Shown here: positions 1 through 64,000 of the stretch, in pieces
Layout: every line of letters begins with the position of its first letter
Numbering within the stretch: position 1 is the stretch's first letter
DNA from: Zobellia roscoffensis
Lineage (GTDB): Bacteria; Bacteroidota; Bacteroidia; Flavobacteriales; Flavobacteriaceae
Length of the DNA stretch: 64,000 nt
Direction: 5' to 3'
NCBI RefSeq assembly: GCF_015330165.1
Contig: NZ_JADDXT010000002.1
Location: forward strand, 1,812,663 to 1,876,662
Notes under the pieces: model-generated
What the model was told of the DNA's origin: nothing
The model's input: the letters and a program-made list of their open reading frames with translations, nothing else
The model's database searches: none
Program-made: the position numbers and the translations under genes

Positions 1-785
1 AAGGCTGCTTGTTCTGGGTCATCCTCAATGGCAGACTTACTTATGGAGCTTGGTATTTGAGCAAAGTAATCAATATGGTTCAATAAAAATGAAATTTTGT
101 TTTTAGGGTTGATTTGGTATGAGGTGTTAATTAGAATTCCATCGCGTTCAAACTTATTATTCTCCCGATACCCATCCGTTTCCATATGCCCATAACTAAC
201 TTTTAAGGAAAGTTTTGAATCTGAATGGGTGAACCTGAGATTGTTCTTTTTTAGCCCATAAGATCCCATGGTAAAATTGTTTTTAACTTTAGATGCTTCA
301 TTTGTATTCTCTGGGGAGCGTAAAATGATGGCGCCACCAAGTCCTGTGCCGTAGGCAGTTCCTTTGGGGCCTTTTATTACTTCTATGCCTTCTAGATTTT
401 CCAAGTCGTAAGCTTCAATAGTAGAAGTTCCTGTACCATTGGTCAGGGGAATCTCGTTATAGTAAAGATTAAGCTTGTCCGTTCCATATTGAGCGCGGGC
501 GCCAATACCTCTTATCGTAATTTTATTAGTGTTTAAGGCGCCTGATAGAACAAATACCCCCGGTATTTCATTAATAGCAGATACCATATCTACCGGGCTA
601 TAATTTTGAAAACTTTTTATGTCAACTATTGAAGAGGGTACAATGCCTGTAGCATGTTTTGATAGGATAGTGTCTGTTAGAATTACTTCTTCTAACATGG
701 TTATACTATCTTTTTGAGTTGGATTTTGGGCTTTTATGCTTTGCGCAAAAAAAATAGATAATAAAAGAAAAAAAATGGGTTTCAT
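1..785 (-). CDS. TonB-dependent outer-membrane receptor, N-terminal part. The gene continues past the window start. Signal peptide and plug domain are visible.
   Basis: Reverse-strand ATG at 785. Translation MKPIFFLLLSIFFAQSIKAQ... carries a TonB-box-like stretch (ITMLEEVILTD) and plug-domain motifs (IRGIGARAQYG, IEVIKGP). The open frame runs to position 1. Confidence 0.7.
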   Translation of the reverse strand, partial: MKPIFFLLLSIFFAQSIKAQNPTQKDSITMLEEVILTDTILSKHATGIVPSSIVDIKSFQNYSPVDMVSAINEIPGVFVLSGALNTNKITIRGIGARAQYGTDKLNLYYNEIPLTNGTGTSTIEAYDLENLEGIEVIKGPKGTAYGTGLGGAIILRSPENTNEASKVKNNFTMGSYGLKKNNLRFTHSDSKLSLKVSYGHMETDGYRENNKFERDGILINTSYQINPKNKISFLLNHIDYFAQIPSSISKSAIEDDPEQAA

Positions 786-872
786 TCGGGGCTTTGTTAG
801 AAGGTGGTAAAAATAACAAACTTCACGGGCTTCTTGCTTCACAATGCTTATTTTCGTAAAAAAGTAAAGATT

Positions 873-1640
873 GTGAAGGTAGTCTCATATAATGTAAATG
901 GCATCCGTGCCGCAATTAATAAGGGTTTTTTAGAGTGGTTACAAACGGTTGGTCCAGATGTAGTTTGTCTTCAGGAGATAAAGGCAATGGAAGAGCAGTT
1001 AGATCTAACTCTATTTGAGGAAGCGGGCTATAAATATAATTATTGGTTTAGCGCTCAAAAGAAAGGGTATAGTGGTACAGCTATTCTATCAAAAAAACAA
1101 CCGGATATCATTCAAAAAGGAACGGGAATTGATTATATGGATTTTGAAGGTCGAAATATCAGGGCAGATTTTGGCGATGTTTCAATCATGAGCATGTACT
1201 TGCCCTCGGGCACTAATTTAGCTCGGTTGGATCATAAGCTGATGTATATGGCGGATTTTCAAAAGTATGCTGACGACCTTAGAAAAACACGGCCTAACCT
1301 AATTGTTTTAGGGGATTACAACATTTGTCATGAAGCTATAGATATCCATGACCCCGTGCGTAATAAGAATGTTTCCGGGTTTTTACCTGTTGAACGTGAG
1401 TGGATAGGTGACTTTATGGAAAGCGGATTTATTGATAGCTTTCGTCATTTCAACAAAGAACCAGACAACTATACATGGTGGAGTTACCGAGCCAATGCCA
1501 GAAATAATAATAAGGGATGGCGTTTGGATTACGCTATGGTTGCAGAACCGCTAAGAGATAGGTTGAAAAGGTCAGTGATTTTGTCCGAAGCAAAACATAG
1601 TGATCATTGCCCTATTTTAGTTGAAATTGATACGCCTTAA
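873..1640 (+). CDS. xth: Exodeoxyribonuclease III (AP endonuclease, Xth/ExoIII family).
   Basis: Provided ORF 804..1640. The conserved N-terminus KVVSYNVNGIRA begins at the GTG at 873. LQE, DYNICHE and SDHCPI are ExoIII/APE1 catalytic motifs. The start may lie upstream (ORF opens at 804). Confidence 0.88.
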   Translation: MKVVSYNVNGIRAAINKGFLEWLQTVGPDVVCLQEIKAMEEQLDLTLFEEAGYKYNYWFSAQKKGYSGTAILSKKQPDIIQKGTGIDYMDFEGRNIRADFGDVSIMSMYLPSGTNLARLDHKLMYMADFQKYADDLRKTRPNLIVLGDYNICHEAIDIHDPVRNKNVSGFLPVEREWIGDFMESGFIDSFRHFNKEPDNYTWWSYRANARNNNKGWRLDYAMVAEPLRDRLKRSVILSEAKHSDHCPILVEIDTP

Positions 1641-1788
1641 CCTAGCGAATCAGTTTGTTTGATTCTTTATGAAATAAGCATTTGAGCGAATTTTAGAGAA
1701 CAATCGATAAGGGGTTTTTTGTAACCCTTCAAATTGCTTAAATTTGGGCTTTTTGAAAACAGTACCCCAAAAATACCCCAAAGAATAC

Positions 1789-2829
1789 ATGAAAAATACT
1801 ACCCTACCCTACACTGATATTGAAGTCAGTAAAATTTGCCTTGGTACAATGACCTGGGGCAAACAGAATACGGAAGCAGAAGGCCATGAGCAGATGGATT
1901 TTGCCCTTGAGAATGGTGTTAATTTTTTTGATACAGCAGAATTGTATCCTGTTCCTGCCCATCCAGACCGTCATTCAGACACAGAAAAGATTATTGGAAC
2001 TTGGTTCAAGAAAAACGGTAACCGTGATAAAGTTGTACTCGGAACTAAGATTGCCGGTAAGGCAGAGTTTACCAAGTTTATTAGAACTACAGGTTTTTCA
2101 CCGGATTCCATTCGTTCTGCTGTTGAGGGAAGTTTAGGTCGCCTTCAGACAGATTATATTGATCTATACCAATTGCATTGGCCAGAAAGAAATACTAATT
2201 ACTTTGGCAAAAGAGGGTATAAGCACGACATCTCTGATCATTGGAAAGATAACATTCACCAAGTCTTAGAAACCATGCGAGATTTAATTCGTGAAGGGAA
2301 GATTAGACATGTGGGTATATCTAATGAAACGCCATGGGGAACTATGCGTTTTCTAACGGAAAGTAAAGTGCATGCTAGCTTGCCCCGAGCAATAACAATT
2401 CAGAATCCATATAGTCTTTTGAACCGCCAATTTGAGGTTGGTCTTTCAGAAATTTCATTACGTGAAAAAATAGGTCTTCTGGCATATTCACCAATGGGTT
2501 TTGGAACTTTGTCCGGAAAATATTTAGGAGGTATGAAGCCTGCAACTGGTAGAATTACTCTATTTCCTAATTACAGTAGGTATAGTAGTGACGCAGCTGT
2601 TAACGCAACCGAACAATATCATGATTTAGCCCAGAAACATGGGCTTTCTATGGCGCAAATGGCCCTCGCTTTTGTGAATACTAGACCGTTTGTAACCAGT
2701 ACTATTATTGGAGCTACTTCAATGAAACAATTGCAGGAAAATATTGAAAGTGTAGATTTAAAATTAAGTGAAGAAGTGCTTGAGGGTATTGAGGCAATAC
2801 ACAATTCTATTCCTAATCCTGCGCCATAA
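1789..2829 (+). CDS. NADP(H)-dependent aldo/keto reductase, Tas-like.
   Basis: ORF 1744..2829. The in-frame ATG at 1789 gives MKNTTLPYTDIEVSKICLGTMTWG, the AKR signature, and the fold is typical of Tas/YajO AKRs. Confidence 0.85.
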   Translation: MKNTTLPYTDIEVSKICLGTMTWGKQNTEAEGHEQMDFALENGVNFFDTAELYPVPAHPDRHSDTEKIIGTWFKKNGNRDKVVLGTKIAGKAEFTKFIRTTGFSPDSIRSAVEGSLGRLQTDYIDLYQLHWPERNTNYFGKRGYKHDISDHWKDNIHQVLETMRDLIREGKIRHVGISNETPWGTMRFLTESKVHASLPRAITIQNPYSLLNRQFEVGLSEISLREKIGLLAYSPMGFGTLSGKYLGGMKPATGRITLFPNYSRYSSDAAVNATEQYHDLAQKHGLSMAQMALAFVNTRPFVTSTIIGATSMKQLQENIESVDLKLSEEVLEGIEAIHNSIPNPAP

Positions 2830-2951
2830 ACGTAAACAGACACTATGTTCTTTTTAAAAGTAGGCTTTGGTCAATTAGTAGTAATAGTGGCAGTAATCTT
2901 GATTATTATGGTTACTGCCCGTATTCTACGTGATAAGAGATAAGAATTGGT

Positions 2952-4313
2952 TTAGCCAAAAAGGGTACTAACCATATCTTCTATTTTTGCAACAAGGTGG
3001 ACTTCTATTTTCGAGTTTTTTAAAGTGATTTTATTATTCTTAGAAACATAGATAGAGGTGAAGCCTAGCTTTTCAGCTTCGGAAATTCTTTGATCTACTC
3101 GTTGTACAGGACGTATCTCACCAGCCAGACCTACTTCAGCGGCAAAACAGACACCTTTTTCTATAGGAATATCTTCGTTGCTAGATAATATAGCGGCAAT
3201 TACGGCAAGGTCAATGGCGGGATCATCCACAGAAATACCTCCGGTGATATTCAGGAATACATCTTTGGCCCCTAGTTTAAAACCTGCTCGTTTTTCAAGT
3301 ACGGCCAATAGCATATTGAGTCGTTTGGCATTGTAGCCTGTGGTGGAGCGTTGCGGAGTTCCATAAACGGCCGTGCTGACCAAAGCTTGTATTTCTATCA
3401 TTAATGGCCGCATACCTTCTACGGTAGATGCTATGGCCGTTCCGCTTAATCCTTCATCGTTCTTGGAAATTAATATTTCAGAAGGATTGTTCACTTGTCG
3501 CAATCCACTACCTTGCATTTCATAGATTCCAAGTTCTGCCGTTGAGCCAAATCTATTTTTTAGAGAACGTAGAATACGATACACATAGTTTCGGTCACCT
3601 TCAAACTGCAAAACCGTATCAACCATATGTTCCAATATTTTTGGTCCGGCTATGGAACCATCTTTGGTAATATGGCCAATTAGAATAACAGGTGTATTTG
3701 TTTCTTTGGCAAATTTGATAAGTTCTGCGGTGCATTCTCGAATTTGAGAAATACTCCCGGCAGCAGATTCTATATAATCCGAATGTAATGTTTGAATTGA
3801 ATCGATAACAACAATATCTGGTTCTGTAGATTCTATTTGTTTAAAGATATTCTGTGTCTTGGTTTCTGTAAGGATAAAGCAAGTTTCGCTATTCGGATGA
3901 ATTCTATCCGCCCGCATTTTAATCTGCTTTTGACTCTCTTCCCCTGAAACGTATAGGGTTTTATATGGAAGTTTTAAGGCAATCTGTAAGAGCAAAGTAC
4001 TCTTGCCTACACCAGGCTCTCCTCCAAGAAGTACTAATGCGCCAGGTACAAGCCCGCCACCAAGAACTCGGTTAAATTCCAAATCAAAAGTATTTAATCT
4101 TAGCTCTTTATCCGTGCTGATTTCATTAACACGTAAGGGCTTCGCTATTTTTTTTAGGGGAGTTGTACTGGCCTTCCAGCTTGTTTTTTCTTCCTTTTGA
4201 ACAACCTCTTCAACTACAGTGTTCCATTCTTTACAAGCGGAACATTGCCCTACCCATTTGGCGTATTGAGTACCACAGTTTTGGCAGAAAAAAGCTGTTT
4301 TTGTTTTGGCCAT
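2952..4313 (-). CDS. radA: DNA repair protein RadA/Sms.
   Basis: N-terminal C4 zinc finger (CQNCGTQYAKWVGQCSACKEWNT), Walker A GEPGVGKST, a KNRFG motif and a Lon-like C-terminal domain. Confidence 0.95.
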   Translation of the reverse strand: MAKTKTAFFCQNCGTQYAKWVGQCSACKEWNTVVEEVVQKEEKTSWKASTTPLKKIAKPLRVNEISTDKELRLNTFDLEFNRVLGGGLVPGALVLLGGEPGVGKSTLLLQIALKLPYKTLYVSGEESQKQIKMRADRIHPNSETCFILTETKTQNIFKQIESTEPDIVVIDSIQTLHSDYIESAAGSISQIRECTAELIKFAKETNTPVILIGHITKDGSIAGPKILEHMVDTVLQFEGDRNYVYRILRSLKNRFGSTAELGIYEMQGSGLRQVNNPSEILISKNDEGLSGTAIASTVEGMRPLMIEIQALVSTAVYGTPQRSTTGYNAKRLNMLLAVLEKRAGFKLGAKDVFLNITGGISVDDPAIDLAVIAAILSSNEDIPIEKGVCFAAEVGLAGEIRPVQRVDQRISEAEKLGFTSIYVSKNNKITLKNSKIEVHLVAKIEDMVSTLFG

Positions 4314-4382
4314 ATCTTAGTTTGAAGATTGGCCTAAAGGTAGAAACTTTGTTTGATATTTATGAGTATGAAGTGAGGTGAT

Positions 4383-5525
4383 TTAATATCCAAAATCAGC
4401 TTTCAGAGCATCAATTTTCTCTAGGGCCATTTCTTTGGTCAAGAAATCTATTTCATCCATGGCGAAAGCTTTTTCAAAGGTTTTGAACGCTTTCTTAGGT
4501 TCGCCTAATTGCTCATAGTATTCGCCTTCAAAATAAAAGCCCATCATAGTTTCAGGGAATTCCTTTTTACAAAGGTCTGAAAGCGGTTTTAAAGACTCGG
4601 TATCTTCTTTTTTTCGGCATGCAGCATAAACGGCCATGATATCGTTAAGGTCAACCGTTTTTTTAAATCCGAATAAATCTTCAATACTCTGGTATTTGTT
4701 TTCTAAGTACTGAAAAACAGGATCTTCTGAAGTTAGTATTTGTTCTTTATATTCTTTTGGGCTAATGGGTTTGAACATACCAAAAATGTTATCAAAAGCT
4801 TTTCCTAAACCGTAAGTGGCTATTGAAATATGGTCAGCACCATCATATTGTTCGAAGTTATAATGAAGTGATTCTTTGTCAATAGCTTTAATAGCTTGGT
4901 TCATTTGAAGAATTCGAGGTGTGTCTTTGTTTTTTTCGGCCTCAACAATCAATTGGTAAAAAATTTGCTTGTCAAAAGCTGCTAAACGAGCCGGTACTCT
5001 AGTTTCCATCTCTGGAGCTAAAGTAGGAGAGATATTTACATACGCATTGAATAGTGAATTTTCTTTAAAAAGCCAGTAGTTGCTGAAGTTGGCTGTTATG
5101 TCATAACCAACAATCATTTTAAATGGCGCAGTGCTATAGTTAAGGTCAAGGTAGGGTATGATTTCCATTCCTAGAAATTCAAAAAACTTTTTTGCCTTTT
5201 CAGAAGGAAGTCCAGAGTCTGGTTCAAAAGCGCAATCGTCAAGACGAATACTTTTTTTACTTTGTTCTACACCAACCACAATACTAGCGGGCATACCATG
5301 AAACTTATGGTAAAATTTAGCGTTGGCCACAACTTGATCAAAGAGATATTCTCCGTCTAGGACAACAATTAGAGGGTACTTTTTTTCTTTGTCGTAATCT
5401 TCTGGGAAATAATATTTTACATCGCGTCGCTCTTGTAGTTTGAACGATTCAAAAATTTCTTGTGTGACTTGTGCGTTAAGACTAGCGCATAGTAGGCATG
5501 CAAAAAAAGTAAGTTTGCGTAACAT
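4383..5525 (-). CDS. Secreted alpha/beta-hydrolase (putative esterase family) with a C-terminal TPR-like tail.
   Basis: Signal peptide MLRKLTFFACLLCASLNAQ. The YPLIVVLDGEYLF motif is typical of PF00756-type esterases. The C-terminus resembles helical repeats. Confidence 0.5.
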   Translation of the reverse strand: MLRKLTFFACLLCASLNAQVTQEIFESFKLQERRDVKYYFPEDYDKEKKYPLIVVLDGEYLFDQVVANAKFYHKFHGMPASIVVGVEQSKKSIRLDDCAFEPDSGLPSEKAKKFFEFLGMEIIPYLDLNYSTAPFKMIVGYDITANFSNYWLFKENSLFNAYVNISPTLAPEMETRVPARLAAFDKQIFYQLIVEAEKNKDTPRILQMNQAIKAIDKESLHYNFEQYDGADHISIATYGLGKAFDNIFGMFKPISPKEYKEQILTSEDPVFQYLENKYQSIEDLFGFKKTVDLNDIMAVYAACRKKEDTESLKPLSDLCKKEFPETMMGFYFEGEYYEQLGEPKKAFKTFEKAFAMDEIDFLTKEMALEKIDALKADFGY

Positions 5526-5552
5526 GGTTCAGTTTTTGGGTGCAACAAAACC

Positions 5553-6518
5553 TTATCGGTTTCTGTTGAATAACGGTAATACCAGAAAAGATATTGCCCC
5601 AAAAACGACTATCATTAGAGTTTGTGCAATCCACATAATCCACCCAAATGCATCACCCGAGACAGCACTAATCCCAAAAATGGTTAACGCACTACTTACG
5701 GCAATAGGGTAGAGACCAATACCGCCATTGGTGGCAGTCATGGCAAAAGACCCTGCCACAAAGGCAACCATCAATTCGCTTAAGGAAAGACTAATGGTTT
5801 CGGGAACCGTGAATTTAATAACCCAAAGCATACCAATATAACAGCCCCAAATGAAAAGAGTATGCAGAACAAATGCCCATTTTTTTTTCATTTTAAAGAT
5901 GCTAAAAACACCTTCCATAAGGCCTTTAACAAAACCTTTGATTTTAACGGCAATAGCGTGAGATGATTTTTTAATAAAGAAGAAAAAGAAGACCAACCCA
6001 ATAATTCCTGCCCCCATTAATAATAATAGACCTTTAATATTGAATCCTTTATCTTGTAAAAAACCTAAAATACTGTCTGTTTGAAGTATTAAGGTGACCC
6101 CAATTAATAAAAGTAGCATGATTACGTCAATAACACGTTCCGTTACAATGGTTCCAAATCCTTTTTCAAAGGGCACGTCTTCGTAACTGGTAAGCGCCGT
6201 AGCTCTTAATATTTCACCTGTTCTAGGAATACCCAGGTTTGCGAAATAGGCCATTAAAAGAATGAATACATTATTAATGATCTTGGGCTTGTAACCTAAG
6301 GGTTCTAGCAGGAAATTCCAGCGCACGGCTCGTGAGATATGCCCGAGCATGCCTAATAAAATAGATAGGCCTACCCAAAGAAGGTTTGCTTCCTTTATGT
6401 AAAATAATATTTGCTCTCTGTCTTCTGGCGAGGTCTTGTGGTAGGAGTACCAAACTAAAAAAACTCCCAAGACTATTGGGAGTGCTGTTTTTAGTATCTT
6501 TTTAATGTTATCGTTCAA
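5553..6518 (-). CDS. Integral membrane protein of the lysylphosphatidylglycerol-synthase-TM / flippase-like family.
   Basis: Eight predicted TM helices. The conserved RAVRWNFLLEPLG and ANLGIPRTGEILRA motifs are characteristic of the LPG_synthase_TM (UPF0104) family. Confidence 0.6.
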   Translation of the reverse strand: MNDNIKKILKTALPIVLGVFLVWYSYHKTSPEDREQILFYIKEANLLWVGLSILLGMLGHISRAVRWNFLLEPLGYKPKIINNVFILLMAYFANLGIPRTGEILRATALTSYEDVPFEKGFGTIVTERVIDVIMLLLLIGVTLILQTDSILGFLQDKGFNIKGLLLLMGAGIIGLVFFFFFIKKSSHAIAVKIKGFVKGLMEGVFSIFKMKKKWAFVLHTLFIWGCYIGMLWVIKFTVPETISLSLSELMVAFVAGSFAMTATNGGIGLYPIAVSSALTIFGISAVSGDAFGWIMWIAQTLMIVVFGAISFLVLPLFNRNR

Positions 6519-6520
6519 GG

Positions 6521-6871
6521 CTATGTTAGCAAATTGGTTTGCTCATTAGGAAATACTAACGAAGGGTTGAATGTTTTAGCTTCTTCAATATCCATTCTGC
6601 CATAAGTAATCAAAATAAGGATATCGCCTACGGCTACTTTTCTGGCTGCTGCACCATTTAAAGTAATTTCACCACTATTTCTTGGTCCTGGAATGGCATA
6701 GGTTTCTAACCGTTCACCATTATTGTTATTTACAATTTGTACTTTTTCGCCTCTTATAATATTGGCTGCATCCATTAAATCTTCATCAATGGTTATACTG
6801 CCAATATAATTTAAATCGGCTCCAGTGACTTTTACACGGTGAATCTTGGACTTTACAACTTCTATTTGCAT
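6521..6871 (-). CDS. panD: Aspartate 1-decarboxylase.
   Basis: [38 protein letters not shown]... is a classic PanD with the GS processing site. Confidence 0.92.
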
Positions 6872-6888
6872 GTGACAAAGGTAATTAA

Positions 6889-7731
6889 TTATAGAGCAAT
6901 ATTGTCTATTAGTCTAACGCCATCGGCATAAACGGCAATAAAGGCTCTATATTTTATGTTTTCTTTTTTTGTTGTGATTGGGCTTAGTGTTTCTACATCG
7001 GCTATTTCAATGTATTCCAATTCCAATTTTTCTTGTTCTTTAAATTGTCCTTTAACCCAATCTATTACATAATTAGCACTTTTCATGCCAAATTTTTCTT
7101 TGGCAGTGAGCAATGTATCATATATGAACGCACCTTTTTGTCGTAGTTCAGGAGATAATCTTTCATTCCGGGAACTCATAGCTAGGCCATGGGGTTCCCT
7201 TACAATTGGGCAGCCAACTATTTCAACAGGAATTTGCTGTTGTTTCACAAGTTTCCTTATAATTTGTAGTTGTTGAAAATCTTTTTCGCCAAAATAGGCG
7301 CGATTAGGCTTTACAAGTAAAAGTAGGGCTTCAACAATAGTGCCTACACCATTAAAATGGTCATCTCTAAAGGCACCTTCCATAACAGTATCTAAGCCTT
7401 CAAAATCATACTTTTTGGCTTTTATTTTTTTGTCATAAACTTCGTCTGCTGAGGGTGAAAAAACAAGAATATCTTCCGAAACGCTGGAAAGTAATTCCAA
7501 ATCGGCATCGAAAGTGTGCGGATATTTTGCAAGATCCTCCTTATTGTCAAACTGTGTAGGGTTTACAAAAATACTGACTACTACAGTTTGATTTTCATTA
7601 ACTGCCTTTTGAACTAGCGAGACATGTCCTGTGTGGAGTGCTCCCATAGTAGGTACAAGCCCTAATTCATTAGTTTTTGGCAGTATAGAAATATGGTCTA
7701 AGAGTTCTTTTTTAGTTTTGAATACCAACAT
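6889..7731 (-). CDS. panC: Pantoate--beta-alanine ligase.
   Basis: [10 protein letters not shown] (HIGH-type motif) and PanC-family length. It lies immediately upstream of panD as an operon. Confidence 0.95.
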
Positions 7732-7837
7732 AGGTTTGGTTTAAAAGCGAGCAAACTTACTATAATTACTGCTAATCTGTAGAATTTTTGTAATTTTGCA
7801 GCCACGTTGTACCAAATAAATAATAAACATTGCATAT

Positions 7838-8647
7838 ATGAATGGCAAAAAGATATTGTTCGTATCGTCGGAGTTAGTACCCTATCTTCCACAGAACGAA
7901 GTTTCCCTAATGTCTTATGAAACTCCTAGGATGGTTAACAGCAATGGCGGCCAAATACGGATTTTTATGCCAAGATACGGCAATATAAACGAGCGTAGAC
8001 ATCAGCTTCATGAGGTTATTCGTTTATCGGGGATGAATTTGGTTATTAATGATATGGATATGCCATTGATAATCAAAGTTGCGTCTATACCTCGAGAGCG
8101 TATTCAAGTCTATTTCATAGATAATGACGAATACTTTAAACGAAAGGCTACGTTTGCAGATGCTGAGGGTAATTTATTTCCGGACAATGACCAGAGGGCA
8201 ATTTTCTTTGCTAAAGGGGTTGTTGAAACGGTTAAAAAATTAAACTGGTCGCCAGATATAATTCACGTTCATGGATGGATGGCTTCTTTGTTACCTTTGT
8301 ATCTGAAGAAGTATTATGCAGACGAACCATTGTTTGATGCCAGTAAAATTGTCACTTCAGTTTACGGTAAGTCTTTTGATGGTGAGCTTGATTCTGATAT
8401 GATTAAGAAAGTAGCTTTTGATGGTATATCTGAAGATAGTATTGAGGCGTTAAAAACTCCTACCTATAATAATTTGTTAAAGATAGCCGTAGATCATTCT
8501 GATGCCGTTATTTTAGCAGCGGAAGAAATTCCAGAAGATTTACAAAGTCATATTTCCAACCTTGAAAAACCTGTGTTGCCATATGTTTCCTTACAAGAAT
8601 TTGAGGAGGCGTATGCCAATTTTTATAACACTGAAGTTTTAAAATAG
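7838..8647 (+). CDS. Short glycogen/starch-synthase-like protein. It has only a GT5 N-terminal catalytic-domain homologue and lacks the C-terminal GT1 half.
   Basis: KILFVSSELVPY and HVHGWMASLLPLYLKK resemble the GlgA N-domain (KIL..SSE..P, HxHDW). It is only 269 aa. Confidence 0.6.
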   Translation: MNGKKILFVSSELVPYLPQNEVSLMSYETPRMVNSNGGQIRIFMPRYGNINERRHQLHEVIRLSGMNLVINDMDMPLIIKVASIPRERIQVYFIDNDEYFKRKATFADAEGNLFPDNDQRAIFFAKGVVETVKKLNWSPDIIHVHGWMASLLPLYLKKYYADEPLFDASKIVTSVYGKSFDGELDSDMIKKVAFDGISEDSIEALKTPTYNNLLKIAVDHSDAVILAAEEIPEDLQSHISNLEKPVLPYVSLQEFEEAYANFYNTEVLK

Positions 8648-8652
8648 CCCAA

Positions 8653-10485
8653 ATGATTTTTTTGAACAGATTAAAGCTCCCTGCTCTTGCAGTAATAGTA
8701 TTGGTCACCATCTTTGCATCTTGCGAGGAAGACTTAACAACCGTAGGATCTGGTGTAGTTGGGGGTGAACCGTTCAAAAATAACAAAGCGGTTTTTGACG
8801 TTTTTGCCTATAACAGGAAGATAAAAGCGGTGTCTACCAATAAGTTACCAATTTATCAATTGGGGGTATATGATGACCCACTTTACGGGAAAACAGAGGC
8901 GCAGGTAACTACCCAGGTTTTACTTCCTAGTGGCGACCCTACTTTTGGGGTGACTACTCAGGAGAATGAAGATAATCCTTCTAGTGCAACTCAGATTCTA
9001 GAAAATGAAACTATAGATTCAGTTTACCTTTATATTCCATTTTTGACTAATCCTACTGGTGATGCAGATTTAGATGGACTTATTGATGAGTTGGATGATT
9101 TACCTTTAGATCCCAACAGTGATACTGATGGTGGAGGTTTGACGGATAGTCAGGAAAATTCAAGAGGCTCTAATCCTCTTGATGCGTCCGATGATACGGA
9201 TGATACGAATTTTGTAGCGAATCAATTTGCTAAAACATTTGATCTTGATAGTATTTATGTTGATGGTAGTTTGTATAGTGAAAATAGTGCTAATCCGGTT
9301 TTTAATTTAAAAGTTCAAAGGTCAACGTATTTTTTACGAGATTTAGATCCTTCTGTTAATTTTCAAGAAGCTCAAGAGTACTATTCTTCTCAAGAATTTG
9401 CGCCAGCGTTTGTAGATGAGGTTGTCTATGATAGTGAGGCGAGTGCAGAGCCAATTGTCATAAGCAGAGACCAGATTCCTTTACGTAATGTTGATGATGA
9501 ATCAACAGAAGATGTTGATGAGTCCAGTCAATTTAGTTACCTCGCTCCAGGTATTCGTGTAGCGTTGGATAAAGATTTTTTTCAAGAAAATATTTTGGAT
9601 AAAGAAGGCTCTACGGAGCTTGAAAGTCAGGCAAATTTTAAGGAGTTTTTACGTGGTTTGCATTTTTCGGTATCTTCAGGAGGTAATGATGTCATGTTTT
9701 TGTTTAATCTAAAACTTGCGAATATTACGGTATCATATACGTATGACACGGCAGATAGTGAAGGTGTGGTTACTGAAAAAGGAGGGCAAAAAGATTTGGT
9801 TCTTAATTTTTTAAGAGATTCTTTTAGTTCAACAACTGGTCAACTTCTTTCTACGGACGGTAATGCTGTTAATACATTTGTAAACGAGGTTTATCCTCCT
9901 GAAATAACAGATAATTTAGATACTGGTGAAAATGCATCAGAGATATATTTAAAGGGAGGAGCGGGCACTTTTGCTGAAATTAAATTGTTTGACGAAGTGA
10001 ACAGTCTAGAAGCTATTAATCAGATAAAATCAAATAATTGGATTATCAACAATGCCAATCTTGTATTTTATGTTGCCAATGGAAATTTAGGTGTTGAGCC
10101 GGAACGACTTTATTTATATAATTCTGAGACCAACGCAATATTGCCTTTGTCCGCTACCGATACAGACGGTCTTTCCGAGGAGTATGGAGGGATTATCGAA
10201 ACTTCTAGTGATGGTAAGGGAGTGAAGTACACGATTAACGTAACTACGTATATAAATAATTTGGTCTTGAACGATGCTGATAATGTGACCTTAGGTCTTA
10301 CCACTACTCCTAGTTTGTTTTTGGCTACTGTTGCAAATGCTATGTTGGAGAATGGAGAAGAACAGGAGTTGCCGCTTGCAAATACACTGTCGCCATTGGG
10401 TACGTCACTGTATGGTAGTGCAGTAGATGCGGCTAATGCGGATAAAAAGTTACAGCTTGAAATTTTCTATACCGAAACCAACTAA
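8653..10485 (+). CDS. DUF4270-like surface lipoprotein with thrombospondin-type-3-like Ca-binding Asp-rich repeats.
   Basis: Lipoprotein signal ending in ...IFASC. Asp-rich stretch DADLDGLIDELDDLPLDPNSDTDGGGLTDSQENSRGSNPLDASDDTDDT. The gene arrangement (after panC and the short GT5 gene) is typical of Flavobacteriia. Confidence 0.45.
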   Translation: MIFLNRLKLPALAVIVLVTIFASCEEDLTTVGSGVVGGEPFKNNKAVFDVFAYNRKIKAVSTNKLPIYQLGVYDDPLYGKTEAQVTTQVLLPSGDPTFGVTTQENEDNPSSATQILENETIDSVYLYIPFLTNPTGDADLDGLIDELDDLPLDPNSDTDGGGLTDSQENSRGSNPLDASDDTDDTNFVANQFAKTFDLDSIYVDGSLYSENSANPVFNLKVQRSTYFLRDLDPSVNFQEAQEYYSSQEFAPAFVDEVVYDSEASAEPIVISRDQIPLRNVDDESTEDVDESSQFSYLAPGIRVALDKDFFQENILDKEGSTELESQANFKEFLRGLHFSVSSGGNDVMFLFNLKLANITVSYTYDTADSEGVVTEKGGQKDLVLNFLRDSFSSTTGQLLSTDGNAVNTFVNEVYPPEITDNLDTGENASEIYLKGGAGTFAEIKLFDEVNSLEAINQIKSNNWIINNANLVFYVANGNLGVEPERLYLYNSETNAILPLSATDTDGLSEEYGGIIETSSDGKGVKYTINVTTYINNLVLNDADNVTLGLTTTPSLFLATVANAMLENGEEQELPLANTLSPLGTSLYGSAVDAANADKKLQLEIFYTETN

Positions 10486-10674
10486 TTTTTATACAAAACA
10501 ACTACTCTAATCTTATTTTGCGTGAAGTTATACTTGTAGATGGTGAGATTTGCCTTACTATACCAATTAACGATGTTTTTCGTTTTATAGGTGTATTTTA
10601 GGGAGATTTAACTAGCTTCTAGTACATTTGCGCTAAAGTATTTATTTTCCCCAACTTAAATTAACGTATACAGT

Positions 10675-12522
10675 ATGTGTGGAATAGTAGGTTATATAGG
10701 TCATAGAGATGCGTATCCGATTATTGTCAAAGGTTTGCAACGTCTTGAATATAGAGGGTACGATAGTGCCGGTGTTGCCGTTTATGATGGCGAAAAAATA
10801 AACTTGGCAAAGACCAAAGGTAAGGTCGAGGATTTAAAGAAAAAGGCTGAAAGTTCCATTTCATTAGAAGGGAATCTTGGCATAGGTCATACACGTTGGG
10901 CTACCCACGGTGTGCCAAACGATACAAACTCCCACCCTCATTACTCCAATTCAGGTGATTTGGTAATTATTCATAATGGAATTATTGAAAATTATGAGTC
11001 TATCAAGAAAGAGTTGGTTAAAAGAGGCTATACTTTTGAATCTGATACAGATACTGAAGTTTTAATAAACCTTATTGAAGAAGTTCAAAAAACCGAGGAT
11101 GTAAAGTTGGGTAAAGCAGTTCAGATAGCATTAAATGAAGTTGTAGGTGCATATGCTATTGCTGTTTTTGATATTAAGAAACCAGACGAGATTGTTGTTG
11201 CAAAACTTGGTAGTCCATTAGCCATTGGTGTTGGTGAGGACGAGTTTTTCATAGCTTCGGATGCTTCTCCTTTTATAGAGTTTACTAATAATGCGGTTTA
11301 TCTTCAAGATGAGGAAATGGCCATTGTTCGATTAGGAAAGGAAATCAAACTTCGTAAAATAAAGAATGATGCAGTAGCGTACCCTAATATCCTTGAACTC
11401 AAAATGAATATAGAGGAGATAGAAAAAGGGGGTTATGATCACTTTATGCTTAAGGAAATATATGAGCAACCAAGAGCAATTTTGGATACCTATAGAGGTA
11501 GATTAAGAGCTGCGCAAGGGCTAATAAAAATGGCCGGTATTGATGAGAACATAGAAAAGTTCATGAATGCCAATCGTATAATTATTGTAGCCTGTGGTAC
11601 ATCTTGGCATGCAGGCTTGGTTGCCGAATATATATTTGAGGACTTGGCAAGGATACCTGTAGAGGTGGAATATGCATCTGAATTTAGATATAGAAATCCG
11701 GTTATAACAGATAAAGATGTTCTTATAGCCATTTCGCAATCGGGTGAAACGGCAGATACGTTGGCTGCTATAAAATTGGCGAAGGAGAAAGGAGCATATG
11801 TGTTTGGCGTGTGTAATGTGGTTGGGTCTTCCATTGCGCGTGAAACGGATTCTGGTGCTTATACCCATGCAGGTCCGGAAATAGGAGTGGCATCAACTAA
11901 GGCTTTTACTACTCAAATTACCGTACTTACTTTGGTAGCTTTAAAGTTAGCAAAAGAAAAAGGTGTTTTCTCCCAGTCTAGATTTCATGAATTTTTGACT
12001 GAACTAGAAACTATTCCAGCAAAAGTAGAAAAGGTTTTAGAAAGTAATGCGCTTATCGAAATCATCGCGGATGTATATAAAGATTCTACAAATTGTTTGT
12101 ATTTAGGTAGGGGATATAACTTCCCTGTTGCTTTAGAGGGTGCTTTAAAACTCAAAGAGATTAGTTATATTCATGCTGAGGGATATCCTGCAGCTGAAAT
12201 GAAGCACGGACCAATTGCATTAATAGATGATCAAATGCCTGTTTTTGTTATAGCAACAAAGAAAGGCCACTATGAAAAAGTGGTAAGTAATATCCAAGAG
12301 ATTAAATCTAGAAAAGGAAAGATTATAGCTATTGTAACTGAAGGAGATACGCAGGTTACAGAGTTAGCAGATCACGTGGTGGAAGTTCCTGAAACATTGG
12401 AAAGTCTTACGCCGTTGTTAACAACCATTCCGTTGCAATTGTTGTCATACCATATAGCGGTTATGAGAGGTTGTAACGTGGATCAGCCTAGAAACTTGGC
12501 AAAATCAGTAACCGTGGAATAG
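10675..12522 (+). CDS. glmS: Glutamine--fructose-6-phosphate aminotransferase (isomerising).
   Basis: N-terminal MCGIVGY (Cys1 Ntn amidotransferase). Two SIS domains. C-terminal ...AKSVTVE. Confidence 0.97.
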   Translation: MCGIVGYIGHRDAYPIIVKGLQRLEYRGYDSAGVAVYDGEKINLAKTKGKVEDLKKKAESSISLEGNLGIGHTRWATHGVPNDTNSHPHYSNSGDLVIIHNGIIENYESIKKELVKRGYTFESDTDTEVLINLIEEVQKTEDVKLGKAVQIALNEVVGAYAIAVFDIKKPDEIVVAKLGSPLAIGVGEDEFFIASDASPFIEFTNNAVYLQDEEMAIVRLGKEIKLRKIKNDAVAYPNILELKMNIEEIEKGGYDHFMLKEIYEQPRAILDTYRGRLRAAQGLIKMAGIDENIEKFMNANRIIIVACGTSWHAGLVAEYIFEDLARIPVEVEYASEFRYRNPVITDKDVLIAISQSGETADTLAAIKLAKEKGAYVFGVCNVVGSSIARETDSGAYTHAGPEIGVASTKAFTTQITVLTLVALKLAKEKGVFSQSRFHEFLTELETIPAKVEKVLESNALIEIIADVYKDSTNCLYLGRGYNFPVALEGALKLKEISYIHAEGYPAAEMKHGPIALIDDQMPVFVIATKKGHYEKVVSNIQEIKSRKGKIIAIVTEGDTQVTELADHVVEVPETLESLTPLLTTIPLQLLSYHIAVMRGCNVDQPRNLAKSVTVE

Positions 12523-12718
12523 ACAGTTGCTGCTAATAAGGATTGCTTCTACAGGCCCTGACGTAAGTCGGGGCTTGTTGGTTTTAGTGAATATGTAATT
12601 TGAAGTGTATTTTTTTACGAAAAAAGTACTATGCACGCATAATTTTTTCCATTTTATGATTCTCGGTCGAAAAAAAAATGTAACTTCGAGTTACTAACAT
12701 TTTTAACTTAAACTTAAC

Positions 12719-15505
12719 ATGAGAGCAATACTATTTTTGGCCTTGCTGTTGGCGTCTAGCTTTGGATTTTCGCAAACAACGGTAAACGGGAAAGTGGTAG
12801 ATCAGAACAGTCAGCCTGTACCAGGGGCCAATATCGTTATCGAAGGAAAAGCGATTGGCACCACAACGGATTTTGACGGTAATTTCAATTTACAAACGTC
12901 TGAAGTACCCCCTTTTCAGTTAAGAATTACCAGCATCGGATATTCCGATACTACAGAGGAAGTCACCTCTAACAACCAAACCCTGACCATTGTAATAGAT
13001 GAGTCCCAAACATTTTTGGATGAAGTAGTTATATCGGCTTCTAGAACACCCGAGCGTATTTTTGAATCGCCTGTAACAGTAGAGAGAATAGGTGTTTCTG
13101 AAATAAAGAATACTACGGCCGCCGATTTTTATGGCGGACTAGAAAATTTGAAAGGGGTTGATGTAAATACCAACAGTTTAACGTTCAAATCAATAAACAC
13201 AAGAGGTTTTGCGTCTTTTGCAAATACCCGCTTTATGCAACTTGTTGATGGTATGGACAACTCAACTCCAGCATTAAATTTCCCTATTGGAAACTTGGTA
13301 GGTTTAGTTGAGCCAGATGTATTAAGTGTTGAACTATTGCCAGGAGCATCATCTGCACTTTACGGGGCGAATGCCTTTAATGGTATTTTGTTTATGCGAA
13401 GTAAAAATCCGTTTGATTATGAAGGTATAAGTGTGTCGGTCAAACGGGGAATAACTTCTCAAAAAGCTGCTGGTGATAATTCGTATACAGATTTTGGTAT
13501 CAGGGCTGCATATAAATTCAGTGATAAATTTGCGGGTAAAGTTAATTTCGGATACCTAAAGGGAACTGACTGGGCAGCAAACAACCAAGATGATAGAAAT
13601 ACACCTGGTGGAACAAGAGCTAATTTAAACTACGATGGAATTAATGTTTATGGAGATGAAGTTTCTACAAATATTAAGGAGGTTGCTCTTACTTTGGAAG
13701 GTTTAGGCGTTTTGCCTGCCGGTGCCAATGCTCTCGTTCCTTCAGAGATAGTGAGTAGAACAGGTTATGATGAAGGCGATCTTACCCAGTATAATGCGGA
13801 AAGTATAAAAGCGGATTGGGGTCTGTATTATAGACCAATTGAAGGTAAGAGCTTGGAGATTTCTTACGTGGGTAAAGTAGGTACAGGTACTACAATTTAT
13901 CAAGGAACCAATAGATATAATATTGATGGGTTTTTCCAAGAACAACACAAATTGGAAATTAAGAATGACAACTTTTTTGTAAGAGGTTATGTAGTAGCTG
14001 ATAAAGCAGGTGATTCTTATGATATGGTTTTTACTGGAATCAACATCAACAGGTCTTGGAAAGATGATAATACTTGGTTCGGCGAATATACAGGTGCTTA
14101 TGTTCAGGCTACTTTGGCAGGAGCCACAGATGTTCAGGCACATGCTGCAGCTAGGGCGCAAGCGGAGTCAGGAAGGTATTTGCCAGGAACATCAGAATTT
14201 GAAGCGGCCTTTAATAAAGTAATTAAAGATCCTGATTTGAGCAAAGGGTCTCAGTTTTACGATCAATCTAAATATTATCATGCGGATGGGAATTATAATT
14301 TTTCTCATTTAATAGATTGGGCCGAAATTCAAGTAGGAGGTTCTTTCAGAGAGTATAGTTTAAATTCTTTAGGTACGATTTATACGGATACAGATGGGCC
14401 AATTGACTATTCTGAATTTGGGATTTATTCACAGGTTCAAAAGACGTTACCTTTTGAAGGGGATAAGAGTTTAAAATTAACAGGATCTATTCGTTATGAC
14501 AAATCCGAATTTTTTGACGGCTTCTTTTCTCCTAGAATATCTGCGGGTTATACTTTGAATCGGGACCATAACATTAGGGCTTCGGCACAGACAGGTTTCA
14601 GAAACCCTACTACTCAGGATCTTTTTATCGGTTTGGATGCTGGTAGAGCAATTTTGGTGGGTTCTGCACCAGATAATTTAGAACAGTATTCAAGAGATTA
14701 TGATGTAAGTGCTACAGGTCAAGCTGTATTCGAACAGCCAGCTACTGTAACTCAAACAGGTGCTGTAGCGTATAATAATTCATACTCTGCAGCTTCTGTA
14801 GCTACATTGGGTGTTACTGGAAACTCTGAGGACCTTGAAATAGCCAATCCGGATTTAGTTAAGCCAGAAAAAGTAACTTCTTTTGAAATAGGCTATAGAG
14901 GTAAGGTTGATAAGCTTGTTATTGATTTTAGCACCTACTACAATAGCTATAAAGATTTCATTTCCCAAGAAGTAGTGGTAGCGCCATATTATGGAGAAGT
15001 TGGAGATGGTTCACTTTCTGTAGCGGCAATAGCGAACGGAGATTTTCAGGCTTATAGCACATATACCAATACGGATGCTAACGTTAATTCCTACGGAGCT
15101 TCCTTAGGGCTTAATATGAAGGTGTTTGGAAACTTTAACTTAGGAGGTAGTTATACATTTACAAAATTAGATTTTGATCGTGATGCGAATCCAGATGTTA
15201 TGTTAAATTTCAACACTCCGGAACACAAGTTCAAAGCATCTTTTGGAAATGAGCAGTTATTTGAAAATTTTGGATTTAACGTATCATACAGATTCAGTGA
15301 TGATTATTACTGGGAAGCTACTTTTGGAAATGGCGTTATTCCAGAATTTCATGTAGTTGATGCGCAAATCAATTATGAAGTTCCAAGTATTAAATCTTCC
15401 TTTAAACTGGGAGGAACAAACCTTACGGGTAAAGAATACTACACTGCATTCGGTACCGGAAATATTGGGTCTATGTACTACTTATCTTGGACAATTAATA
15501 ATTAA
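12719..15505 (+). CDS. TonB-dependent outer-membrane receptor with an N-terminal carboxypeptidase-regulatory-like domain.
   Basis: Signal peptide, then the CarbopepD-like VNGKVVDQNSQPVPGANIVIEG, a plug (DEVVISASRTPE) and a long beta-barrel. Not SusC-type (no SusD partner follows). Confidence 0.85.
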   Translation: MRAILFLALLLASSFGFSQTTVNGKVVDQNSQPVPGANIVIEGKAIGTTTDFDGNFNLQTSEVPPFQLRITSIGYSDTTEEVTSNNQTLTIVIDESQTFLDEVVISASRTPERIFESPVTVERIGVSEIKNTTAADFYGGLENLKGVDVNTNSLTFKSINTRGFASFANTRFMQLVDGMDNSTPALNFPIGNLVGLVEPDVLSVELLPGASSALYGANAFNGILFMRSKNPFDYEGISVSVKRGITSQKAAGDNSYTDFGIRAAYKFSDKFAGKVNFGYLKGTDWAANNQDDRNTPGGTRANLNYDGINVYGDEVSTNIKEVALTLEGLGVLPAGANALVPSEIVSRTGYDEGDLTQYNAESIKADWGLYYRPIEGKSLEISYVGKVGTGTTIYQGTNRYNIDGFFQEQHKLEIKNDNFFVRGYVVADKAGDSYDMVFTGININRSWKDDNTWFGEYTGAYVQATLAGATDVQAHAAARAQAESGRYLPGTSEFEAAFNKVIKDPDLSKGSQFYDQSKYYHADGNYNFSHLIDWAEIQVGGSFREYSLNSLGTIYTDTDGPIDYSEFGIYSQVQKTLPFEGDKSLKLTGSIRYDKSEFFDGFFSPRISAGYTLNRDHNIRASAQTGFRNPTTQDLFIGLDAGRAILVGSAPDNLEQYSRDYDVSATGQAVFEQPATVTQTGAVAYNNSYSAASVATLGVTGNSEDLEIANPDLVKPEKVTSFEIGYRGKVDKLVIDFSTYYNSYKDFISQEVVVAPYYGEVGDGSLSVAAIANGDFQAYSTYTNTDANVNSYGASLGLNMKVFGNFNLGGSYTFTKLDFDRDANPDVMLNFNTPEHKFKASFGNEQLFENFGFNVSYRFSDDYYWEATFGNGVIPEFHVVDAQINYEVPSIKSSFKLGGTNLTGKEYYTAFGTGNIGSMYYLSWTINN

Positions 15506-15525
15506 ATTTTTAATCTAAAGTAGAA

Positions 15526-17151
15526 ATGAAAAACTTAAAATATATATACATCTCTTTAGGTATATTGGCTTTAACGGCTTGTAATGACCCTGAAGATGTT
15601 GATCTTGAGCCAGAAGTAGTGGCGGAGGCACTTGTTGAATTAAATGCTGGTTCAGCAGATTTTTCAACTTATGTTTCTTTGGGAAATTCGTTAACGGCAG
15701 GTTTCACGGATAATGCTCTTTTTATTGCAGGGCAAGAAAATTCAATGCCAAATTTATTATCTACAAAATTTGCTTTGGTAGGAGGCGGTGCTTTTTCACA
15801 GCCTTTAATGAACGATAATATTGGAGGCTTGTTGGCTGGAGGGACGCAAATAGAAGGGTTTAATCCAAGGTTAGTTTTTGGAGGTGCAGGACCAGTTGAT
15901 TTGGAAGAAGTTGTTGGGCCTGTTGCTTCAACAACGGATATTGTTTTGAACAATCCAACAGGTCCGTTTAATAATATGGGCGTTCCTGGAGCTAAGAGTT
16001 TTCACTTAATTTTCCCCGGTTATGGTGATATATCCAAACTAGTGGAAGAACGTGCTAATCCGTATTATGTTAGGATGACAGGAGCCACTCCTAATGCATC
16101 GGTGTTAGAGTTGGCAATGGCACAGTCACCAACATTTTTTAGTCTGTGGATTGGAAATAACGATGTTTTGGGCTATGCACTATCAGGTGGAGATGGTACA
16201 AATCTCATAACGGATCAACCCACTTTCGATTTTGCTATAAATACACTGGTGACCACTCTAACTTCAAGTGGTGCAAAAGGTGTAATGGCTAACATACCTT
16301 ATGTAACATCTATACCACACTTTACAACCGTTCCCCATGACCCAATAGATCCAGCAGAAAATGATTTTGCAGCTCAGGTTCCAACTTTAAATACAGTTTA
16401 TGGGGCTTTGAACCAGGTTTACAATGCAATGGGCGAAACAGCACGTGTAGTAGTGTTTTCTGATTCTTTAAATAATGCAGTAGTAATTAAAGATGAGTCA
16501 TTAACGGATATCTCAGCTCAGATTACTGGCGCTTTTAATGCTAACCCTGCTTTCCCTGTCTTTGTAACACAATTAGGTTTATCTGAGGAGGCTGCTCCTT
16601 TGGTGGCTAGTCTTTTGGGTGCCACTTACGGGCAGACAAGGCCGGCAACGGAAAACGATTTATTGGTATTGCCTAGCAGTAATGTTATTGGTACCGTAAA
16701 TGAAGCTTCTTTCGCAGCATTATCTGCAGCAAATTTACCACCTGAAGTTGCCGGACAATTTTCTGTTGAGGGTATTACTTTGCCGTTAGCGGACAAATGG
16801 GTGTTAACGCCAGAGGAACAAGATGAAATTAAAATAGCTACAGATGCTTTTAACGCTACGATTTCTTCTGCTGCATCCGGAGCGAGTTTGGCTTTTGTAG
16901 ACGCCAACCAACTATTACAAGATTTGGCTCAAGGAGGTGTTACTGATGGGGATTTTACCTTAACGGCCAATTTGGTAACTGGTGGAGGTTTTTCTTTAGA
17001 TGGTGTGCATTTGACCGCAAGAGGATACGCTCTAATCGCTAATGAATTTATGAAGGCTATCGATGCTGCTTATCAATCTAATTTTGAGGCATCGGGCTCA
17101 TTGTTCAACATCGGAAATTATCCAACGAACTACTCGCCTGCATTACAATAG
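15526..17151 (+). CDS. SGNH/GDSL-hydrolase-like lipoprotein.
   Basis: Lipoprotein box LALTAC. Block I VSLGNSLTAG and block V DGVHLTARGYALIANEF fit the SGNH fold. Co-oriented with the TonB receptor upstream. Confidence 0.5.
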   Translation: MKNLKYIYISLGILALTACNDPEDVDLEPEVVAEALVELNAGSADFSTYVSLGNSLTAGFTDNALFIAGQENSMPNLLSTKFALVGGGAFSQPLMNDNIGGLLAGGTQIEGFNPRLVFGGAGPVDLEEVVGPVASTTDIVLNNPTGPFNNMGVPGAKSFHLIFPGYGDISKLVEERANPYYVRMTGATPNASVLELAMAQSPTFFSLWIGNNDVLGYALSGGDGTNLITDQPTFDFAINTLVTTLTSSGAKGVMANIPYVTSIPHFTTVPHDPIDPAENDFAAQVPTLNTVYGALNQVYNAMGETARVVVFSDSLNNAVVIKDESLTDISAQITGAFNANPAFPVFVTQLGLSEEAAPLVASLLGATYGQTRPATENDLLVLPSSNVIGTVNEASFAALSAANLPPEVAGQFSVEGITLPLADKWVLTPEEQDEIKIATDAFNATISSAASGASLAFVDANQLLQDLAQGGVTDGDFTLTANLVTGGGFSLDGVHLTARGYALIANEFMKAIDAAYQSNFEASGSLFNIGNYPTNYSPALQ

Positions 17152-17176
17152 GCATTGTTTTTCTTACATTTTATAA

Positions 17177-17202
17177 GGCGCCAGTTAGTGGCGTCTTTTT
17201 TT
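17177..17202 (+). terminator. Rho-independent terminator after the SGNH lipoprotein gene.
   Basis: Hairpin GGCGCCA-GTTAG-TGGCGTC (7 bp stem, one G·U) followed by T7. Confidence 0.6.
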
Positions 17203-17321
17203 GTGCTGAAAAAAGAATAAAAAGTAGTTTACAATTCGAGTTGAAAAACATACCTTTGCAGCCTGAAAAACATAGGTGTATTAAGGTGTTTTTCAATACA
17301 GTAAGTAATTTGAATTCATAA

Positions 17322-18842
<1,521 letters not shown>

Positions 18843-18920
18843 TTAGTACGAAGTAAATTGTAATTAGTACTGAATATACGGTACTAGCTATTAACTACTA
18901 ACTACTCAATACTAAAAAGG

Positions 18921-19199
18921 ATGTATTTAGAAATTGTATCACCAGAAGCCACTTTATTTTCAGGCGAAGTAACATCGGTAACTGTACCAGGTGTGAATGG
19001 CGAGTTTCAGATTTTGAACGGTCACGCCGCTATAGTTTCATTGCTTCAAGAAGGTAATGTTCGTGTTGATGGCAATATAAAAATAGATGAAGCGTACGCT
19101 TCTAAGTTCTCAAAAGATGCTAGCGGAAAGGTAATTCTTCCCATTGCTAGCGGAACTGTTGAAATGAGTGATAATCGGGTAATTGTATTGGCCGATTAA
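18921..19199 (+). CDS. atpC: F0F1 ATP synthase subunit epsilon (short Bacteroidota form).
   Basis: LEIVSPEATLFSGEVTSVTVPGVNGEFQILNGHAAIVSLL is the epsilon-subunit beta-sandwich. Lies directly after atpD. Confidence 0.85.
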   Translation: MYLEIVSPEATLFSGEVTSVTVPGVNGEFQILNGHAAIVSLLQEGNVRVDGNIKIDEAYASKFSKDASGKVILPIASGTVEMSDNRVIVLAD

Positions 19200-19225
19200 A
19201 TAGTACATTTTTATTATAATTATAA

Positions 19226-19256
19226 AGGCTACACCTAAAAGTGTAGCCTTTTTTTA
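19226..19256. terminator. Bidirectional rho-independent terminator between convergent atpC and the XRE gene.
   Basis: AGGCTACAC-CTAAAA-GTGTAGCCT perfect 9 bp stem followed by T7. An A-run lies upstream, so it can terminate on either strand. Confidence 0.65.
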
Positions 19257-19460
19257 TTCTATTTCATAAGAAAGAATATCTGCCGGTTGACAATCTAACG
19301 CCTTACAAATTGCTTCAAGAGTTGAAAACCGTATAGCTTTAGCTTTGCCTGACTTTAGAATAGATAGATTGGCTTCTGTTATACCTATCATTTCTGCGAG
19401 TTCTTTACTTTTTAGATTACGGTCTGCTAATACAGTATTTAAGTTGACGACGATGCTCAT
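19254..19460 (-). CDS. Small XRE-family (YozG-like) helix-turn-helix transcriptional regulator.
   Basis: 68 aa. LKSKELAEMIGITEANLSILKSGKAKAIRFSTLEAICKALDCQPADIL is the Cro/C1 HTH of the YozG subgroup. Confidence 0.8.
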   Translation of the reverse strand: MSIVVNLNTVLADRNLKSKELAEMIGITEANLSILKSGKAKAIRFSTLEAICKALDCQPADILSYEIE

Positions 19461-19462
19461 AG

Positions 19463-20476
19463 TTATATGGTTAGGTCGTTTTCAGATTGTACAGTATAAC
19501 CTTTTTGAAATACGTATGTTAGAAACAAGGAAATCATCCCAAAGATGACCAATAATATAAGATTGTGAACATTTCTAAATTCCGTCTTATGCATTATTGG
19601 ATAATGGATAAGAAAGTATAGAATAGGACCAACAATTAAATTTAGGACGGTTAAAAGTTTCAAATTTTTGACAATACCTTTATTAAATATGACTGTTTTT
19701 TTAAGGGCTTTGAAAATATTAGAAAGTAAATAGAGAAGTAGAATCCCAAAAATTAAGGTTAGGGTAATGGTTAGTATGTCACTAAACTGATAATCGCCTT
19801 GTATAGAACTTCCTGTTAGGGGAATTTGCATATCAAATCTACTATCCTTAACGGTAAATCTATTGGTAATAAAAGCAAATTCCATATAGGTGAGAAAAGC
19901 TAAGAGTGTAATTGAAATACTTCTAAATATATAATAGAAGAATGCTGAAAGTGATTTTGGACCGAATATTTTCATTTTATTCTTTTTTATATAGTTAGGT
20001 CGTTTTCTTGTTTTTAGATGATAGCCTTCTTTAATTAATTGGGCAACAATCAAGAGAAAAAACGCTATTACTAAAAGTGGTACTCTATCACTTAAGGCTG
20101 CACCAAAATCTCTTCCTAGATTAAAAGCGATAGATTCTCCTTTAATTGAAGGTTTGTTCAACATGTTTTCAATTACTCTAATTATATACATACCGACAGA
20201 ATAAAACAATAATCCTCTACCTACTGTAAAGAAAATATATTCGTTTTTTTCAGAAAAAATAGAGTTGGTGTTTAAAGTATTTATTGCCTGTCTAAATTTT
20301 ATTAGTAACCATAGTACATAGCTTAATAATAATAAATTTGATGCAGCAAGAATTAGGCTAGTGTTAGTTGATTTTGAATAATGAAATAACAACTCAATTT
20401 TTTCTGGCATTGAAATAATTACTGTAAATATTAATAAGTTAACAAAGAACTTAAATGCTTTAGTGTAGTTTTTCAT
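19463..20476 (-). CDS. Polytopic membrane protein, DUF2975-like. The usual partner of YozG-type regulators.
   Basis: ORF 19463..20614. The start is trimmed to the ATG at 20476 (MKNYTKAF...) to remove the 58 nt overlap with the GNAT gene. About 8 TM segments. Extremely AT-rich codon usage. Its stop lies 2 nt from the XRE start, which suggests an operon. Confidence 0.5.
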   Translation of the reverse strand: MKNYTKAFKFFVNLLIFTVIISMPEKIELLFHYSKSTNTSLILAASNLLLLSYVLWLLIKFRQAINTLNTNSIFSEKNEYIFFTVGRGLLFYSVGMYIIRVIENMLNKPSIKGESIAFNLGRDFGAALSDRVPLLVIAFFLLIVAQLIKEGYHLKTRKRPNYIKKNKMKIFGPKSLSAFFYYIFRSISITLLAFLTYMEFAFITNRFTVKDSRFDMQIPLTGSSIQGDYQFSDILTITLTLIFGILLLYLLSNIFKALKKTVIFNKGIVKNLKLLTVLNLIVGPILYFLIHYPIMHKTEFRNVHNLILLVIFGMISLFLTYVFQKGYTVQSENDLTI

Positions 20477-20556
20477 AATTATTATATTATCGTTTAACGA
20501 TAACAAATATATTAAAATTATCGAAAAACAATAATTGTATATTAAAATATATTGGA

Positions 20557-21108
20557 TTATGATGTCTTCAAAGAAATCAATTCCCAATCTTGACTTAAGG
20601 AATGATAAGTGCATACATTCTCAAAACCAACGGCATAATGGGCGCCTAATGATCTGCTGTTAGTGGCATCTACTTCCGTGATGATGGCGTCGTATTTTGG
20701 GTAGGAGGCTTTTTTCATGGCGTTATAAAGTCCGCGAAAAACACCCTGTTTTCTATGGGTTTTGGCAACGCATATTTGCCCCATAGTAATAAAATTTTGA
20801 ATGTTTACATTTTCTAGTTCTGTAAACATTGGTCTTAGAACTGAAATTTCATCTTTAAAACCATCGGTCATAGACAGGGCGTAGCCTACAACTTTGTCAT
20901 CATCTTTTGCAATGATATGAGGGCATGCATCATTCATTCTAGTAAGTACGTCTAAATCATGAACTACGGTAACAAAACCTTCTTTTTCCCTTTCTTTGGG
21001 TGAAACGGAAGTAGGTAGATTTGCACGCTGAAGTGATAGTATTTGTTTCAATTCATCCTCGGATGTTGCAGTGGCGTAGCGTATCACTTTTTTTTCGTTT
21101 TTAGCCAT
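20557..21108 (-). CDS. GNAT-family N-acetyltransferase.
   Basis: Acetyl-CoA binding motif A (VAKTHRKQGVFRGL) in a GNAT fold. 183 aa. Confidence 0.8.
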   Translation of the reverse strand: MAKNEKKVIRYATATSEDELKQILSLQRANLPTSVSPKEREKEGFVTVVHDLDVLTRMNDACPHIIAKDDDKVVGYALSMTDGFKDEISVLRPMFTELENVNIQNFITMGQICVAKTHRKQGVFRGLYNAMKKASYPKYDAIITEVDATNSRSLGAHYAVGFENVCTYHSLSQDWELISLKTS

Positions 21109-22895
21109 TCTTGTCTACTTCTCAACTGTTTTTTAGATGGTTTTAAACCCTCTTTTTCTGCAAGGAAAAGACTGTAATCAGGATTACTTTCCAAAACAAG
21201 CGTAGTTTGTTTTTCAAACCCGAAGCGTTCAAAAGTAATTTTCAGTGTATCTCCAATCTTTAGTTTTTCTATATAGGCACTGAATTGTTGCCCGTCCGGG
21301 AATCCATTTCCGTTAATATCGGTAATAACATCACCTTTATCCAACTCAGAAATATAAGCTGGAGTTCCCATTTTTGGATTCGATCGAATTTCGCCATGAC
21401 CATCACCATCTAATGAAACAGCTACCCCAAAATAAGGTGCTTCCATATCTTGTTTTAATATGACTCCAACAGAATTTAAAAGAGCACTGTAATCTGGCAT
21501 TTCACTTTTATATATGTATTTATTAAAGAAAGTATCAGCAAAATCGTTTCCAGCATATTCGGCTAGAGCTTGCTGAAGATTTTTTATGGTGTAGGATTTT
21601 TCTGTTTTGCCATACTGCTCCCAGACGAGTTTCATAAAATCATCCAGGTTCAGTTTTTCCTTCCGAAGGGATAAATCCAGTGCTAAGCCAAGTACACTTC
21701 CGTAAGAATAATAAGAAATAAAGGTATTCTCTCTATTTACGGGGTCCACAGATGTAGCCGCATCCACAAAAGGAGCTTGGTAGCTCATTTCTATAGGATT
21801 AAAATACTGAAGTGCAGGTGAGTTCCAGACATAGTTAAAAGTTCCTGAAATACCTTCTATGTACTTCTCTGGAGTAATAATTCCTGCCCTACAAAGAATA
21901 AGATTGGTGTAGTAACTGGTAAAACCTTCGGCAAACCAAAGTGCACCACTCATATTTGCTTCTTCAAAATTAAAAGGTTCTAATGATTTTGGGCGAATGC
22001 GTTCAACGTTCCATGCATGAAAAAACTCATGAGATACGGTACCTATATTGCCTTCCATGCCACCATTGGCTAGACTGCGTGTACTTGTCAGAATGGTAGA
22101 GTTTCTATGCTCCATGCCGTCTCCAGAGGCATTTGGAATATAACAGGCTAAAAAAGTGTAGGTGCCATAATCAAATTCAGGAAGTTCACCATATACTTCT
22201 TTCTCGGCAAGAACTACTTTCTTTACGTTTTCAAAGTAGGCATCAAGTTCTTCTTCTGTGCCATTGTGGTGGAGAACAAAACGTATTTTTTGTTTCCTTC
22301 CATTGTTTTCTACTTCAAACTCACGAACGGAATGGTTGCTTATTTCCGTTGGGCTATCCATAAAATAATATAGGTTGGGAGCCGAATACGTGGTGCCGGA
22401 AACCAAGGGTAGTTGTGTGGCTACTTTCCAGTTTAAATCTTTTCGAACTTTAAAATCTACTTGAATTTTTCTATCGCTTAAAGTTGGAGCGTACATAAAT
22501 GTTGCGGGAATGTTCAGATGCGCATGGGTTTCGTCTACTTGAGAATAGGTGCCACCTCCTCGGTTGGCAAATAATGTATAGCTAATGGAAACTGAGCCGT
22601 CATGGCCAATTATTTGCCATTGGTACGGGTCTGGGCGTAATACTTCTAAAACTTTTCCTTTACTGTCCGTAGCTTTAAAGTCATAGACGTTTTTAGCAAA
22701 TTCATGCAATGCGTAACGGCCCGGGGATGAGCGGCTCATTCTAAAAGAAACCGTATCCATTTTTAGATTTGGAAAAGTACCTTTTACTACCGCCTCATGA
22801 TGAACGGCATTGTCAAAAGATATTTCATAACTATTGGTTTGAGCAGAAAGTATACTAATAGTAGTAAACAGAAGGAAGGGAAAAACGGATTTCAT
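21084..22895 (-). CDS. M61-family (glycyl aminopeptidase-like) secreted metallopeptidase with a C-terminal PDZ domain.
   Basis: Signal peptide. HEFFHAWNVERIRP is an HExxH...E zinc site, and the layout is M61. PDZ-like C-terminus (GDVITDINGN). Confidence 0.85.
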   Translation of the reverse strand: MKSVFPFLLFTTISILSAQTNSYEISFDNAVHHEAVVKGTFPNLKMDTVSFRMSRSSPGRYALHEFAKNVYDFKATDSKGKVLEVLRPDPYQWQIIGHDGSVSISYTLFANRGGGTYSQVDETHAHLNIPATFMYAPTLSDRKIQVDFKVRKDLNWKVATQLPLVSGTTYSAPNLYYFMDSPTEISNHSVREFEVENNGRKQKIRFVLHHNGTEEELDAYFENVKKVVLAEKEVYGELPEFDYGTYTFLACYIPNASGDGMEHRNSTILTSTRSLANGGMEGNIGTVSHEFFHAWNVERIRPKSLEPFNFEEANMSGALWFAEGFTSYYTNLILCRAGIITPEKYIEGISGTFNYVWNSPALQYFNPIEMSYQAPFVDAATSVDPVNRENTFISYYSYGSVLGLALDLSLRKEKLNLDDFMKLVWEQYGKTEKSYTIKNLQQALAEYAGNDFADTFFNKYIYKSEMPDYSALLNSVGVILKQDMEAPYFGVAVSLDGDGHGEIRSNPKMGTPAYISELDKGDVITDINGNGFPDGQQFSAYIEKLKIGDTLKITFERFGFEKQTTLVLESNPDYSLFLAEKEGLKPSKKQLRSRQEWLKTKKK

Positions 22896-23033
22896 TAATG
22901 TAAATTTAATATCACTAATATACTATTTATAGGGGGTATATGCTAGATTTGATTTTTACAATAAAAAAGTAAGATTCGCATTATTAATATTTTAAAAGCA
23001 ACCTTTTGAAATATAAAGTATCTTCTAAATAAT

Positions 23034-23621
23034 ATGAAAAAAGAATACTGTATTTTGCTATGTGCACTAGGTATTGTTACATCTAGTTTGGCACAAGAAA
23101 AAGAGAATATTCCTAAATACAAAAATCAGGTTTCCACCAATCTACTGTTGCCACTTTTTCAGAGTTTTGATTTGAGTTATGAGCGTACTGTAGCCAATAA
23201 ATGGGCGGTAGGTATATCTGGGTCATTATATGGAGATGATTTTAGTTCATTGGATACGGCTAGTTCTACTTATTATGAGTTGAAGACTAATTTTGAAGTC
23301 ATCCCTTTTGTGAGGTTTTACTTAAACGGTGCCCAGAACAAAAGTCACTTTTTTGAGATTTTTGGTTCGCTTTCAGAGGTTGATGAAACGGGGAGGTACG
23401 TAAGACGTGTAAATGAAGAGGGGTACGGGGTATATTATGTGGGAACTAAAACGTTTACCGTAGGTGGCTTAGGAACGGGATATGGATATAGATTTCTATT
23501 GATGCAAAATAGATTGGTGCTGGAGGCACAGCTAGGTATTCGGACCAACTTTGATTCGGATTACATTTTTTTAAATGGAACATTAGTACGTACAGGAATT
23601 AAAATAGGTTATAGGTTTTAA
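23034..23621 (+). CDS. Small outer-membrane beta-barrel protein (DUF3575-like).
   Basis: Signal peptide, alternating amphipathic beta-strands and a C-terminal aromatic residue (...GYRF). Confidence 0.5.
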   Translation: MKKEYCILLCALGIVTSSLAQEKENIPKYKNQVSTNLLLPLFQSFDLSYERTVANKWAVGISGSLYGDDFSSLDTASSTYYELKTNFEVIPFVRFYLNGAQNKSHFFEIFGSLSEVDETGRYVRRVNEEGYGVYYVGTKTFTVGGLGTGYGYRFLLMQNRLVLEAQLGIRTNFDSDYIFLNGTLVRTGIKIGYRF

Positions 23622-23631
23622 AGATGGTGTT

Positions 23632-24216
23632 ATGGGTGTTAAGTATACATGTTTTTTGTTTTTGGGATTTTTATTAGTGGGTTGTCTTTCGGATGATATT
23701 GGTTATTCTTCAAGCAATATTTCGGTACAGGCAACAAATGCATTTACTTTAGAGGAAAAGGTTGATTATATAGTTGGAGATACCCTTTTCTTTACCCAAA
23801 ATTTCAGTAGATATTTAAAGGAAGAAGGATATAACGAGTTATTGGATGTTTATGAAACCACAAAGGACGAAGAATTTGGTTATGGATTTGATTTGCAGCA
23901 ATTTTCCGAATTTTCAAATTCGTATGAAGCTGTTTATATAGATTCAGAATATGTAATTACCACAGGTGCAAATATAGCAGACTACTATTACTACAATAAT
24001 TATGGTGTTGCTGCTCAATTGAACGAAGCAAAGGATGCTTATGAGTCAAAAGTAGGTATTGTTTTGGTGGAAAGCGGGGATTTTAAACTTGATTTTTCTA
24101 ATGTTTATTTTAGAAATGAATATGACTATTACTCCAACGAAAAGATAAACCTGAATATAGAACACCGGTTTACAGATCAAACTAAAGGTGTATTAGAGTT
24201 TACGGTGTCAGAATAA
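23632..24216 (+). CDS. Hypothetical lipoprotein.
   Basis: Lipobox LLVGC and a Tyr/Asp/Glu-rich beta-rich sequence. It follows the beta-barrel gene after an 11 nt gap. Confidence 0.4.
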   Translation: MGVKYTCFLFLGFLLVGCLSDDIGYSSSNISVQATNAFTLEEKVDYIVGDTLFFTQNFSRYLKEEGYNELLDVYETTKDEEFGYGFDLQQFSEFSNSYEAVYIDSEYVITTGANIADYYYYNNYGVAAQLNEAKDAYESKVGIVLVESGDFKLDFSNVYFRNEYDYYSNEKINLNIEHRFTDQTKGVLEFTVSE

Positions 24217-24277
24217 TTTAGATTCAACTTTTAAGGTAACACATAGTATTTCGCGCAAAGATGCTACATTTGGGGAT

Positions 24278-25429
24278 ATGGATGACTTCCCTAAAAAACT
24301 GACCAAAAAACTGAATGATAGAAGTGATGCAAATGCATTACGAAGTTTGCCAGCACTTAATAAACTGACAGATTTTTCATCGAATGATTATTTAGGGCTT
24401 TCTCGTAACCAAACCATTTCAGGGCAAGTACAACATCTATTAAAAAAGCATAATGCTTTTGAAAATGGAGCAACGGGTTCACGTTTGCTTTCTGGAAATC
24501 ATTCACTTTATGAAACATTAGAAGCTACACTTTGTACATTTCACCAAGCAGAAGCTGCTTTGGTTTTTAACTCGGGTTACGACGCCAATATAGGGTTTTT
24601 TAGCTCCGTTCCACAAAGGGGGGATATTGTTTTATTTGATGAATTTATTCATGCAAGTGTTCGTGACGGCATACGAATGGGTAACGCCAAAAGTTATAAG
24701 TTTAAACATAACAATCTTGAAGATTTACTAATAAAATGTGAGTCTGAACGCAGTCGAAACTTGACGGATGCAGAAATATATGTAGTAACCGAATCTGTTT
24801 TTTCTATGGATGGCGATACTCCAGATTTAAAAGCACTTGCTGAAATTTGTGAGTCTCAAAATTGTCGTTTGGTTATAGATGAAGCTCATGCTGTGGGTGT
24901 TTTTGGAAAACATGGTGAAGGTTTAGTGCAAGAGTTAAACATACAAGACAAAGTTTTTGCACGTTTGGTGACCTTTGGGAAAGGTATTGGCTGTCACGGA
25001 GCTGCAATTTTGGGCAACATCGATTTAAAATCATATTTGGTAAATTTTGCCCGTAGTTTTATCTATACTACAGGGCTTCCACCACATTCTGTAGCTTCGG
25101 TTTTATCTGCTTATAATTATTTAGAAAGTCAGGTTGATGAGGTGGAGGTACTAAAACGTAATATTTCATATTTCAACCGTAAATTAGTGGATTTAAGTCT
25201 GAGTTCAAGTTTTATTCCTAGTAATTCTACCATTCATTGTTGTTTGGTTTCTGGCAATGAAAGGGTACGCGTTATGGGAAAACTAATTCAAGAAAAAGGG
25301 TTTGATGTACGACCTATTCAATCTCCTACAGTGCCTGAAGGTCAAGAAAGATTACGCATATGTCTTCATAGTTTTAATATGAAACAAGAGATTGATAATT
25401 TGCTAAACGCAGTGATTGCTGTCATCTAA
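24278..25429 (+). CDS. bioF: 8-amino-7-oxononanoate synthase (class II aminotransferase).
   Basis: FSSNDYLGLS, a PLP-lysine region (TFGKGIG...) and the bio gene neighbourhood. Confidence 0.85.
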   Translation: MDDFPKKLTKKLNDRSDANALRSLPALNKLTDFSSNDYLGLSRNQTISGQVQHLLKKHNAFENGATGSRLLSGNHSLYETLEATLCTFHQAEAALVFNSGYDANIGFFSSVPQRGDIVLFDEFIHASVRDGIRMGNAKSYKFKHNNLEDLLIKCESERSRNLTDAEIYVVTESVFSMDGDTPDLKALAEICESQNCRLVIDEAHAVGVFGKHGEGLVQELNIQDKVFARLVTFGKGIGCHGAAILGNIDLKSYLVNFARSFIYTTGLPPHSVASVLSAYNYLESQVDEVEVLKRNISYFNRKLVDLSLSSSFIPSNSTIHCCLVSGNERVRVMGKLIQEKGFDVRPIQSPTVPEGQERLRICLHSFNMKQEIDNLLNAVIAVI

Positions 25430-25430
25430 T

Positions 25431-25814
25431 ATGAAAGAGAAATTTTATACCATAGCTTCTTTTGAGTACCCTGCGGATGTTCAGATATTGAAAGGAAAAC
25501 TAGAATCTGAAGGAATTTCTGTTTTTCTTAGAGATGAACATACCTTAAATTCAGACCCTATAATCAGTAATGCTATTGGCGGGGTAAAACTACAAGTATA
25601 TACAGAAGACAAAGAAAAGGCTATTGAGATATACAATGAAATAAGGGCATATGCCATAGATGACAATGGTAATTTGATTGTATGCCCTAACTGTAAAATG
25701 CAAAAATCTGAGGTGTATTATAACAGAAAAGGAATTTTATATAAACTTTTTCCTTTTTTTGAAGAAAAAAAATACAAATGCCTACATTGTAACATGATAA
25801 CAAAACCTCAATAG
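25431..25814 (+). CDS. DUF2007-like small protein with a C-terminal C4 zinc ribbon.
   Basis: ORF 25416..25814. The ATG at 25431 sits 2 nt after the bioF stop. CPNC...CLHC zinc ribbon. The stop abuts the bioD start (25816). Confidence 0.5.
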   Translation: MKEKFYTIASFEYPADVQILKGKLESEGISVFLRDEHTLNSDPIISNAIGGVKLQVYTEDKEKAIEIYNEIRAYAIDDNGNLIVCPNCKMQKSEVYYNRKGILYKLFPFFEEKKYKCLHCNMITKPQ

Positions 25815-25815
25815 A

Positions 25816-26433
25816 ATGCAGCAAATTTTTGTGACAGGAATATCAACTGAAGTAGGTAAAACAATAGCTTCCGCAATTATTGCAGAGGCCCTTGAAGCGG
25901 ATTATTGGAAACCGGTGCAAGCAGGTGATTTAGATAATACAGATAGTGATAAGGTAAAATCCCTAATTTCTAATGATAAGACAGTAATACACAAAAGTAG
26001 TTATGAGTTAAAGACTCCTATGAGTCCGCATGCAGCAGCAGAAAGAGATGGCGTTACAATAGACCGACTAGAAATCATTGAGCCAGAAACGGATAATGCT
26101 TTGGTAATTGAAGGAGCTGGTGGTGTTCTGGTGCCTTTGAGTAAGGATGATACAGTTTTGGATATCATTATGCCAACCTATCATGTAGTCGTGGTATCTA
26201 GACACTATTTAGGAAGTATTAATCATACACTCCTAACTATTGGTTGGTTGCAACAGAAGGGGTACGATGTTTCTGTATTGTTTAGTGGTAAGGAAAATCC
26301 CGAAACTGAAAGTATTATTCTTCACAAAACCAAAGTGTCTTCAATTGGTCGTATAGATGAAGAAGCTGTTTTTGATAAAGCTGTTATTAAGAAATATGCT
26401 GATAAATTCAGATCTGCACTAAAGTCTCTTTAG
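25816..26433 (+). CDS. bioD: Dethiobiotin synthetase.
   Basis: IFVTGISTEVGKT P-loop and the typical BioD length. Confidence 0.9.
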   Translation: MQQIFVTGISTEVGKTIASAIIAEALEADYWKPVQAGDLDNTDSDKVKSLISNDKTVIHKSSYELKTPMSPHAAAERDGVTIDRLEIIEPETDNALVIEGAGGVLVPLSKDDTVLDIIMPTYHVVVVSRHYLGSINHTLLTIGWLQQKGYDVSVLFSGKENPETESIILHKTKVSSIGRIDEEAVFDKAVIKKYADKFRSALKSL

Positions 26434-26440
26434 TCTCTTT

Positions 26441-28108
26441 TCAATCAATTCGCACAAGAGCCAAATCAACCTTACTTATAGTAAAATTGTAAAGTGATTT
26501 TCTGCCTTCTAGATTTTGTTGGTTAAAAATATAATAACCAGGAAGTTCACATTGGTCTGTTTTTGAAACAATTGCTTTACGGGACATTTCTAAATAAGCT
26601 GCCGTCTCATATAATTTAAATGGCGTTTGAATGTGTGTGCGCAAATCTTCTTGCGTAAAAATGTAAAGCGGAGCTTCATTACCAATTATTTCGTAAATCT
26701 CGTTTGCATAAACCTGATGTGGTGCGCTAGATGAAGTTAATGACTTTAGTGGTAATGCTACATGGTCAAAGGCCAATCTACATACTACAATAAAACCAAT
26801 TACAAATAAGTGTTTAACGTAACCAATGGTTTTGTGATGATAAATCCATATAATCAATAACAGTAAGCCAAAAAGAGGCATAGTAAATTTTAGGTGTGGT
26901 AAAATCGAAAAATAACCAATAAACGGAATGGCAAAACAAGCGATGAGAGCAATTGTAATAATCACCTTAAAAAAGGTATGGTATGCTTTATGCATCCAAT
27001 TTTTTTCTTCGAGTTGAAGAAATAATGGATACGTAAGGATAGTAATTACTATGGGAAAAAACATATACGTATAACGTATTCTAGCTCCAGGGGAAATCCA
27101 ATATACTAGGAAATTGGCCAAAAAAGTAATGACCAGAAAAATCAAATAGGGTTGATTTTTAATCTTTTGTAACTGCTCTTTTTTCCAAATGAATAAAAGG
27201 AATAAAGTTGCGGGAAAAATGACGGCAATAAAATTTAAAGGAAAAAAGAAAAGATGTTTTATAATTCCGCTAAAACGGTCACTTAATAAAGTTCGTTGAT
27301 GTGTGAGGCCCCACATTTTGGTGATATACTGCTGTAAATCTTCATAACTAGCATAGGTGTAAAAATAGAAATATACGGCAGCTGCAGCTAGAGTGACGCT
27401 AAAAATATGTCGCCAAGAAAAGAGTCGTTTGAGGTCTTTTTTGTACAAAAGATAAGCGCCTAGTGTAATGATTATGAAGGCGAAAGAAGCAAAACCTTTA
27501 GTTAAAAATGCGAGTGTAATAAAAAAATAGGAGCATCCGAATAATAGAAGAAATCGCTTTTGTTGGTAAAAATGGAAAATGCTGAAAACACTTAGTACCA
27601 CTAATAATGAATAGAAAATATCTATTTCAGCAGTTACGCAGAAATAAAAATAAAGATCGGCACATACCAAATAATATAGCGCGCTCAATATGGCAAATTT
27701 TGGCCCAACATATTTTTTAGCCATATAAAAAGTGAGAATACCTGTCAGTAAGAATGAAAATGCTGAAGGAAATCGAAGTGCAAAGGTGTTGTAGCCAAAG
27801 ATTTTAACGCTTCCGGCAAGAATAATATTCCATAAAGGTGGGTGGTCATAAAAAGTTTCATTGAGAATGGTGGTGACAACAAAATTTTCGTTGAACAACA
27901 TTTCTAAAGCTACCAGTGCTCGTCGTGGTTCCTCGGTGTGTAATGGTGCTAGGTGCAGATTGTAAAAAAGGGATACCGTATAGAGAATAAGAATCAAAAA
28001 CGATAGCCAATATATATTTTTGGTATTGGTCGGTTGTAAAAATCCGGTATCAAAAAACTTCATGTTTCTTAGATTTTTTCTAAACCAAAGATGATCATAA
28101 TACTTCAA
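26441..28108 (-). CDS. ArnT/PMT-like (GT83/GT39 family) polytopic glycosyltransferase that uses polyprenyl-phosphate-sugar donors.
   Basis: More than 10 TM helices. N-terminal loop HTEEPRRALVALEML (DE/RR motif). The start could be the internal ATG at 28063 (MKFFDTGF). Confidence 0.65.
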   Translation of the reverse strand: MKYYDHLWFRKNLRNMKFFDTGFLQPTNTKNIYWLSFLILILYTVSLFYNLHLAPLHTEEPRRALVALEMLFNENFVVTTILNETFYDHPPLWNIILAGSVKIFGYNTFALRFPSAFSFLLTGILTFYMAKKYVGPKFAILSALYYLVCADLYFYFCVTAEIDIFYSLLVVLSVFSIFHFYQQKRFLLLFGCSYFFITLAFLTKGFASFAFIIITLGAYLLYKKDLKRLFSWRHIFSVTLAAAAVYFYFYTYASYEDLQQYITKMWGLTHQRTLLSDRFSGIIKHLFFFPLNFIAVIFPATLFLLFIWKKEQLQKIKNQPYLIFLVITFLANFLVYWISPGARIRYTYMFFPIVITILTYPLFLQLEEKNWMHKAYHTFFKVIITIALIACFAIPFIGYFSILPHLKFTMPLFGLLLLIIWIYHHKTIGYVKHLFVIGFIVVCRLAFDHVALPLKSLTSSSAPHQVYANEIYEIIGNEAPLYIFTQEDLRTHIQTPFKLYETAAYLEMSRKAIVSKTDQCELPGYYIFNQQNLEGRKSLYNFTISKVDLALVRID

Positions 28109-28139
28109 AAAAAAAGTTTTAATTCCTCATCTTTGTATT

Positions 28140-29441
28140 ATGAAGAAGGCAAACACATCAGAAGTCCTAGCGACGGAAAGTCTATCCATTAGAGACAAAA
28201 AACATCTATGGCACCCATTAACACAGCATAAACTGCATCCAGAAATGCTGGGTATAGTTAAGGCTAAGGGTGCTGTTCTGTATGATGAGAACGGCAAGGA
28301 TTATATAGATGGTATTGCCTCTTGGTACACTAGCGCATATGGCCATTGTAACGATTATATAATCGATAAGGTGTATGCTCAAATGCAAAAGTTGGATCAA
28401 GTGGTTTTTAGTGGTTTTACTCATGAACCTGCGGTTAAATTATCTGAAGAACTCATAAAAGTATTACCTGAAAACCAAGAAAAACTATTCTTTTCCGATA
28501 ATGGTTCCACAGCTACTGAAATCGGAATTAAAATGGCATTACAATACCATTTTAATCAAGGTAGGAAGCGTAAAACCATGCTGGCTTTTGAAGAAGGGTT
28601 TCATGGAGACACATTTGGGGCCATGTCTGTTTCGGGACTATCGGTTTATAACGGGCCTTTCGAAGAGTTTTTTATTGATGTAGAGCGTGTTGATGTACCT
28701 ACTGATGAAAATATAGAGGCTATACTTTCTCGGTTAGAAGTAAGGTTACAACGAAACGATATAGCAGGATTCATTTACGAACCTTTGGTGCAAGGTGCGG
28801 CAGCTATGAAAATGCATAAAGCCGAAAACCTGAACCGCATTTTAAAGCTCTTGAAGAAGCATGGCATACTCACCATTGCCGATGAGGTAATGACAGGTTT
28901 TGGTAAAACCGGAAAACCTTTTGCTTCGGAATATATTGAAACCAAACCAGACATCATTTGCATGTCTAAGGCCCTAACGGCTGGTTTAATTCCTATGGCG
29001 ATCACCAGTTGCTCACAAGAGGTTTACGATGCATTTTATAGTGATGATATGGCAAAGGGGCTTTTCCATGGCCATACCTATTCCGGAAACCCATTAGCTT
29101 GCACCGCAGCTTTAGCCGGGTTAGAATTGTTGCAAACACCAGAAATTCAAAACAGTATACAAAGAGTAATCGCTTCGCACGAAGAGTTCGATTCTATAAT
29201 AAAGAACCACCCCAAAGTTGCGCGTACAAGGCAATGTGGAATTATTTATGCATTGGACTTAAATGTGAAAATGGAACGTTACGGGAATTTACGTGACCAA
29301 ATGTTCAAGCATTTTATGGATAATGGCGTATTTTTGCGCCCCCTTGGGAGTACCATTTATATTTCTGCACCTTATGTTATTACTGATGAACAGTTGCAAA
29401 AAATATATACTACCATCGAAGATTTACTGAACAGTATCTAA
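28140..29441 (+). CDS. bioA: Adenosylmethionine--8-amino-7-oxononanoate aminotransferase.
   Basis: LWHPLTQ N-terminal motif, class III aminotransferase fold and bio context. Confidence 0.93.
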   Translation: MKKANTSEVLATESLSIRDKKHLWHPLTQHKLHPEMLGIVKAKGAVLYDENGKDYIDGIASWYTSAYGHCNDYIIDKVYAQMQKLDQVVFSGFTHEPAVKLSEELIKVLPENQEKLFFSDNGSTATEIGIKMALQYHFNQGRKRKTMLAFEEGFHGDTFGAMSVSGLSVYNGPFEEFFIDVERVDVPTDENIEAILSRLEVRLQRNDIAGFIYEPLVQGAAAMKMHKAENLNRILKLLKKHGILTIADEVMTGFGKTGKPFASEYIETKPDIICMSKALTAGLIPMAITSCSQEVYDAFYSDDMAKGLFHGHTYSGNPLACTAALAGLELLQTPEIQNSIQRVIASHEEFDSIIKNHPKVARTRQCGIIYALDLNVKMERYGNLRDQMFKHFMDNGVFLRPLGSTIYISAPYVITDEQLQKIYTTIEDLLNSI

Positions 29442-29450
29442 ATTTTCCGC

Positions 29451-30635
29451 TTGAAAGAACCAATATCCATTACCGCAATAGGCTCAGTTTCCCCATTGGG
29501 AAGGACTTCTGAAGAAACATGGGAGAACTACCTTAAAGACGACCATTTTTTTAGTCAGACTGAATTTGGAGGGGAGATGGAATGGATAGCTTCTTTATCC
29601 AGCGAATCCAGGCAAGAAATTGAGTTGCTTAGAAATTCGGATCAAAAATATAAGAGCCTTGATAATACGGTCTTATTTGCGCTTTATGCCTCAAGAGAAG
29701 CTATAAAAAAAGCTGGATGGAAAACAGGAGATGATTTTGGAGTTAATATGGGATCCTCACGTGGGGCAACGGCACTTTTTGAAAAATACCATCAGGAATT
29801 TTTAGAGAATAATAGAACGGCAACCTTAAGTTCGCCAACCACAACGTTGGGAAATATTTCCTCATGGATAGCACATGATTTAAAAACGAAAGGCCCTGAA
29901 ATCTCACATTCCATAACCTGTTCTACAGCCCTTCATTCTGTTTTAAATGGAGTCGCGTGGATTAGAAGCGGTATGGCGGACAAATTTTTGGTAGGTGGAA
30001 GCGAGGCACCGTTAACGCCCTTTACCATTGCCCAAATGAAGGCGCTAAAAATATATTCGCAATATAAAACGGACATCAGTTCAAAGAATGGAGAAGGATA
30101 TCCTAACCGAGCATTAGATTTCGAAAAGGAAAGGAACATGATGGTTCTAGGGGAGGGCGCTTCTGTCATGTGTCTGGAAAAAAGGGTTTCATCCAAAACT
30201 TTGGCCGTTATAGAAGGTATAGGTTATGCCACTGAACCTTTACGCCATAATATTTCCATTTCTACAGATGCGGAGTGTTTTCAAAGCTCCATGAAAATGG
30301 CTTTGGGAGAAATAAATCCAGAAGAAGTTGATGCGATTGTCATGCATGCACCAGGTACAATTAAGGGTGATATATCTGAGTATAAGGCCATTGAAAAAGT
30401 TTTTTGTAACAAGTTGCCCTTTTTGACTACAAATAAATGGAAAGTAGGGCATACTTTTGGAGCGTCGGGAGCGTTAAGCATAGAATTAGCGGTCTTGATG
30501 ATACAGCATCAACACGAAATAAAAGTGCCTTTTGTCACCTATACTTCATCTCCGAAAAAACTTGAAAAAGTACTCGTAAATGCAGTGGGTTTTGGGGGTA
30601 ACGCAGTTTCAATTTTGTTGTCTCGGAATTTATAG
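29451..30635 (+). CDS. Beta-ketoacyl-ACP synthase I/II-like condensing enzyme (TTG start), embedded in the biotin cluster.
   Basis: Catalytic Cys in ITCSTALHS, His in MHAPGT and His in KWKVGHTFGASGA (a Cys-His-His elongating-KAS triad). 394 aa. Begins 10 nt after bioA. Confidence 0.8.
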   Translation: MKEPISITAIGSVSPLGRTSEETWENYLKDDHFFSQTEFGGEMEWIASLSSESRQEIELLRNSDQKYKSLDNTVLFALYASREAIKKAGWKTGDDFGVNMGSSRGATALFEKYHQEFLENNRTATLSSPTTTLGNISSWIAHDLKTKGPEISHSITCSTALHSVLNGVAWIRSGMADKFLVGGSEAPLTPFTIAQMKALKIYSQYKTDISSKNGEGYPNRALDFEKERNMMVLGEGASVMCLEKRVSSKTLAVIEGIGYATEPLRHNISISTDAECFQSSMKMALGEINPEEVDAIVMHAPGTIKGDISEYKAIEKVFCNKLPFLTTNKWKVGHTFGASGALSIELAVLMIQHQHEIKVPFVTYTSSPKKLEKVLVNAVGFGGNAVSILLSRNL

Positions 30636-30702
30636 TCCGCTTTCGAATGAGCTTTAGGTAAGATTATTCTTATCTTTAGTCACCAACCTAACTTTACTAC
30701 TT

Positions 30703-31281
30703 ATGGAACTAGGGTTCGAAACGATGACTTTATTTGAGAAAATCTATTGGGTGACCGCTGTGGTCGGATCCATTTTTCTTATTATCCTCTTAATCATGAC
30801 CTTTATTGGGGGTGAGATGGATGATATTGACGGTGATGTTGATGCAGAAATAGATGCGGATTCCGGTATTGAGTTTCAGTTTTTATCCTTTAAAAATTTA
30901 GTGGGCTTTTTTACCATTTTCGGATGGTCTGGTATTGCTTGTTTAGACGCGGGCATGTCTACCATGGTCACTGTGCTCATATCCGTAATATGTGGTCTGT
31001 TGATGATGGTTGCCATGGCCTCTTTATTTTATTATTTAGGAAAATTGCAGAGTAGTGGCACGTTAAGATTGAAAAATGCATTGAACCAGATAGGTGAGGT
31101 GTATTTGACTATTGGTGCCAATCGTAAAAGTATAGGAAAGGTAAGTATCAACGTTCAAGGCACTTTACGTGAACTTGAAGCCCTTACCAGTGCTGATATA
31201 GACTTAGTGCAGGGTAATGTTGTCATCGTAAAAGAAGTTACCGCAAACGGAATTTTAATTGTTGAACCCATAAATAAATAA
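30703..31281 (+). CDS. YqiJ/NfeD-like membrane protein with a C-terminal OB-fold.
   Basis: TM helix, acidic stretch (EMDDIDGDVDAEIDADSG), two TM helices and a C-terminal beta-rich OB-like domain. Followed 5 nt later by a flotillin gene (the classic yqiJ-yqiK pairing). Confidence 0.6.
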   Translation: MELGFETMTLFEKIYWVTAVVGSIFLIILLIMTFIGGEMDDIDGDVDAEIDADSGIEFQFLSFKNLVGFFTIFGWSGIACLDAGMSTMVTVLISVICGLLMMVAMASLFYYLGKLQSSGTLRLKNALNQIGEVYLTIGANRKSIGKVSINVQGTLRELEALTSADIDLVQGNVVIVKEVTANGILIVEPINK

Positions 31282-31285
31282 CCAA

Positions 31286-32716
31286 ATGTTACTAGTAGCC
31301 CTACAACTGGCGGGAAGCGCTTCGTTGCTTGCCATTGGCTTTGCCATTCTCTTCTTTTTTATAATCATCATATCTTTTATAAGGCGTTACAAACGTTGTC
31401 CTTCAGATCGTATTTTGGTCGTTTACGGAAAGGTTGGTAGCGGAAATTCTGCTCGTTGTATTCACGGTGGAGCTTCCTTTATTTGGCCTGTAATCCAAGA
31501 TTATGAGTATCTAGATTTAACACCTATTTCTATAGAGGTAAACTTGGTTAATGCATTAAGTAAGCAGAACATTCGTGTAAATGTGCCTTCTCGTTTTACT
31601 ATTGGTATTTCTACGGAGCCGGGTATTATGCAAAATGCGGCAGAGCGTTTGTTAGGTCAAGGTTTAGAGCAGATCCAAGAACTTGCTAAAGAAATTATTT
31701 TCGGACAACTTCGTTTGGTTGTGGCATCAATGGATATTGAAGAAATTAATAACGACAGAGATAAGTTTCTAACGAACATTTCCAACAGTGTAGAATCGGA
31801 ATTGAAGAAAGTAGGTCTAAAACTGATCAACGTAAACATTACGGATATTGTTGATGAGTCCGGGTATATAGAAGCTTTAGGTAAAGAAGCGGCAGCACAC
31901 GCTATAAACGCGGCCAGGAAATCTGTTGCTGAGAAAACTAGAGATGGTTCTATTGGTGAGGCAAACGCGGTCCAAGATGAGCGTACGCAAGTTGCAGCGG
32001 CAAATGCCCAAGCGGTAGAAGGGGAAAATGTTGCAAAGATTAATGTAGCCAATTCGGATTCGTTACGTCGTCAAAGAGAGGCGGAAGCAGAAAGAACGGC
32101 AATTGCGGCAGAAAAAGTACAAGCGGCAAAAGCTTTGGAAGAGTCCTATGCAGCAGAGAAAGATGCGGAAATTGCGAGAGCGGAGCGTGTTCGTAGTTCG
32201 CAAATGGCAGATATTGTTGTGCCTGCGGAAATAGACAAGAAGAAAGTTGAAATTGATGCCGAAGCGGAAGCGGAAATGATTCGTAGAAGAGCGAAAGGTG
32301 AAGCGGACGCAATTCTGTTCAAAGCACAGGCGGAAGCACAAGGTCTGTTTGAAATTCTGACCAAGCAAGCACAAGGTCTCGATGAGATTGTAAAAGCTGC
32401 AGGCAATAATCCTCAAGATGCAGTTCTGTTATTGGTTGCCGATAAGTTGCCCGAGTTGGTAAAAACACAAGCCGAAGCTATCAAGAATATTAAAATAGAT
32501 AAGGTTACCGTTTGGGATTCCGGAGCAAAAACAGCAGATGGAAAAGGCTCTACCGCTAATTTCATTTCGGGAATGTACAAGTCGGTTCCGCCGTTACAAG
32601 AAATGTTTAATATGGCCGGAATGCAATTGCCGGAATATCTAAAGGGGAAAGATATTCCTGAAGGTACAGATGATTCAAAGTCTGTGGATTCGGAAAAGAA
32701 AGTTGACAAGGAGTAA
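31286..32716 (+). CDS. Flotillin-like SPFH/band-7 protein (YqiK/FloA type).
   Basis: N-terminal TM, SPFH domain and a long Ala/Glu-rich coiled-coil (EAEAERTAIAAEKVQAAKALEESYAAEKDAEIARAE...). Confidence 0.85.
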   Translation: MLLVALQLAGSASLLAIGFAILFFFIIIISFIRRYKRCPSDRILVVYGKVGSGNSARCIHGGASFIWPVIQDYEYLDLTPISIEVNLVNALSKQNIRVNVPSRFTIGISTEPGIMQNAAERLLGQGLEQIQELAKEIIFGQLRLVVASMDIEEINNDRDKFLTNISNSVESELKKVGLKLINVNITDIVDESGYIEALGKEAAAHAINAARKSVAEKTRDGSIGEANAVQDERTQVAAANAQAVEGENVAKINVANSDSLRRQREAEAERTAIAAEKVQAAKALEESYAAEKDAEIARAERVRSSQMADIVVPAEIDKKKVEIDAEAEAEMIRRRAKGEADAILFKAQAEAQGLFEILTKQAQGLDEIVKAAGNNPQDAVLLLVADKLPELVKTQAEAIKNIKIDKVTVWDSGAKTADGKGSTANFISGMYKSVPPLQEMFNMAGMQLPEYLKGKDIPEGTDDSKSVDSEKKVDKE

Positions 32717-32736
32717 ATTTATTTTTACATATAAAA

Positions 32737-32772
32737 AGAAGCCTGTTGAATATATTTCAACAGGCTTTTTTC
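32737..32772 (+). terminator. Rho-independent terminator after the flotillin gene.
   Basis: AAGCCTGTTGAA-TATAT-TTCAACAGGCTT perfect 12 bp stem followed by T6. Confidence 0.75.
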
Positions 32773-32853
32773 ATTTGCAAAAGTATGATTATTTCGCCTT
32801 ATTTGGAATTTCAAGTTTAGAAAGGTTATTTTTGACCCGAGATTTCAAAGACT

Positions 32854-33948
32854 ATGAGCGAAACAAGACACAACTGGACGAAAGAAGAGATTCTTGATAT
32901 TTACAATACACCTTTAATGGAGTTGCTTTATGATGCGGCTACTATCCATAGAAAACATCATGATCCAAATACGGTTCAGGTGTCTACCTTACTTTCAATA
33001 AAAACAGGCGGTTGCCCTGAAGACTGTGGGTATTGTCCGCAAGCGGCACGGTACCACACAGATATTGAAGGGAATGATCTTATGAAAGTTTCGCACGTAA
33101 AAGCGCAGGCTTTAAGGGCAAAAGCTTCCGGTAGCTCGCGAGTTTGTATGGGTGCAGCATGGCGGAATGTAAAGGATGGTCCTGAGTTTGATCAGGTGTT
33201 GGAAATGGTGCGTACCATTAACAAGCTAGATATGGAGGTTTGTTGTACGTTGGGTATGTTAACCGAAAATCAAGCACACCGTTTAGCTGAAGCCGGTCTT
33301 TATGCTTATAACCACAATTTAGATACATCAGAAGATTATTATAAAGATGTTATTTCTACACGTGCTTTTGAGGATCGTCTAGAAACAATAGATAATGTTC
33401 GTAAGAGCAATGTAACAGTTTGTAGCGGTGGTATCATCGGTATGGGTGAGGCTATTGAAGATCGCGCCGGAATGTTGGTTGCTTTGGCAAGTTTGAATCC
33501 TCAGCCAGAATCTGTACCTATTAATTCATTAGTGGCCGTAGAAGGAACTCCAATGGAAGATATGGAGCCAGTTTCTATTTGGGATATGATTCGTATGGTA
33601 GCAACCACGCGTATTGTTATGCCGGAAACGCAAGTGCGTTTATCTGCTGGTCGTACGGAAATGAGTAGAGAAGGACAAGCCATGTGCTTCTTTGCAGGTG
33701 CTAATTCCATTTTCGCGGGAGACAAATTGTTGACCACTCCTAATCCAGATGTAAACGAGGATATGGAAATGTTCAAAATGTTAGGTCTTAATCCTCAAAA
33801 ACCATTCACTAAAGTTTCACAACCAAAAACGGTAGAAGCTGCTGAATCTAAGTTGCAACCTTTGGGTGAAAAACCAAAATGGACTCGACCTGGACATACT
33901 ATCGAGAGAAACGAAGAGGCAAAGGCGAAAAGCAAAGTGATAGATTAA
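32854..33948 (+). CDS. bioB: Biotin synthase (radical SAM) with a roughly 45 aa C-terminal extension.
   Basis: CPEDCGYCPQ radical-SAM cluster and the YNHNLDTS motif. Confidence 0.95.
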   Translation: MSETRHNWTKEEILDIYNTPLMELLYDAATIHRKHHDPNTVQVSTLLSIKTGGCPEDCGYCPQAARYHTDIEGNDLMKVSHVKAQALRAKASGSSRVCMGAAWRNVKDGPEFDQVLEMVRTINKLDMEVCCTLGMLTENQAHRLAEAGLYAYNHNLDTSEDYYKDVISTRAFEDRLETIDNVRKSNVTVCSGGIIGMGEAIEDRAGMLVALASLNPQPESVPINSLVAVEGTPMEDMEPVSIWDMIRMVATTRIVMPETQVRLSAGRTEMSREGQAMCFFAGANSIFAGDKLLTTPNPDVNEDMEMFKMLGLNPQKPFTKVSQPKTVEAAESKLQPLGEKPKWTRPGHTIERNEEAKAKSKVID

Positions 33949-34015
33949 TTTAATTTTAAGAAAATATTTACTTAAGGTTAATTAAATTTACCGCTTAAAT
34001 AGAATCATAGTTCCA

Positions 34016-34876
34016 TTGAAGCTAACAGCCATTCCAAGGGTATCTACAATCTCCAAGGAAGATTTTTTAGAACACTATTTTAAACCGCAGAAACCTGTGG
34101 TGATAGAACGTGCTATAGAAAATTGGCCTGCTTTTAAAAAGTGGAATCTTGATTATATTCGTGAAGTTGCAGGAGATAAAATTGTACCATTGTATGATGA
34201 CCGTCCGGTTAACCATGAAGATGGTTTTAACGAGCCACATGCAAAAATGAAAATGTCCGAGTACGTAGATTTGTTAAAGGCAAAGCCTACTAAGTACCGT
34301 ATTTTTCTTTGGAACGTTTTAAAGGAAGTGCCGCAGCTTCAAAAAGATTATGAGTTTCCTGATTTTGGACTCACGTTAAAAAAGAAGCTGCCCATGCTCT
34401 TTTTTGGGGGTAGGGATTCATTTACTTTCATGCACTATGATATTGATATGTCCAATATTTTCCATTTTCATTTCGAAGGTAAAAAGGAGTGTATTCTATT
34501 CGCGCCATCTGAAACTAAGTACTTGTACAAAGTCCCTAATTCACTTATTACGCACGAAAGTATAGATTTTGAAAATCCTGATTTTGAAAAATGGCCTGCG
34601 CTACAGCAAGCCAGCGGTTTCAAAACCGATCTGAACCATGGAGAAGTGCTGTTCATGCCAGAAGGTTATTGGCATTATATGAAGTATAAAACCCCAGGAT
34701 TTTCTATGAGCCTTAGGTCTTGGCCAAAGAACCCGATAAATTTTGCAGAGGGGCTTTATAATGTTTTCATAATGCGTAATTTTGATATTTTAATGAGAAA
34801 AATTCGAGGCCAGAAATGGATAGATCAAAAGAATCGAAGGGCAATAGAGCGAACATCTAAAATAGCCTCCAAATAA
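34016..34876 (+). CDS. JmjC/cupin-like domain protein (putative 2-oxoglutarate/Fe(II) oxygenase).
   Basis: FMHYDID...H motif region and beta-helix cupin topology. 286 aa. Confidence 0.6.
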   Translation: MKLTAIPRVSTISKEDFLEHYFKPQKPVVIERAIENWPAFKKWNLDYIREVAGDKIVPLYDDRPVNHEDGFNEPHAKMKMSEYVDLLKAKPTKYRIFLWNVLKEVPQLQKDYEFPDFGLTLKKKLPMLFFGGRDSFTFMHYDIDMSNIFHFHFEGKKECILFAPSETKYLYKVPNSLITHESIDFENPDFEKWPALQQASGFKTDLNHGEVLFMPEGYWHYMKYKTPGFSMSLRSWPKNPINFAEGLYNVFIMRNFDILMRKIRGQKWIDQKNRRAIERTSKIASK

Positions 34877-34912
34877 TTTTTTGATTATCCGTTTCCATAA
34901 AAAACACTATAA

Positions 34913-35410
34913 ATGAAATTTTACGTTTTATCCCTTTGCTTACTTCTTACAACTACTTTTTTATCGGCACAGGCCTATGAAGGTAGAGATGATCAAAAGT
35001 TTCAAGTAGGGGCAAATTTACAGAGTAACGGCACGGGAATCATGACTTCATATGATTTTGGTTTGGGTGAAAATATATCTATTGGAGCTACGGCAACGTA
35101 TCTTTTAGGTATTGATGAGGGTATATCTGCAAGTACTTGGGAGCGTTTTGATACAAAGGCACGCTTTAGTGCACATTTGGGAAATATTATCGGTCTTAGT
35201 GATGAGGTTGATATTTACCCTGGATTAGATTTAGGTTTGAAAAACTTCGGTTTTCATATGGGAGCGCGTTATTTTTTTTCTGATGGGTTGGGTATTTACA
35301 CCGAACTTGGTTTTCCCATTGCTAAATATAAAATTGAAGATTTAGAGCCAGCTGAAAAACTACACAACCAATTTACCGTGAATATTGGTGCGGTTTTTAA
35401 TTTTTTATAG
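34913..35410 (+). CDS. Small outer-membrane beta-barrel protein.
   Basis: Signal peptide (...FLSAQA), amphipathic beta-strands and a C-terminal ...VFNFL. Confidence 0.45.
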   Translation: MKFYVLSLCLLLTTTFLSAQAYEGRDDQKFQVGANLQSNGTGIMTSYDFGLGENISIGATATYLLGIDEGISASTWERFDTKARFSAHLGNIIGLSDEVDIYPGLDLGLKNFGFHMGARYFFSDGLGIYTELGFPIAKYKIEDLEPAEKLHNQFTVNIGAVFNFL

Positions 35411-35432
35411 GTCTATTTTTTTTCTAAGTGGG

Positions 35433-35906
35433 TTACGGCACAAGTTCTTTGAGCTTTTCATAGACCAAATGGCTCTCCCAACCTCTATATAAAAGGTAAT
35501 CGGCCAACTTTTTCTTTCGCCTTAAAGGATTTCGTTCCGTAATTTGGGAAAGTCTTTTCTCGGCAAGGATGTCTAACGTCCGTAGATAGTCTTCAGCGTC
35601 TATTTCTTTGAGGGCTGTGGTGATATTGTATTTTGAGATATTGCGTTGCTTCAGTTCGTTTACAATACGTTTTTTACCCCATTTCTTTATAGAGAATTTA
35701 CCTCTGGCAAAACTCTGGGCAAATCGCTCTTCGTTTAAAAAGTTCTCGTGGATTAAATGAACCACAATCTGGTCTATGGCTTCAGGAATCATTCGCATTT
35801 CACGAAGCTTTGTAACCACTTCTTTATGACAACGATCTTGATAGGCGCAATACCCTTCTAATTTTCTCTTTGCTTCTTCAATGGAATAAGCGCGTTGTTC
35901 GTGCAT
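35433..35906 (-). CDS. recX: RecA regulator RecX.
   Basis: ORF 35433..35951. The likely start is the internal ATG at 35906 (MHEQRAYSIEEAKRKL...). Three-repeat helical RecX architecture. Confidence 0.8.
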   Translation of the reverse strand: MHEQRAYSIEEAKRKLEGYCAYQDRCHKEVVTKLREMRMIPEAIDQIVVHLIHENFLNEERFAQSFARGKFSIKKWGKKRIVNELKQRNISKYNITTALKEIDAEDYLRTLDILAEKRLSQITERNPLRRKKKLADYLLYRGWESHLVYEKLKELVP

Positions 35907-36037
35907 AAATATATTCTGGTTTTGCCAATGGCTCGTGAAGCAAAAATACAATTTGAGGTGGTAAGAAGACGAACTTAAAATTTAAATGTAAAGCATAAAA
36001 AAAGCGACCATCGTTGCCGAAGGTCGCTTTAAAACTT

Positions 36038-37642
36038 TTAATATATGGTTTTACCGTCTTTGTCTTTAAAACGGTATTCAAGATACGTATACGCGTCTCT
36101 AGGTTGTATTTTAATCCATTTTTTGTGTTCTAAGAACCACTTAGAACGCATGGAAGGAAAGCCTTTAGTAATGTAGGCCGCGATAAACGGATGAATGTTA
36201 AGTGTAATTCCGTTATCTTTCTTAGGACCTTTTAAGAGCTTTTCAAGGTCGGCGTTAATTTTGTCTATCAAAACAATTGGGGCTTCAATTTCTTTCCCAT
36301 TACCATTCGGATTTACCTCGGTAGTTTTGATATTCATTTCGGGCCGTACCCGTTGCCTTGTAATCTGTATAAGTCCAAATTTACTTGGAGGTAATATTTT
36401 GTGTTTTGCACGATCATCTTTCATCTCATCCCTAAGATGATCAAAAAGCTTTTTACGGTGCGGCGCTTTTACCATGTCAATAAAATCAACAACAATAATA
36501 CCGCCCATATCACGCAAACGCAATTGTCGGGCTATTTCTGAAGCTGCCAGTAAATTCACCTCTAAAGCGGTGTCTTCTTGATTTTTGGCCTTGTTAGAAC
36601 GGTTACCACTGTTTACATCTACAACGTGTAGTGCTTCCGTATGTTCTATAATAAGATAAGCGCCTTTACTCATACTGGCGGTTCGGCCAAAAGAAGTTTT
36701 TATTTGTCGCTCAATTCCAAATTTTTCAAAAATAGGAACAGAAGAATTATACAGTTTAACTATGGATTCCTTTCCAGGTGCAATTTCTAGCAAGTAATCT
36801 TTGATTTGCTCATAAAGGGTTTCATCATCAACATTGATTCCTGTGAAAGAATCATTGAAAATATCCCTAAGGATGGAAGATGCCCTGTTGAGTTCAACCA
36901 ACACTTTTGAAGGTGTGTGAGCCTTGTACAATTTTTTACACATTGTTGACCATTTAGCCAACAAATTTTCTAGGTCTTTGTCTAGTTCCGCTACTTTTTT
37001 GCCTTCGGCAACTGTTCTTATAATGACGCCGAATCCTTTAGGTTTAATACTTCTTACGAGTATTTTTAACCTTTCTTTTTCTTCGCTACTTCCTATTTTT
37101 TGAGATACGGAAACACGATCAGAAAAAGGTACCATTACCAAATAACGCCCAGCTATAGAAAGCTCGGAGCTAATTCTTGGTCCTTTGGTTGAGATAGGTT
37201 CTTTAACGATTTGAACCAATAACGACTGATTTGCTTTGATGACGTCTGTGATTACGCCATTCTTGTCAATATCTTTTTCGAATGGAAAGTTGGCAAGTGA
37301 GTAATCTGTAATCTTATTGGTACTCACGCCCTTTATGAATTTAAGCATAGTGGCCAATTGTGGGCCAAGGTCATGATAGTGCAGAAACGCATCTTTTTCA
37401 TAACCAACATTTACAAAAGCTGCGTTTAGACCGGTGACCGGTTTACGAACCTTTGCTAAGAAAATATCACCAACGGAAAAATCGTTGTTGTCTTCTTCTT
37501 TATGCAATTCAGTGAGCTTTCCATCTTTTAGGAGTGCAAAATCGACGGCATCAGAACTAGATCTTACGATTAATTCTCTATTCACCTGAATGTATTTGTA
37601 TTTGCCAACACTTAATATTAAGTAGGCAAACAGATTAAACAA
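36038..37642 (-). CDS. rng: Ribonuclease G/E family endoribonuclease.
   Basis: S1 domain (NRELIVRSSSDAVDFALLKDGKLTELH) and DNase-I-like catalytic region (VVDVNSG). The start may be the GTG at 37585. Confidence 0.85.
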   Translation of the reverse strand: MFNLFAYLILSVGKYKYIQVNRELIVRSSSDAVDFALLKDGKLTELHKEEDNNDFSVGDIFLAKVRKPVTGLNAAFVNVGYEKDAFLHYHDLGPQLATMLKFIKGVSTNKITDYSLANFPFEKDIDKNGVITDVIKANQSLLVQIVKEPISTKGPRISSELSIAGRYLVMVPFSDRVSVSQKIGSSEEKERLKILVRSIKPKGFGVIIRTVAEGKKVAELDKDLENLLAKWSTMCKKLYKAHTPSKVLVELNRASSILRDIFNDSFTGINVDDETLYEQIKDYLLEIAPGKESIVKLYNSSVPIFEKFGIERQIKTSFGRTASMSKGAYLIIEHTEALHVVDVNSGNRSNKAKNQEDTALEVNLLAASEIARQLRLRDMGGIIVVDFIDMVKAPHRKKLFDHLRDEMKDDRAKHKILPPSKFGLIQITRQRVRPEMNIKTTEVNPNGNGKEIEAPIVLIDKINADLEKLLKGPKKDNGITLNIHPFIAAYITKGFPSMRSKWFLEHKKWIKIQPRDAYTYLEYRFKDKDGKTIY

Positions 37643-37725
37643 TAATTGAAGCGAATTACCTGAATTCGCCGAGATTTTCTGTAATCTCTATGTCAATGAA
37701 CATATGGGGTGAAAAAACAAGCAAA

Positions 37726-37747
37726 GGGGTTGAAAAATTTCAACCCC
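37726..37747 (-). terminator. Hairpin terminator downstream of the small basic ORF on the minus strand.
   Basis: GGGGTTGAAAAATTTCAACCCC perfect 8 bp stem, followed on the minus strand by a T-rich run (TTTGCTTGTTTTTTC). Confidence 0.5.
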
Positions 37748-37753
37748 TAGCAA

Positions 37754-37843
37754 TTATTTTTTCTTGTGTCGGTTAGCTCTCCTGCGCTTCTTGCGCTTAT
37801 GGGTAGCTACCTTATGTCTCTTTCTTTTCTTACCACTCGGCAT
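37754..37843 (-). CDS. Unannotated 29-aa ultra-basic peptide, resembling ribosomal protein bS22.
   Basis: Hand translation of the minus strand gives ATG...TAA = MPSGKKRKRHKVATHKRKKRRRANRHKKK. It is not in the ORF track because it is too short. It lies between HU and its terminator. Confidence 0.5.
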   Translation of the reverse strand: MPSGKKRKRHKVATHKRKKRRRANRHKKK

Positions 37844-37868
37844 AAAATTCTACTTTAAGTTAGTATAT

Positions 37869-38159
37869 TTATTTTACTTGTACGTTGCTTTTGACACCTT
37901 CTACAAAAACCTTGGCAGGCTTAAATGCAGGAATATTGTGTGCCGGTATTTTAATTGTAGTGTTCTTACTAATGTTCCTTCCGGTTTTTTCGGCTCTTGT
38001 TTTAATGATAAAACTACCAAAACCGCGAAGATAAACATTGTCACCACTTTCCAAAGAAGATTTCACCTCTTCCATAAAACTTTCAACTGTGGCCTGCACA
38101 TCACCTTTTTCAATTCCCAGCTTGTCTGAGATCTTCGATACAATTTCTGCTTTCGTCAT
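37869..38159 (-). CDS. hup: Histone-like DNA-binding protein HU.
   Basis: MTKAEIVSKI...RGFGSFIIKTRAEKTGRN... HU/IHF fold with the arm motif. 96 aa. Confidence 0.9.
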   Translation of the reverse strand: MTKAEIVSKISDKLGIEKGDVQATVESFMEEVKSSLESGDNVYLRGFGSFIIKTRAEKTGRNISKNTTIKIPAHNIPAFKPAKVFVEGVKSNVQVK

Positions 38160-38337
38160 CTTTCGTGTTAAATTTTCAGTATAATTTTTTTGGGATGCAA
38201 ATATATAAATTAAAATTAATCTTTCGTGCTAAAGGGTTAATTTTAAGTCGTTCACCTTCACTTTTCAATTTATGCCTATTCTTGGGTATGCATATCATTT
38301 AATAAACAATTAATTTCGTGCCATAGCAGTTACAAAA

Positions 38338-39378
38338 ATGACATTTTCAGAGCGAATTCTTGTTTGGTATAAAGTAAATAAAAGAACCTTGCCGTGGAGG
38401 AGCACAAGGGACCCATATAAGATATGGCTTTCTGAGATTATGTTGCAGCAAACACGGGTGGTTCAAGGTACTCCGTACTACTTAAAGTTCATTCATAATT
38501 ACCCTAAAGTACATGATCTTGCAAGCGCTTCCGAGGAGGAAGTTTTAAAGCTTTGGCAGGGTTTGGGCTATTATTCAAGAGCACGAAACTTACATGCTAC
38601 GGCTAAGATGGTAGTTGGTGAATATGGGGGTAAATTTCCTGATACCTATAAAGAATTACTGTTGCTCAAAGGAGTGGGGGACTATACGGCAAGTGCAATT
38701 TCATCTATTTGTTTTGATAGGCCTGAAGCAGTGGTAGATGGTAATGTTTATAGGGTTTTGTCACGTTATTTTGGAGTTGATTTACCCATTAATAGTACCG
38801 AAGGTGTTAAATATTTCAAAAAGTTAGCCAAGGAGGTCATGAATGTGCAAAACATTCGTGATTATAACCAAGGAATTATGGAATTTGGTGCCATTCAGTG
38901 TTCGCCAAAAAGTCCAGATTGCAACATATGCCCTTTGAATGAAAGTTGTGTAGCGCTACAAACTAATAAGGTGGCAGAGCTCCCGGTAAAGTTGAAAAAG
39001 ACTAAAGTCCGCAATAGATACTTCAATTATGTGGTTTTTATATCGGAACGAGGGGAAACAATACTCGAACAACGAAAAGGTAAAGGAATATGGCAAAATC
39101 TTTGGCAATTTCCACTTGTGGAGTCAGATAGTGAACTTTCAAAACCTGCTTTGGAGCGGGAATTAAGTACTTTATATTGTAATACTGAAGTGGTTTCTGT
39201 GGATAAGTTTAATACAGATGCTATTGTTCATAAGCTATCGCATCAACATTTATATACTACATTTTGGATCGTGCATACAAAAGGTGGTCTCAAAGAGAGT
39301 ATTTCGTTTGAAGACGTTGAGAACTACCCTGTACCCGTTCTTATTGCTGAGTTTTTAGATCGGTTTGGAAAGAAGTAG
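38338..39378 (+). CDS. mutY: A/G-specific adenine DNA glycosylase.
   Basis: HhH-GPD (LLKGVGDYTASAI), FeS cluster loop (C-X6-C-X2-C-X5-C: CSPKSPDCNICPLNESC) and a C-terminal NUDIX-like domain. Confidence 0.9.
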   Translation: MTFSERILVWYKVNKRTLPWRSTRDPYKIWLSEIMLQQTRVVQGTPYYLKFIHNYPKVHDLASASEEEVLKLWQGLGYYSRARNLHATAKMVVGEYGGKFPDTYKELLLLKGVGDYTASAISSICFDRPEAVVDGNVYRVLSRYFGVDLPINSTEGVKYFKKLAKEVMNVQNIRDYNQGIMEFGAIQCSPKSPDCNICPLNESCVALQTNKVAELPVKLKKTKVRNRYFNYVVFISERGETILEQRKGKGIWQNLWQFPLVESDSELSKPALERELSTLYCNTEVVSVDKFNTDAIVHKLSHQHLYTTFWIVHTKGGLKESISFEDVENYPVPVLIAEFLDRFGKK

Positions 39379-39517
39379 TTTTTGGTAGCATGCCTTACCT
39401 TTTCCATTTTCTGTTGACCTTTGCATAAATTATAAAAATCGTAACAGAATCACTTGGTACTGAAGGCTAAAAAACAAGTATATTTGTAGATTCAAATTGC
39501 AAAAAAAAAAGGAGACT

Positions 39518-39982
39518 ATGAGTGGTACGTTGAATAAAGTAATGTTAATTGGCCATTTAGGTGATGAGGTGAAGATGCATTATTTTGAAGGAGGAGGATG
39601 TATTGGTCGGTTTCCTATTGCTACTAATGAAAGCTATACCAACAAGCAAACCGGAGAGCGCGTTACAAATACAGATTGGCATAATGTTGTAGTGCGAAAT
39701 AAAGCTGCTGAAATATGTGAAAAGTATTTGAGTAAAGGCGATAAGGTGTATGTGGAAGGCCGTTTGAAAAACCGTCAATGGCAAGGTGAAGATGGTAATA
39801 CACGTTACAGTACGGAAATTCATGTTCAAGAGTTTACATTTCTCTCTACGAAGAAAGAAAGTATGTCAAATCAACAATCTGGAGGACAACAACCACAGCA
39901 AAATACCGTTTCAAATACAGCCAGTAGCGCTAAGGCAGCTCCAGAAGTTAGATCAGAGGAAGATGATGACCTTCCTTTTTAA
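39518..39982 (+). CDS. ssb: Single-stranded DNA-binding protein.
   Basis: ORF 39497..39982. The start is more likely the ATG at 39518 (MSGTLNKVMLIGHLG). OB fold, Gln/Gly-rich tail and an acidic C-terminus DDDLPF. Confidence 0.9.
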   Translation: MSGTLNKVMLIGHLGDEVKMHYFEGGGCIGRFPIATNESYTNKQTGERVTNTDWHNVVVRNKAAEICEKYLSKGDKVYVEGRLKNRQWQGEDGNTRYSTEIHVQEFTFLSTKKESMSNQQSGGQQPQQNTVSNTASSAKAAPEVRSEEDDDLPF

Positions 39983-40158
39983 GAAAAATTATGTATTTTT
40001 AGTAAACCCCTAGAGATACAATTAAATGCTATGAAGCAAGTATATTTAGACAATTGTAGTTTTATAGAATCTTTGGACTCTGCCAGTTTGCATATTGGGC
40101 AGAAGTTAGGGGTTAAGTTGTATTCACAAACCACTGTTTATTTCTAAATTTTTGGCCG

Positions 40159-41478
40159 TTGGACCCTGACCCCCTTAGTTTAGTACCTTATTTCATTACT
40201 CTAGTAGGTGCTTTTGCATTTGAGATTACAATTCTTGTTGTATTATTAATGTCATCTGCGCTTGTTTCTGGTGCAGAAGTTGCTTTTTTTGGACTTTCAC
40301 CTACAGATGTAAATGAGATTTCGGAAGAGAAAAGTGTACGTGGAAATATAATAGTTAAACTTCTTGATCGCCCTAAAAAACTACTGGCTACTATTCTTAT
40401 CGCTAATAATGCCATTAATATTGGTGTAGTTCTACTATTCAGTACTATTGGCAACTCTCTTTTTGCAAATGTTGAGTTAGAATGGGTACGGTTTCTCTTA
40501 GAAGTTGTAGTAGCTACTTTTTTGATATTAATGTTCGGTGAGATTTTACCAAAAGTTTATGCAAACCGAAATAGAAAAGCATTTGCCCACCTTATGTCAT
40601 ACCCGCTTAATGTGCTAGATTTTTTGTTTAGTCCGTTGAGTCTTCCTATGCGGGCGGGAACTCTATTTTTATATGATAAATTGGGTAAGCAAAAATCCAA
40701 TTTAAGCGTAGATCATCTTTCTCAAGCTTTAGAATTAACTTCGGACGGAGATACAACCAAAGAAGAACAAAAGATACTACAAGGTATAGTAACCTTTGGG
40801 AATACAGATACCAAACAGGTAATGCGTCCGCGTATAGACATCTTTGCAGTGAGCGAGGATATGAAATTTCTTGAAATTTTTGCAGAAATTAAAAAACACG
40901 GGTATTCTAGAATTCCGGTTTTTTCAGAGAATATGGACAATGTTCTGGGAGTGCTCTACGTTAAAGATTTGTTACCTTATATAGATAGGAAGACCTTTAA
41001 CTGGATGACGCTTATCCGTGAGCCCTATTTTGTTCCGGAAAACAAAAAGCTAGATGACTTATTATTAGAGTTCCAGGAGAAAAAAAATCACCTGGCTGTA
41101 GTTGTAGATGAGTATGGAGGTACTTCAGGTATTGTTACTTTAGAAGATATTATTGAGGAAATAGTTGGTGATATTAGCGATGAATTTGATGATGAAGACC
41201 TTATTTTTTCAAAACTAGATGATTTTAATTTTGTTTTTGATGGGAAGACTGCGCTTAAGGATTTTTATCGCGTAGCCAAAATTGAAAATGAAATCGATTT
41301 TGAAGAACACAAGGGAGAGTCTGAGACTATTGCTGGTTTTGTTCTTGAAATAGCGGGAAGTTTTCCTAAAAGAGGAGAGATAATTGTATTTAATGAATAT
41401 CAGTTTATAGTAGAAAGCTTAGACAAAAAGAGGTTGAAGCAAATAAAAATAACGTTGCCCCAAGATGTACAGATATAG
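40159..41478 (+). CDS. gldE: Gliding-motility-associated GldE (DUF21-CBS-CorC/HlyC family membrane protein).
   Basis: DUF21 TM domain, tandem CBS domains and a CorC_HlyC C-terminal domain. Immediately followed by gldD, overlapping by 14 nt, as in Flavobacterium johnsoniae. Confidence 0.78.
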   Translation: MDPDPLSLVPYFITLVGAFAFEITILVVLLMSSALVSGAEVAFFGLSPTDVNEISEEKSVRGNIIVKLLDRPKKLLATILIANNAINIGVVLLFSTIGNSLFANVELEWVRFLLEVVVATFLILMFGEILPKVYANRNRKAFAHLMSYPLNVLDFLFSPLSLPMRAGTLFLYDKLGKQKSNLSVDHLSQALELTSDGDTTKEEQKILQGIVTFGNTDTKQVMRPRIDIFAVSEDMKFLEIFAEIKKHGYSRIPVFSENMDNVLGVLYVKDLLPYIDRKTFNWMTLIREPYFVPENKKLDDLLLEFQEKKNHLAVVVDEYGGTSGIVTLEDIIEEIVGDISDEFDDEDLIFSKLDDFNFVFDGKTALKDFYRVAKIENEIDFEEHKGESETIAGFVLEIAGSFPKRGEIIVFNEYQFIVESLDKKRLKQIKITLPQDVQI

Positions 41479-42019
41479 TTTTTTTCTTTTGATGGTATTC
41501 ATATTAGCTATTGGCTGTAAAGAGGAGGTCTTGCCAAAGCCTAAAGCGCAATTACGTTTGGAATATGGGGCACCAAAGCAAGGAAAATTGCAGACAGAAC
41601 ATTTTATGTTCGACTACAATATCAAGGCTAAAATAAAAAGTAAAACAAAGACTTCTCTAGTTTTAGGATACCCAGAGATGAAGGGTGAGATTTATATCAA
41701 CTATAAAAAGGTAGAGGACAATGTTGAAAAGTTGCTTGCTGATGCCCAAAGACTAAGTTATGAGCATTCTGTGAAAGCAGATGGTATATTGGAGCAACCT
41801 TTTGTAAATGAAAAAAACGGTGTTTACGGTATGTTTTATGAGGTTACTGGTAATGCTGCATCACAAGCACAATTTTATGTTACTGATAGTACTGATAACT
41901 TTGTAACGGGGTCATTATATTTCTACACGAGACCCAACTATGATTCAATATATCCAGCGGCGGCCTATCTTCAGAATGATATTCGAGGGATTATGGAAAC
42001 CTTAAAGTGGAAAGAGTAA
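41465..42019 (+). CDS. gldD: Gliding motility lipoprotein GldD.
   Basis: Lipobox LAIGC, then PKPKAQLRLEYG, which is typical of the GldD N-terminus. 184 aa. Confidence 0.72.
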   Translation: MYRYSFFLLMVFILAIGCKEEVLPKPKAQLRLEYGAPKQGKLQTEHFMFDYNIKAKIKSKTKTSLVLGYPEMKGEIYINYKKVEDNVEKLLADAQRLSYEHSVKADGILEQPFVNEKNGVYGMFYEVTGNAASQAQFYVTDSTDNFVTGSLYFYTRPNYDSIYPAAAYLQNDIRGIMETLKWKE

Positions 42020-42277
42020 AAAGGCGCCTAGAGTATGAGCTTTGATTTGGTCTTTTCTTTTAAAAACCTTAAGTTTTGTGCTAAATTTAGGTGTCTATAA
42101 ATCTAAATCAGGCTGATTGAATTGTGTATTCATCAAAAATGAAAGTAATATTTACTTCCATGTGAAATATTTGTTCTTTTGTTATTAAAAAAGTTAACGG
42201 TTTTGAAGTTTATTATAATAAATTTGTATTATTATACTTACAAAGCGCACCCTATTTTTAATTTTCAATAATACTTA

Positions 42278-43291
42278 ATGTCTTTACTCCAGATAATCCA
42301 TCGACTAAAAGAAGTAAATAGCTTGACCAAGCACGAACAATTGGTGCATGGTGTTATAGAAGCTTTGGATTCTGGGGAGCTTTTGGTTGGTGATAAATTA
42401 CCATCAATAAATAAAATGGTATCAGATATTGGCTATGCTAGAAAGACCATAGTTAAGGCTTATGAGGAGTTAAAAGAGAGAGGGCTGGTAGAGTCTAAAA
42501 AATTAAAAGGGTACTTTATTATAAGTGATGAGACTAAAGTGACGTTGAGGATAGCCTTGCTTTTATTTTCTTTTCAACGTTTCCAAGAAGACTTTTATAA
42601 CTCTTTCAGAAAAGAACTAGGAAATAAGTATCAGATAGATGTTTTTTTTCATCACAACAACATTTCGATTTTTGAGACCATTTTCAATAATATTCGAGGT
42701 AAATATGGAATGTATGTGGTAGCTCCAATTCCAGATAAGGTAATTAGGCCTCTTCTTTTGACGATCGAACCTCAAAAGTTACTGATAGTTGACCGGTATT
42801 TGCCAATGCCAGATGAGTATTCGTATATAGCTCAGGAATTTGAGGCAACCACATTTGATAAGTTAATAGAGTTGCTTCCAGAAATTAGAAAATATAAGAA
42901 GCTAGTTCTTTTTTATGCTGAAAATAGAGACTACCCACGTGGAATTTTATTGGCCTTCCATAGGTTCATTGCTGATTATGGTATAAATGGAGTTGTGTTA
43001 GAGGATTATGTTGAAGGTTCTCTTGAAAAAGAATCCATTTACTTTTTCATTAATGACGCTTCTCTTTGGGAATTACTTAAGGACTGCCATAATTCTAATT
43101 TGGAAGTGGGCGAAGATGTGGGGGTGCTATCTCATAATGACCACATAATTAAAGAAATTGCCTTTGGAGGTATTACTACAATCTCTACGGATTTTAAAGA
43201 TATGGCTACAATGGCTGCCCAACACATTAAAAATAACATGGTTTCTCAGACCATTGTTACTTCAAAACTGTTTAAGCGTAACTCTTTGTGA
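42278..43291 (+). CDS. GntR-family winged-HTH transcriptional regulator with a periplasmic-binding-protein-like sugar/effector domain. Likely regulator of the downstream SusCD locus.
   Basis: GntR-type wHTH (LPSINKMVSDIGYARKTIVKAYEELKERGLV). The C-terminal domain resembles LacI/PBP type I. Confidence 0.65.
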   Translation: MSLLQIIHRLKEVNSLTKHEQLVHGVIEALDSGELLVGDKLPSINKMVSDIGYARKTIVKAYEELKERGLVESKKLKGYFIISDETKVTLRIALLLFSFQRFQEDFYNSFRKELGNKYQIDVFFHHNNISIFETIFNNIRGKYGMYVVAPIPDKVIRPLLLTIEPQKLLIVDRYLPMPDEYSYIAQEFEATTFDKLIELLPEIRKYKKLVLFYAENRDYPRGILLAFHRFIADYGINGVVLEDYVEGSLEKESIYFFINDASLWELLKDCHNSNLEVGEDVGVLSHNDHIIKEIAFGGITTISTDFKDMATMAAQHIKNNMVSQTIVTSKLFKRNSL

Positions 43292-43432
43292 TATTAGCGT
43301 AATAGCTGAATTTGCTGTAAAATTCATCCTTATAAATTTTAGAATATCTATTTTTTAGCGCTTAAAATGATTAATTCTCATTTTTGGCAGCGAAAATTGT
43401 TTTTGGTATGGAAAAAATTCTTATTTTTGCTT

Positions 43433-43452
43433 TGTAGCATAGTGTAGCATAG
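43433..43452. repeat. Perfect tandem direct repeat TGTAGCATAG x2 in the regulator-SusC intergenic region.
   Basis: Read directly from the sequence: ...gctttGTAGCATAGTGTAGCATAGattc... Confidence 0.9.
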
Positions 43453-43558
43453 ATTCTTTTCGTGATGTTAAATATTTTGTTGTTCAATGCCTTTAAATTT
43501 TGTTTTTTTCAAAAAAAAGGGGGTAACTTGTATTATAATACCGTTAAAGTGCATTTAT

Positions 43559-43614
43559 GTAACGCTCGGCTTAATTTTGTTTTTAGTCTTTTTTAACGTT
43601 CTGATGAGCGTTAC
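43559..43614. promoter_or_regulatory. 9 bp perfect inverted repeat GTAACGCTC...GAGCGTTAC with a 38 bp spacer. It encloses a Bacteroidota -7-like box TAATTTTG (43572-43579). Candidate promoter and operator of the SusC operon.
   Basis: The inverted repeat arms (43559-43567 and 43606-43614) are read directly. TAnnTTTG is the Bacteroidetes sigma-A -7 consensus. No clean -33 TTG was seen. Confidence 0.35.
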
Positions 43615-43669
43615 GTGTGGTGAAAACAAAAATACTAACTCAATTTATTACTAACTTAAACTACTCATT

Positions 43670-46600
43670 ATGAACCAGAACTTTAAGAGATTAAATAGAG
43701 TTCGATCACATGGTTTTGTGCTCGCAGCTTTGTTTTTCTTCAGTGTTGCATCTTTGTGCGCACAAACCACAATTTCAGGTACTACTTCTGACGACCAGGG
43801 CGTATTGCCTGGCGTAAACGTATTGGTGAAAGGTACTACCGTTGGAAGCGTTTCGGATTTTGATGGAAATTACAGTATAGAGGTGCCGGAAGGCAGCTCT
43901 GCTTTGGTCTTCTCCTATGTGGGGTATTCCAAACAAGAAGTGGCTATAGATGGCCGCACAACAATTAATGTTACTTTGGCCGAAGATGCACAGGCACTTA
44001 GCGAAGTAGTTGTCGTTGGGTACGGTACCCAACGAAAAGCAGATTTAACAGGTGCTGTTGGATCTATTAGTTCTGCGGATATTGTTTCCAAACCTATTAC
44101 TAGCCCTGATCAAGCGTTGGCGGGTACTATTTCTGGGGTAAATATTACAAATCGTAGTGGTGATCCAGGTGCCCCTATTAGTGTGTTGATTAGAGGTGTA
44201 GGTACTGCGGGAAATACAGACCCATTATGGGTAATTGATGGTATTCCTATTGTACAGACAACCAATATAACTGTAAACACCTCTTCTACTACAGATTCTA
44301 ACCCATTAGCTGGTTTAAATGCTAATGATATTGAATCTATAGATGTTTTAAAGGATGCTGCCTCAACGGCAATTTATGGGTCTAGAGCTGCAAACGGTGT
44401 TATTATCGTTACGACCAAAAGAGGAAAGAGCGGAGACGCTAAGGTAACTTATAACGGTTATGTTTCAACTTCTACGGCTAGAGATAGAATAGATGTTCTA
44501 GATGTAGAGCAGTTTATTGATATTCAAGGTCAATTAGGTAGGGACCTTTCAGAGTTTTCTGGAAGCCCATATGTTGATTGGCAAGATTTAATTTTTCAAA
44601 CAGGATTCATTCAAAACCACAATGTAAGTGTTAGTGGTGGAAATGATAAGGCCAAATATTTTATTTCCGGAGGATTGTTAGATCAGGATGGTATTGAATT
44701 AGCTCAAGGTTTTAAAAGGTATTCTTTGAAAGCTAATTCAGAAATTAACGTTGGTAAATATTTAAAATTTGGTGAATCCATTCTTTTAAGTCAAACGGAT
44801 AGACAAGTGCAAAGTGAACAAGGTATTTATGCAGGTTTTAATTCTGCATTGAATGCACCATATTACCAGCCTTATGGTAATGGAGCTTTTGGTTATAATG
44901 ATTCTACTCCGGAAACTAGGGGTAACGGTATAACAGCGAACAACTACCTGTTTAATACCGATGATAGATACACAACCACAAATTTACAGACACGCAAAAT
45001 CTTAGCTAGTTTCTACGGGGAATTACAGATTTTAGACGGGTTAAGATTTAGACCTTCTTTAGGTATAGATTACAACGTGGGTGTTGGTGATTATTTTACA
45101 TCTGATGCCGTTCTGAATAATTCTACTGGGTCATCTCTTTTGGTTTCTTCCAGACCTATTGAATTAACGTTAACATCAGCTGCTACTTTGCAGTACGATA
45201 AGACTTTTGGCGATCATAATATAGGAGCATTGTTCGGTTTTGAGCAAACAAAATTTAGATTTGACAAGTTACGTGTACAAGGTAGAAGTTTATTTAATGA
45301 GAACTTTGCATCAACCGGAGAGGTTGGCACGGTAGGGGCGGCCAATGAGGCGGATTTATGGACCTTACAAGGATGGTTGGGTAGACTCACCTATAACTAT
45401 CAAGGAAAATATTTAGCTACATTTAATATTCGACGTGATGCAACTTCAAGATTTTCTCCTGATAACAGAACAGATGTGTTTCCTTCTGTATCTTTAGGTT
45501 GGAGAGTTTCAGATGAGGAATTTTTTCCAAAGGATGGAGCTTTTGATGATTTAAAGATTCGTGCAGGATGGGGTCAGTCTGGTAACCAGGCCTCGCCAAC
45601 GAATTTCCCATATTTAAGTGCTGTAGATAGTAATATAAGATATGTGATCGGTGATGATCAGGGGACAGTTACAGCTCCTGCACCTACCACTTTTGCCAAT
45701 CAAGATTTGTTTTGGGAAACGAGTACTCAATTTGATGTAGGTCTTGATTTTAGTTTATTCAATTACAAGTTGACCGGTAGCTTTGATTATTACAATAAAG
45801 TTAATGACGGCGTTCTTATCGGGTTACCATTACCATACGTTTCTGGCTTTTTCTTAGCTCCTGATGCTAATATCGGTTCTATTAAAAACTCTGGACTTGA
45901 ATTATCACTTAACTACGCAGGTGAAGCTGGGGATTTTACATATTCTATTGGTGGTAATTTCACAACAAACAATAATGAGGTTACTGATTTAGGAGAGGTT
46001 ACTCAAATCATAACAGGAATTGGAGGTGCAAGTACGCACAGAACTATAGAAGGTGAAAGCCTTGGCCATTTTTATGGCTATAAGACTGATGGTTTGTATC
46101 AAAATGATGCTGAGGTTGCGGCTGCCGTACCAGATGCTAACGGAACGCCTTCTCCTGGAGACATACGTTTTGTAGATGTAAATGGTGATGGTATTGTTGA
46201 CGCTGATGATAGAACTGAACTAGGAAGTCCTTTTCCTGGATTCTACTACGGTATGAATTTTAATGCAGCATATAAAGGGTTTGATTTCTCAATCAATTTT
46301 AGAGGGGTAGGAAACAAGCAAGTTTATAATTCTGCTAGAATAGCATTGGAAGATTTAAGTTCTGGTAACAACTTTAGTACGCAGGTTTTAGACCGGTGGA
46401 CGGGTGAAGGAACTGCTACTTCTAGTTCAAATCCAAGATTGACGTTGAACGATCCTAACGGGAACAACAGATATTCAGATAGATGGATTGAAGATGCAGG
46501 TTATTTAAGAATTCAGAATGCACAAATAGGCTATAACCTTCCTCAAGATTTATTAACTTCTTGGACAAACGATATGATTTCTAATTTTAGAATTTATGTT

Positions 46601-46768
46601 GGTGCTCAAAACTTAGCAACATTTACTAAGTATTCTGGTTATGATCCAGAAGTTGGTAGAACGCAGAGTTTTCAAAAGGGTGAGTTTACATTGGCTACAG
46701 GTCAAGATGGTGGAGCTTCACCAACACCTAGAATCTTTCAGTTAGGGTTATCCGTAACGTTCAATTAA
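43670..46768 (+). CDS. susC: SusC/RagA-type TonB-dependent outer-membrane transporter.
   Basis: Signal peptide, CarbopepD-like domain (ISGTTSDDQGVLPGVNVLVKGTTVGSVSDFDGNYSI), plug with the SusC-specific segment, a 1032 aa barrel and a C-terminal ...SVTFN. Confidence 0.95.
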   Translation: MNQNFKRLNRVRSHGFVLAALFFFSVASLCAQTTISGTTSDDQGVLPGVNVLVKGTTVGSVSDFDGNYSIEVPEGSSALVFSYVGYSKQEVAIDGRTTINVTLAEDAQALSEVVVVGYGTQRKADLTGAVGSISSADIVSKPITSPDQALAGTISGVNITNRSGDPGAPISVLIRGVGTAGNTDPLWVIDGIPIVQTTNITVNTSSTTDSNPLAGLNANDIESIDVLKDAASTAIYGSRAANGVIIVTTKRGKSGDAKVTYNGYVSTSTARDRIDVLDVEQFIDIQGQLGRDLSEFSGSPYVDWQDLIFQTGFIQNHNVSVSGGNDKAKYFISGGLLDQDGIELAQGFKRYSLKANSEINVGKYLKFGESILLSQTDRQVQSEQGIYAGFNSALNAPYYQPYGNGAFGYNDSTPETRGNGITANNYLFNTDDRYTTTNLQTRKILASFYGELQILDGLRFRPSLGIDYNVGVGDYFTSDAVLNNSTGSSLLVSSRPIELTLTSAATLQYDKTFGDHNIGALFGFEQTKFRFDKLRVQGRSLFNENFASTGEVGTVGAANEADLWTLQGWLGRLTYNYQGKYLATFNIRRDATSRFSPDNRTDVFPSVSLGWRVSDEEFFPKDGAFDDLKIRAGWGQSGNQASPTNFPYLSAVDSNIRYVIGDDQGTVTAPAPTTFANQDLFWETSTQFDVGLDFSLFNYKLTGSFDYYNKVNDGVLIGLPLPYVSGFFLAPDANIGSIKNSGLELSLNYAGEAGDFTYSIGGNFTTNNNEVTDLGEVTQIITGIGGASTHRTIEGESLGHFYGYKTDGLYQNDAEVAAAVPDANGTPSPGDIRFVDVNGDGIVDADDRTELGSPFPGFYYGMNFNAAYKGFDFSINFRGVGNKQVYNSARIALEDLSSGNNFSTQVLDRWTGEGTATSSSNPRLTLNDPNGNNRYSDRWIEDAGYLRIQNAQIGYNLPQDLLTSWTNDMISNFRIYVGAQNLATFTKYSGYDPEVGRTQSFQKGEFTLATGQDGGASPTPRIFQLGLSVTFN

Positions 46769-46790
46769 GTTTAAAAAATTATAAAATATT

Positions 46791-48317
46791 ATGAAAAAAA
46801 TAATTGTATTTTTTGCATGTGCATCACTGTTAGGAGTTCTCTCCTGTGGTGACCAGCTAGACCTTGAGCCTCTGGACCGTGTGACTACGGATCAGTTTTA
46901 CAAAACAAGAACGGATTTTGATGGAGCTGTTTTTGCTTCCTATTCATCTATCCAAGATTTTTGGGGAACTAGTACTGAGACGTTGGGTGAAAGAGGTGAG
47001 TTTTGGAAAATCTCCTTGGCAATAACCGATGATGTAGCAGCCGATGAAGTAAACGGAACTTCTTCTAGAGATATAGATAACCTCTTACTTCGTTCTAATG
47101 ATGTTCCTTTCGGAGCAGTTTACACTCAGATTTATGAAGGTATATATAGAGCAAATATTGTACTTGAAAATCTTGAAAAAGAGAATGAGTTAACTGCAGA
47201 AGATAAGACCATAATTAATGCCGAAGCTAAATTTTTAAGAGCTTGGTTTCATTTTCAGGCTATGAAGATGTTTGGTACGCCACCTTTAGCCCTAGATATT
47301 AGAACAGATATTAATGATCAGGCCAGACCAAATGCAACACAAGAAGAATTATATGCCGCAATATTGGCAGATTTGGCTGAAGCTGAGGCAGGTCTTCCTG
47401 CTGATTGGGATGGCTCTAATACAGGTAGAGTTACCTTATGGACTGCTAAAGCGTATATTGGTAAAGTAAATGTTTGGAAAGAAGATTGGCCAACAGCTAT
47501 TACGGCACTAGAAGAGGTTGTTAATTCGGGACCTTATGTTTTGGTTCCAGACTATGAGCAGTTATTTGCTTACACGAATGAGAATAATTCAGAATCTATT
47601 TTTGAAATCCAGTATGGTGGTCCGTTTTCTGATGATAACCTTTGGGTTTTTGATGATACACACTCAGAAGATTTTAAAGCTTCTCAAGGAACGGCGCGAG
47701 GAAATTATTGGGATGCAGGTGGTGATGCACCGGGCGGAAAACAAGGTCAGTGGGTTCCTACTCAAGATTTAGTGGATGCTTATGAGGCAGGTGATGAAAG
47801 ATTAGCGGTTACTGTATATCAAGATGGTGATATGTATTATTCTTTTGATGGAACGCGTTATGAAATTCCTTATGATCCTGCTTGGTCTTCGTCAGGGTAT
47901 ACTTTGAAGAAGTATAGAGGAACTTTAAATGCTGTAGTAGGTAACTCTTCTGCTAACGGACAAGTAGATTTTAACAATGAGCGTTGGTTTAGATTTGCAG
48001 AAGCTAAATTACTTTATGCGGAAGCTTTGATTCAAGGTGGAGGTGATGTTGGACTTGCTTTTGACGAAATAGATGATATTCGTGATAGAGCTGGTCTAGG
48101 TCTTGTTGACCGTTCGTTAGACCCTATGGACGCGTTAATGCAGGAAAAAAGAGTAGAGCTGGCCTTAGAACCACACAGGTACTTTGATATTACTAGATGG
48201 GGAATTGGAGCTGAGATTTTTGGAGCTGCTTGGGACGATAAATACAATGTATTTCCGTTTCCACTTACAGAAATTGATAGGTCTAAAGGTTTGCTAATCC
48301 AGAACTCAGGATATTAA
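46791..48317 (+). CDS. susD: SusD/RagB-family surface glycan-binding lipoprotein.
   Basis: Lipobox LSCGD. TPR-like SusD fold with WF..R/EL motifs. Immediately downstream of SusC. Confidence 0.9.
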   Translation: MKKIIVFFACASLLGVLSCGDQLDLEPLDRVTTDQFYKTRTDFDGAVFASYSSIQDFWGTSTETLGERGEFWKISLAITDDVAADEVNGTSSRDIDNLLLRSNDVPFGAVYTQIYEGIYRANIVLENLEKENELTAEDKTIINAEAKFLRAWFHFQAMKMFGTPPLALDIRTDINDQARPNATQEELYAAILADLAEAEAGLPADWDGSNTGRVTLWTAKAYIGKVNVWKEDWPTAITALEEVVNSGPYVLVPDYEQLFAYTNENNSESIFEIQYGGPFSDDNLWVFDDTHSEDFKASQGTARGNYWDAGGDAPGGKQGQWVPTQDLVDAYEAGDERLAVTVYQDGDMYYSFDGTRYEIPYDPAWSSSGYTLKKYRGTLNAVVGNSSANGQVDFNNERWFRFAEAKLLYAEALIQGGGDVGLAFDEIDDIRDRAGLGLVDRSLDPMDALMQEKRVELALEPHRYFDITRWGIGAEIFGAAWDDKYNVFPFPLTEIDRSKGLLIQNSGY

Positions 48318-48432
48318 TAATCTTCTTTTAGGGTTTCCCTAAAAAGTATAGTAATTTTACTGAAAGGAATCCAATTTTGAATAACCCCTAGATTGGATTC
48401 CTTTCTATTTATAGACGTTTTTAATTTCTTTC

Positions 48433-51400
48433 ATGTTCGCTACGTATAAAATCAGTTTGTTTTATTACTCGCTCTTCTCCTGCGTGGTATTATGTATTTT
48501 ATCATGCTCTAAGAATGAAAAAACACTTTTTAAAGAAATAACATCTTCTGAATCTGGTCTAACGTTTCAAAATAAACTAAACCTAACAGATACACTTACC
48601 ATACTAGATTTTGAGTATATGTACAATGGCGCTGGTGTTGCTGTGGCCGATTTTGATTTGGACGGCCTTCAGGATGTCTATTTTACGGGAAATATGGTGA
48701 GCAACCGCCTGTATCGTAACCAAGGTAATTTTAAGTTTGAAGATATTACTGAGTCGGCAAATGTGGGTTCTACGCATTGGTCTAATGGTGTGGCTATAGT
48801 TGATATTAATCAAGATGGTTTTCCTGATATTTATGTTTGTAGAGCAGGGCCAAGAAATGCAAAAAGTGAAAACAAAGCGAACCTATTGTTTGTAAATAAT
48901 GGTTTAAAGGATGGTAAGTTGTCTTTTACTGAAGAAGCTCAAAAATGGGGGTTGGCAGACACAAGTTATTCAGTGCAATCGGTTTTCTTTGATTATGATG
49001 GAGATGGCGATTTAGATATGTACCTTTTGAACAATGCATTGGTAGATTTTAATAGAAATACGGCAAAACCTAAAGAAGGTCGAGAAAAAGTTCCTTCTGT
49101 AGATAAACTCTTTAGAAATGACAGTGGCGAGAACGAAGCTGGGAATCCAGTTTTTACCGATGTTTCGGCCGAATCAGGTATTTCTATTGAAGGGTATGGT
49201 CTTGGTATTGAAGTATGTGATATGAATTCAGATGGTTGGCCAGATATCTATGTGTCCAATGATTTCCTTACGGATGATTTGCTCTATATCAATCAAAAAA
49301 ATGGTACGTTCAAAAATGAAATAGCCTCTTATTTTAAACATCTTACTTTTAATGGTATGGGCAATGATATTGCTGATATTAATAATGACGGGAATATGGA
49401 TGTTGTTGTTTTGGATATGCTTCCGCCAGACAATAAACGGTGGAAACTCACCATGATGGGCAATAATTATGATCAGTTTAGAAATAGACTAGATTACGGT
49501 TATCAACCTCAATATATTAGAAACACACTGCAGCTCAACAATGGCAATGGTTCTTTTAGTGAAGTGGGACAGCTTGCAGGAATTGATGCAACGGAATGGA
49601 GCTGGAGTGCCTTGTTTGCAGATTTTGACCAAGACGGACTTAATGATCTTTGCATTACTAATGGTTACCGACAAGATATTACCAATCTGGACTTTATGGT
49701 CTACGGGGATCGGGTATTAACCATGGGTACAGCAGAGGCCAATCGTAAAAAACGTATTGAAGAACTCAATAAACTACCGGGAATAAAAGAAAACAACTAC
49801 TTCTTCAAGAATACTGGTAACCTAACATTTGAAGATGCTTCTACAGAAGTAGGTTTTGATAAACCAACATACTCTAATGGCATGGCATACGCCGATTTGG
49901 ATAATGATGGCGATTTGGATTTGGTAATGAACAATATTGATGATCCCGCTGGTTTATTTGAAAACACACTTTCTTCAGAGGAAAACAGATACATTAGGTT
50001 CAAGTTTAAAGGTTCTGAAAAGAACAAACAAGCGTTAGGAAGCAAGGTCGAAATCTTCTATGGGGGTAGTGTACAAAAAAAATATTTCACGCCTTATCGT
50101 GGGTATTTATCTACGGTAGAACAAGCGTTGCATTTTGGAGTGGGCCAATCCAAAGAATTGGATAGCATAAAAGTCATATGGCCCGATGGGAAAACTCAGA
50201 ATCTTCAAGGCGTTGCTGTCAATCAGGAGTTGGTACTTCAGTATGAGAATGCTGTAGAAGGAAAACAAACCAAAAAAAGCGAAACACTTAAAACATGGCT
50301 TCAGCCAATAGATAGTATTGGTCTTAATCGGTTACACGTTGAGAATGAATTTGTAGATTTTAAGGTTCAGGCATTGTTGCCACATATGCATTCTAAAAAT
50401 GGACCGGGAATGGCGGTGGCAGATGTAAATGGCGATGGTTTGGAAGATTTATACGTTGGTGGGGCAACTGGTCAAGCCGGTGCAATACTACTTCAAAAAG
50501 TAGATGGTTCTTTTATAACTTCCGAATTTGAGGAAATGAAAAATGAAGACATGGGTGCGTTGTTTTTTGATGTCGACAATGATGGTGACCAAGATTTGTA
50601 TGTTGTAAGTGGTGGCTCTTCATATCAGGTGGGTGATAAGGCCTACCAAGATAGACTTTATGAAAATGATGGGTTGGGTAACTTTACTCAAACCAATGCA
50701 CTTCCAAATATGTTGGTCAGTGGTTCTGTGGTTACGGCGGCAGATTATGATAAAGATGGTGATTTAGACCTTTTTGTAGGTGGTAGAATAAGACCTGGTG
50801 AATACCCATTATCGCCGGAGAGTTTTCTCTTGAAAAATAACGGTACAGGAACCGGAATAAAGTTTGTAAAAGATGAACAGTCTGCCAATTTAGACCTTAC
50901 CAATTTGGGGATGGTAACTTCGGCCTTATGGACGGATTTTAATAATGATGGCTGGGAAGATTTAATTGTTGTTGGGGAATTTATGGCGGCTCGTTTCTTT
51001 CAGAATAATAAAGGAGAATTGTCCGATGTTACCGAAATAACAGGTCTTTCGCACACTAATGGTTGGTGGAATAGCATTACATCAGGTGATTTTGATAAGG
51101 ATGGAGATACAGATTATGTTTTAGGAAATCTTGGACTCAATAGTAAATTCAAGGCCAGTACAAAAGAACCTTTGTGCGTCTACGCTAGCGACTATGATAA
51201 GAACGGCCAAATAGACCCGGTTATGTGTCATTATGTAGATGGAGAAAACTATGTGGCACACTCACGTAATGATTTAATTAGTCAGGTCAATGCTATGCGC
51301 TCACGCTTCAGGACTTTTTCTGATTATGCAGATGCTACTTTTGAGGAGTCTTTTTTAAAGGAAGAAATAGAGCAAGCGCACGTGGTACGAAGTGAAACTT

Positions 51401-51969
51401 TTGCTAATTCGTATCTTGAGAATTTGGGAAATGGAAAATTCAGGCTTTCAGAATTGCCAAGAGCTGCCCAAATTGCGCCTATGTATGGCATGATGGTTGG
51501 CGATTATAATAATGATCAAAATTTAGATGTTTTGGCAGTTGGTAATTTCTACAGTGGGGAAGTGTTTTCAGGCAGGTATGATGCCGCTATAGGATGGTTG
51601 TTGCTTGGTGATGGTATAGGAGGTTTTAGTAAAGCCGATGTCTCTCAAAGCGGATTTTTCGTAGATGGGGATGCAAAAAGCCTAGTTAGCTTAAATGCTG
51701 GTGATAGAGAATTACTTATAGCGGGAATGAATAATGCCGGTTTAAAAAGCTTTTATCGACCTATAAAAAATAGAATTTATAAACCGAAGCCCAATGAGGT
51801 ATCAGCTTTGGTCACTTTTGATAATGGAACGAAACAAAAAGTAGAATTCCATTATGGGGCGGGTTATCTTTCAAGCTCAAGCCGAAATTTTAATGTTCCA
51901 GATTCTGCAGTTTCCCTAAAGGTTATAGATGTAAATGGTGTTGAAACTGAAATCTTGAAAAAACCATGA
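48433..51969 (+). CDS. Lipoprotein with two FG-GAP-type (integrin alpha-like) 7-bladed beta-propellers plus ASPIC/UnbV domains (CRTAC1 family).
   Basis: Lipobox ILSCS. Fourteen Ca-binding DxDxDGxxD loops (for example DFDLDGLQD, DINQDGFPD, DYDGDGDLD, DLDNDGDLD, DVNGDGLED, DYDKDGDLD). UnbV_ASPIC-like segments lie after each propeller. Confidence 0.8.
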   Translation: MFATYKISLFYYSLFSCVVLCILSCSKNEKTLFKEITSSESGLTFQNKLNLTDTLTILDFEYMYNGAGVAVADFDLDGLQDVYFTGNMVSNRLYRNQGNFKFEDITESANVGSTHWSNGVAIVDINQDGFPDIYVCRAGPRNAKSENKANLLFVNNGLKDGKLSFTEEAQKWGLADTSYSVQSVFFDYDGDGDLDMYLLNNALVDFNRNTAKPKEGREKVPSVDKLFRNDSGENEAGNPVFTDVSAESGISIEGYGLGIEVCDMNSDGWPDIYVSNDFLTDDLLYINQKNGTFKNEIASYFKHLTFNGMGNDIADINNDGNMDVVVLDMLPPDNKRWKLTMMGNNYDQFRNRLDYGYQPQYIRNTLQLNNGNGSFSEVGQLAGIDATEWSWSALFADFDQDGLNDLCITNGYRQDITNLDFMVYGDRVLTMGTAEANRKKRIEELNKLPGIKENNYFFKNTGNLTFEDASTEVGFDKPTYSNGMAYADLDNDGDLDLVMNNIDDPAGLFENTLSSEENRYIRFKFKGSEKNKQALGSKVEIFYGGSVQKKYFTPYRGYLSTVEQALHFGVGQSKELDSIKVIWPDGKTQNLQGVAVNQELVLQYENAVEGKQTKKSETLKTWLQPIDSIGLNRLHVENEFVDFKVQALLPHMHSKNGPGMAVADVNGDGLEDLYVGGATGQAGAILLQKVDGSFITSEFEEMKNEDMGALFFDVDNDGDQDLYVVSGGSSYQVGDKAYQDRLYENDGLGNFTQTNALPNMLVSGSVVTAADYDKDGDLDLFVGGRIRPGEYPLSPESFLLKNNGTGTGIKFVKDEQSANLDLTNLGMVTSALWTDFNNDGWEDLIVVGEFMAARFFQNNKGELSDVTEITGLSHTNGWWNSITSGDFDKDGDTDYVLGNLGLNSKFKASTKEPLCVYASDYDKNGQIDPVMCHYVDGENYVAHSRNDLISQVNAMRSRFRTFSDYADATFEESFLKEEIEQAHVVRSETFANSYLENLGNGKFRLSELPRAAQIAPMYGMMVGDYNNDQNLDVLAVGNFYSGEVFSGRYDAAIGWLLLGDGIGGFSKADVSQSGFFVDGDAKSLVSLNAGDRELLIAGMNNAGLKSFYRPIKNRIYKPKPNEVSALVTFDNGTKQKVEFHYGAGYLSSSSRNFNVPDSAVSLKVIDVNGVETEILKKP

Positions 51970-54900
51970 AAATGTTGAAACCTTTAATATTTGTGTTGGG
52001 TCTCACATTTCTATTTGTGGGTTGTGGTGAGAAAGAAACGCATCGTTTCAGGTTGCTTGATGCGTCAAAAACGGGCATCGATTTTCAAAATACGATTACG
52101 GAAAACGATAGCATTAATGTTTTTGAATTCATGAATGTGTATACCGGTGCTGGTGTTGCGGTAGGAGATATTGATAATGATGGCCTCACGGATGTGTATT
52201 TTAGCGGGAACATGGTTTCAGGTAGGTTGTATCGGAATAAAGGAAATTTTCAGTTTGAGGATATTACTGAAAAATCAGGACTGCTCAATACCCGTTGGGG
52301 AACAGGGGTAAGTATGGTAGATATTAACCAAGATGGATTTTTAGATATTTATGTGTGCGTTTCAGGAAGTGCAGAGGTTTCCGAGCGAGCCAATATGCTT
52401 TATATTAATAACGGTGATATGACCTTTACCGAAATGGCCGAGGAGTATGGTCTTGCGGATACGCGGCAAAGCATGCATGCTGCTTTTATGGATTACGATA
52501 AGGATGGCGATTTGGATATGTATCTTTTGGTAAACCCTGCGGCATACGAATACAATGTAAATGTGAGCAAACCACGTGAAGTAGAAGGGCAATCTGTCAG
52601 TAATGACCGCTTATATGAAAACATGGGTAACGGTAAGTTTCAGGATATTTCCGATAAAGCAGGAATTGTACTGGAGGGCTATGGACTTGGTGTAGGCATC
52701 TCAGACATTAATGGTGATAACTGGCCGGATATTTATGTATCCAATGATTTTATTGGGAATGATATTCTCTATATCAACCAAAAAGATGGCACGTTCAAAG
52801 ACCAGATTACAGAGCAAATAAAGCATACCTCATATGCGGGAATGGGTAACGATGTTGCAGATGTGGATAATAATGGTGAGCCCGATATTATGGTATTGGA
52901 TATGCGCCCAGAAGATAATGAACGTCAAAAATTGATTATTTCCTCAACGGGTTATGACCGTTTTCAAATTATGTTAGATGCAGGTTACAATGCACAATAC
53001 AGTCGCAATACGCTGCAGTTAAACCAAGGCCGGGATAAGTTTAGTGAAGTAGGTTTTATGGCAGGCATTAGTAGTACGGATTGGAGTTGGAGCCCGTTAT
53101 TAGCAGATTATGATAATGATGGCCGTAAAGATTTATACGTTACCAATGGTTTTTTAAGGGATTTGGGAGATTTAGATTATATCCATTATCAGAAGGCCTA
53201 TGATAATCCCGTAGGTGATGTGGATACAAAAATCCAAATGAAATTGAAATCCATAAGTGAACTGCCCATGGCAGATTTACCAAACTACGCCTATCGTAAT
53301 AAAGGGGATATGACTTTTGAAAAAGTTTCCGATAGTTGGGGGATTGATAAAGCCAGTTGTTCCCATGGTGCGGCATATGCCGATCTGGATAATGATGGGG
53401 ATTTGGATTTACTGGTGAACAATATGGATCAACCTGCTTTTGTATATGAAAACGTGGGCCTTCCAGAGAAAAAAAATCACTATTTAAAAATTAAGCTGAA
53501 AGGTGAAAAAGGCAATCTTCAAGGGATAGGAGCAAAATTGAAGCTGACAACCACAGATTCGGAACAATTTTACCAACATTATTTGAGTCGGGGATATGAG
53601 TCTAGCGTAGATCCTACAGTACATTTTGGTTTGGGTAAATCCAAAGAGATAGAGAGTATTGAGGTTTGGTGGCCAAACGGTACATATCAGATTTTGAATA
53701 ATCAGGCAGTAGATACGGTCTTGGTGTTGCAACAGTCAAATGCAACCAAAGATATTCCACAGAAAAAAGAATTTAAAAAACAATTTTTCTCTGATGTAAC
53801 GGATAGTTTAGGTGTAAGCTTTAAGCATCAAGAAGACGACTTCGTAGATTTTAAACTACAGCCTATTTTACCGCACATGCATTCACGAAACGGACCAGGT
53901 TTAGCTGTTTCGGATGTAAATGGAGATGGCTTGGAAGATTTTTATATTGGCGGAGCAATTGGTCAACCAGGAGAATTACTTTTACAAAAAACTGACGGAA
54001 GTTTTGTTTCAAAGGAAGGTTTTGATGCCGATTTTGAGGACCTGGGTGTCCTATTGTTTGATGCTAATGGTGATGGGTATAATGACCTCTATGTGGTTAG
54101 TGGTGGTGTAAGTGCAAGTGTTGATGCTGGAAAATTTCAAGATAGGCTATACGTGAATGATGGTAAAGGTGGTTTTATGTTGTCTGATGCTTTGCCTGCC
54201 ATTAGTGCAAGTGGATCGTGCGTAGTTGCTAATGATTATGACAAAGATGGAGACCTGGATTTGTTTGTAGGGGGTAGGGTTAATCCTGGTAAATATCCAA
54301 TGCCTGCACAAAGTTATTTGCTCGAAAACCAATCATCCGGTAGTGATTTCAAGTTCGTTGATGCGAGCAATACAATAGAAGGTTGGAAAGAATTGACTAT
54401 GGTTACTTCTGCTTTATGGACAGATTATGATAATGATGGGTGGACAGACCTTATTGCGGTAGGTGAATTTATGCCTATCAGTATTTTTCATAACGAAAAA
54501 GGAAAGCTTGTTCTGCAAAAGGAAGGCACTGGATTAACAAAAACTGAAGGTTGGTGGAACAGCATTAACGGAGGAGATTTTGACCAAGATGGCGATGTAG
54601 ATTATATTCTTGGTAACCTTGGTCTTAACAGTAAGTACACTGTTACTGCAGATGAGCCACTTTGTATCTATGCTAAGGATTATGATAAAGACGGTCGGGT
54701 AGACCCTATAATGTGTTATTTTATTAATGGTGAAAACCATTTAGCGCATTCGCGTGATGAGATTATTGGTCAGGTTAATGCCATGCGGAGCAGATTTAAA
54801 ACCTATAAATCATATGCCGAAACTAATTTTGAAAAATCATTTTTGCAGGAAGAATTGAAAGACGCTTATGTGGTAAAGAGTTATACTTTCTCAAGTAGTT

Positions 54901-55475
54901 ATGTAGAAAATCAAGGGAATGGAAAATTTAAACTCCATGAGCTTCCATTGGAATTGCAAACAGCACCTATTCAGGGTGTGGTGGTCAGTGATTTTAATGA
55001 AGATGGAAATCTAGATGTGCTCATGACGGGTAACTCGTATGCTACAGAAGCGGCAACAGGACGTTATGATGCATTTGTTGGGGCTTTCTTAAAAGGAAAC
55101 GGTAAAGGTTCTTTTGAAAATATTTCTATAGCTGAAAGCGGGTTTTTAAGTGATTGGGATGCGAGTGGTTTGGCTTTGATTCATATGGGTGACGGAAGAC
55201 AAAATATATTGGCGGCAAATAATGATAATCAACTAAAAATATTTCAGCAGACAGAACTCGGAAATGGAAAGGTGATTAATGTAGGGGCAAATGCACTTTC
55301 GGCTGTTATTAAATTAAAGAACGGGCAGAAATACAAGAAGGAGTTTTACTTTGGTTCGGGATATTTATCTCAAAGTAGCAGAAGTATTGGCTTAAATAAG
55401 AATATTAGAGAGATTGAGGTTATAGATAAAAATGGAAATACAAAAACAGTGTATTTAGATGAAGCAGTTAAGTAG
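51966..55475 (+). CDS. Paralogous FG-GAP / ASPIC-UnbV (CRTAC1 family) lipoprotein. Tandem duplicate of the preceding gene.
   Basis: Lipobox LFVGCG. Same domain order and DxDxDG loops, collinear with 48433..51969 along the whole length. Its start ATGA overlaps the upstream stop. Confidence 0.8.
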   Translation: MKMLKPLIFVLGLTFLFVGCGEKETHRFRLLDASKTGIDFQNTITENDSINVFEFMNVYTGAGVAVGDIDNDGLTDVYFSGNMVSGRLYRNKGNFQFEDITEKSGLLNTRWGTGVSMVDINQDGFLDIYVCVSGSAEVSERANMLYINNGDMTFTEMAEEYGLADTRQSMHAAFMDYDKDGDLDMYLLVNPAAYEYNVNVSKPREVEGQSVSNDRLYENMGNGKFQDISDKAGIVLEGYGLGVGISDINGDNWPDIYVSNDFIGNDILYINQKDGTFKDQITEQIKHTSYAGMGNDVADVDNNGEPDIMVLDMRPEDNERQKLIISSTGYDRFQIMLDAGYNAQYSRNTLQLNQGRDKFSEVGFMAGISSTDWSWSPLLADYDNDGRKDLYVTNGFLRDLGDLDYIHYQKAYDNPVGDVDTKIQMKLKSISELPMADLPNYAYRNKGDMTFEKVSDSWGIDKASCSHGAAYADLDNDGDLDLLVNNMDQPAFVYENVGLPEKKNHYLKIKLKGEKGNLQGIGAKLKLTTTDSEQFYQHYLSRGYESSVDPTVHFGLGKSKEIESIEVWWPNGTYQILNNQAVDTVLVLQQSNATKDIPQKKEFKKQFFSDVTDSLGVSFKHQEDDFVDFKLQPILPHMHSRNGPGLAVSDVNGDGLEDFYIGGAIGQPGELLLQKTDGSFVSKEGFDADFEDLGVLLFDANGDGYNDLYVVSGGVSASVDAGKFQDRLYVNDGKGGFMLSDALPAISASGSCVVANDYDKDGDLDLFVGGRVNPGKYPMPAQSYLLENQSSGSDFKFVDASNTIEGWKELTMVTSALWTDYDNDGWTDLIAVGEFMPISIFHNEKGKLVLQKEGTGLTKTEGWWNSINGGDFDQDGDVDYILGNLGLNSKYTVTADEPLCIYAKDYDKDGRVDPIMCYFINGENHLAHSRDEIIGQVNAMRSRFKTYKSYAETNFEKSFLQEELKDAYVVKSYTFSSSYVENQGNGKFKLHELPLELQTAPIQGVVVSDFNEDGNLDVLMTGNSYATEAATGRYDAFVGAFLKGNGKGSFENISIAESGFLSDWDASGLALIHMGDGRQNILAANNDNQLKIFQQTELGNGKVINVGANALSAVIKLKNGQKYKKEFYFGSGYLSQSSRSIGLNKNIREIEVIDKNGNTKTVYLDEAVK

Positions 55476-56781
55476 TATACTCATATTATGTTTGGTTTTA
55501 TTGGTGTCCTGTGGCACCAAGCACAATCAAGAAGGGCTAGATGCTTATTTTGAAGGAGGTTTATCAAACTATAATCGTCAGCTTACAAATGTTATAGTTG
55601 CTGATATTTTTACCCCGCCAGTAGCAAGTAGAATTTATGCGTATTCCAACGTGGCCGCCTATGAGGGTATTCGTTTTGCAGATGCATCAAAGGAGTCTTT
55701 AGTGTCTAAGTTGAATGATTTAGATAAATTATCAGAACCGGAAGCTGGTAAAAAATATTATTACCCATTGGTTTCTGCGGTGGCTTTCATGAATGTGGGT
55801 AAAGCCTTGGTGTTTGATTTGGATAAAGTGGAAGCTATTAAGAGTAGTATGTTGACCGAAGTTAAGGATATCGGTATTGACGAAGCAGTTTACCAAAATT
55901 CAGTATCCTTTGGAGAAAAATTGGCAACTGAAATCTTGAGTTGGGCAGCAAAAGATGGATACTTGCGCCGTACTGCGCTTCCTAGATATTCGGTAAGTGA
56001 TGATGCGGGTCGTTGGAGGCCAACCCCTCCAGATTATATGGAGGCCATAGAGCCACATTGGAACACCATTAGACCCTTTGTTTTAGAATCTGCTGGACAA
56101 TTTGATCCTGGACTTCCTACTGCTTTTAATATTGAAAAAGATTCTAAGTTTTATGAGGAAGCTGTTGAGGTGTATGAAACCGTAAATAAATTAGATGATA
56201 AGCAATTGGAGGTCGCCAAGTTTTGGGACTGTAATCCTAATATATCTCATACCAAGGGGCATGTCATGTATTTTCAGCAGCAAATATCACCCGGAGGACA
56301 TTGGATGCACATTGCAGCACAAGTATTGGAAGAAGAAAAAGCTGATGGCGTAACAGCTGCTGAAACCATGTCTTTGTTAGGAGTGACAATTGCAGATGCA
56401 TTTATCAGTTGTTGGGATCAGAAGTATAAGAGTAGTTTAACCAGGCCAGAAACGTATATCAATAATTACATAGACCAAGATTGGGAGCCTATTCTTCAAA
56501 CACCGGCTTTTCCTGAGCATACATCAGGACACAGTGTGGCTTCTAGTGCCGCAGCAACGGCCTTAACGGAGTTGTTTGGTGAGAACTATGCTTTTGTGGA
56601 TGCAACCGAAGTTCCATACGGTCTTCCTCCAAGAAGTTTTCAGTCGTTTTGGCAAGCTGCAGAAGAAGCAGCTATTAGTCGCTTATATGGAGGAATACAC
56701 TATAGACCTGCTATTGAACTTGGCGTTGCGCAGGGAAAGGCAGTAGGAGGGTTTGTTATAAAACGCCTTAAGTCTGACTAA
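55459..56781 (+). CDS. PAP2-superfamily lipoprotein of the vanadium-dependent haloperoxidase / acid-phosphatase type.
   Basis: Lipobox LLVSCG. All three PAP2 motifs are present: K-x6-RP (KYKSSLTRP), PSGH-like (PEHTSGHS) and SR-x5-H-x3-D-like (SRLYGGIHYRPAIE). Overlaps the upstream gene by 17 nt. Confidence 0.7.
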   Translation: MKQLSSILILCLVLLVSCGTKHNQEGLDAYFEGGLSNYNRQLTNVIVADIFTPPVASRIYAYSNVAAYEGIRFADASKESLVSKLNDLDKLSEPEAGKKYYYPLVSAVAFMNVGKALVFDLDKVEAIKSSMLTEVKDIGIDEAVYQNSVSFGEKLATEILSWAAKDGYLRRTALPRYSVSDDAGRWRPTPPDYMEAIEPHWNTIRPFVLESAGQFDPGLPTAFNIEKDSKFYEEAVEVYETVNKLDDKQLEVAKFWDCNPNISHTKGHVMYFQQQISPGGHWMHIAAQVLEEEKADGVTAAETMSLLGVTIADAFISCWDQKYKSSLTRPETYINNYIDQDWEPILQTPAFPEHTSGHSVASSAAATALTELFGENYAFVDATEVPYGLPPRSFQSFWQAAEEAAISRLYGGIHYRPAIELGVAQGKAVGGFVIKRLKSD

Positions 56782-57262
56782 GGGTTCAAGCTAAAAGTTA
56801 TTGAGCGAAAGGATATGTTTTTGAGTCTAAGTATATTTTGGATAGTTGGCTGTCTTTTTAGATGAAGTATGTAGAAGGTTTACTAAAAATGAAAGATATT
56901 TCTTATGTTTTTATTAAATAATGGGTATATTTCGATGTGTTTTTGTCGAAAGAATATTTTTCTCTTAAATAAGATTCTAAGTAGGTTTTTAAAAAACGAA
57001 TATTTCTATTCATTTGAAATAATGGTTGGTCTGTAAATCAGAGTTTTAGATAATGATAGCGATAAGTTTTTTTGGAGACCTTTAGAATACACTGTATATT
57101 TGAATAGTAGCATAGAATATCATAGTATAATAAAAAACAATTATATCTTGTTTTCCTATCATGAATGGAAGAAGGTTTTAGTTTTAAAGAATACTTTATT
57201 GCTCAATAGAAAATGATAATACCATCAGTTGTTAATTAATTTCCTCCCAATAAAAAAATCAG

Positions 57263-59032
57263 ATGATTGTAAACACTACCCTAACAGCAACCTCCGACAT
57301 AACGATTATCGGTGCAGAGCAAAATTTCCAAACGTCACTTAAAAAAGTACATGATCATGAAGGTACAGTGGTCTATGATTTTGAAGTAGCAGGAGATGAG
57401 AAACAGATACCGAAACCTATAACGCTACAATGGAAGGTTCCTGCGATTAATGTAAAGGGAGTTTGGAAGCCTACAACAGATTTTAACAAACGTATTCAGG
57501 CAGATTGGGAGTTAGATAATATGGAATCTAGAATTTCTATTGATTCTCCTGTGATTTCCCTTTTTGGTAATAGTGATGAGAATATTTTAACTTTTGCTTG
57601 TTCCAATGCCATTAATAAATTAGAAATGAATGCGCGTTTGCGTGAGGAGGACAATTGTTTTTATTGCTATATCACTTTTTTTATGGAACAACATTACCCT
57701 CTTAAAAATTTCAAAGCACAGATAAGACTTGATCATCAAAATCAGCATTTTTCTGATAGTCTCCGTGCCGTATCTTCTTGGTGGGAAACTTTTGAGCAGT
57801 TAAAACCAGCTTATGTTCCGGATATCGCTAAAAAACCATTGTATTCTACCTGGTATCAATTTCATCAAAACTTAGAAATACCACTACTTTTAGAGGAATG
57901 TAGATTGGCCAAGGATTTAGGTTACGAGGCAATTATTATTGATGACGGTTGGCAGACATTTGACTCTAATAGAGGGTATGATTTTACTGGAGATTGGCAG
58001 CCGGACCGTATTCCTGAAATGGCGGAATTCGTAAAAAGTGTGCATGAAACAGGAATGAAAGTAGCCCTTTGGTATTCCGTTCCGTTTTGTGGTGAAAAAT
58101 CAAAAGCTTTCAAACGTTTTAAAGGGAAATTCTTGACGGAAGACCATAGATGGGCACCAGTTTTTGATCCGCGCTACCCAGATGTACGACAATATTTAAT
58201 CGATATTTATTCAAGTGCTGCTAAAGACTGGAATCTAGATGGCTTTAAACTCGATTTTATAGACGATTTTAGATTTTATAAAGACACACCTACGAAATTA
58301 GGAGCAGATGCGGATTACGCTTCTATTAACGGTGCGGTTGACCGTTTGTTAACAGACGTAAAAAATGCTTTAACAGAAATAAACCCCGAAATCTTTATTG
58401 AGTTCAGACAAAAATATACTGGACCGGCAATGCGTAAGTATGGCAATATGTTCCGGGCTTTTGATTGCCCGGGAGATGCCACTATGAACCGTTTGCGAAT
58501 TGCAGATATACGTATGCTTGCGGGTAACACAGCAGTGCATTCTGATATGGTTACCTGGCATGAAGATGAACCTTTGGAAATTGCAGCACTTCAGGTAATC
58601 AACACGCTTTTTGGGGTTCCTCAACTGTCAATTATGTTGAGTGAAACTCCTAAAGAGTATGTAAATATGATTGGGTTTTATACTAAATATTGGAATGAAA
58701 ATGCCGATGTTCTTATGAACGGTGATTTTCTTCCTTCTAAACCTCTTGCCAACTATCCCACGAAGCGAGTTTCTAAAAATGGGCAAGTCATTATTGGAGT
58801 ATATGATACTTGGATTATTGAACTTAACGAAGCACATAATTTAGTCGATATCTTAAATGCACAGATAGCGAATCAGGTTGTTATCAGAAATACGAAAGAC
58901 TTAGGAGCGTATCGTTGTAAAATTTATGATTGCCAAGGAAGTTTGATACGGGAAGATAATGTAGTATTTTCGAAAGGCGTACTTGAAATTGAGGTTCCCG
59001 CTTGTGGAATCATCAAAGCCGAGAAAATATAA
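57263..59032 (+). CDS. Cytoplasmic glycoside hydrolase, GH36-like (clan GH-D alpha-galactosidase family).
   Basis: IIIDDGWQ....GDW...IPEMAEFVKSVHETGMKVALWYSVP closely tracks the GH36 catalytic-domain consensus (DDGWF...GDW...vH..GMKFGLW). Candidate nucleophile in FKLDFID (the KWD equivalent). No signal peptide. Confidence 0.6.
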   Translation: MIVNTTLTATSDITIIGAEQNFQTSLKKVHDHEGTVVYDFEVAGDEKQIPKPITLQWKVPAINVKGVWKPTTDFNKRIQADWELDNMESRISIDSPVISLFGNSDENILTFACSNAINKLEMNARLREEDNCFYCYITFFMEQHYPLKNFKAQIRLDHQNQHFSDSLRAVSSWWETFEQLKPAYVPDIAKKPLYSTWYQFHQNLEIPLLLEECRLAKDLGYEAIIIDDGWQTFDSNRGYDFTGDWQPDRIPEMAEFVKSVHETGMKVALWYSVPFCGEKSKAFKRFKGKFLTEDHRWAPVFDPRYPDVRQYLIDIYSSAAKDWNLDGFKLDFIDDFRFYKDTPTKLGADADYASINGAVDRLLTDVKNALTEINPEIFIEFRQKYTGPAMRKYGNMFRAFDCPGDATMNRLRIADIRMLAGNTAVHSDMVTWHEDEPLEIAALQVINTLFGVPQLSIMLSETPKEYVNMIGFYTKYWNENADVLMNGDFLPSKPLANYPTKRVSKNGQVIIGVYDTWIIELNEAHNLVDILNAQIANQVVIRNTKDLGAYRCKIYDCQGSLIREDNVVFSKGVLEIEVPACGIIKAEKI

Positions 59033-59042
59033 CGAACTTCAA

Positions 59043-59603
59043 ATGACCGAAAAAGAGAAAATGATTGGTGGAAAACCTTATAACCCTCATGATAAGGAGT
59101 TGGTTAGAGGTAGGTTGAACGCAAGAAGACTAATGCGTGAAATTGAAGCCATACCCATGGATAAGGAACGGCAACGTAAACATTTTTTCAAAGAGTTATT
59201 TGCTGAGACCGGTAAAAATTTTTACATAGAGAATCGTTTTACTTGCGATTATGGCTTCAATATTTATTGGGGGGAAAACTCATACGCTAATTTTGATTGT
59301 ATTATTTTGGATGCAGCGCCAGTTTACATTGGTAAGAATGTTATGATAGCTCCTGCGGTAAAACTTCTTACGGCAACGCATCCTCTTGAATTTGAAGCAC
59401 GCAATTCCGGCATTGAATACGCAAAACCTATAAGAATAGGTGATAACGTTTGGATTGGCGGCGGGGTAATCGTTAATCCAGGGGTTACAATAGGAAATAA
59501 CAGTGTTATAGGTTCTGGTAGTGTTGTGGTAAAAGACATTCCTGAAAATGTAGTAGCTGTTGGTAATCCGTGTCGCGTACTAAAGAAAATTGATAACTCA
59601 TAA
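59043..59603 (+). CDS. maa: Maltose/galactoside O-acetyltransferase (Maa/LacA family, left-handed beta-helix).
   Basis: ORF 58983..59603. The ATG at 59043 gives MTEKEKMIGGKPYNP, the Maa N-terminus. Hexapeptide repeats (IGDNVWIGGGVIVNPGVTIGNNSVIGSGSVV). Confidence 0.85.
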   Translation: MTEKEKMIGGKPYNPHDKELVRGRLNARRLMREIEAIPMDKERQRKHFFKELFAETGKNFYIENRFTCDYGFNIYWGENSYANFDCIILDAAPVYIGKNVMIAPAVKLLTATHPLEFEARNSGIEYAKPIRIGDNVWIGGGVIVNPGVTIGNNSVIGSGSVVVKDIPENVVAVGNPCRVLKKIDNS

Positions 59604-59648
59604 TTATAGCTCTTCACTCTCTCAACACCAACTTAAAACACTAAAAAT

Positions 59649-61298
59649 ATGCTCTCAATAGTTTCATTTGTAGGTTTTACGCTCTTAGTTGCGCTAATTG
59701 CGTGGTACGCTACACGAAGTACCAATGAAAAGTCTGCTGATGGCTATTTTTTAGCAGGTAGGAGTTTAGGAGCAATCACTATAGCGGGTTCATTACTCTT
59801 AACTAACCTTTCAGCTGAACAGATTGTCGGCCTTAACGGGCAGGCGTTTACGGAAGGTGTACTGGTAATGGCTTGGGAGACATTGGCGGCTATTGCTATG
59901 ATTATTACCGCTGTATTTCTGCTTCCAAGGTATATGAGAGGCGGTATAACAACTATTCCGCAATTTGTGGCAGATAGGTTTGATCATGGAACAAAAGCTA
60001 TTCTAACGGCGCTGTTTTTATCTGGTTATGTTATTGTGGTAATTCCATCCGTACTGTATTCAGGTTCATTGGCATTCAGTACCATGTTTGATTTACCTAG
60101 CCTTCTTGGACTTTCAGATACAGCCACTCTATGGATTTGCGTTTGGAGTATTGGTATCATTGGAATTATATATGCAATTTTTGGAGGATTAAAAGCAGTT
60201 GCGGTCTCTGACCTTATCAATTCTATAGGACTTTTAATTGGTGGACTTCTTATTCCGGTTTTTGGACTGTTGGCTATTGGAGATGGAAGTATTTCTGATG
60301 GGGTGAGTATACTTTGGGAGAGTCATCCAGAGAAATTCAACGTTAAAGGAGATGTAGATGCTTCTATTCCCTTTGGAACGATTTTTACAGGAATGATGTT
60401 GGTGCAGATGTTCTATTGGGGAACGAACCAAGTTATTTTGCAACGTGTTTTTGGAGCTAAGAATCTAAAGGAAGGTCAAAAAGGGGTGATTCTTGCCGCT
60501 TTAGTGAAGTTTTTAATACCCATAATAGTAGTGTTACCAGGTATTATTGCATGGCATATTTTTGAAGGTAACCTTGATAATCCAGATCAAGCCTATCCTA
60601 AATTAGTAGCAACGGTACTTCCTGCGGCATTTACAGGTCTTTTTGCGGCTGTACTTTTTGGTGCTATTCTTAGCTCTTTTAATAGTTTATTGAATAGTAG
60701 CGCCACTTTATTTGGTTTTGACCTTTATCGTCAATATTTCAAAAAGAATGCCACAGAGCTTGAAACCGTAAAAGCGGGTAAGATGTTTGGTCTTGTTCTG
60801 GGTATCCTAGGTATGTGTGTGGCTCCTTTAATAGCGAATGCTCCCCAAGGTTTGTTTGCGTGGTTGCAGGAGGCCAATGGTTGTTATAGTATTCCTATTT
60901 TAACGGTAATTGTTATTGGTTTCTTTACCAAGCGTGTGCCGGCCATAGCGGCGAAAATTGGTGTGATTTCAGGTGTTGTGCTGTATTCTATTAGTCAGTT
61001 TATCATTAAGCCTTATTTTGTAGATAATGCACTTACCGAGGCTGCACAAAATGGAATAACAGATGCCAAGGCTTTAAGTGTGATTCAGGCCGAGGCTTAT
61101 CCTCACTTTTTACACGTAATGGCTATTTTATTCGCCTTGAATATTATTATCATGTTGGTTATAGGTAAACTTCACCCAAGAGAAACAGATTACCAACCTA
61201 TGACAACAGATGCTGTAAGTGTGGAGCCATGGAAATATGCTTTTATAGCAGGAGCAGCTATTACAGCTTTAGTTTTAAGTACGTATTTGATATTCTAA
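59649..61298 (+). CDS. Sodium:solute symporter (SSS family, SGLT-like sugar transporter).
   Basis: About 14 TM helices. GYFLAGRSLG N-terminal motif and SSS signature regions. Confidence 0.88.
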   Translation: MLSIVSFVGFTLLVALIAWYATRSTNEKSADGYFLAGRSLGAITIAGSLLLTNLSAEQIVGLNGQAFTEGVLVMAWETLAAIAMIITAVFLLPRYMRGGITTIPQFVADRFDHGTKAILTALFLSGYVIVVIPSVLYSGSLAFSTMFDLPSLLGLSDTATLWICVWSIGIIGIIYAIFGGLKAVAVSDLINSIGLLIGGLLIPVFGLLAIGDGSISDGVSILWESHPEKFNVKGDVDASIPFGTIFTGMMLVQMFYWGTNQVILQRVFGAKNLKEGQKGVILAALVKFLIPIIVVLPGIIAWHIFEGNLDNPDQAYPKLVATVLPAAFTGLFAAVLFGAILSSFNSLLNSSATLFGFDLYRQYFKKNATELETVKAGKMFGLVLGILGMCVAPLIANAPQGLFAWLQEANGCYSIPILTVIVIGFFTKRVPAIAAKIGVISGVVLYSISQFIIKPYFVDNALTEAAQNGITDAKALSVIQAEAYPHFLHVMAILFALNIIIMLVIGKLHPRETDYQPMTTDAVSVEPWKYAFIAGAAITALVLSTYLIF

Positions 61299-61309
61299 AA
61301 GAAATACCT

Positions 61310-62143
61310 TTAAAATTGTAGAACAACGCCTAAAGTACCAGGCCCAAAGTTGAGGTTCCAACTCATCTTCTTGGCTTGGTCGTTGTATTTTTCATCGTAT
61401 TTTTTGTCTAAATAACGGTCAATAGACTCTACTGTTGCTATACTAATCGCAACTGCGAATACAAAATCGCTCAAATAGTGCTGACCATCCCAAATACGGG
61501 AAATACCAGGTATAGCACCTAGGGTATAAACACCTGCTTTTATCCACGGACTTTTAAATTGCTTACCAATAGCATAGGCATTGGTAAATGCCAATAATGC
61601 GTGCCCAGATGGAAAAGAATGATAATTTCGGTTGGAATTGAAAGGGTCAAACGTATCTTTTCCTTTTTCTGCAACAGGTCTTGCCCTACCTACAGCAGAT
61701 TTTAAAACTTGTTGTAAAAAGCCTGAAGAAGTTGCAGATGCGATCAATAAAACTCCTGTGCGGCGAAGTTTCTCGTTTTTTGTAATAAGTCCCGCCAAAT
61801 ACACACCTGAAGTTGCTAAGTAATTATTTTCCGGACTCCCGTAAAGTTCACCATACTCACGAATAACATGTGGTACACTTTCTTTTTGTCTTTGTATAAA
61901 CTCAGAGGTTTGCTCATCAAAAAGATAAACAGCCCCGGTGCCAGCCACAACACCACCTAGTTGAGCCCATTGTTGTCCTTTCCAGTGAAACGGTCTGGCG
62001 TAGGAATATCCTACACCCTTAAACATATTCACAAAATCATATTTAAACATGTCCCATCTTTTTTCGGTAGGTGCTACAAGAGAGTCTTGTGCGTACGTGC
62101 CAATTGTAAAGCAAACAAAGAGTAGGGCTATGGTCTTTTTCAT
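61310..62143 (-). CDS. Secreted PAP2-family phosphatase.
   Basis: ORF 61310..62353. The start is trimmed to the ATG at 62143 (MKKTIALLFVCFTIGTYAQ signal peptide) to remove the overlap with the upstream HDAC gene. Motifs [15 protein letters not shown] and SRIWDGQHYLSD. Confidence 0.75.
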   Translation of the reverse strand: MKKTIALLFVCFTIGTYAQDSLVAPTEKRWDMFKYDFVNMFKGVGYSYARPFHWKGQQWAQLGGVVAGTGAVYLFDEQTSEFIQRQKESVPHVIREYGELYGSPENNYLATSGVYLAGLITKNEKLRRTGVLLIASATSSGFLQQVLKSAVGRARPVAEKGKDTFDPFNSNRNYHSFPSGHALLAFTNAYAIGKQFKSPWIKAGVYTLGAIPGISRIWDGQHYLSDFVFAVAISIATVESIDRYLDKKYDEKYNDQAKKMSWNLNFGPGTLGVVLQF

Positions 62144-62306
62144 AATAAGTGCAAAACTAGATTTATTCTGTAAAGCTTCAAGGTTTAAAGACAAAAAAAT
62201 AGAATTTGTTGGTTGTTCTAGTGAATAGGGGGTTGTTCCTGTTAATTTACGAAATAAATGAATAGAGTTGTAGATAACAGGATTAATGAAAAAGGAGAAC
62301 TCTGTT

Positions 62307-63209
62307 TTAGAAATAAATTTCTTGTGCCAGTCTATATGTGTTGGCATGAGCATCTACAATAGTTCTAATTCCTGGGGAGTAACCACCGCCCATACTGCAT
62401 TGAACAGGTATTTGAAGTTGATAACAAGTTTCCAGAACAAAAGCATCTCTTTTTTTGCACCCTTTGATGCTTAGTGCTAATGTGCCTAGTTTATCGGAAG
62501 AAATTACGTCAACTCCGCTTAAATAGAATATGAAATCGGGTTTTTCTTGTTGTATTAGTGTGGGGAGTATTTCCTTTAATCGAAATAAATATTCATCATC
62601 CTTAGTGTCTTTAGGAAGGGAGATGTCTAAATCTGATTGTTCTTTTTTAAACGGATAATTACTTTCTCCATGCATAGAAAACGTATAAACGGAAGCATCG
62701 TTTTGAAAAATTTCAGCTGTGCCGTTTCCTTGATGTACATCTAAGTCTACGATGAGTATTTTTTGCGCTAACTTTTTTGCTTGTAAATAACGTGCACCAA
62801 TTGCCTGGTCGTTCAGCATACAAAAAGCTTCGCCTCGATCTGAGTAGGCATGGTGAGTTCCCCCGGCTATGTTCATAGAGATACCATAATCGAGTGCATA
62901 ATGACAGCATTTCATTGTGCCGTCGGCAATGATGCGTTCCCTTTCTACTAAATCTTCTGTAAGTGGGAAGCCTATTTTTCTAGCTTCACGAGGTGGAATT
63001 TTAATGTTCAATAAATCATAGAAATACTCTGGGTCGTGAACAGCAACAATATATTTGTCATTGGGTATTTCTGGTTCAAAGAAATTTTCAGGAATACAAG
63101 TGCCTTCGTGTAAAAGTTGTTGGGATAACAGCTCATACTTTATCATAGGAAACCGATGGCCTTCAGGTAGTGGGTGATTATAAATTGGGTGATAGGCTAT
63201 TTTGAGCAT
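62307..63209 (-). CDS. Histone-deacetylase-superfamily (arginase/deacetylase fold) amidohydrolase.
   Basis: Zn-binding D..H..D constellation (IVDLDVHQGNG, GGGY) and the HHA motif (GGTHHAYSDRGEAFC). 300 aa. Confidence 0.85.
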   Translation of the reverse strand: MLKIAYHPIYNHPLPEGHRFPMIKYELLSQQLLHEGTCIPENFFEPEIPNDKYIVAVHDPEYFYDLLNIKIPPREARKIGFPLTEDLVERERIIADGTMKCCHYALDYGISMNIAGGTHHAYSDRGEAFCMLNDQAIGARYLQAKKLAQKILIVDLDVHQGNGTAEIFQNDASVYTFSMHGESNYPFKKEQSDLDISLPKDTKDDEYLFRLKEILPTLIQQEKPDFIFYLSGVDVISSDKLGTLALSIKGCKKRDAFVLETCYQLQIPVQCSMGGGYSPGIRTIVDAHANTYRLAQEIYF

Positions 63210-63276
63210 GCTACAAATATAGCTTTCTATTCTTGTTCAAATGAGATGTGGGAGGAAGGTAGGCAAGCAAAAAGTA

Positions 63277-63471
63277 CTATGCTACTTTTTTCAATAAGTC
63301 AAAACAAGGGCATTTACCACACCTTTTATTTTCGCTTTTCTCGTATTTTTTACAACACTTACCTTTTAATTTGGCATTAGCGGCAAGGGCTTTCTCTACC
63401 TTATGCTTTAGAAGCTCGGTATTGACTTTTTTTTTGTCCTTCTTTTTAGACGATTTCTTTTTCTTCGACAC
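63277..63471 (-). CDS. Small lysine-rich protein with a C-terminal Cys cluster. Hypothetical.
   Basis: 64 aa, more than 20 Lys. CC-x9-C-x2-C-x-C cluster (CCKKYEKSENKRCGKCPC). Lies 68 nt upstream of the HDAC-family gene on the same strand. Confidence 0.4.
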   Translation of the reverse strand: MSKKKKSSKKKDKKKVNTELLKHKVEKALAANAKLKGKCCKKYEKSENKRCGKCPCFDLLKKVA

Positions 63472-63736
63472 TGGCCTGAATTCTAAATAGATGACAAATG
63501 TAATTATTTTAAGTAAATCTAAATAAGGTTTAAAAGTTAAAATTTAGGTTTGCAGTCTAATTATTTAAATTTTTAACCATTTGATAGTAAGTGTTTTGTT
63601 GGTTTTAGCTAGTAATTCCTAGTTGTATGATAGGAATAGTAGGGATTAATTTTTTGGAATCACAAGAGTTCTTATATCTTTGCGGATTCTTTGCGGAATC
63701 GAAAGGTAAATTGAATTGTAAAAAGAAGCATTTGCA

Positions 63737-64000
63737 ATGAAAACAGGAAGCAAACTAAGTAAAAAAATTAACCGTAAAGCCCGTATTTCTAGGTACGTCA
63801 TTTACAAAGAGACTTTAGTGGATTTTAAAGAGCAATTTTGGTCTTTTTTAGGAGCCTTTATTGGAATTGGGTTAATTGCGCTATTACAATCGTACTATCT
63901 TCCGAAAATGGAAAATGCCCTTTTAATAGGGTCGTTTGGGGCTTCTAGTGTATTAATTTATGGTGCTATTGAAAGTCCGTTGGCGCAACCTCGTAATTTC
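63737..64000 (+). CDS. HPP-family integral membrane protein, N-terminal part. The gene continues past the window end.
   Basis: IGSFGASSVLIYGAIESPLAQPRN matches the HPP-family signature (GSFGASAVLxFGxP). The open frame reaches the window end. Confidence 0.7.
   Translation, partial: MKTGSKLSKKINRKARISRYVIYKETLVDFKEQFWSFLGAFIGIGLIALLQSYYLPKMENALLIGSFGASSVLIYGAIESPLAQPRNF

What the first reader, a model, noticed from the sequence alone, without database searches (positions are those of the whole stretch)
48433..55475. Tandem paralogous 1170-aa double-propeller lipoproteins, translationally coupled
Two adjacent genes encode collinear proteins. Each has about 14 DxDxDGxxD calcium loops, which fits two 7-bladed FG-GAP propellers, interleaved with ASPIC/UnbV segments. 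The second start overlaps the first stop (ATGA at 51966-51969). The third gene overlaps the second by 17 nt. Ancient duplication with divergence (identity is moderate, not a recent copy) suggests sub-functionalisation toward two ligands.
Basis: seen in the sequence. Interest (0 to 1): 0.55.

Follow-up and report, generated by a model that had tools for sequence, protein, structure and literature searches.

The report
Paired calcium double-propeller lipoproteins beside haloperoxidase
Two adjacent, anciently duplicated genes of a marine Zobellia bacterium encode large calcium-binding double-propeller lipoproteins of a huge but uncharacterised family; they are ordinary members of it, yet they sit in a conserved nutrient-uptake gene cassette that always ends in a vanadium (iodo)peroxidase gene, which gives a testable lead to their function.

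Summary
Genes A (48433-51969, 1178 aa) and B (51966-55475, 1169 aa) are full-length paralogues, 50% identical over 1158 aa. Their ATGA overlap is conserved in 12 of 14 orthologous loci, and the next gene overlaps B by 17 nt.

The window is Zobellia roscoffensis, and RefSeq calls both proteins "VCBS repeat-containing protein". The family is huge, with 6,255 representatives at 50% identity at E<=1e-30.

New context:
- A and B belong to a cassette, SusC-SusD-A-B-vanadium haloperoxidase, kept across Flavobacteriaceae genera and in two MAGs labelled Cytophagales and Agriterribacter.
- The crystallised iodoperoxidase Zg-VIPO1 lies directly after three such genes.
- A and B form separate old clades under purifying selection.
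- 29 of 33 clade-specific fixed differences lie in the N-terminal propeller.

Most likely they are non-redundant substrate-handling lipoproteins of this SusCD-haloperoxidase system. The substrate and any catalysis remain unknown.

Verdict: a new member of a known, uncharacterised family, of moderate interest.

The parts
42278..43291 (+). GntR-HTH / LacI-type sugar-binding transcriptional regulator. It lies upstream of the cassette and co-occurs with it in other genera.
   Evidence: Pfam GntR 1.1e-09 and Peripla_BP_3 1e-06. RefSeq name 'GntR family transcriptional regulator'. Synteny.
43670..46768 (+). SusC-like TonB-dependent transporter (1032 aa)
   Evidence: Pfam CarbopepD_reg_2 and Plug. 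The Z. galactanivorans orthologue ZGAL_2084 is annotated 'SusC-like TonB-dependent transporter'.
46791..48317 (+). SusD-like lipoprotein (508 aa). Orthologues carry an acidic C-x-D-[QE]-L-D-L motif after the lipid Cys.
   Evidence: Pfam SusD_RagB and SusD-like_3. N-termini of orthologues.
48362..48405 (+). Conserved hairpin between susD and gene A, followed by a T-rich run. The core is AATCCAAT-loop-ATTGGATT at 48368-48399. Probably a partial terminator, attenuator or RNA stability element.
   Evidence: RNA fold of the 115-nt susD-A spacer (48318-48432) that contains it: -30.5 kcal/mol, z = -4.1. The same stem sequence with a variable loop sits at the same position in orthologous loci. It occurs once in the 64-kb window against 0 expected.
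48433..51969 (+). Gene A: a 1178-aa lipoprotein (Cys25). Layout: N-propeller about aa 61-512, UnbV_ASPIC sandwich about 513-612, C-propeller about 656-1112, degenerate second sandwich about 1113-1178.
   Evidence: Exact RefSeq match WP_194529401.1 'VCBS repeat-containing protein [Zobellia roscoffensis]'.
51966..55475 (+). Gene B: a 1169-aa paralogous lipoprotein with the same architecture (UnbV_ASPIC at aa 520-586). Its start overlaps A's stop (ATGA).
   Evidence: The RefSeq model WP_194529402.1 is 1167 aa.
55459..56781 (+). Gene C: a vanadium-dependent haloperoxidase-family lipoprotein (440 aa) that overlaps B by 17 nt. It is the orthologue of Z. galactanivorans ZGAL_2088.
   Evidence: PDB 4CIT/4USZ (Zg-VIPO1) E 2.5e-135 over the full length, with the K/R/SGH/R/H vanadate-site residues aligned identically. 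100% identical to 'vanadium-dependent haloperoxidase [Zobellia roscoffensis]'. Locus-tag inference.
57263..59032 (+). GH36-like glycoside hydrolase without a signal peptide, so probably cytoplasmic. It is the only recognisable CAZyme near the cassette.
   Evidence: RefSeq name 'glycoside hydrolase family 36 protein'. Weak Pfam Melibiase/GH31 hits. PDB alpha-galactosidases at 1e-6. N-terminus.
59043..59603 (+). Maltose/galactoside O-acetyltransferase-like hexapeptide transferase
   Evidence: Pfam Mac and Hexapep. Start inferred from the first Met and the 186-aa Z. galactanivorans orthologue.
59649..61298 (+). Sodium:solute symporter (SSF)
   Evidence: Pfam SSF 2.1e-52. NCBIfam NF007790 at 739 bits.

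Best explanation
A and B are two non-redundant, membrane-anchored lipoproteins of the bacterial CRTAC1 / ASPIC-UnbV family.

Shown:
- Each protein is a tandem of two CRTAC1-like modules. A module is a Ca2+-loop-stabilised FG-GAP beta-propeller, probably seven-bladed, followed by a small beta-sandwich.
- They are co-encoded with overlapping start and stop codons in a five-gene cassette: SusC, SusD, A, B, vanadium haloperoxidase. The cassette is conserved across Flavobacteriaceae genera and in two MAGs labelled Cytophagales and Agriterribacter.

Inferred:
- A, B and the haloperoxidase are made in fixed proportion from one transcript, and at a lower level than SusC/D because of the hairpin after susD.
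- They act together as the substrate-handling part of the SusC/D import machine. The propeller faces and their conserved insertions bind the imported or captured compound.
- The shared C-terminal propeller does a common job, such as docking to a partner or holding a common part of the ligand. The diverged N-terminal propellers of A and B recognise different features.
- The neighbouring, probably cytoplasmic GH36, acetyltransferase and Na+ symporter genes suggest that the end product is a small alpha-galactoside.

Whether A and B only bind or also catalyse a step is not resolved. I favour binding or presentation, because the only structurally characterised relative (CRTAC1) has no known enzymatic activity and no catalytic signature is conserved across the family.
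For: - Cassette conservation: SusC-SusD-A-B-VHPO is present in Zobellia, Maribacter, Flagellimonas/Allomuricauda, Spongiimicrobium and a Cytophagales MAG. The contig of the Agriterribacter MAG starts at gene A and shows A-B-VHPO only.
- Across 79 loci, 43 of 58 with enough upstream sequence have SusC/D on the same strand, 25 of 69 have a VHPO gene directly downstream, and 32 of 78 carry 2-3 tandem copies.
- The crystallised Zg-VIPO1 lies directly after three tandem family members, with gaps of 1-8 nt.
- Overlapping junctions are conserved.
- A and B form separate clades. Both are under purifying selection: dN/dS is 0.05-0.06, although dS is saturated.
- 329 positions are fixed identically in both clades, and 33 are fixed differently. 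Of the 33, 29 lie in the N-propeller.
- In Z. galactanivorans, ZGAL_2084 (SusC), ZGAL_2086 and ZGAL_2087 rise together, log2FC 1.0-1.6, on Ascophyllum versus alginate (PMC9296495 Supp. Table).
- Reg, GH36 and SSF co-occur with the cassette in varied orientations. In a Saprospiraceae MAG they sit with GalT, GalK and a GlpD-like gene.
- GH36 lacks a signal peptide.
Against: - No binding or activity data exist for any bacterial family member that I could find (searches returned nothing relevant).
- A and B lack the acidic post-Cys motif that their own SusD carries. They may therefore face the periplasm rather than the surface, which does not fit a SusE/F-like surface glycan-binding role.
- Their sequence conservation is high for glycan-binding accessory proteins: about 65% identity between genera, similar to SusC/D. 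The propeller loops and insertions are densely conserved.
- The cassette contains no secreted or periplasmic CAZyme, which leaves room for A and B being the missing enzymes.
- The link to the GH36/SSF module is only by neighbourhood. Other lineages have GH13 plus LacI, or sulfatases, next to the cassette instead.
Confidence: 0.45

Rival explanations
1. A and B are enzymes of a new type, for example a propeller-based glycan or phenolic depolymerase. They act in the periplasm on material imported by SusC/D, and they supply the activity that the cassette otherwise lacks.
For: - The conserved cassette has no recognisable secreted CAZyme. The only glycoside hydrolase nearby, GH36, lacks a signal peptide.
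- There is no conserved surface-export motif after the lipid Cys.
- The loops after strand 2 of each blade and the blade-5/6 insertions are very strongly conserved. These include His303, His635, His651, His943, Arg363, Arg785, Arg945 and Arg958 within the A and B clades.
- These conserved insertions are the low-pLDDT parts of the model, as expected for lids or active-site loops.
Against: - None of those His or Arg residues is conserved at 95% or more across the 119 wider family members that occupy the same genomic position.
- The closest solved relative, CRTAC1, has no known enzymatic activity.
Confidence: 0.25
2. A and B are functional partners of the vanadium iodoperoxidase in halogen/peroxide chemistry. 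They might generate H2O2, capture the oxidised iodine species, or present an organic acceptor. On this view the cassette is an iodine-dependent oxidative processing or iodine-uptake system rather than a classical glycan locus.
For: - VHPO genes lie directly downstream, usually overlapping, in 25 of 69 loci, and in every orthologous locus with enough flank.
- Both Z. galactanivorans VHPO paralogues examined follow ASPIC/UnbV genes: ZGAL_2086-2088, and the locus of a protein 100% identical to crystallised VIPO1, found in Zobellia sp. OII3; ZGAL_1259, three tags before ZGAL_1262, carries the same annotation.
- All seven vanadate-site residues are retained in gene C.
- Iodine uptake by the flavobacterium Arenibacter sp. 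C-21 needs H2O2 generation, a haloperoxidase and Ca2+, and its genome has at least five VIPO homologues (PMC5064120). Another Arenibacter genome (sp. F26102) carries close homologues of both A and C.
- From my own memory, unverified here: UnbV/E4, the protein that named the domain, is part of the minimal enediyne cassette. That cassette was reported in 2024 to make iodinated polyynes without any recognised halogenase.
Against: - 44 of 69 loci have no VHPO gene directly downstream.
- The cassette also occurs in MAGs assigned to Spirosomataceae, Agriterribacter, Ohtaekwangia and Chryseolinea, groups I know as freshwater or soil bacteria rather than marine ones.
- No redox cofactor motif was detected in A or B.
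- The enediyne link could not be checked.
Confidence: 0.12
3. A and B are redundant duplicates, kept only for dosage, with no functional differentiation.
For: They are 50% identical, collinear and share the same domain layout. 329 positions are fixed identically in both clades.
Against: - The order A then B, and the two clades, are maintained across genera and in the two distant MAGs.
- Both copies are under purifying selection.
- 33 positions are fixed differently, clustered in the N-propeller loops.
- Three-copy arrays in Aquimarina also show position-specific clades.
Confidence: 0.05

Closest known systems
CRTAC1 / ASPIC (cartilage acidic protein 1; crystal structure 9ETN, mouse)
   Different: CRTAC1 has a single module plus an EGF-like domain, and it is a vertebrate extracellular-matrix protein. 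A and B are lipoproteins with the module duplicated in tandem and no EGF domain. They are encoded in a bacterial SusC/D cassette. CRTAC1's known roles give no direct clue to a bacterial function.
The (ASPIC/UnbV)x3 - Zg-VIPO1 array of Zobellia (ZGAL_1259..1262; locus L081)
   Same: The same protein family and the same logic. Tandem double-propeller genes are packed 1-8 nt apart and are immediately followed by a vanadium haloperoxidase-family gene. ZGAL_1259 carries the same annotation. This type also follows SusC/SusD in Aquimarina.
   Different: There are three copies rather than two. They are only about 40% identical to A and B and form their own position-specific clades. The haloperoxidase is a paralogue, about 47% identical to gene C, and a GyrI-like gene follows it.
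SusE/SusF-type surface glycan-binding lipoproteins of polysaccharide utilisation loci
   Same: They are lipoproteins encoded directly downstream of susC/susD and often occur as tandem paralogues. They are presumed to be accessory substrate-binding partners of the transporter.
   Different: The fold is unrelated: Ig/CBM-like tandem domains rather than double propellers. A and B lack the acidic surface-export motif seen in their SusD. They are much better conserved than typical surface glycan-binding proteins.
UnbV / E4 of the enediyne polyketide synthase cassette
   Same: It shares the UnbV_ASPIC domain that names Pfam PF07593. One homologue of A is labelled 'enediyne biosynthesis protein E4' by JGI (P0102). 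Its function is also unknown, and it also belongs to a tightly conserved cassette.
   Different: The phylum and genomic context differ (Actinobacteria; secondary metabolism). I did not compare an E4 sequence directly, and the relation to iodine chemistry rests on my memory only.

Membership tests
CRTAC1 / ASPIC-UnbV family | FG-GAP / VCBS-type propeller repeats | tested here: met
   Pfam FG-GAP_3 scores 249.9 bits (A) and 257.3 bits (B) against a cutoff of 26.9, with 8-9 stretches.
CRTAC1 / ASPIC-UnbV family | UnbV_ASPIC domain (PF07593) above the gathering score | tested here: met
   80.8 bits (A 534-600) and 89.9 bits (B 520-586) against a cutoff of 23.4. A second, degenerate copy at the C-terminus is seen only by hhalign.
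CRTAC1 / ASPIC-UnbV family | Three-dimensional similarity to the solved CRTAC1 structure | tested here: met
CRTAC1 / ASPIC-UnbV family | C-terminal EGF-like Ca2+-binding domain of vertebrate CRTAC1 | tested here: not met
   There is no EGF hit in Pfam. A and B are bacterial homologues of the propeller-plus-sandwich module, not orthologues of CRTAC1.
Integrin-alpha-type Ca2+-binding FG-GAP propeller | DxDxDGxxD-type Ca2+ loops between strands 1 and 2 of the blades | tested here: met
   13-14 relaxed motifs per protein against 0.07 in shuffles. The Asp/Asn positions are invariant in 54 homologues and conserved at 95% or more in 119 family members. Ca2+ binding itself was not tested.
Integrin-alpha-type Ca2+-binding FG-GAP propeller | Seven blades per propeller | tested here: inconclusive
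Bacterial lipoprotein | Signal peptide ending in a lipobox with an invariant Cys | tested here: met
   A has ...CILS|C25, B has ...LFVG|C20 and C has ...LLVS|C18. C25 is invariant. The lipobox is conserved in orthologues.
SusE/F-like surface glycan-binding protein of a PUL | Encoded directly downstream of a susC/susD pair on the same strand | tested here: met
   This holds in 43 of 58 related loci.
SusE/F-like surface glycan-binding protein of a PUL | Surface exposure (acidic lipoprotein export signal after the lipid Cys) | tested here: inconclusive
   SusD orthologues carry C-x-D-[QE]-L-D-L. A, B and C show no consistent acidic motif. The predictive rule comes from my knowledge of the published Bacteroidota lipoprotein export signal. 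Localisation was not measured.
SusE/F-like surface glycan-binding protein of a PUL | Binds the target glycan | not testable with these tools
   This needs recombinant protein and candidate ligands.
Beta-propeller polysaccharide lyases (e.g. PL11, PL24/25, PL42) | Sequence or fold match to a lyase family | tested here: not met
Beta-propeller polysaccharide lyases (e.g. PL11, PL24/25, PL42) | Conserved catalytic His/Tyr plus Arg | tested here: inconclusive
   Several His and Arg residues are fixed within the A and B clades (H303, H635, H651, H943, R363, R785, R945, R958). None reaches 95% across 119 family members, and the family-wide Tyr134 and Tyr273 sit in the structural D-[IV]-Y-V strands. 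I could not map the residues in 3D.
Vanadium-dependent haloperoxidase (gene C) | Full-length homology to a characterised VHPO | tested here: met
   4CIT/4USZ Zg-VIPO1 at E 2.5e-135, residues 7-437 of 440. Pfam PAP2. PF22778 VCPO_2nd is precomputed for the identical protein.
Vanadium-dependent haloperoxidase (gene C) | Vanadate-binding Lys, Arg, Ser-Gly-His, Arg, His | tested here: met
   K322, R329, S356-G357-H358, R408 and H414 of C align with identical residues of 4CIT. The assignment of these residues as the vanadate ligands (K324, R331, S358, G359, H360, R410, H416 in Zg-VIPO1) is from my memory of Fournier et al. 2014, which I could not open.
Polysaccharide utilisation locus | Adjacent susC/susD pair with a regulator and at least one CAZyme | tested here: met
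   SusC, SusD, a GntR/LacI-type regulator and a GH36-like gene are present. The only CAZyme lacks a signal peptide, so the locus is atypical.

The most novel reading that the evidence does not exclude
ASPIC/UnbV double-propeller lipoproteins are the dedicated partners of vanadium iodoperoxidases. On this reading the SusC-SusD-(propeller)n-VHPO cassette is an iodine- and peroxide-dependent system for capturing iodine or for oxidatively processing an organic substrate, not a glycan-binding accessory.

The same domain family (UnbV/E4) would then also explain cryptic iodination in enediyne biosynthesis. This would give a function to a family of tens of thousands of proteins and a physiological role to bacterial iodoperoxidases.
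Probability: 0.12. Interest if true: 0.8.

Novelty: new member of a known kind. Interest (0 to 1): 0.42.

Why it matters
The proteins themselves are already in RefSeq and belong to a very large family. That family has 58,180 representatives at 50% identity at E<=1e-3, and its bacterial function is unknown.

What is useful is the context. The pair is a fixed part of a widespread SusC/SusD cassette whose last gene is a vanadium haloperoxidase. The only crystallised flavobacterial iodoperoxidase sits in the sister version of that cassette.

Zobellia galactanivorans is, to my knowledge, genetically tractable. Two open questions therefore become directly testable with defined deletions of ZGAL_2084-2088 and ZGAL_1259-1262:
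- What are bacterial iodoperoxidases for?
- What do ASPIC/UnbV propellers do?

The localisation of A/B divergence to the N-terminal propeller says where to look for specificity.

Tried and rejected
- Literature. Searches for UnbV+SusD, ASPIC+PUL, Zobellia+FG-GAP, haloperoxidase+SusD, VCBS+SusD and iodoperoxidase+TonB found nothing describing these proteins or the cassette. The FG-GAP+SusC search was spoiled because the prefix matched 'susceptibility'. The 9ETN paper was not found.
- Papers I could not open. Fournier et al. 2014 and Amachi et al. 2007 are not held. My guessed DOI and PMID for the 2024 enediyne diiodotetrayne paper were wrong, so that link stays unverified.
- NCBIfam gave no family for A, B or C.
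- The sigma-70 promoter and terminator scan was uninformative, with counts at or below shuffle expectation. Bacteroidota promoters are not covered by it.
- dN/dS. Synonymous sites are saturated (dS 1.1-2.5, or undefined) even against the closest species available. The ratios of 0.05-0.06 only show strong purifying selection, so a finer test for positive selection was not possible.
- Foldseek hits after CRTAC1 (DDB1, SF3B3, CPSF160) have rmsd above 24 A. They reflect only 'several propellers in one chain', so I rejected them as meaningless.
- Reading the susD-A palindrome as a DNA operator is unlikely, because the spacing between the arms varies from 3 to 14 nt among orthologues.

Full report
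**1. The observation**

The window carries same-strand ORFs at 48433..51969 (A, 1178 aa), 51966..55475 (B, 1169 aa) and 55459..56781 (C, 440 aa).

The A/B junction reads ccATGAaa. B's ATG is at 51966 and A's TGA is at 51967-51969. C starts 17 nt before B's TAG.

BLASTP of A against B gives 581/1158 identities (50%), 69% positives, 2% gaps and E = 0, collinear over the whole mature proteins. The similarity is therefore not confined to Asp-rich loops.

The strict DxDxDGxxD motif occurs 7 times in A and 8 times in B. A relaxed Ca2+-loop motif occurs 13-14 times in each, split 7 + 7 between the halves, against 0.07 in shuffles.

Pfam finds FG-GAP_3 (8-9 stretches, about 250 bits) and one UnbV_ASPIC domain per protein.

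One caveat concerns B's start. RefSeq models B as 1167 aa, starting at the ATG at 51972. Yet an ATG placed one base before A's stop exists in 12 of 14 orthologous loci, usually as the only candidate. The other two loci have TAAagATG and TGATG. The ATGA overlap is thus the conserved arrangement. B/C overlaps of 17, 4, 8, 14 or 50 nt are likewise conserved.

**2. Identity of the sequence**

All six window proteins looked up are exact matches to Zobellia roscoffensis proteins. A is WP_194529401.1 and the RefSeq model of B is WP_194529402.1; both are named 'VCBS repeat-containing protein'. [quoted passage not shown]

The family is very large. An exhaustive search of 1.84 billion cluster representatives found 58,180 proteins at E<=1e-3 and 6,255 at E<=1e-30. 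The best 150 are nearly all 1,000-1,200 aa and cover most or all of the query. The double-module architecture is therefore itself common.

**3. Anatomy**

A profile-profile comparison of residues 26-612 against 613-1178 (alignment A1, 54 sequences) gives probability 99.3%, E 1.2e-20, over 482 columns. The match includes the C-terminal approximately 65 residues, which align with the Pfam-detected UnbV_ASPIC segment. Each protein is thus an internal tandem duplication of a 'propeller + sandwich' module.

An AlphaFold2 model of A has mean pLDDT 78.5 and pTM 0.78. The low-confidence stretches coincide with highly conserved insertions in blades 5 and 6: 338-364, 414-431 and 944-957.

The DSSP strand pattern fits seven four-stranded blades per half. 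Combining it with the half-versus-half alignment gives this picture:
- The N-terminal propeller has one Ca2+ loop per blade.
- The C-terminal propeller has six blade loops.
- A seventh loop (D920-D928) lies inside an approximately 90-residue insertion.
- The last blade has no loop.

Both proteins, and C, start with a signal peptide and a lipobox Cys. C25 is invariant, and the lipobox is conserved in orthologues.

**4. Surroundings**

Upstream lie a GntR-HTH/LacI-type regulator, a SusC-like transporter and a SusD-like lipoprotein.

Gene C matches the crystal structure of the Z. galactanivorans vanadium iodoperoxidase Zg-VIPO1 (4CIT/4USZ) over its full length at E 2.5e-135. The Lys, Arg, Ser-Gly-His, Arg and His of the vanadate site align identically. 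The identity of those ligands comes from my memory of Fournier et al. 2014, which I could not open. C is 100% identical to a RefSeq 'vanadium-dependent haloperoxidase' of Z. roscoffensis.

Downstream lie a GH36-like protein without a signal peptide, a LacA/Maa-like acetyltransferase and a Na+/solute symporter. This is a lac-operon-like trio for a small alpha-galactoside.

In Z. galactanivorans the same locus is FP476056.1:2417279-2440815. A published expression table gives these tags: ZGAL_2081 hutH, ZGAL_2084 SusC, ZGAL_2086 and ZGAL_2087 ASPIC/UnbV, and ZGAL_2093 deacetylase (PMC9296495). The haloperoxidase is therefore ZGAL_2088. As far as I remember, that is the enzyme called Zg-VIPO2.

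In that dataset ZGAL_2084, 2086 and 2087 rise together (log2FC 1.57, 1.04 and 1.27; P 1.3e-4, 0.013 and 3.8e-4) on Ascophyllum nodosum versus alginate. This is a modest but coherent response.

**5. Comparative evidence**

79 related loci were fetched from species-representative genomes and compared with the window proteins.

The five-gene order SusC-SusD-A-B-VHPO is kept in several lineages:
- Zobellia
- Maribacter
- Flagellimonas/Allomuricauda
- Spongiimicrobium
- an unclassified Flavobacteriaceae strain
- a Cytophagales MAG, whose contig starts inside susD

An Agriterribacter MAG, whose contig starts at gene A, shows A-B-VHPO.

More distant relatives show SusC-SusD followed by one to three copies, often plus a VHPO gene. 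Examples are Aquimarina (three copies plus VHPO), Spirosomataceae and Ohtaekwangia.

Counts across the loci:
- 43 of 58 loci with enough upstream sequence have SusC/D on the same strand.
- 25 of 69 have a VHPO gene directly downstream.
- 32 of 78 carry two or three tandem copies.

I reconstructed the 4CIT sequence from the alignment. It is 67-72% identical to the VHPO genes of the multi-copy loci and about 47% identical to gene C.

The genomic place of a protein 100% identical to it shows three tandem double-propeller genes of 1107, 1119 and 1101 aa, separated by 1-8 nt, immediately before the haloperoxidase. ZGAL_1259, three tags before ZGAL_1262 (the tag I recall for Zg-VIPO1), carries the same ASPIC/UnbV annotation.

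I conclude that the flavobacterial iodoperoxidase family is characteristically encoded as the last gene of such arrays. I found no paper in the searchable library that describes this.

The regulator, GH36 and symporter also travel with the cassette in different orientations, in Maribacter, Allomuricauda, Spongiimicrobium and the Cytophagales MAG. In a Saprospiraceae MAG they sit with GalT, GalK and a glycerol-3-phosphate dehydrogenase/oxidase-like gene. This hints at a galactosyl-glycerol-type end product. Other lineages instead have GH13 plus LacI, or a sulfatase, nearby.

**6. The duplication**

A neighbour-joining tree of 119 full-length family members puts A and B in separate clades. Each clade contains all the Flavobacteriaceae genera plus the Cytophagales and Agriterribacter MAGs. 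The three Aquimarina copies also form position-specific clades. The duplication is therefore old, or the pair has spread as a unit, and gene order is maintained.

Pairwise dN/dS against Z. russellii is 0.051 for A and 0.059 for B. The other genes of the locus give 0.016-0.040. dS is saturated, so this shows only strong purifying selection on both copies.

Among 13 orthologues of each, 329 positions are fixed to the same residue in both clades and 33 are fixed to different residues. Of those 33, 29 lie in the N-terminal propeller: residues 61-65, 117-118, 203-208, 280-307, 340-344 and 412-451, mostly loops and insertions. Two lie in the C-terminal propeller.

This is the signature expected if the C-terminal module does a shared job and the N-terminal module has diverged in specificity. 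It supports non-redundancy but does not identify ligands.

**7. Mechanism**

Shown:
- the architecture;
- lipoprotein signals;
- conserved Ca2+-loop motifs;
- conserved overlapping gene junctions;
- cassette membership;
- purifying selection;
- localised divergence between A and B.

Inferred:
- A, B and the haloperoxidase are co-translated in fixed ratio.
- They work with SusC/D as a substrate-handling unit.

I favour a binding or presentation role (confidence 0.45). CRTAC1, the only solved relative, is not an enzyme, and no catalytic signature is conserved family-wide. At 95% or more, only the Ca2+ loops, glycines, a WSW motif, and several Asn, Gln and Lys residues are conserved. No His or Arg reaches that level.

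Three observations keep an enzymatic role open (0.25):
- SusD orthologues carry an acidic C-x-D-[QE]-L-D-L motif after the lipid Cys, which resembles the Bacteroidota surface-export signal (my knowledge). A, B and C do not carry it, so they may face the periplasm.
- The cassette has no secreted CAZyme.
- The propeller loops are unusually well conserved, including several His and Arg residues within the A and B clades.

A third reading (0.12) ties A and B to the haloperoxidase chemistry itself. Iodine uptake by the flavobacterium Arenibacter sp. C-21 needs H2O2, a haloperoxidase and Ca2+ (PMC5064120). From memory, the enediyne cassette containing UnbV/E4 makes iodinated intermediates without a known halogenase. 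I could not verify the latter.

Arguing against a strictly iodine-specific role, many loci lack a VHPO gene. The cassette also occurs in MAGs assigned to Spirosomataceae, Agriterribacter, Ohtaekwangia and Chryseolinea, which I know as freshwater or soil lineages.

**8. Comparison with the known, and verdict**

A and B meet the defining features of the CRTAC1/ASPIC-UnbV family: FG-GAP repeats, PF07593 and structural match. They lack the vertebrate EGF domain, so they are bacterial homologues of the module.

They occupy the genomic position of SusE/F-like proteins but have an unrelated fold and no clear surface-export motif. They do not meet any test for propeller polysaccharide lyases.

They are new members of a known, functionally uncharacterised kind, and they are already annotated in public databases.

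The added value of this second look has four parts:
- the conserved SusCD-propeller-haloperoxidase cassette;
- the link to a crystallised iodoperoxidase;
- the localisation of A/B divergence to the N-terminal propeller;
- a conserved hairpin upstream of A.

Interest is moderate (0.42).

Noticed in passing
window 48362-48405 (core 48368-48399): A strong hairpin followed by a T-rich run lies between susD and gene A. The 115-nt spacer containing it folds at -30.5 kcal/mol, z = -4.1. The stem sequence GGAATCCART...AYTGGATTCC is conserved, not just the structure, and the loop varies from 3 to 14 nt. It sits at the same spot in orthologous cassettes of Zobellia, Maribacter, Flagellimonas, Spongiimicrobium and strain CP2B. 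It occurs once in the 64-kb window (0 expected) and once in each of ten matching loci, nine of them at the susD-A junction and one (L065) elsewhere. It is probably an attenuator or RNA stability element, but sequence-level conservation of a terminator stem across genera is unusual.
   Followed up: partly
window 43670-56781 compared with L001, L080, L005, L006 and L021: Divergence within Zobellia is mosaic. In Z. barbeyronii, Z. uliginosa and Z. laminariae the flanking genes (GldD, regulator, GH36, SSF) are 84-97% identical to the window, but SusC-SusD-A-B-VHPO are only 63-78% identical. Against Z. russellii, SusC/D are 95% identical but A/B only 82%. Against Z. galactanivorans, SusC/D (73-75%) are more diverged than A/B (80%). 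This suggests that cassette segments are exchanged by recombination, with one breakpoint near the susD-A hairpin.
   Followed up: partly
window 51966-51974: RefSeq annotates B as 1167 aa, with its start at 51972. The 1169-aa form starting at the ATGA overlap is the one conserved in orthologues, so the RefSeq start is probably misannotated by two codons.
   Followed up: yes
window 57263-61298; L059 12716-20853: A signal-peptide-less GH36, a LacA/Maa-like acetyltransferase and a Na+ symporter form a lac-operon-like trio. In a Saprospiraceae MAG the homologous module is joined to GalT, GalK and a glycerol-3-phosphate dehydrogenase/oxidase-like gene. This hints at a galactosyl-glycerol (floridoside-like) substrate.
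   Followed up: partly
L081 1-12259 (Zobellia sp. OII3); L053 and L079 downstream genes: The locus of the crystallised iodoperoxidase Zg-VIPO1 has three tandem double-propeller genes before it and a GyrI-like gene after it. A roughly 300-aa ORF with an N-terminal hydrophobic segment (judged by eye) follows the VHPO gene in Aquimarina and Maribacter stanieri, with no Pfam hit at 1e-5. It may be a further conserved member of that cassette type.
   Followed up: no
L080 494-3497 (Z. galactanivorans, upstream of the regulator): In Z. galactanivorans a histidine ammonia-lyase gene and an FAD-dependent, Trp_halogenase-like gene sit immediately upstream of the cassette's regulator. In the window that position is occupied by a CNNM/CorC-type gene and gldD. 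A flavin-halogenase-like gene next to a vanadium haloperoxidase cassette may be a coincidence or a halogen-metabolism neighbourhood.
   Followed up: no
window 61310-62353 (-) and 62307-63209 (-): A second PAP2-superfamily protein, unrelated in length to the VHPO, and a histone-deacetylase-family protein are encoded on the opposite strand just after the symporter. The same arrangement is present in Z. galactanivorans: PAP2 at the end of L080, and ZGAL_2093 deacetylase.
   Followed up: no
L021 (Zobellia laminariae AS94, NZ_CP130738.1): In this genome SusC, SSF and gene A each appear split or interrupted: the match spans 5 kb and two SusC and two SSF fragments are seen. These are either pseudogenes or frameshift errors in the assembly.
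   Followed up: no

Follow-up and report, generated by a model that had tools for sequence, protein, structure and literature searches.

The product of the open reading frame at 55459-56781 of the window (the whole 64,000-nt stretch of DNA analysed) is very probably a monomeric vanadium-dependent haloperoxidase with a lipid anchor, belonging to the flavobacterial Zg-VIPO type and judged by sequence to be orthologous to Zg-VIPO2. The source genus is the well-studied, alga-associated Zobellia. The frame opens with ATG, specifies 440 aa and includes its stop codon (Table 1). An NCBI record entitled "vanadium-dependent haloperoxidase [Zobellia roscoffensis]" is 100% identical to the product and carries the precomputed Pfam domains PF22778 (VCPO_2nd) and PF01569. 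A Zobellia galactanivorans protein is 81% identical over its full length, and the gene order around it is both that of the window and that of ZGAL_2083-2090. Published tables for this species list these genes as a GntR-type transcriptional regulator (ZGAL_2083), TBDR (2084), SusD (2085), two ASPIC-UnbV proteins (2086/2087), vanadium-dependent haloperoxidase (2088), (trans)glycosidase (2089), and acetyltransferase (2090). Because the 81%-identical protein sits in this order, the product is, by sequence and gene order, the ortholog of ZGAL_2088 (Zg-VIPO2). The two also share the lipoprotein N-terminus, Asn261, His354, and the neighbourhood from the regulator to the SSF symporter, while differing in species of origin and by 19% sequence divergence. 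The enzyme itself is already known: its annotation is correct, and it is orthologous to an iodoperoxidase that has been characterised, not a novel PAP2 protein. Interest attaches instead to the module made up of regulator, SusCD, two propellers, and haloperoxidase; literature searches returned no description of a haloperoxidase/SusCD/ASPIC-UnbV propeller module.

Table 1. Features of the haloperoxidase locus (positions within the window)
Feature	Position	Strand	Basis or remarks
Transcriptional regulator, GntR-type HTH plus periplasmic-binding-protein-like (sugar-binding type) domain; ZGAL_2083	42278..43291	+	Pfam GntR 1.1e-9, Peripla_BP_3 1e-6
SusC/RagA-type TonB-dependent outer-membrane transporter	43670..46768	+	TIGR04056 E 6.2e-266; Plug and CarbopepD_reg_2
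SusD-family lipoprotein	46791..48317	+	Starts 22 nt after SusC; Pfam SusD_RagB 1.9e-29, SusD-like_3 3.9e-21
FG-GAP/UnbV_ASPIC (CRTAC1-like) propeller lipoprotein 1, 1178 aa	48433..51969	+	FG-GAP_3 1.7e-75, UnbV_ASPIC 6.5e-23
FG-GAP/UnbV_ASPIC propeller lipoprotein 2, 1169 aa	51966..55475	+	FG-GAP_3 8.7e-78, UnbV_ASPIC 9.4e-26
Vanadium-dependent haloperoxidase lipoprotein, predicted ortholog of Zg-VIPO2/ZGAL_2088	55459..56781	+	Homology, gene order, AF2 fold match
Lipoprotein signal peptide, lipobox LVSC	55459..55512	+	Read from sequence; Cys18 predicted lipidated residue
Motif 1, KYKSSLTRP, K322-x6-R329-P330 (residues 322-330)	56422..56448	+	Predicted vanadate-binding Lys and Arg; equivalents VIPO1 K324, R331
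Motif 2, PEHTSGHS, P352-E-H-T-S356-G357-H358-S (residues 352-359)	56512..56535	+	Equivalents VIPO1 S358, G359, H360
Motif 3, SRLYGGIHYRPA, S407-R408-x5-H414-x3-A418 (residues 407-418)	56677..56712	+	Equivalents VIPO1 R410, H416
Cytoplasmic protein distantly like clan GH-D; ZGAL_2089, (trans)glycosidase-like	57263..59032	+	Weak GH36/GH31/GH27 matches, best 3mi6 9.3e-7
Maltose O-acetyltransferase-like hexapeptide transferase; ZGAL_2090	58983..59603	+	Pfam Mac and Hexapep
Sodium:solute symporter, sugar (vSGLT/SGLT) type	59649..61298	+	NF007790 2.4e-222

The literature reports three vanadium-iodoperoxidases, homologs of which occur in all Zobellia. Zg-VIPO2 is listed in a review table as iodide-specific by thymol-blue assay, and the same table wrongly assigns PDB entry 4USZ to it. 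A PDB search found the 4usz sequence to be that of 4cit, i.e., Zg-VIPO1. Iodide specificity of Zg-VIPO2 has reportedly also been described in an account of both enzymes. Zg-VIPO1 (ZGAL_1262; 4CIT/4USZ) is the first crystallised bacterial vanadium iodoperoxidase and resembles the window protein in its monomeric two-bundle fold, conserved vanadate site, lipoprotein nature, and position directly downstream of FG-GAP/UnbV_ASPIC genes. However, it belongs to a paralogous lineage, has Tyr263 and Tyr356 as well as a K-E-E type motif after the lipobox Cys, and is encoded in a cluster of three propeller genes and a symporter gene without SusCD.

In line with the lipoprotein part of the original prediction, the product is a predicted lipoprotein: its N-terminus (MKQLSSILILCLVLLVSC) contains the lipobox LVSC with Cys18, which is invariant across 28 homologues. 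In Bacteroidota, the export signal of surface lipoproteins is an acidic stretch after the lipobox Cys, with the consensus K-(D/E)2 or similar. The GTKHNQE segment following Cys18 is only weakly acidic and has no K-(D/E)2 run, unlike the VIPO1-type homologues, where K-E-E is often present at this place. Both the surface location originally proposed and the periplasmic face are candidates for its topology.

The three PAP2/haloperoxidase motifs named in the original prediction are present within full-length homology to 4cit_A (query residues 7-437, E 2.5e-135, 47% identity) and are not chance matches. Alignments of 18 and of 28 homologues showed K322, R329, S356, G357, H358, R408, and H414 to be invariant, the catalytic His and Arg residues (H358, H414, R329, and R408) thus being retained. 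These seven residues map onto the vanadate site of Zg-VIPO1 (Table 1), in a residue numbering that agrees both with the 4CIT chain (at an offset of 8) and with P0121, the VIPO1 sequence used for the mapping. His414, the equivalent of CiVCPO His496 and Zg-VIPO1 His416, is the predicted vanadate-ligating His; Arg408 and the Ser-Gly pair of motif 2 would bind vanadate, with His358 as the putative distal catalytic His, so that the hydrogen-bonding set and the distal His are complete. Cys318, Trp319, Asp320, and Phe351 are likewise shared with Zg-VIPO1. The third motif had been predicted as SR-x5-H-x3-D, of which the SR-x5-H part stands. Its last position is Ala418, invariant in 28 homologues, in place of the phosphatase Asp, and the complete K-x6-RP / PSGH / SR-x5-H-x3-D signature is therefore lacking despite intact motifs 1 and 2.

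Two positions near the active site distinguish the Zg-VIPO2-type clade from VIPO1-type proteins: Asn261 is fixed (16/16) where the latter have Tyr263 (12/12), and His354 occurs in 15/16 sequences versus Tyr356 in 12/12. Because these differences are systematic, halide specificity may deviate from that of crystallised Zg-VIPO1. They also speak for a reading of the product as a non-halogenating haloperoxidase-fold protein (NapH3-like), or as an enzyme with a broader halide range (bromide), whose job would be an oxidative or isomerising change of a propeller-held substrate. NapH3 (8cxl), a non-halogenating homolog with the same fold, catalyses a rearrangement, and the strict genomic coupling to propellers suggests a dedicated macromolecular partner. 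However, we consider this reading very unlikely, since all residues for vanadate binding and peroxide activation are invariant, the review table gives its ortholog Zg-VIPO2 as an active iodoperoxidase, and identity to NapH3 and NapH1 is just 13-14%.

Only vanadium haloperoxidases ranked high in profile and fold searches. The profile search returned 4cit (5.8e-202), 9l8x (3e-4), and NapH1 (0.009), whereas an acid phosphatase (7f18) scored a nonsignificant E=2. The AF2 model is all-helical (pLDDT 82.9, pTM 0.85), and Foldseek matched it to 4usz/4cit (TM 0.80-0.85, E about 1e-29 to 1e-30), followed by NapH1 and CiVCPO (E about 1e-8). Consistently with the Pfam domains and the 4cit alignment, model and Foldseek matches revealed two helical bundles, an N-terminal one of the VCPO_2nd type and a C-terminal PAP2-like one. 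The Curvularia inaequalis chloroperoxidase (CiVCPO; 1VNC/1IDQ) and Streptomyces NapH1 (3W35/3W36) share the fold class (TM about 0.6) and the vanadate-binding residues, but they are only 13-16% identical, 90-170 residues longer, of chloride range, and neither lipoproteins nor encoded in a SusCD locus; NapH1 is, moreover, a dimeric biosynthetic enzyme.

Of the two chemistries originally offered, halide oxidation is supported by the family and by orthology to Zg-VIPO2, whereas phosphatase activity did not hold up as the primary function. Class A acid phosphatases (PhoN, PhoC, and the E. blattae and P. aeruginosa enzymes; PAP2 superfamily) do share K-x6-RP, SGH, SR-x5-H, and the C-terminal helical core, the Lys/Arg/Ser-Gly-His/Arg/His constellation is common to phosphatases and the haloperoxidase, and the Pfam PAP2 threshold is passed (44.5 versus 27.2 bits). 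Some database records for its near relatives bear the names "phosphatase PAP2 family protein" or "phosphatidic acid phosphatase", but such names are automatic and extend even to a record identical to crystallised Zg-VIPO1. Class A enzymes are half the size, lack the N-terminal bundle, and carry Asp after the nucleophilic His. At 440 aa, the product is neither a single domain of ~210-250 aa nor significantly similar to PhoN/PhoC; its architecture with PF22778 contrasts with the ~210-230 aa of a class A phosphatase, to which Foldseek aligned the C-terminal half only (TMq 0.26-0.34, E>=3e-3). The motif-3 Asp is replaced by Ala418, whereas the PAP2 protein encoded at 61310-62353 (-) has SRIWDGQHYLSD, and the nearest characterised relatives are iodoperoxidases. 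A PAP2-type acid phosphatase that dephosphorylates a glycan or organophosphate in the envelope before uptake, vanadate having no physiological role, is a very unlikely reading. Because 3bb0, an apo vanadium chloroperoxidase, holds a trapped phosphate intermediate of dephosphorylation, phosphatase may nevertheless be a side activity of the haloperoxidase. The protein at 61310-62353, a canonical PAP2 member with the motif-3 Asp, is encoded 4.5 kb from the haloperoxidase gene.

The predicted position downstream of SusD and propeller genes was confirmed: all genes from SusC to propeller 2 lie on the same strand as the haloperoxidase gene, and packing is operon-like, with overlaps of 4 nt between the propeller genes and 17 nt between propeller 2 and the haloperoxidase. 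Propeller 1 has an N-terminal lipobox (...LSCS) and numerous invariant Asp, Asn, and Gly columns grouped in the manner of calcium-binding loops (D473, D475, D477, G478, and D479 among them). With a profile of 13 homologues, its solved relatives in the PDB were CRTAC1 (9etn, 5e-25) and, marginally, integrin alpha only. The idea that the propellers might be unrecognised enzymes, either a polysaccharide lyase or an oxidase producing H2O2, was rejected, the PDB offering no enzyme match, although sequence-only methods could miss one.

The adjacent genes for a SusC-like transporter and a SusD-like lipoprotein form the pair by which a polysaccharide utilization locus is recognised, and the label "glycan-uptake operon" is plausible from sequence. 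No clear CAZyme was found within the packed unit from SusC to the haloperoxidase; in other species' loci, GH31 and 3-keto-disaccharide hydrolase genes lie downstream. In Z. galactanivorans arrays, ZGAL_2084-2088 were not significant on six algal polysaccharides (agar, porphyran, laminarin, alginate, and kappa- and iota-carrageenan). A published supplement that tabulates genes with raised expression on fresh algae lists ZGAL_2084, 2086, and 2087, with a modest rise of 1.0-1.6 log2 on Ascophyllum versus alginate; ZGAL_2088 is absent from that table.

The original prediction called such chemistry uncommon for SusCD loci, which is wrong for this lineage: the SusC-SusD-propeller-propeller-haloperoxidase order is a conserved module in many marine Bacteroidota species and is already annotated in Z. 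galactanivorans. Of 68 species loci, 59 have the end of a propeller gene no more than 400 nt upstream of the haloperoxidase gene, 55 have two propeller genes in tandem before it, 57 have SusD upstream, and 55 have SusC upstream on the same strand. In several other species a regulator homologue (64-69% identity) is found beside the module, frequently placed after the haloperoxidase gene and convergent with it. Genes of the paralogous Zg-VIPO1 lineage lie directly downstream of two to three propeller genes without SusCD, and the haloperoxidase-propeller pairing is kept in both lineages, across rearranged loci and several Bacteroidota families. The third Zobellia paralog, ZGAL_2250 ("vIPO3"), resides among globin-like, catB, and ccdA genes without propeller neighbours; the pairing rule is thus confined to the VIPO1 and VIPO2 lineages and does not extend to every haloperoxidase homolog. 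This genomic rule, by which genes for large CRTAC1-like propeller lipoproteins almost always lie immediately upstream of this haloperoxidase lineage in marine Bacteroidota, is of some value in itself, and the Zg-VIPO2 lineage adds a SusCD pair and a sugar-type regulator to it.

Judging from the homologous Zg-VIPO1 and Curvularia chloroperoxidase, vanadate would sit at the top of the C-terminal helix bundle, ligated directly by His414 and hydrogen-bonded by Lys322, Arg329, Ser356, Gly357, and Arg408. Binding of H2O2, assisted by His358, would yield a peroxo-vanadate that oxidises a halide to HOI/I2/I3-; to judge from ortholog and paralog, this halide is most probably iodide only. The haloperoxidase is likely coexpressed with the two calcium-binding CRTAC1-like propeller lipoproteins and SusCD under the sugar-sensing GntR/PBP-type regulator, which would situate it within the cell envelope next to uptake machinery for an algal substrate that probably contains carbohydrate. 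In that position it would use up H2O2 and oxidise iodide, which is abundant at brown-algal surfaces, and the resulting HOI might modify the imported substrate, feed iodine accumulation, or merely reflect H2O2 detoxification. We regard it as rather unlikely, yet worth stating, that the conserved unit is a dedicated envelope machine that mechanistically couples halide oxidation to substrate capture and to import driven by TonB. One version has locally produced HOI modify or release an algal cell-wall glycan or phenolic complex bound to the propellers; in the second, the unit would supply the long-sought genes behind H2O2- and Ca2+-dependent iodine accumulation by marine Flavobacteriaceae. Each of the two, if true, would define a new functional class of SusCD locus. 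Bacterial vanadium iodoperoxidases may serve to accumulate iodine, to defend against the oxidative bursts of algae, or to produce halocarbons, and the propeller/SusCD linkage provides a concrete, genetically tractable hypothesis for Z. galactanivorans.

Arenibacter sp. C-21, from a marine Flavobacteriaceae genus, accumulates iodine in an H2O2-dependent manner, with a membrane-bound glucose oxidase plus a haloperoxidase as the proposed enzymes, and the Zobellia iodoperoxidase is reported to have five or more homologs in the C-21 genome. Of two other Arenibacter genomes, one (locus L031) contains a 70% identical homolog within a whole SusCD-propeller module; the other, on a short contig (L022), has a propeller gene upstream of the homolog and nothing further visible. 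The calcium requirement reported for iodine uptake would fit calcium-binding propellers.

A 481-nt intergenic region of 26% GC separates the haloperoxidase gene from the GH-D-like gene, which therefore probably belongs to a separate transcription unit, though it is a recurrent neighbour: some 20 loci have a homologue downstream of the haloperoxidase, among them loci of distant Saprospiraceae and Cytophagales, where identity is 43-52%. Its product lacks a signal peptide and matches Pfam Melibiase weakly, below the cut-off. Scans for sigma-70 promoters and intrinsic terminators between 42000 and 61500 gave counts at or below shuffled expectation, which carries little information because Bacteroidota promoters differ. 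The symporter was considered as a sodium/iodide symporter, an idea that arose since both haloperoxidase clusters have an SSF gene nearby and the mammalian iodide symporter belongs to the same family. It was rejected in favour of a sugar symporter, as vSGLT (3.7e-61) and SGLT1/2 (1e-41 to 1e-34) are far closer in the PDB than the sodium/iodide symporter (1e-19). The acetyltransferase-like gene probably starts at an internal ATG, and a 186-aa gene is called for it in locus L001.

The open reading frame originally predicted at 55459-56781 on the forward strand begins with ATG and comprises 440 codons and a stop, and its translation is 100% identical to the NCBI record "vanadium-dependent haloperoxidase [Zobellia roscoffensis]". 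It scores above the Pfam PAP2 cut-off, and its decisive match is Zg-VIPO1, the crystallised iodoperoxidase of Zobellia galactanivorans (PDB 4cit/4usz; E 2.5e-135, residues 7-437, 47% identity). Because the Z. galactanivorans protein P0004 shares 81% identity with the window protein and its locus has the same gene order, we assign the window gene as the ortholog of ZGAL_2088 (Zg-VIPO2). Of the three Zobellia enzymes, two have reportedly been expressed and found strictly iodide-specific. A review table describes Zg-VIPO2 as monomeric and iodide-specific in a thymol-blue assay (PMC8407142), and another paper mentions three vanadium iodoperoxidases whose homologs occur throughout the genus Zobellia. 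The table (section 1.4) also gives PDB 4USZ to Zg-VIPO2. The 4usz and 4cit sequences are identical in the PDB sequence set and 100% identical to P0121, a VIPO1-type protein, so the VIPO2 lineage appears to be without any structure. The window protein is correctly annotated already, its ortholog and paralog are characterised, and the model strain's annotation shows the same gene order.

Three strings had been read as the active-site motifs shared by acid phosphatases and vanadate-dependent haloperoxidases. All of them, KYKSSLTRP (322-330), PEHTSGHS (352-359) and SRLYGGIHYRPA (407-418), are present, but the Asp claimed for the third is not: the string ends in Ala418, invariant in 28 homologues, where phosphatases have the motif-3 Asp. 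There is no loss of catalytic His or Arg: two alignments, with 18 and 28 homologues from both paralogous lineages, show K322, R329, S356, G357, H358, R408, and H414 without variation, and these residues have one-to-one equivalents in Zg-VIPO1 (K324, R331, S358, G359, H360, R410, and H416). Second-shell W319, D320, and F351 likewise map onto Zg-VIPO1, and C318 is nearly invariant in the same alignments. When the family profile was compared with all PDB sequences, only vanadium haloperoxidases came near significance (4cit, 5.8e-202; 9l8x, 3e-4; NapH1, 0.009; Corallina bromoperoxidase and Curvularia chloroperoxidase, 0.03 to 0.05), the top acid phosphatase scoring E=2. The AlphaFold2 model (pLDDT 82.9, pTM 0.85) matched 4usz/4cit at TM 0.80 to 0.85 (E about 1e-29 to 1e-30), followed by NapH1, Curvularia chloroperoxidase, XhnO11, and NapH3 (about 1e-8, TM about 0.6), whereas class A acid phosphatases aligned over the C-terminal half only (E of at least 3e-3, TMq about 0.3). 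Of the two chemistries originally proposed, halide oxidation is therefore favoured by full-length Zg-VIPO1 homology, the retained vanadate-site residues and orthology to Zg-VIPO2; dephosphorylation loses its place as an equal option on the phosphatase scores, the half-length fold match and the missing Asp. Some residual phosphatase side activity may be entertained, because apo-chloroperoxidase forms a phospho-intermediate (PDB 3bb0, title), but would not be the best reading of this enzyme. A true PAP2 protein encoded 4.5 kb downstream provides a useful internal contrast: its motifs are the canonical KSAVGRARP, PSGH, and SRIWDGQHYLSD, whereas motif 3 of the haloperoxidase ends in Ala. Z. galactanivorans has the PAP2 gene in the corresponding position. 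Translation of the window copy probably begins at the internal Met of MKKTIALLFVCF..., which would yield about 277 aa, the length called in the compared locus L001.

Features of the window and of two compared VIPO1-type loci
Feature	Coordinates	Strand	Remarks
TonB-dependent receptor with CarboxypepD_reg domain	12719-15505	+	in 12719-17151
CNNM/CBS/CorC protein (GldE-like) overlapping gldD	40159-42019	+	gldD, gliding-motility lipoprotein gene, TIGR03512 2.9e-69
GntR-HTH/periplasmic-binding-domain regulator	42278-43291	+	sugar-binding-type effector domain
SusC	43670-46768	+	TIGR04056 E 6e-266
SusD	46791-48317	+	
FG-GAP/UnbV_ASPIC propellers	48433-51969, 51966-55475	+	each 1170-aa
Vanadium-dependent haloperoxidase	55459-56781	+	
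Intergenic region	56782-57262		481 nt, 26% GC (window mean 37%); between haloperoxidase and GH-like gene
Three-gene sugar unit	57263-61298	+	GH-D-like, acetyltransferase, symporter
Canonical PAP2 phosphatase	61310-62353	-	all three motifs including Asp, signal peptide; convergent to SSF (sodium:solute symporter family) gene
Zg-VIPO1 locus	L085 (Z. galactanivorans-type strain) 3-11353		propellers then haloperoxidase
VIPO1-homologue locus	L086 (Maribacter algarum) 3377-11350		propellers then haloperoxidase

The haloperoxidase gene lies, as predicted, downstream of SusD and the propeller genes on the same strand, and the spacing from SusC onward is operon-like (SusC-SusD, 22 nt; SusD-propeller, 115 nt; propeller-propeller, -4 nt; propeller-haloperoxidase, -17 nt). 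The gldD pair directly upstream of the regulator is housekeeping and forms the left border of the module. On the other side, the intergenic region, which showed no convincing sign of an ORF, a terminator, or a repeat, is probably a promoter/regulatory region of the downstream unit. Elsewhere in the window, the gene after the TonB-dependent receptor is not a SusD; it encodes 541 aa and has a weak GDSL-lipase-like match at the C-terminus.

Such an arrangement had been considered uncommon for SusCD loci; in this lineage it proved to be the rule. Eighty loci, each from a distinct species genome, were searched with the window proteins, and the counts cover the 68 whose upstream sequence reached 7.5 kb or more. 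In 59 of the 68, a same-strand FG-GAP/ASPIC gene ends no more than 400 nt upstream; two such genes stand in tandem in 55, and SusD and SusC occur upstream in 57 and 55, respectively. The taxa covered include Flavobacteriaceae (Zobellia, Maribacter, Flagellimonas, Arenibacter, Ulvibacterium, and others), Cyclobacteriaceae, Saprospiraceae, and Cytophagales, at haloperoxidase identities down to about 55%. A few Cyclobacteriaceae have a different arrangement, in which SusCD is inverted and the propeller gene follows the haloperoxidase gene, but linkage is retained. In the searchable literature, no paper was found that describes the haloperoxidase-propeller(-SusCD) module or studies its function, which makes it a reasonable lead, not a high-order surprise.

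Both propeller proteins are lipoproteins, and many of their Asp, Asn, and Gly positions are invariant and grouped in the manner of calcium-binding loops. Among solved structures, they are related only to human CRTAC1 (5e-25) and, marginally, to integrin alpha, and no similarity to enzyme families was detected; from sequence, they resemble large proteins that bind a ligand. The first gene of the sugar unit has a cytoplasmic product with distant similarity to clan GH-D alpha-galactosidases (best 3mi6, 9e-7; below Pfam thresholds). It is overlapped by 50 nt by the listed TTG start of the maltose-O-acetyltransferase-like gene, and the third gene encodes a vSGLT-like Na+/sugar symporter. The latter is 96-97% identical across Zobellia species, the adjacent module being much less conserved (63-95%). 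In several distant Saprospiraceae/Cytophagales loci, the downstream genes likewise include the alpha-galactosidase-like one and a weaker match to SSF, and the Flagellimonas downstream genes encode GH31, 3-keto-disaccharide hydrolase, FGE-sulfatase, and GFO/IDH/MocA proteins. The sugar-type regulator and these sugar-related downstream genes favour a carbohydrate-containing substrate. No CAZyme was found inside the packed unit of the window. In published data, none of six purified algal polysaccharides significantly changed expression of the Z. galactanivorans cluster, which rose only mildly on Ascophyllum versus alginate (log2 1.57, 1.04, and 1.27 for ZGAL_2084, ZGAL_2086, and ZGAL_2087).

Mechanistically, His414 would bind vanadate, H2O2 would generate peroxo-vanadate, and the latter would oxidise iodide to HOI/I2, presumably in the envelope beside the propellers and SusCD. 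Its purpose could be to detoxify H2O2/iodide where the cell meets the alga, to accumulate iodine, or to modify the imported substrate chemically. Arenibacter C-21 requires H2O2 and Ca2+ for iodine accumulation and encodes at least five homologs; the SusCD-propeller-haloperoxidase module occurs in a different Arenibacter genome (L031). That the module is a machine for halogen-chemistry-coupled uptake or iodine accumulation is rather unlikely.

VIPO1-type genes also lie directly downstream of propeller genes, so the haloperoxidase-propeller pairing is older than the split of the two paralogous lineages. The Zg-VIPO1 gene (P0121, 100% identical to 4CIT) follows three propeller genes and its Maribacter algarum homologue two, both with a sodium:solute symporter nearby. 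Since these loci have propellers without SusCD, the propeller protein is the constant partner of the haloperoxidase, and SusCD was added in the VIPO2 lineage. Near the active site, Asn261 (16/16 VIPO2-type sequences) replaces Tyr263 (12/12 VIPO1-type), and His354 (15/16) replaces Tyr356 (12/12); Tyr263 was reportedly among the residues mutated in the Zg-VIPO1 study. Given these lineage-fixed differences, VIPO2 halide specificity is not to be simply assumed from VIPO1. The N-terminus of the window protein, MKQLSSILILCLVLLVSC, contains a lipobox with Cys18, which bears out the predicted lipoprotein; its placement at the surface lacks sequence support. In the alignment (residues 19-30 of the window protein), most VIPO1-type proteins have a K-(K)-E-E run 2-6 residues after the lipobox Cys, resembling the flavobacterial lipoprotein surface-export signal, and VIPO2-type proteins, including that of the window, have instead a conserved K/P-H-N/D-x-E after the lipidated Cys. 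Judging from these motifs, proteins of the two lineages may sit on opposite faces of the outer membrane. The genes around the third Zobellia paralog, ZGAL_2250, are unrelated to these, and two small conserved genes, one GyrI-like, follow the VIPO1-type haloperoxidases in L085 and L086.
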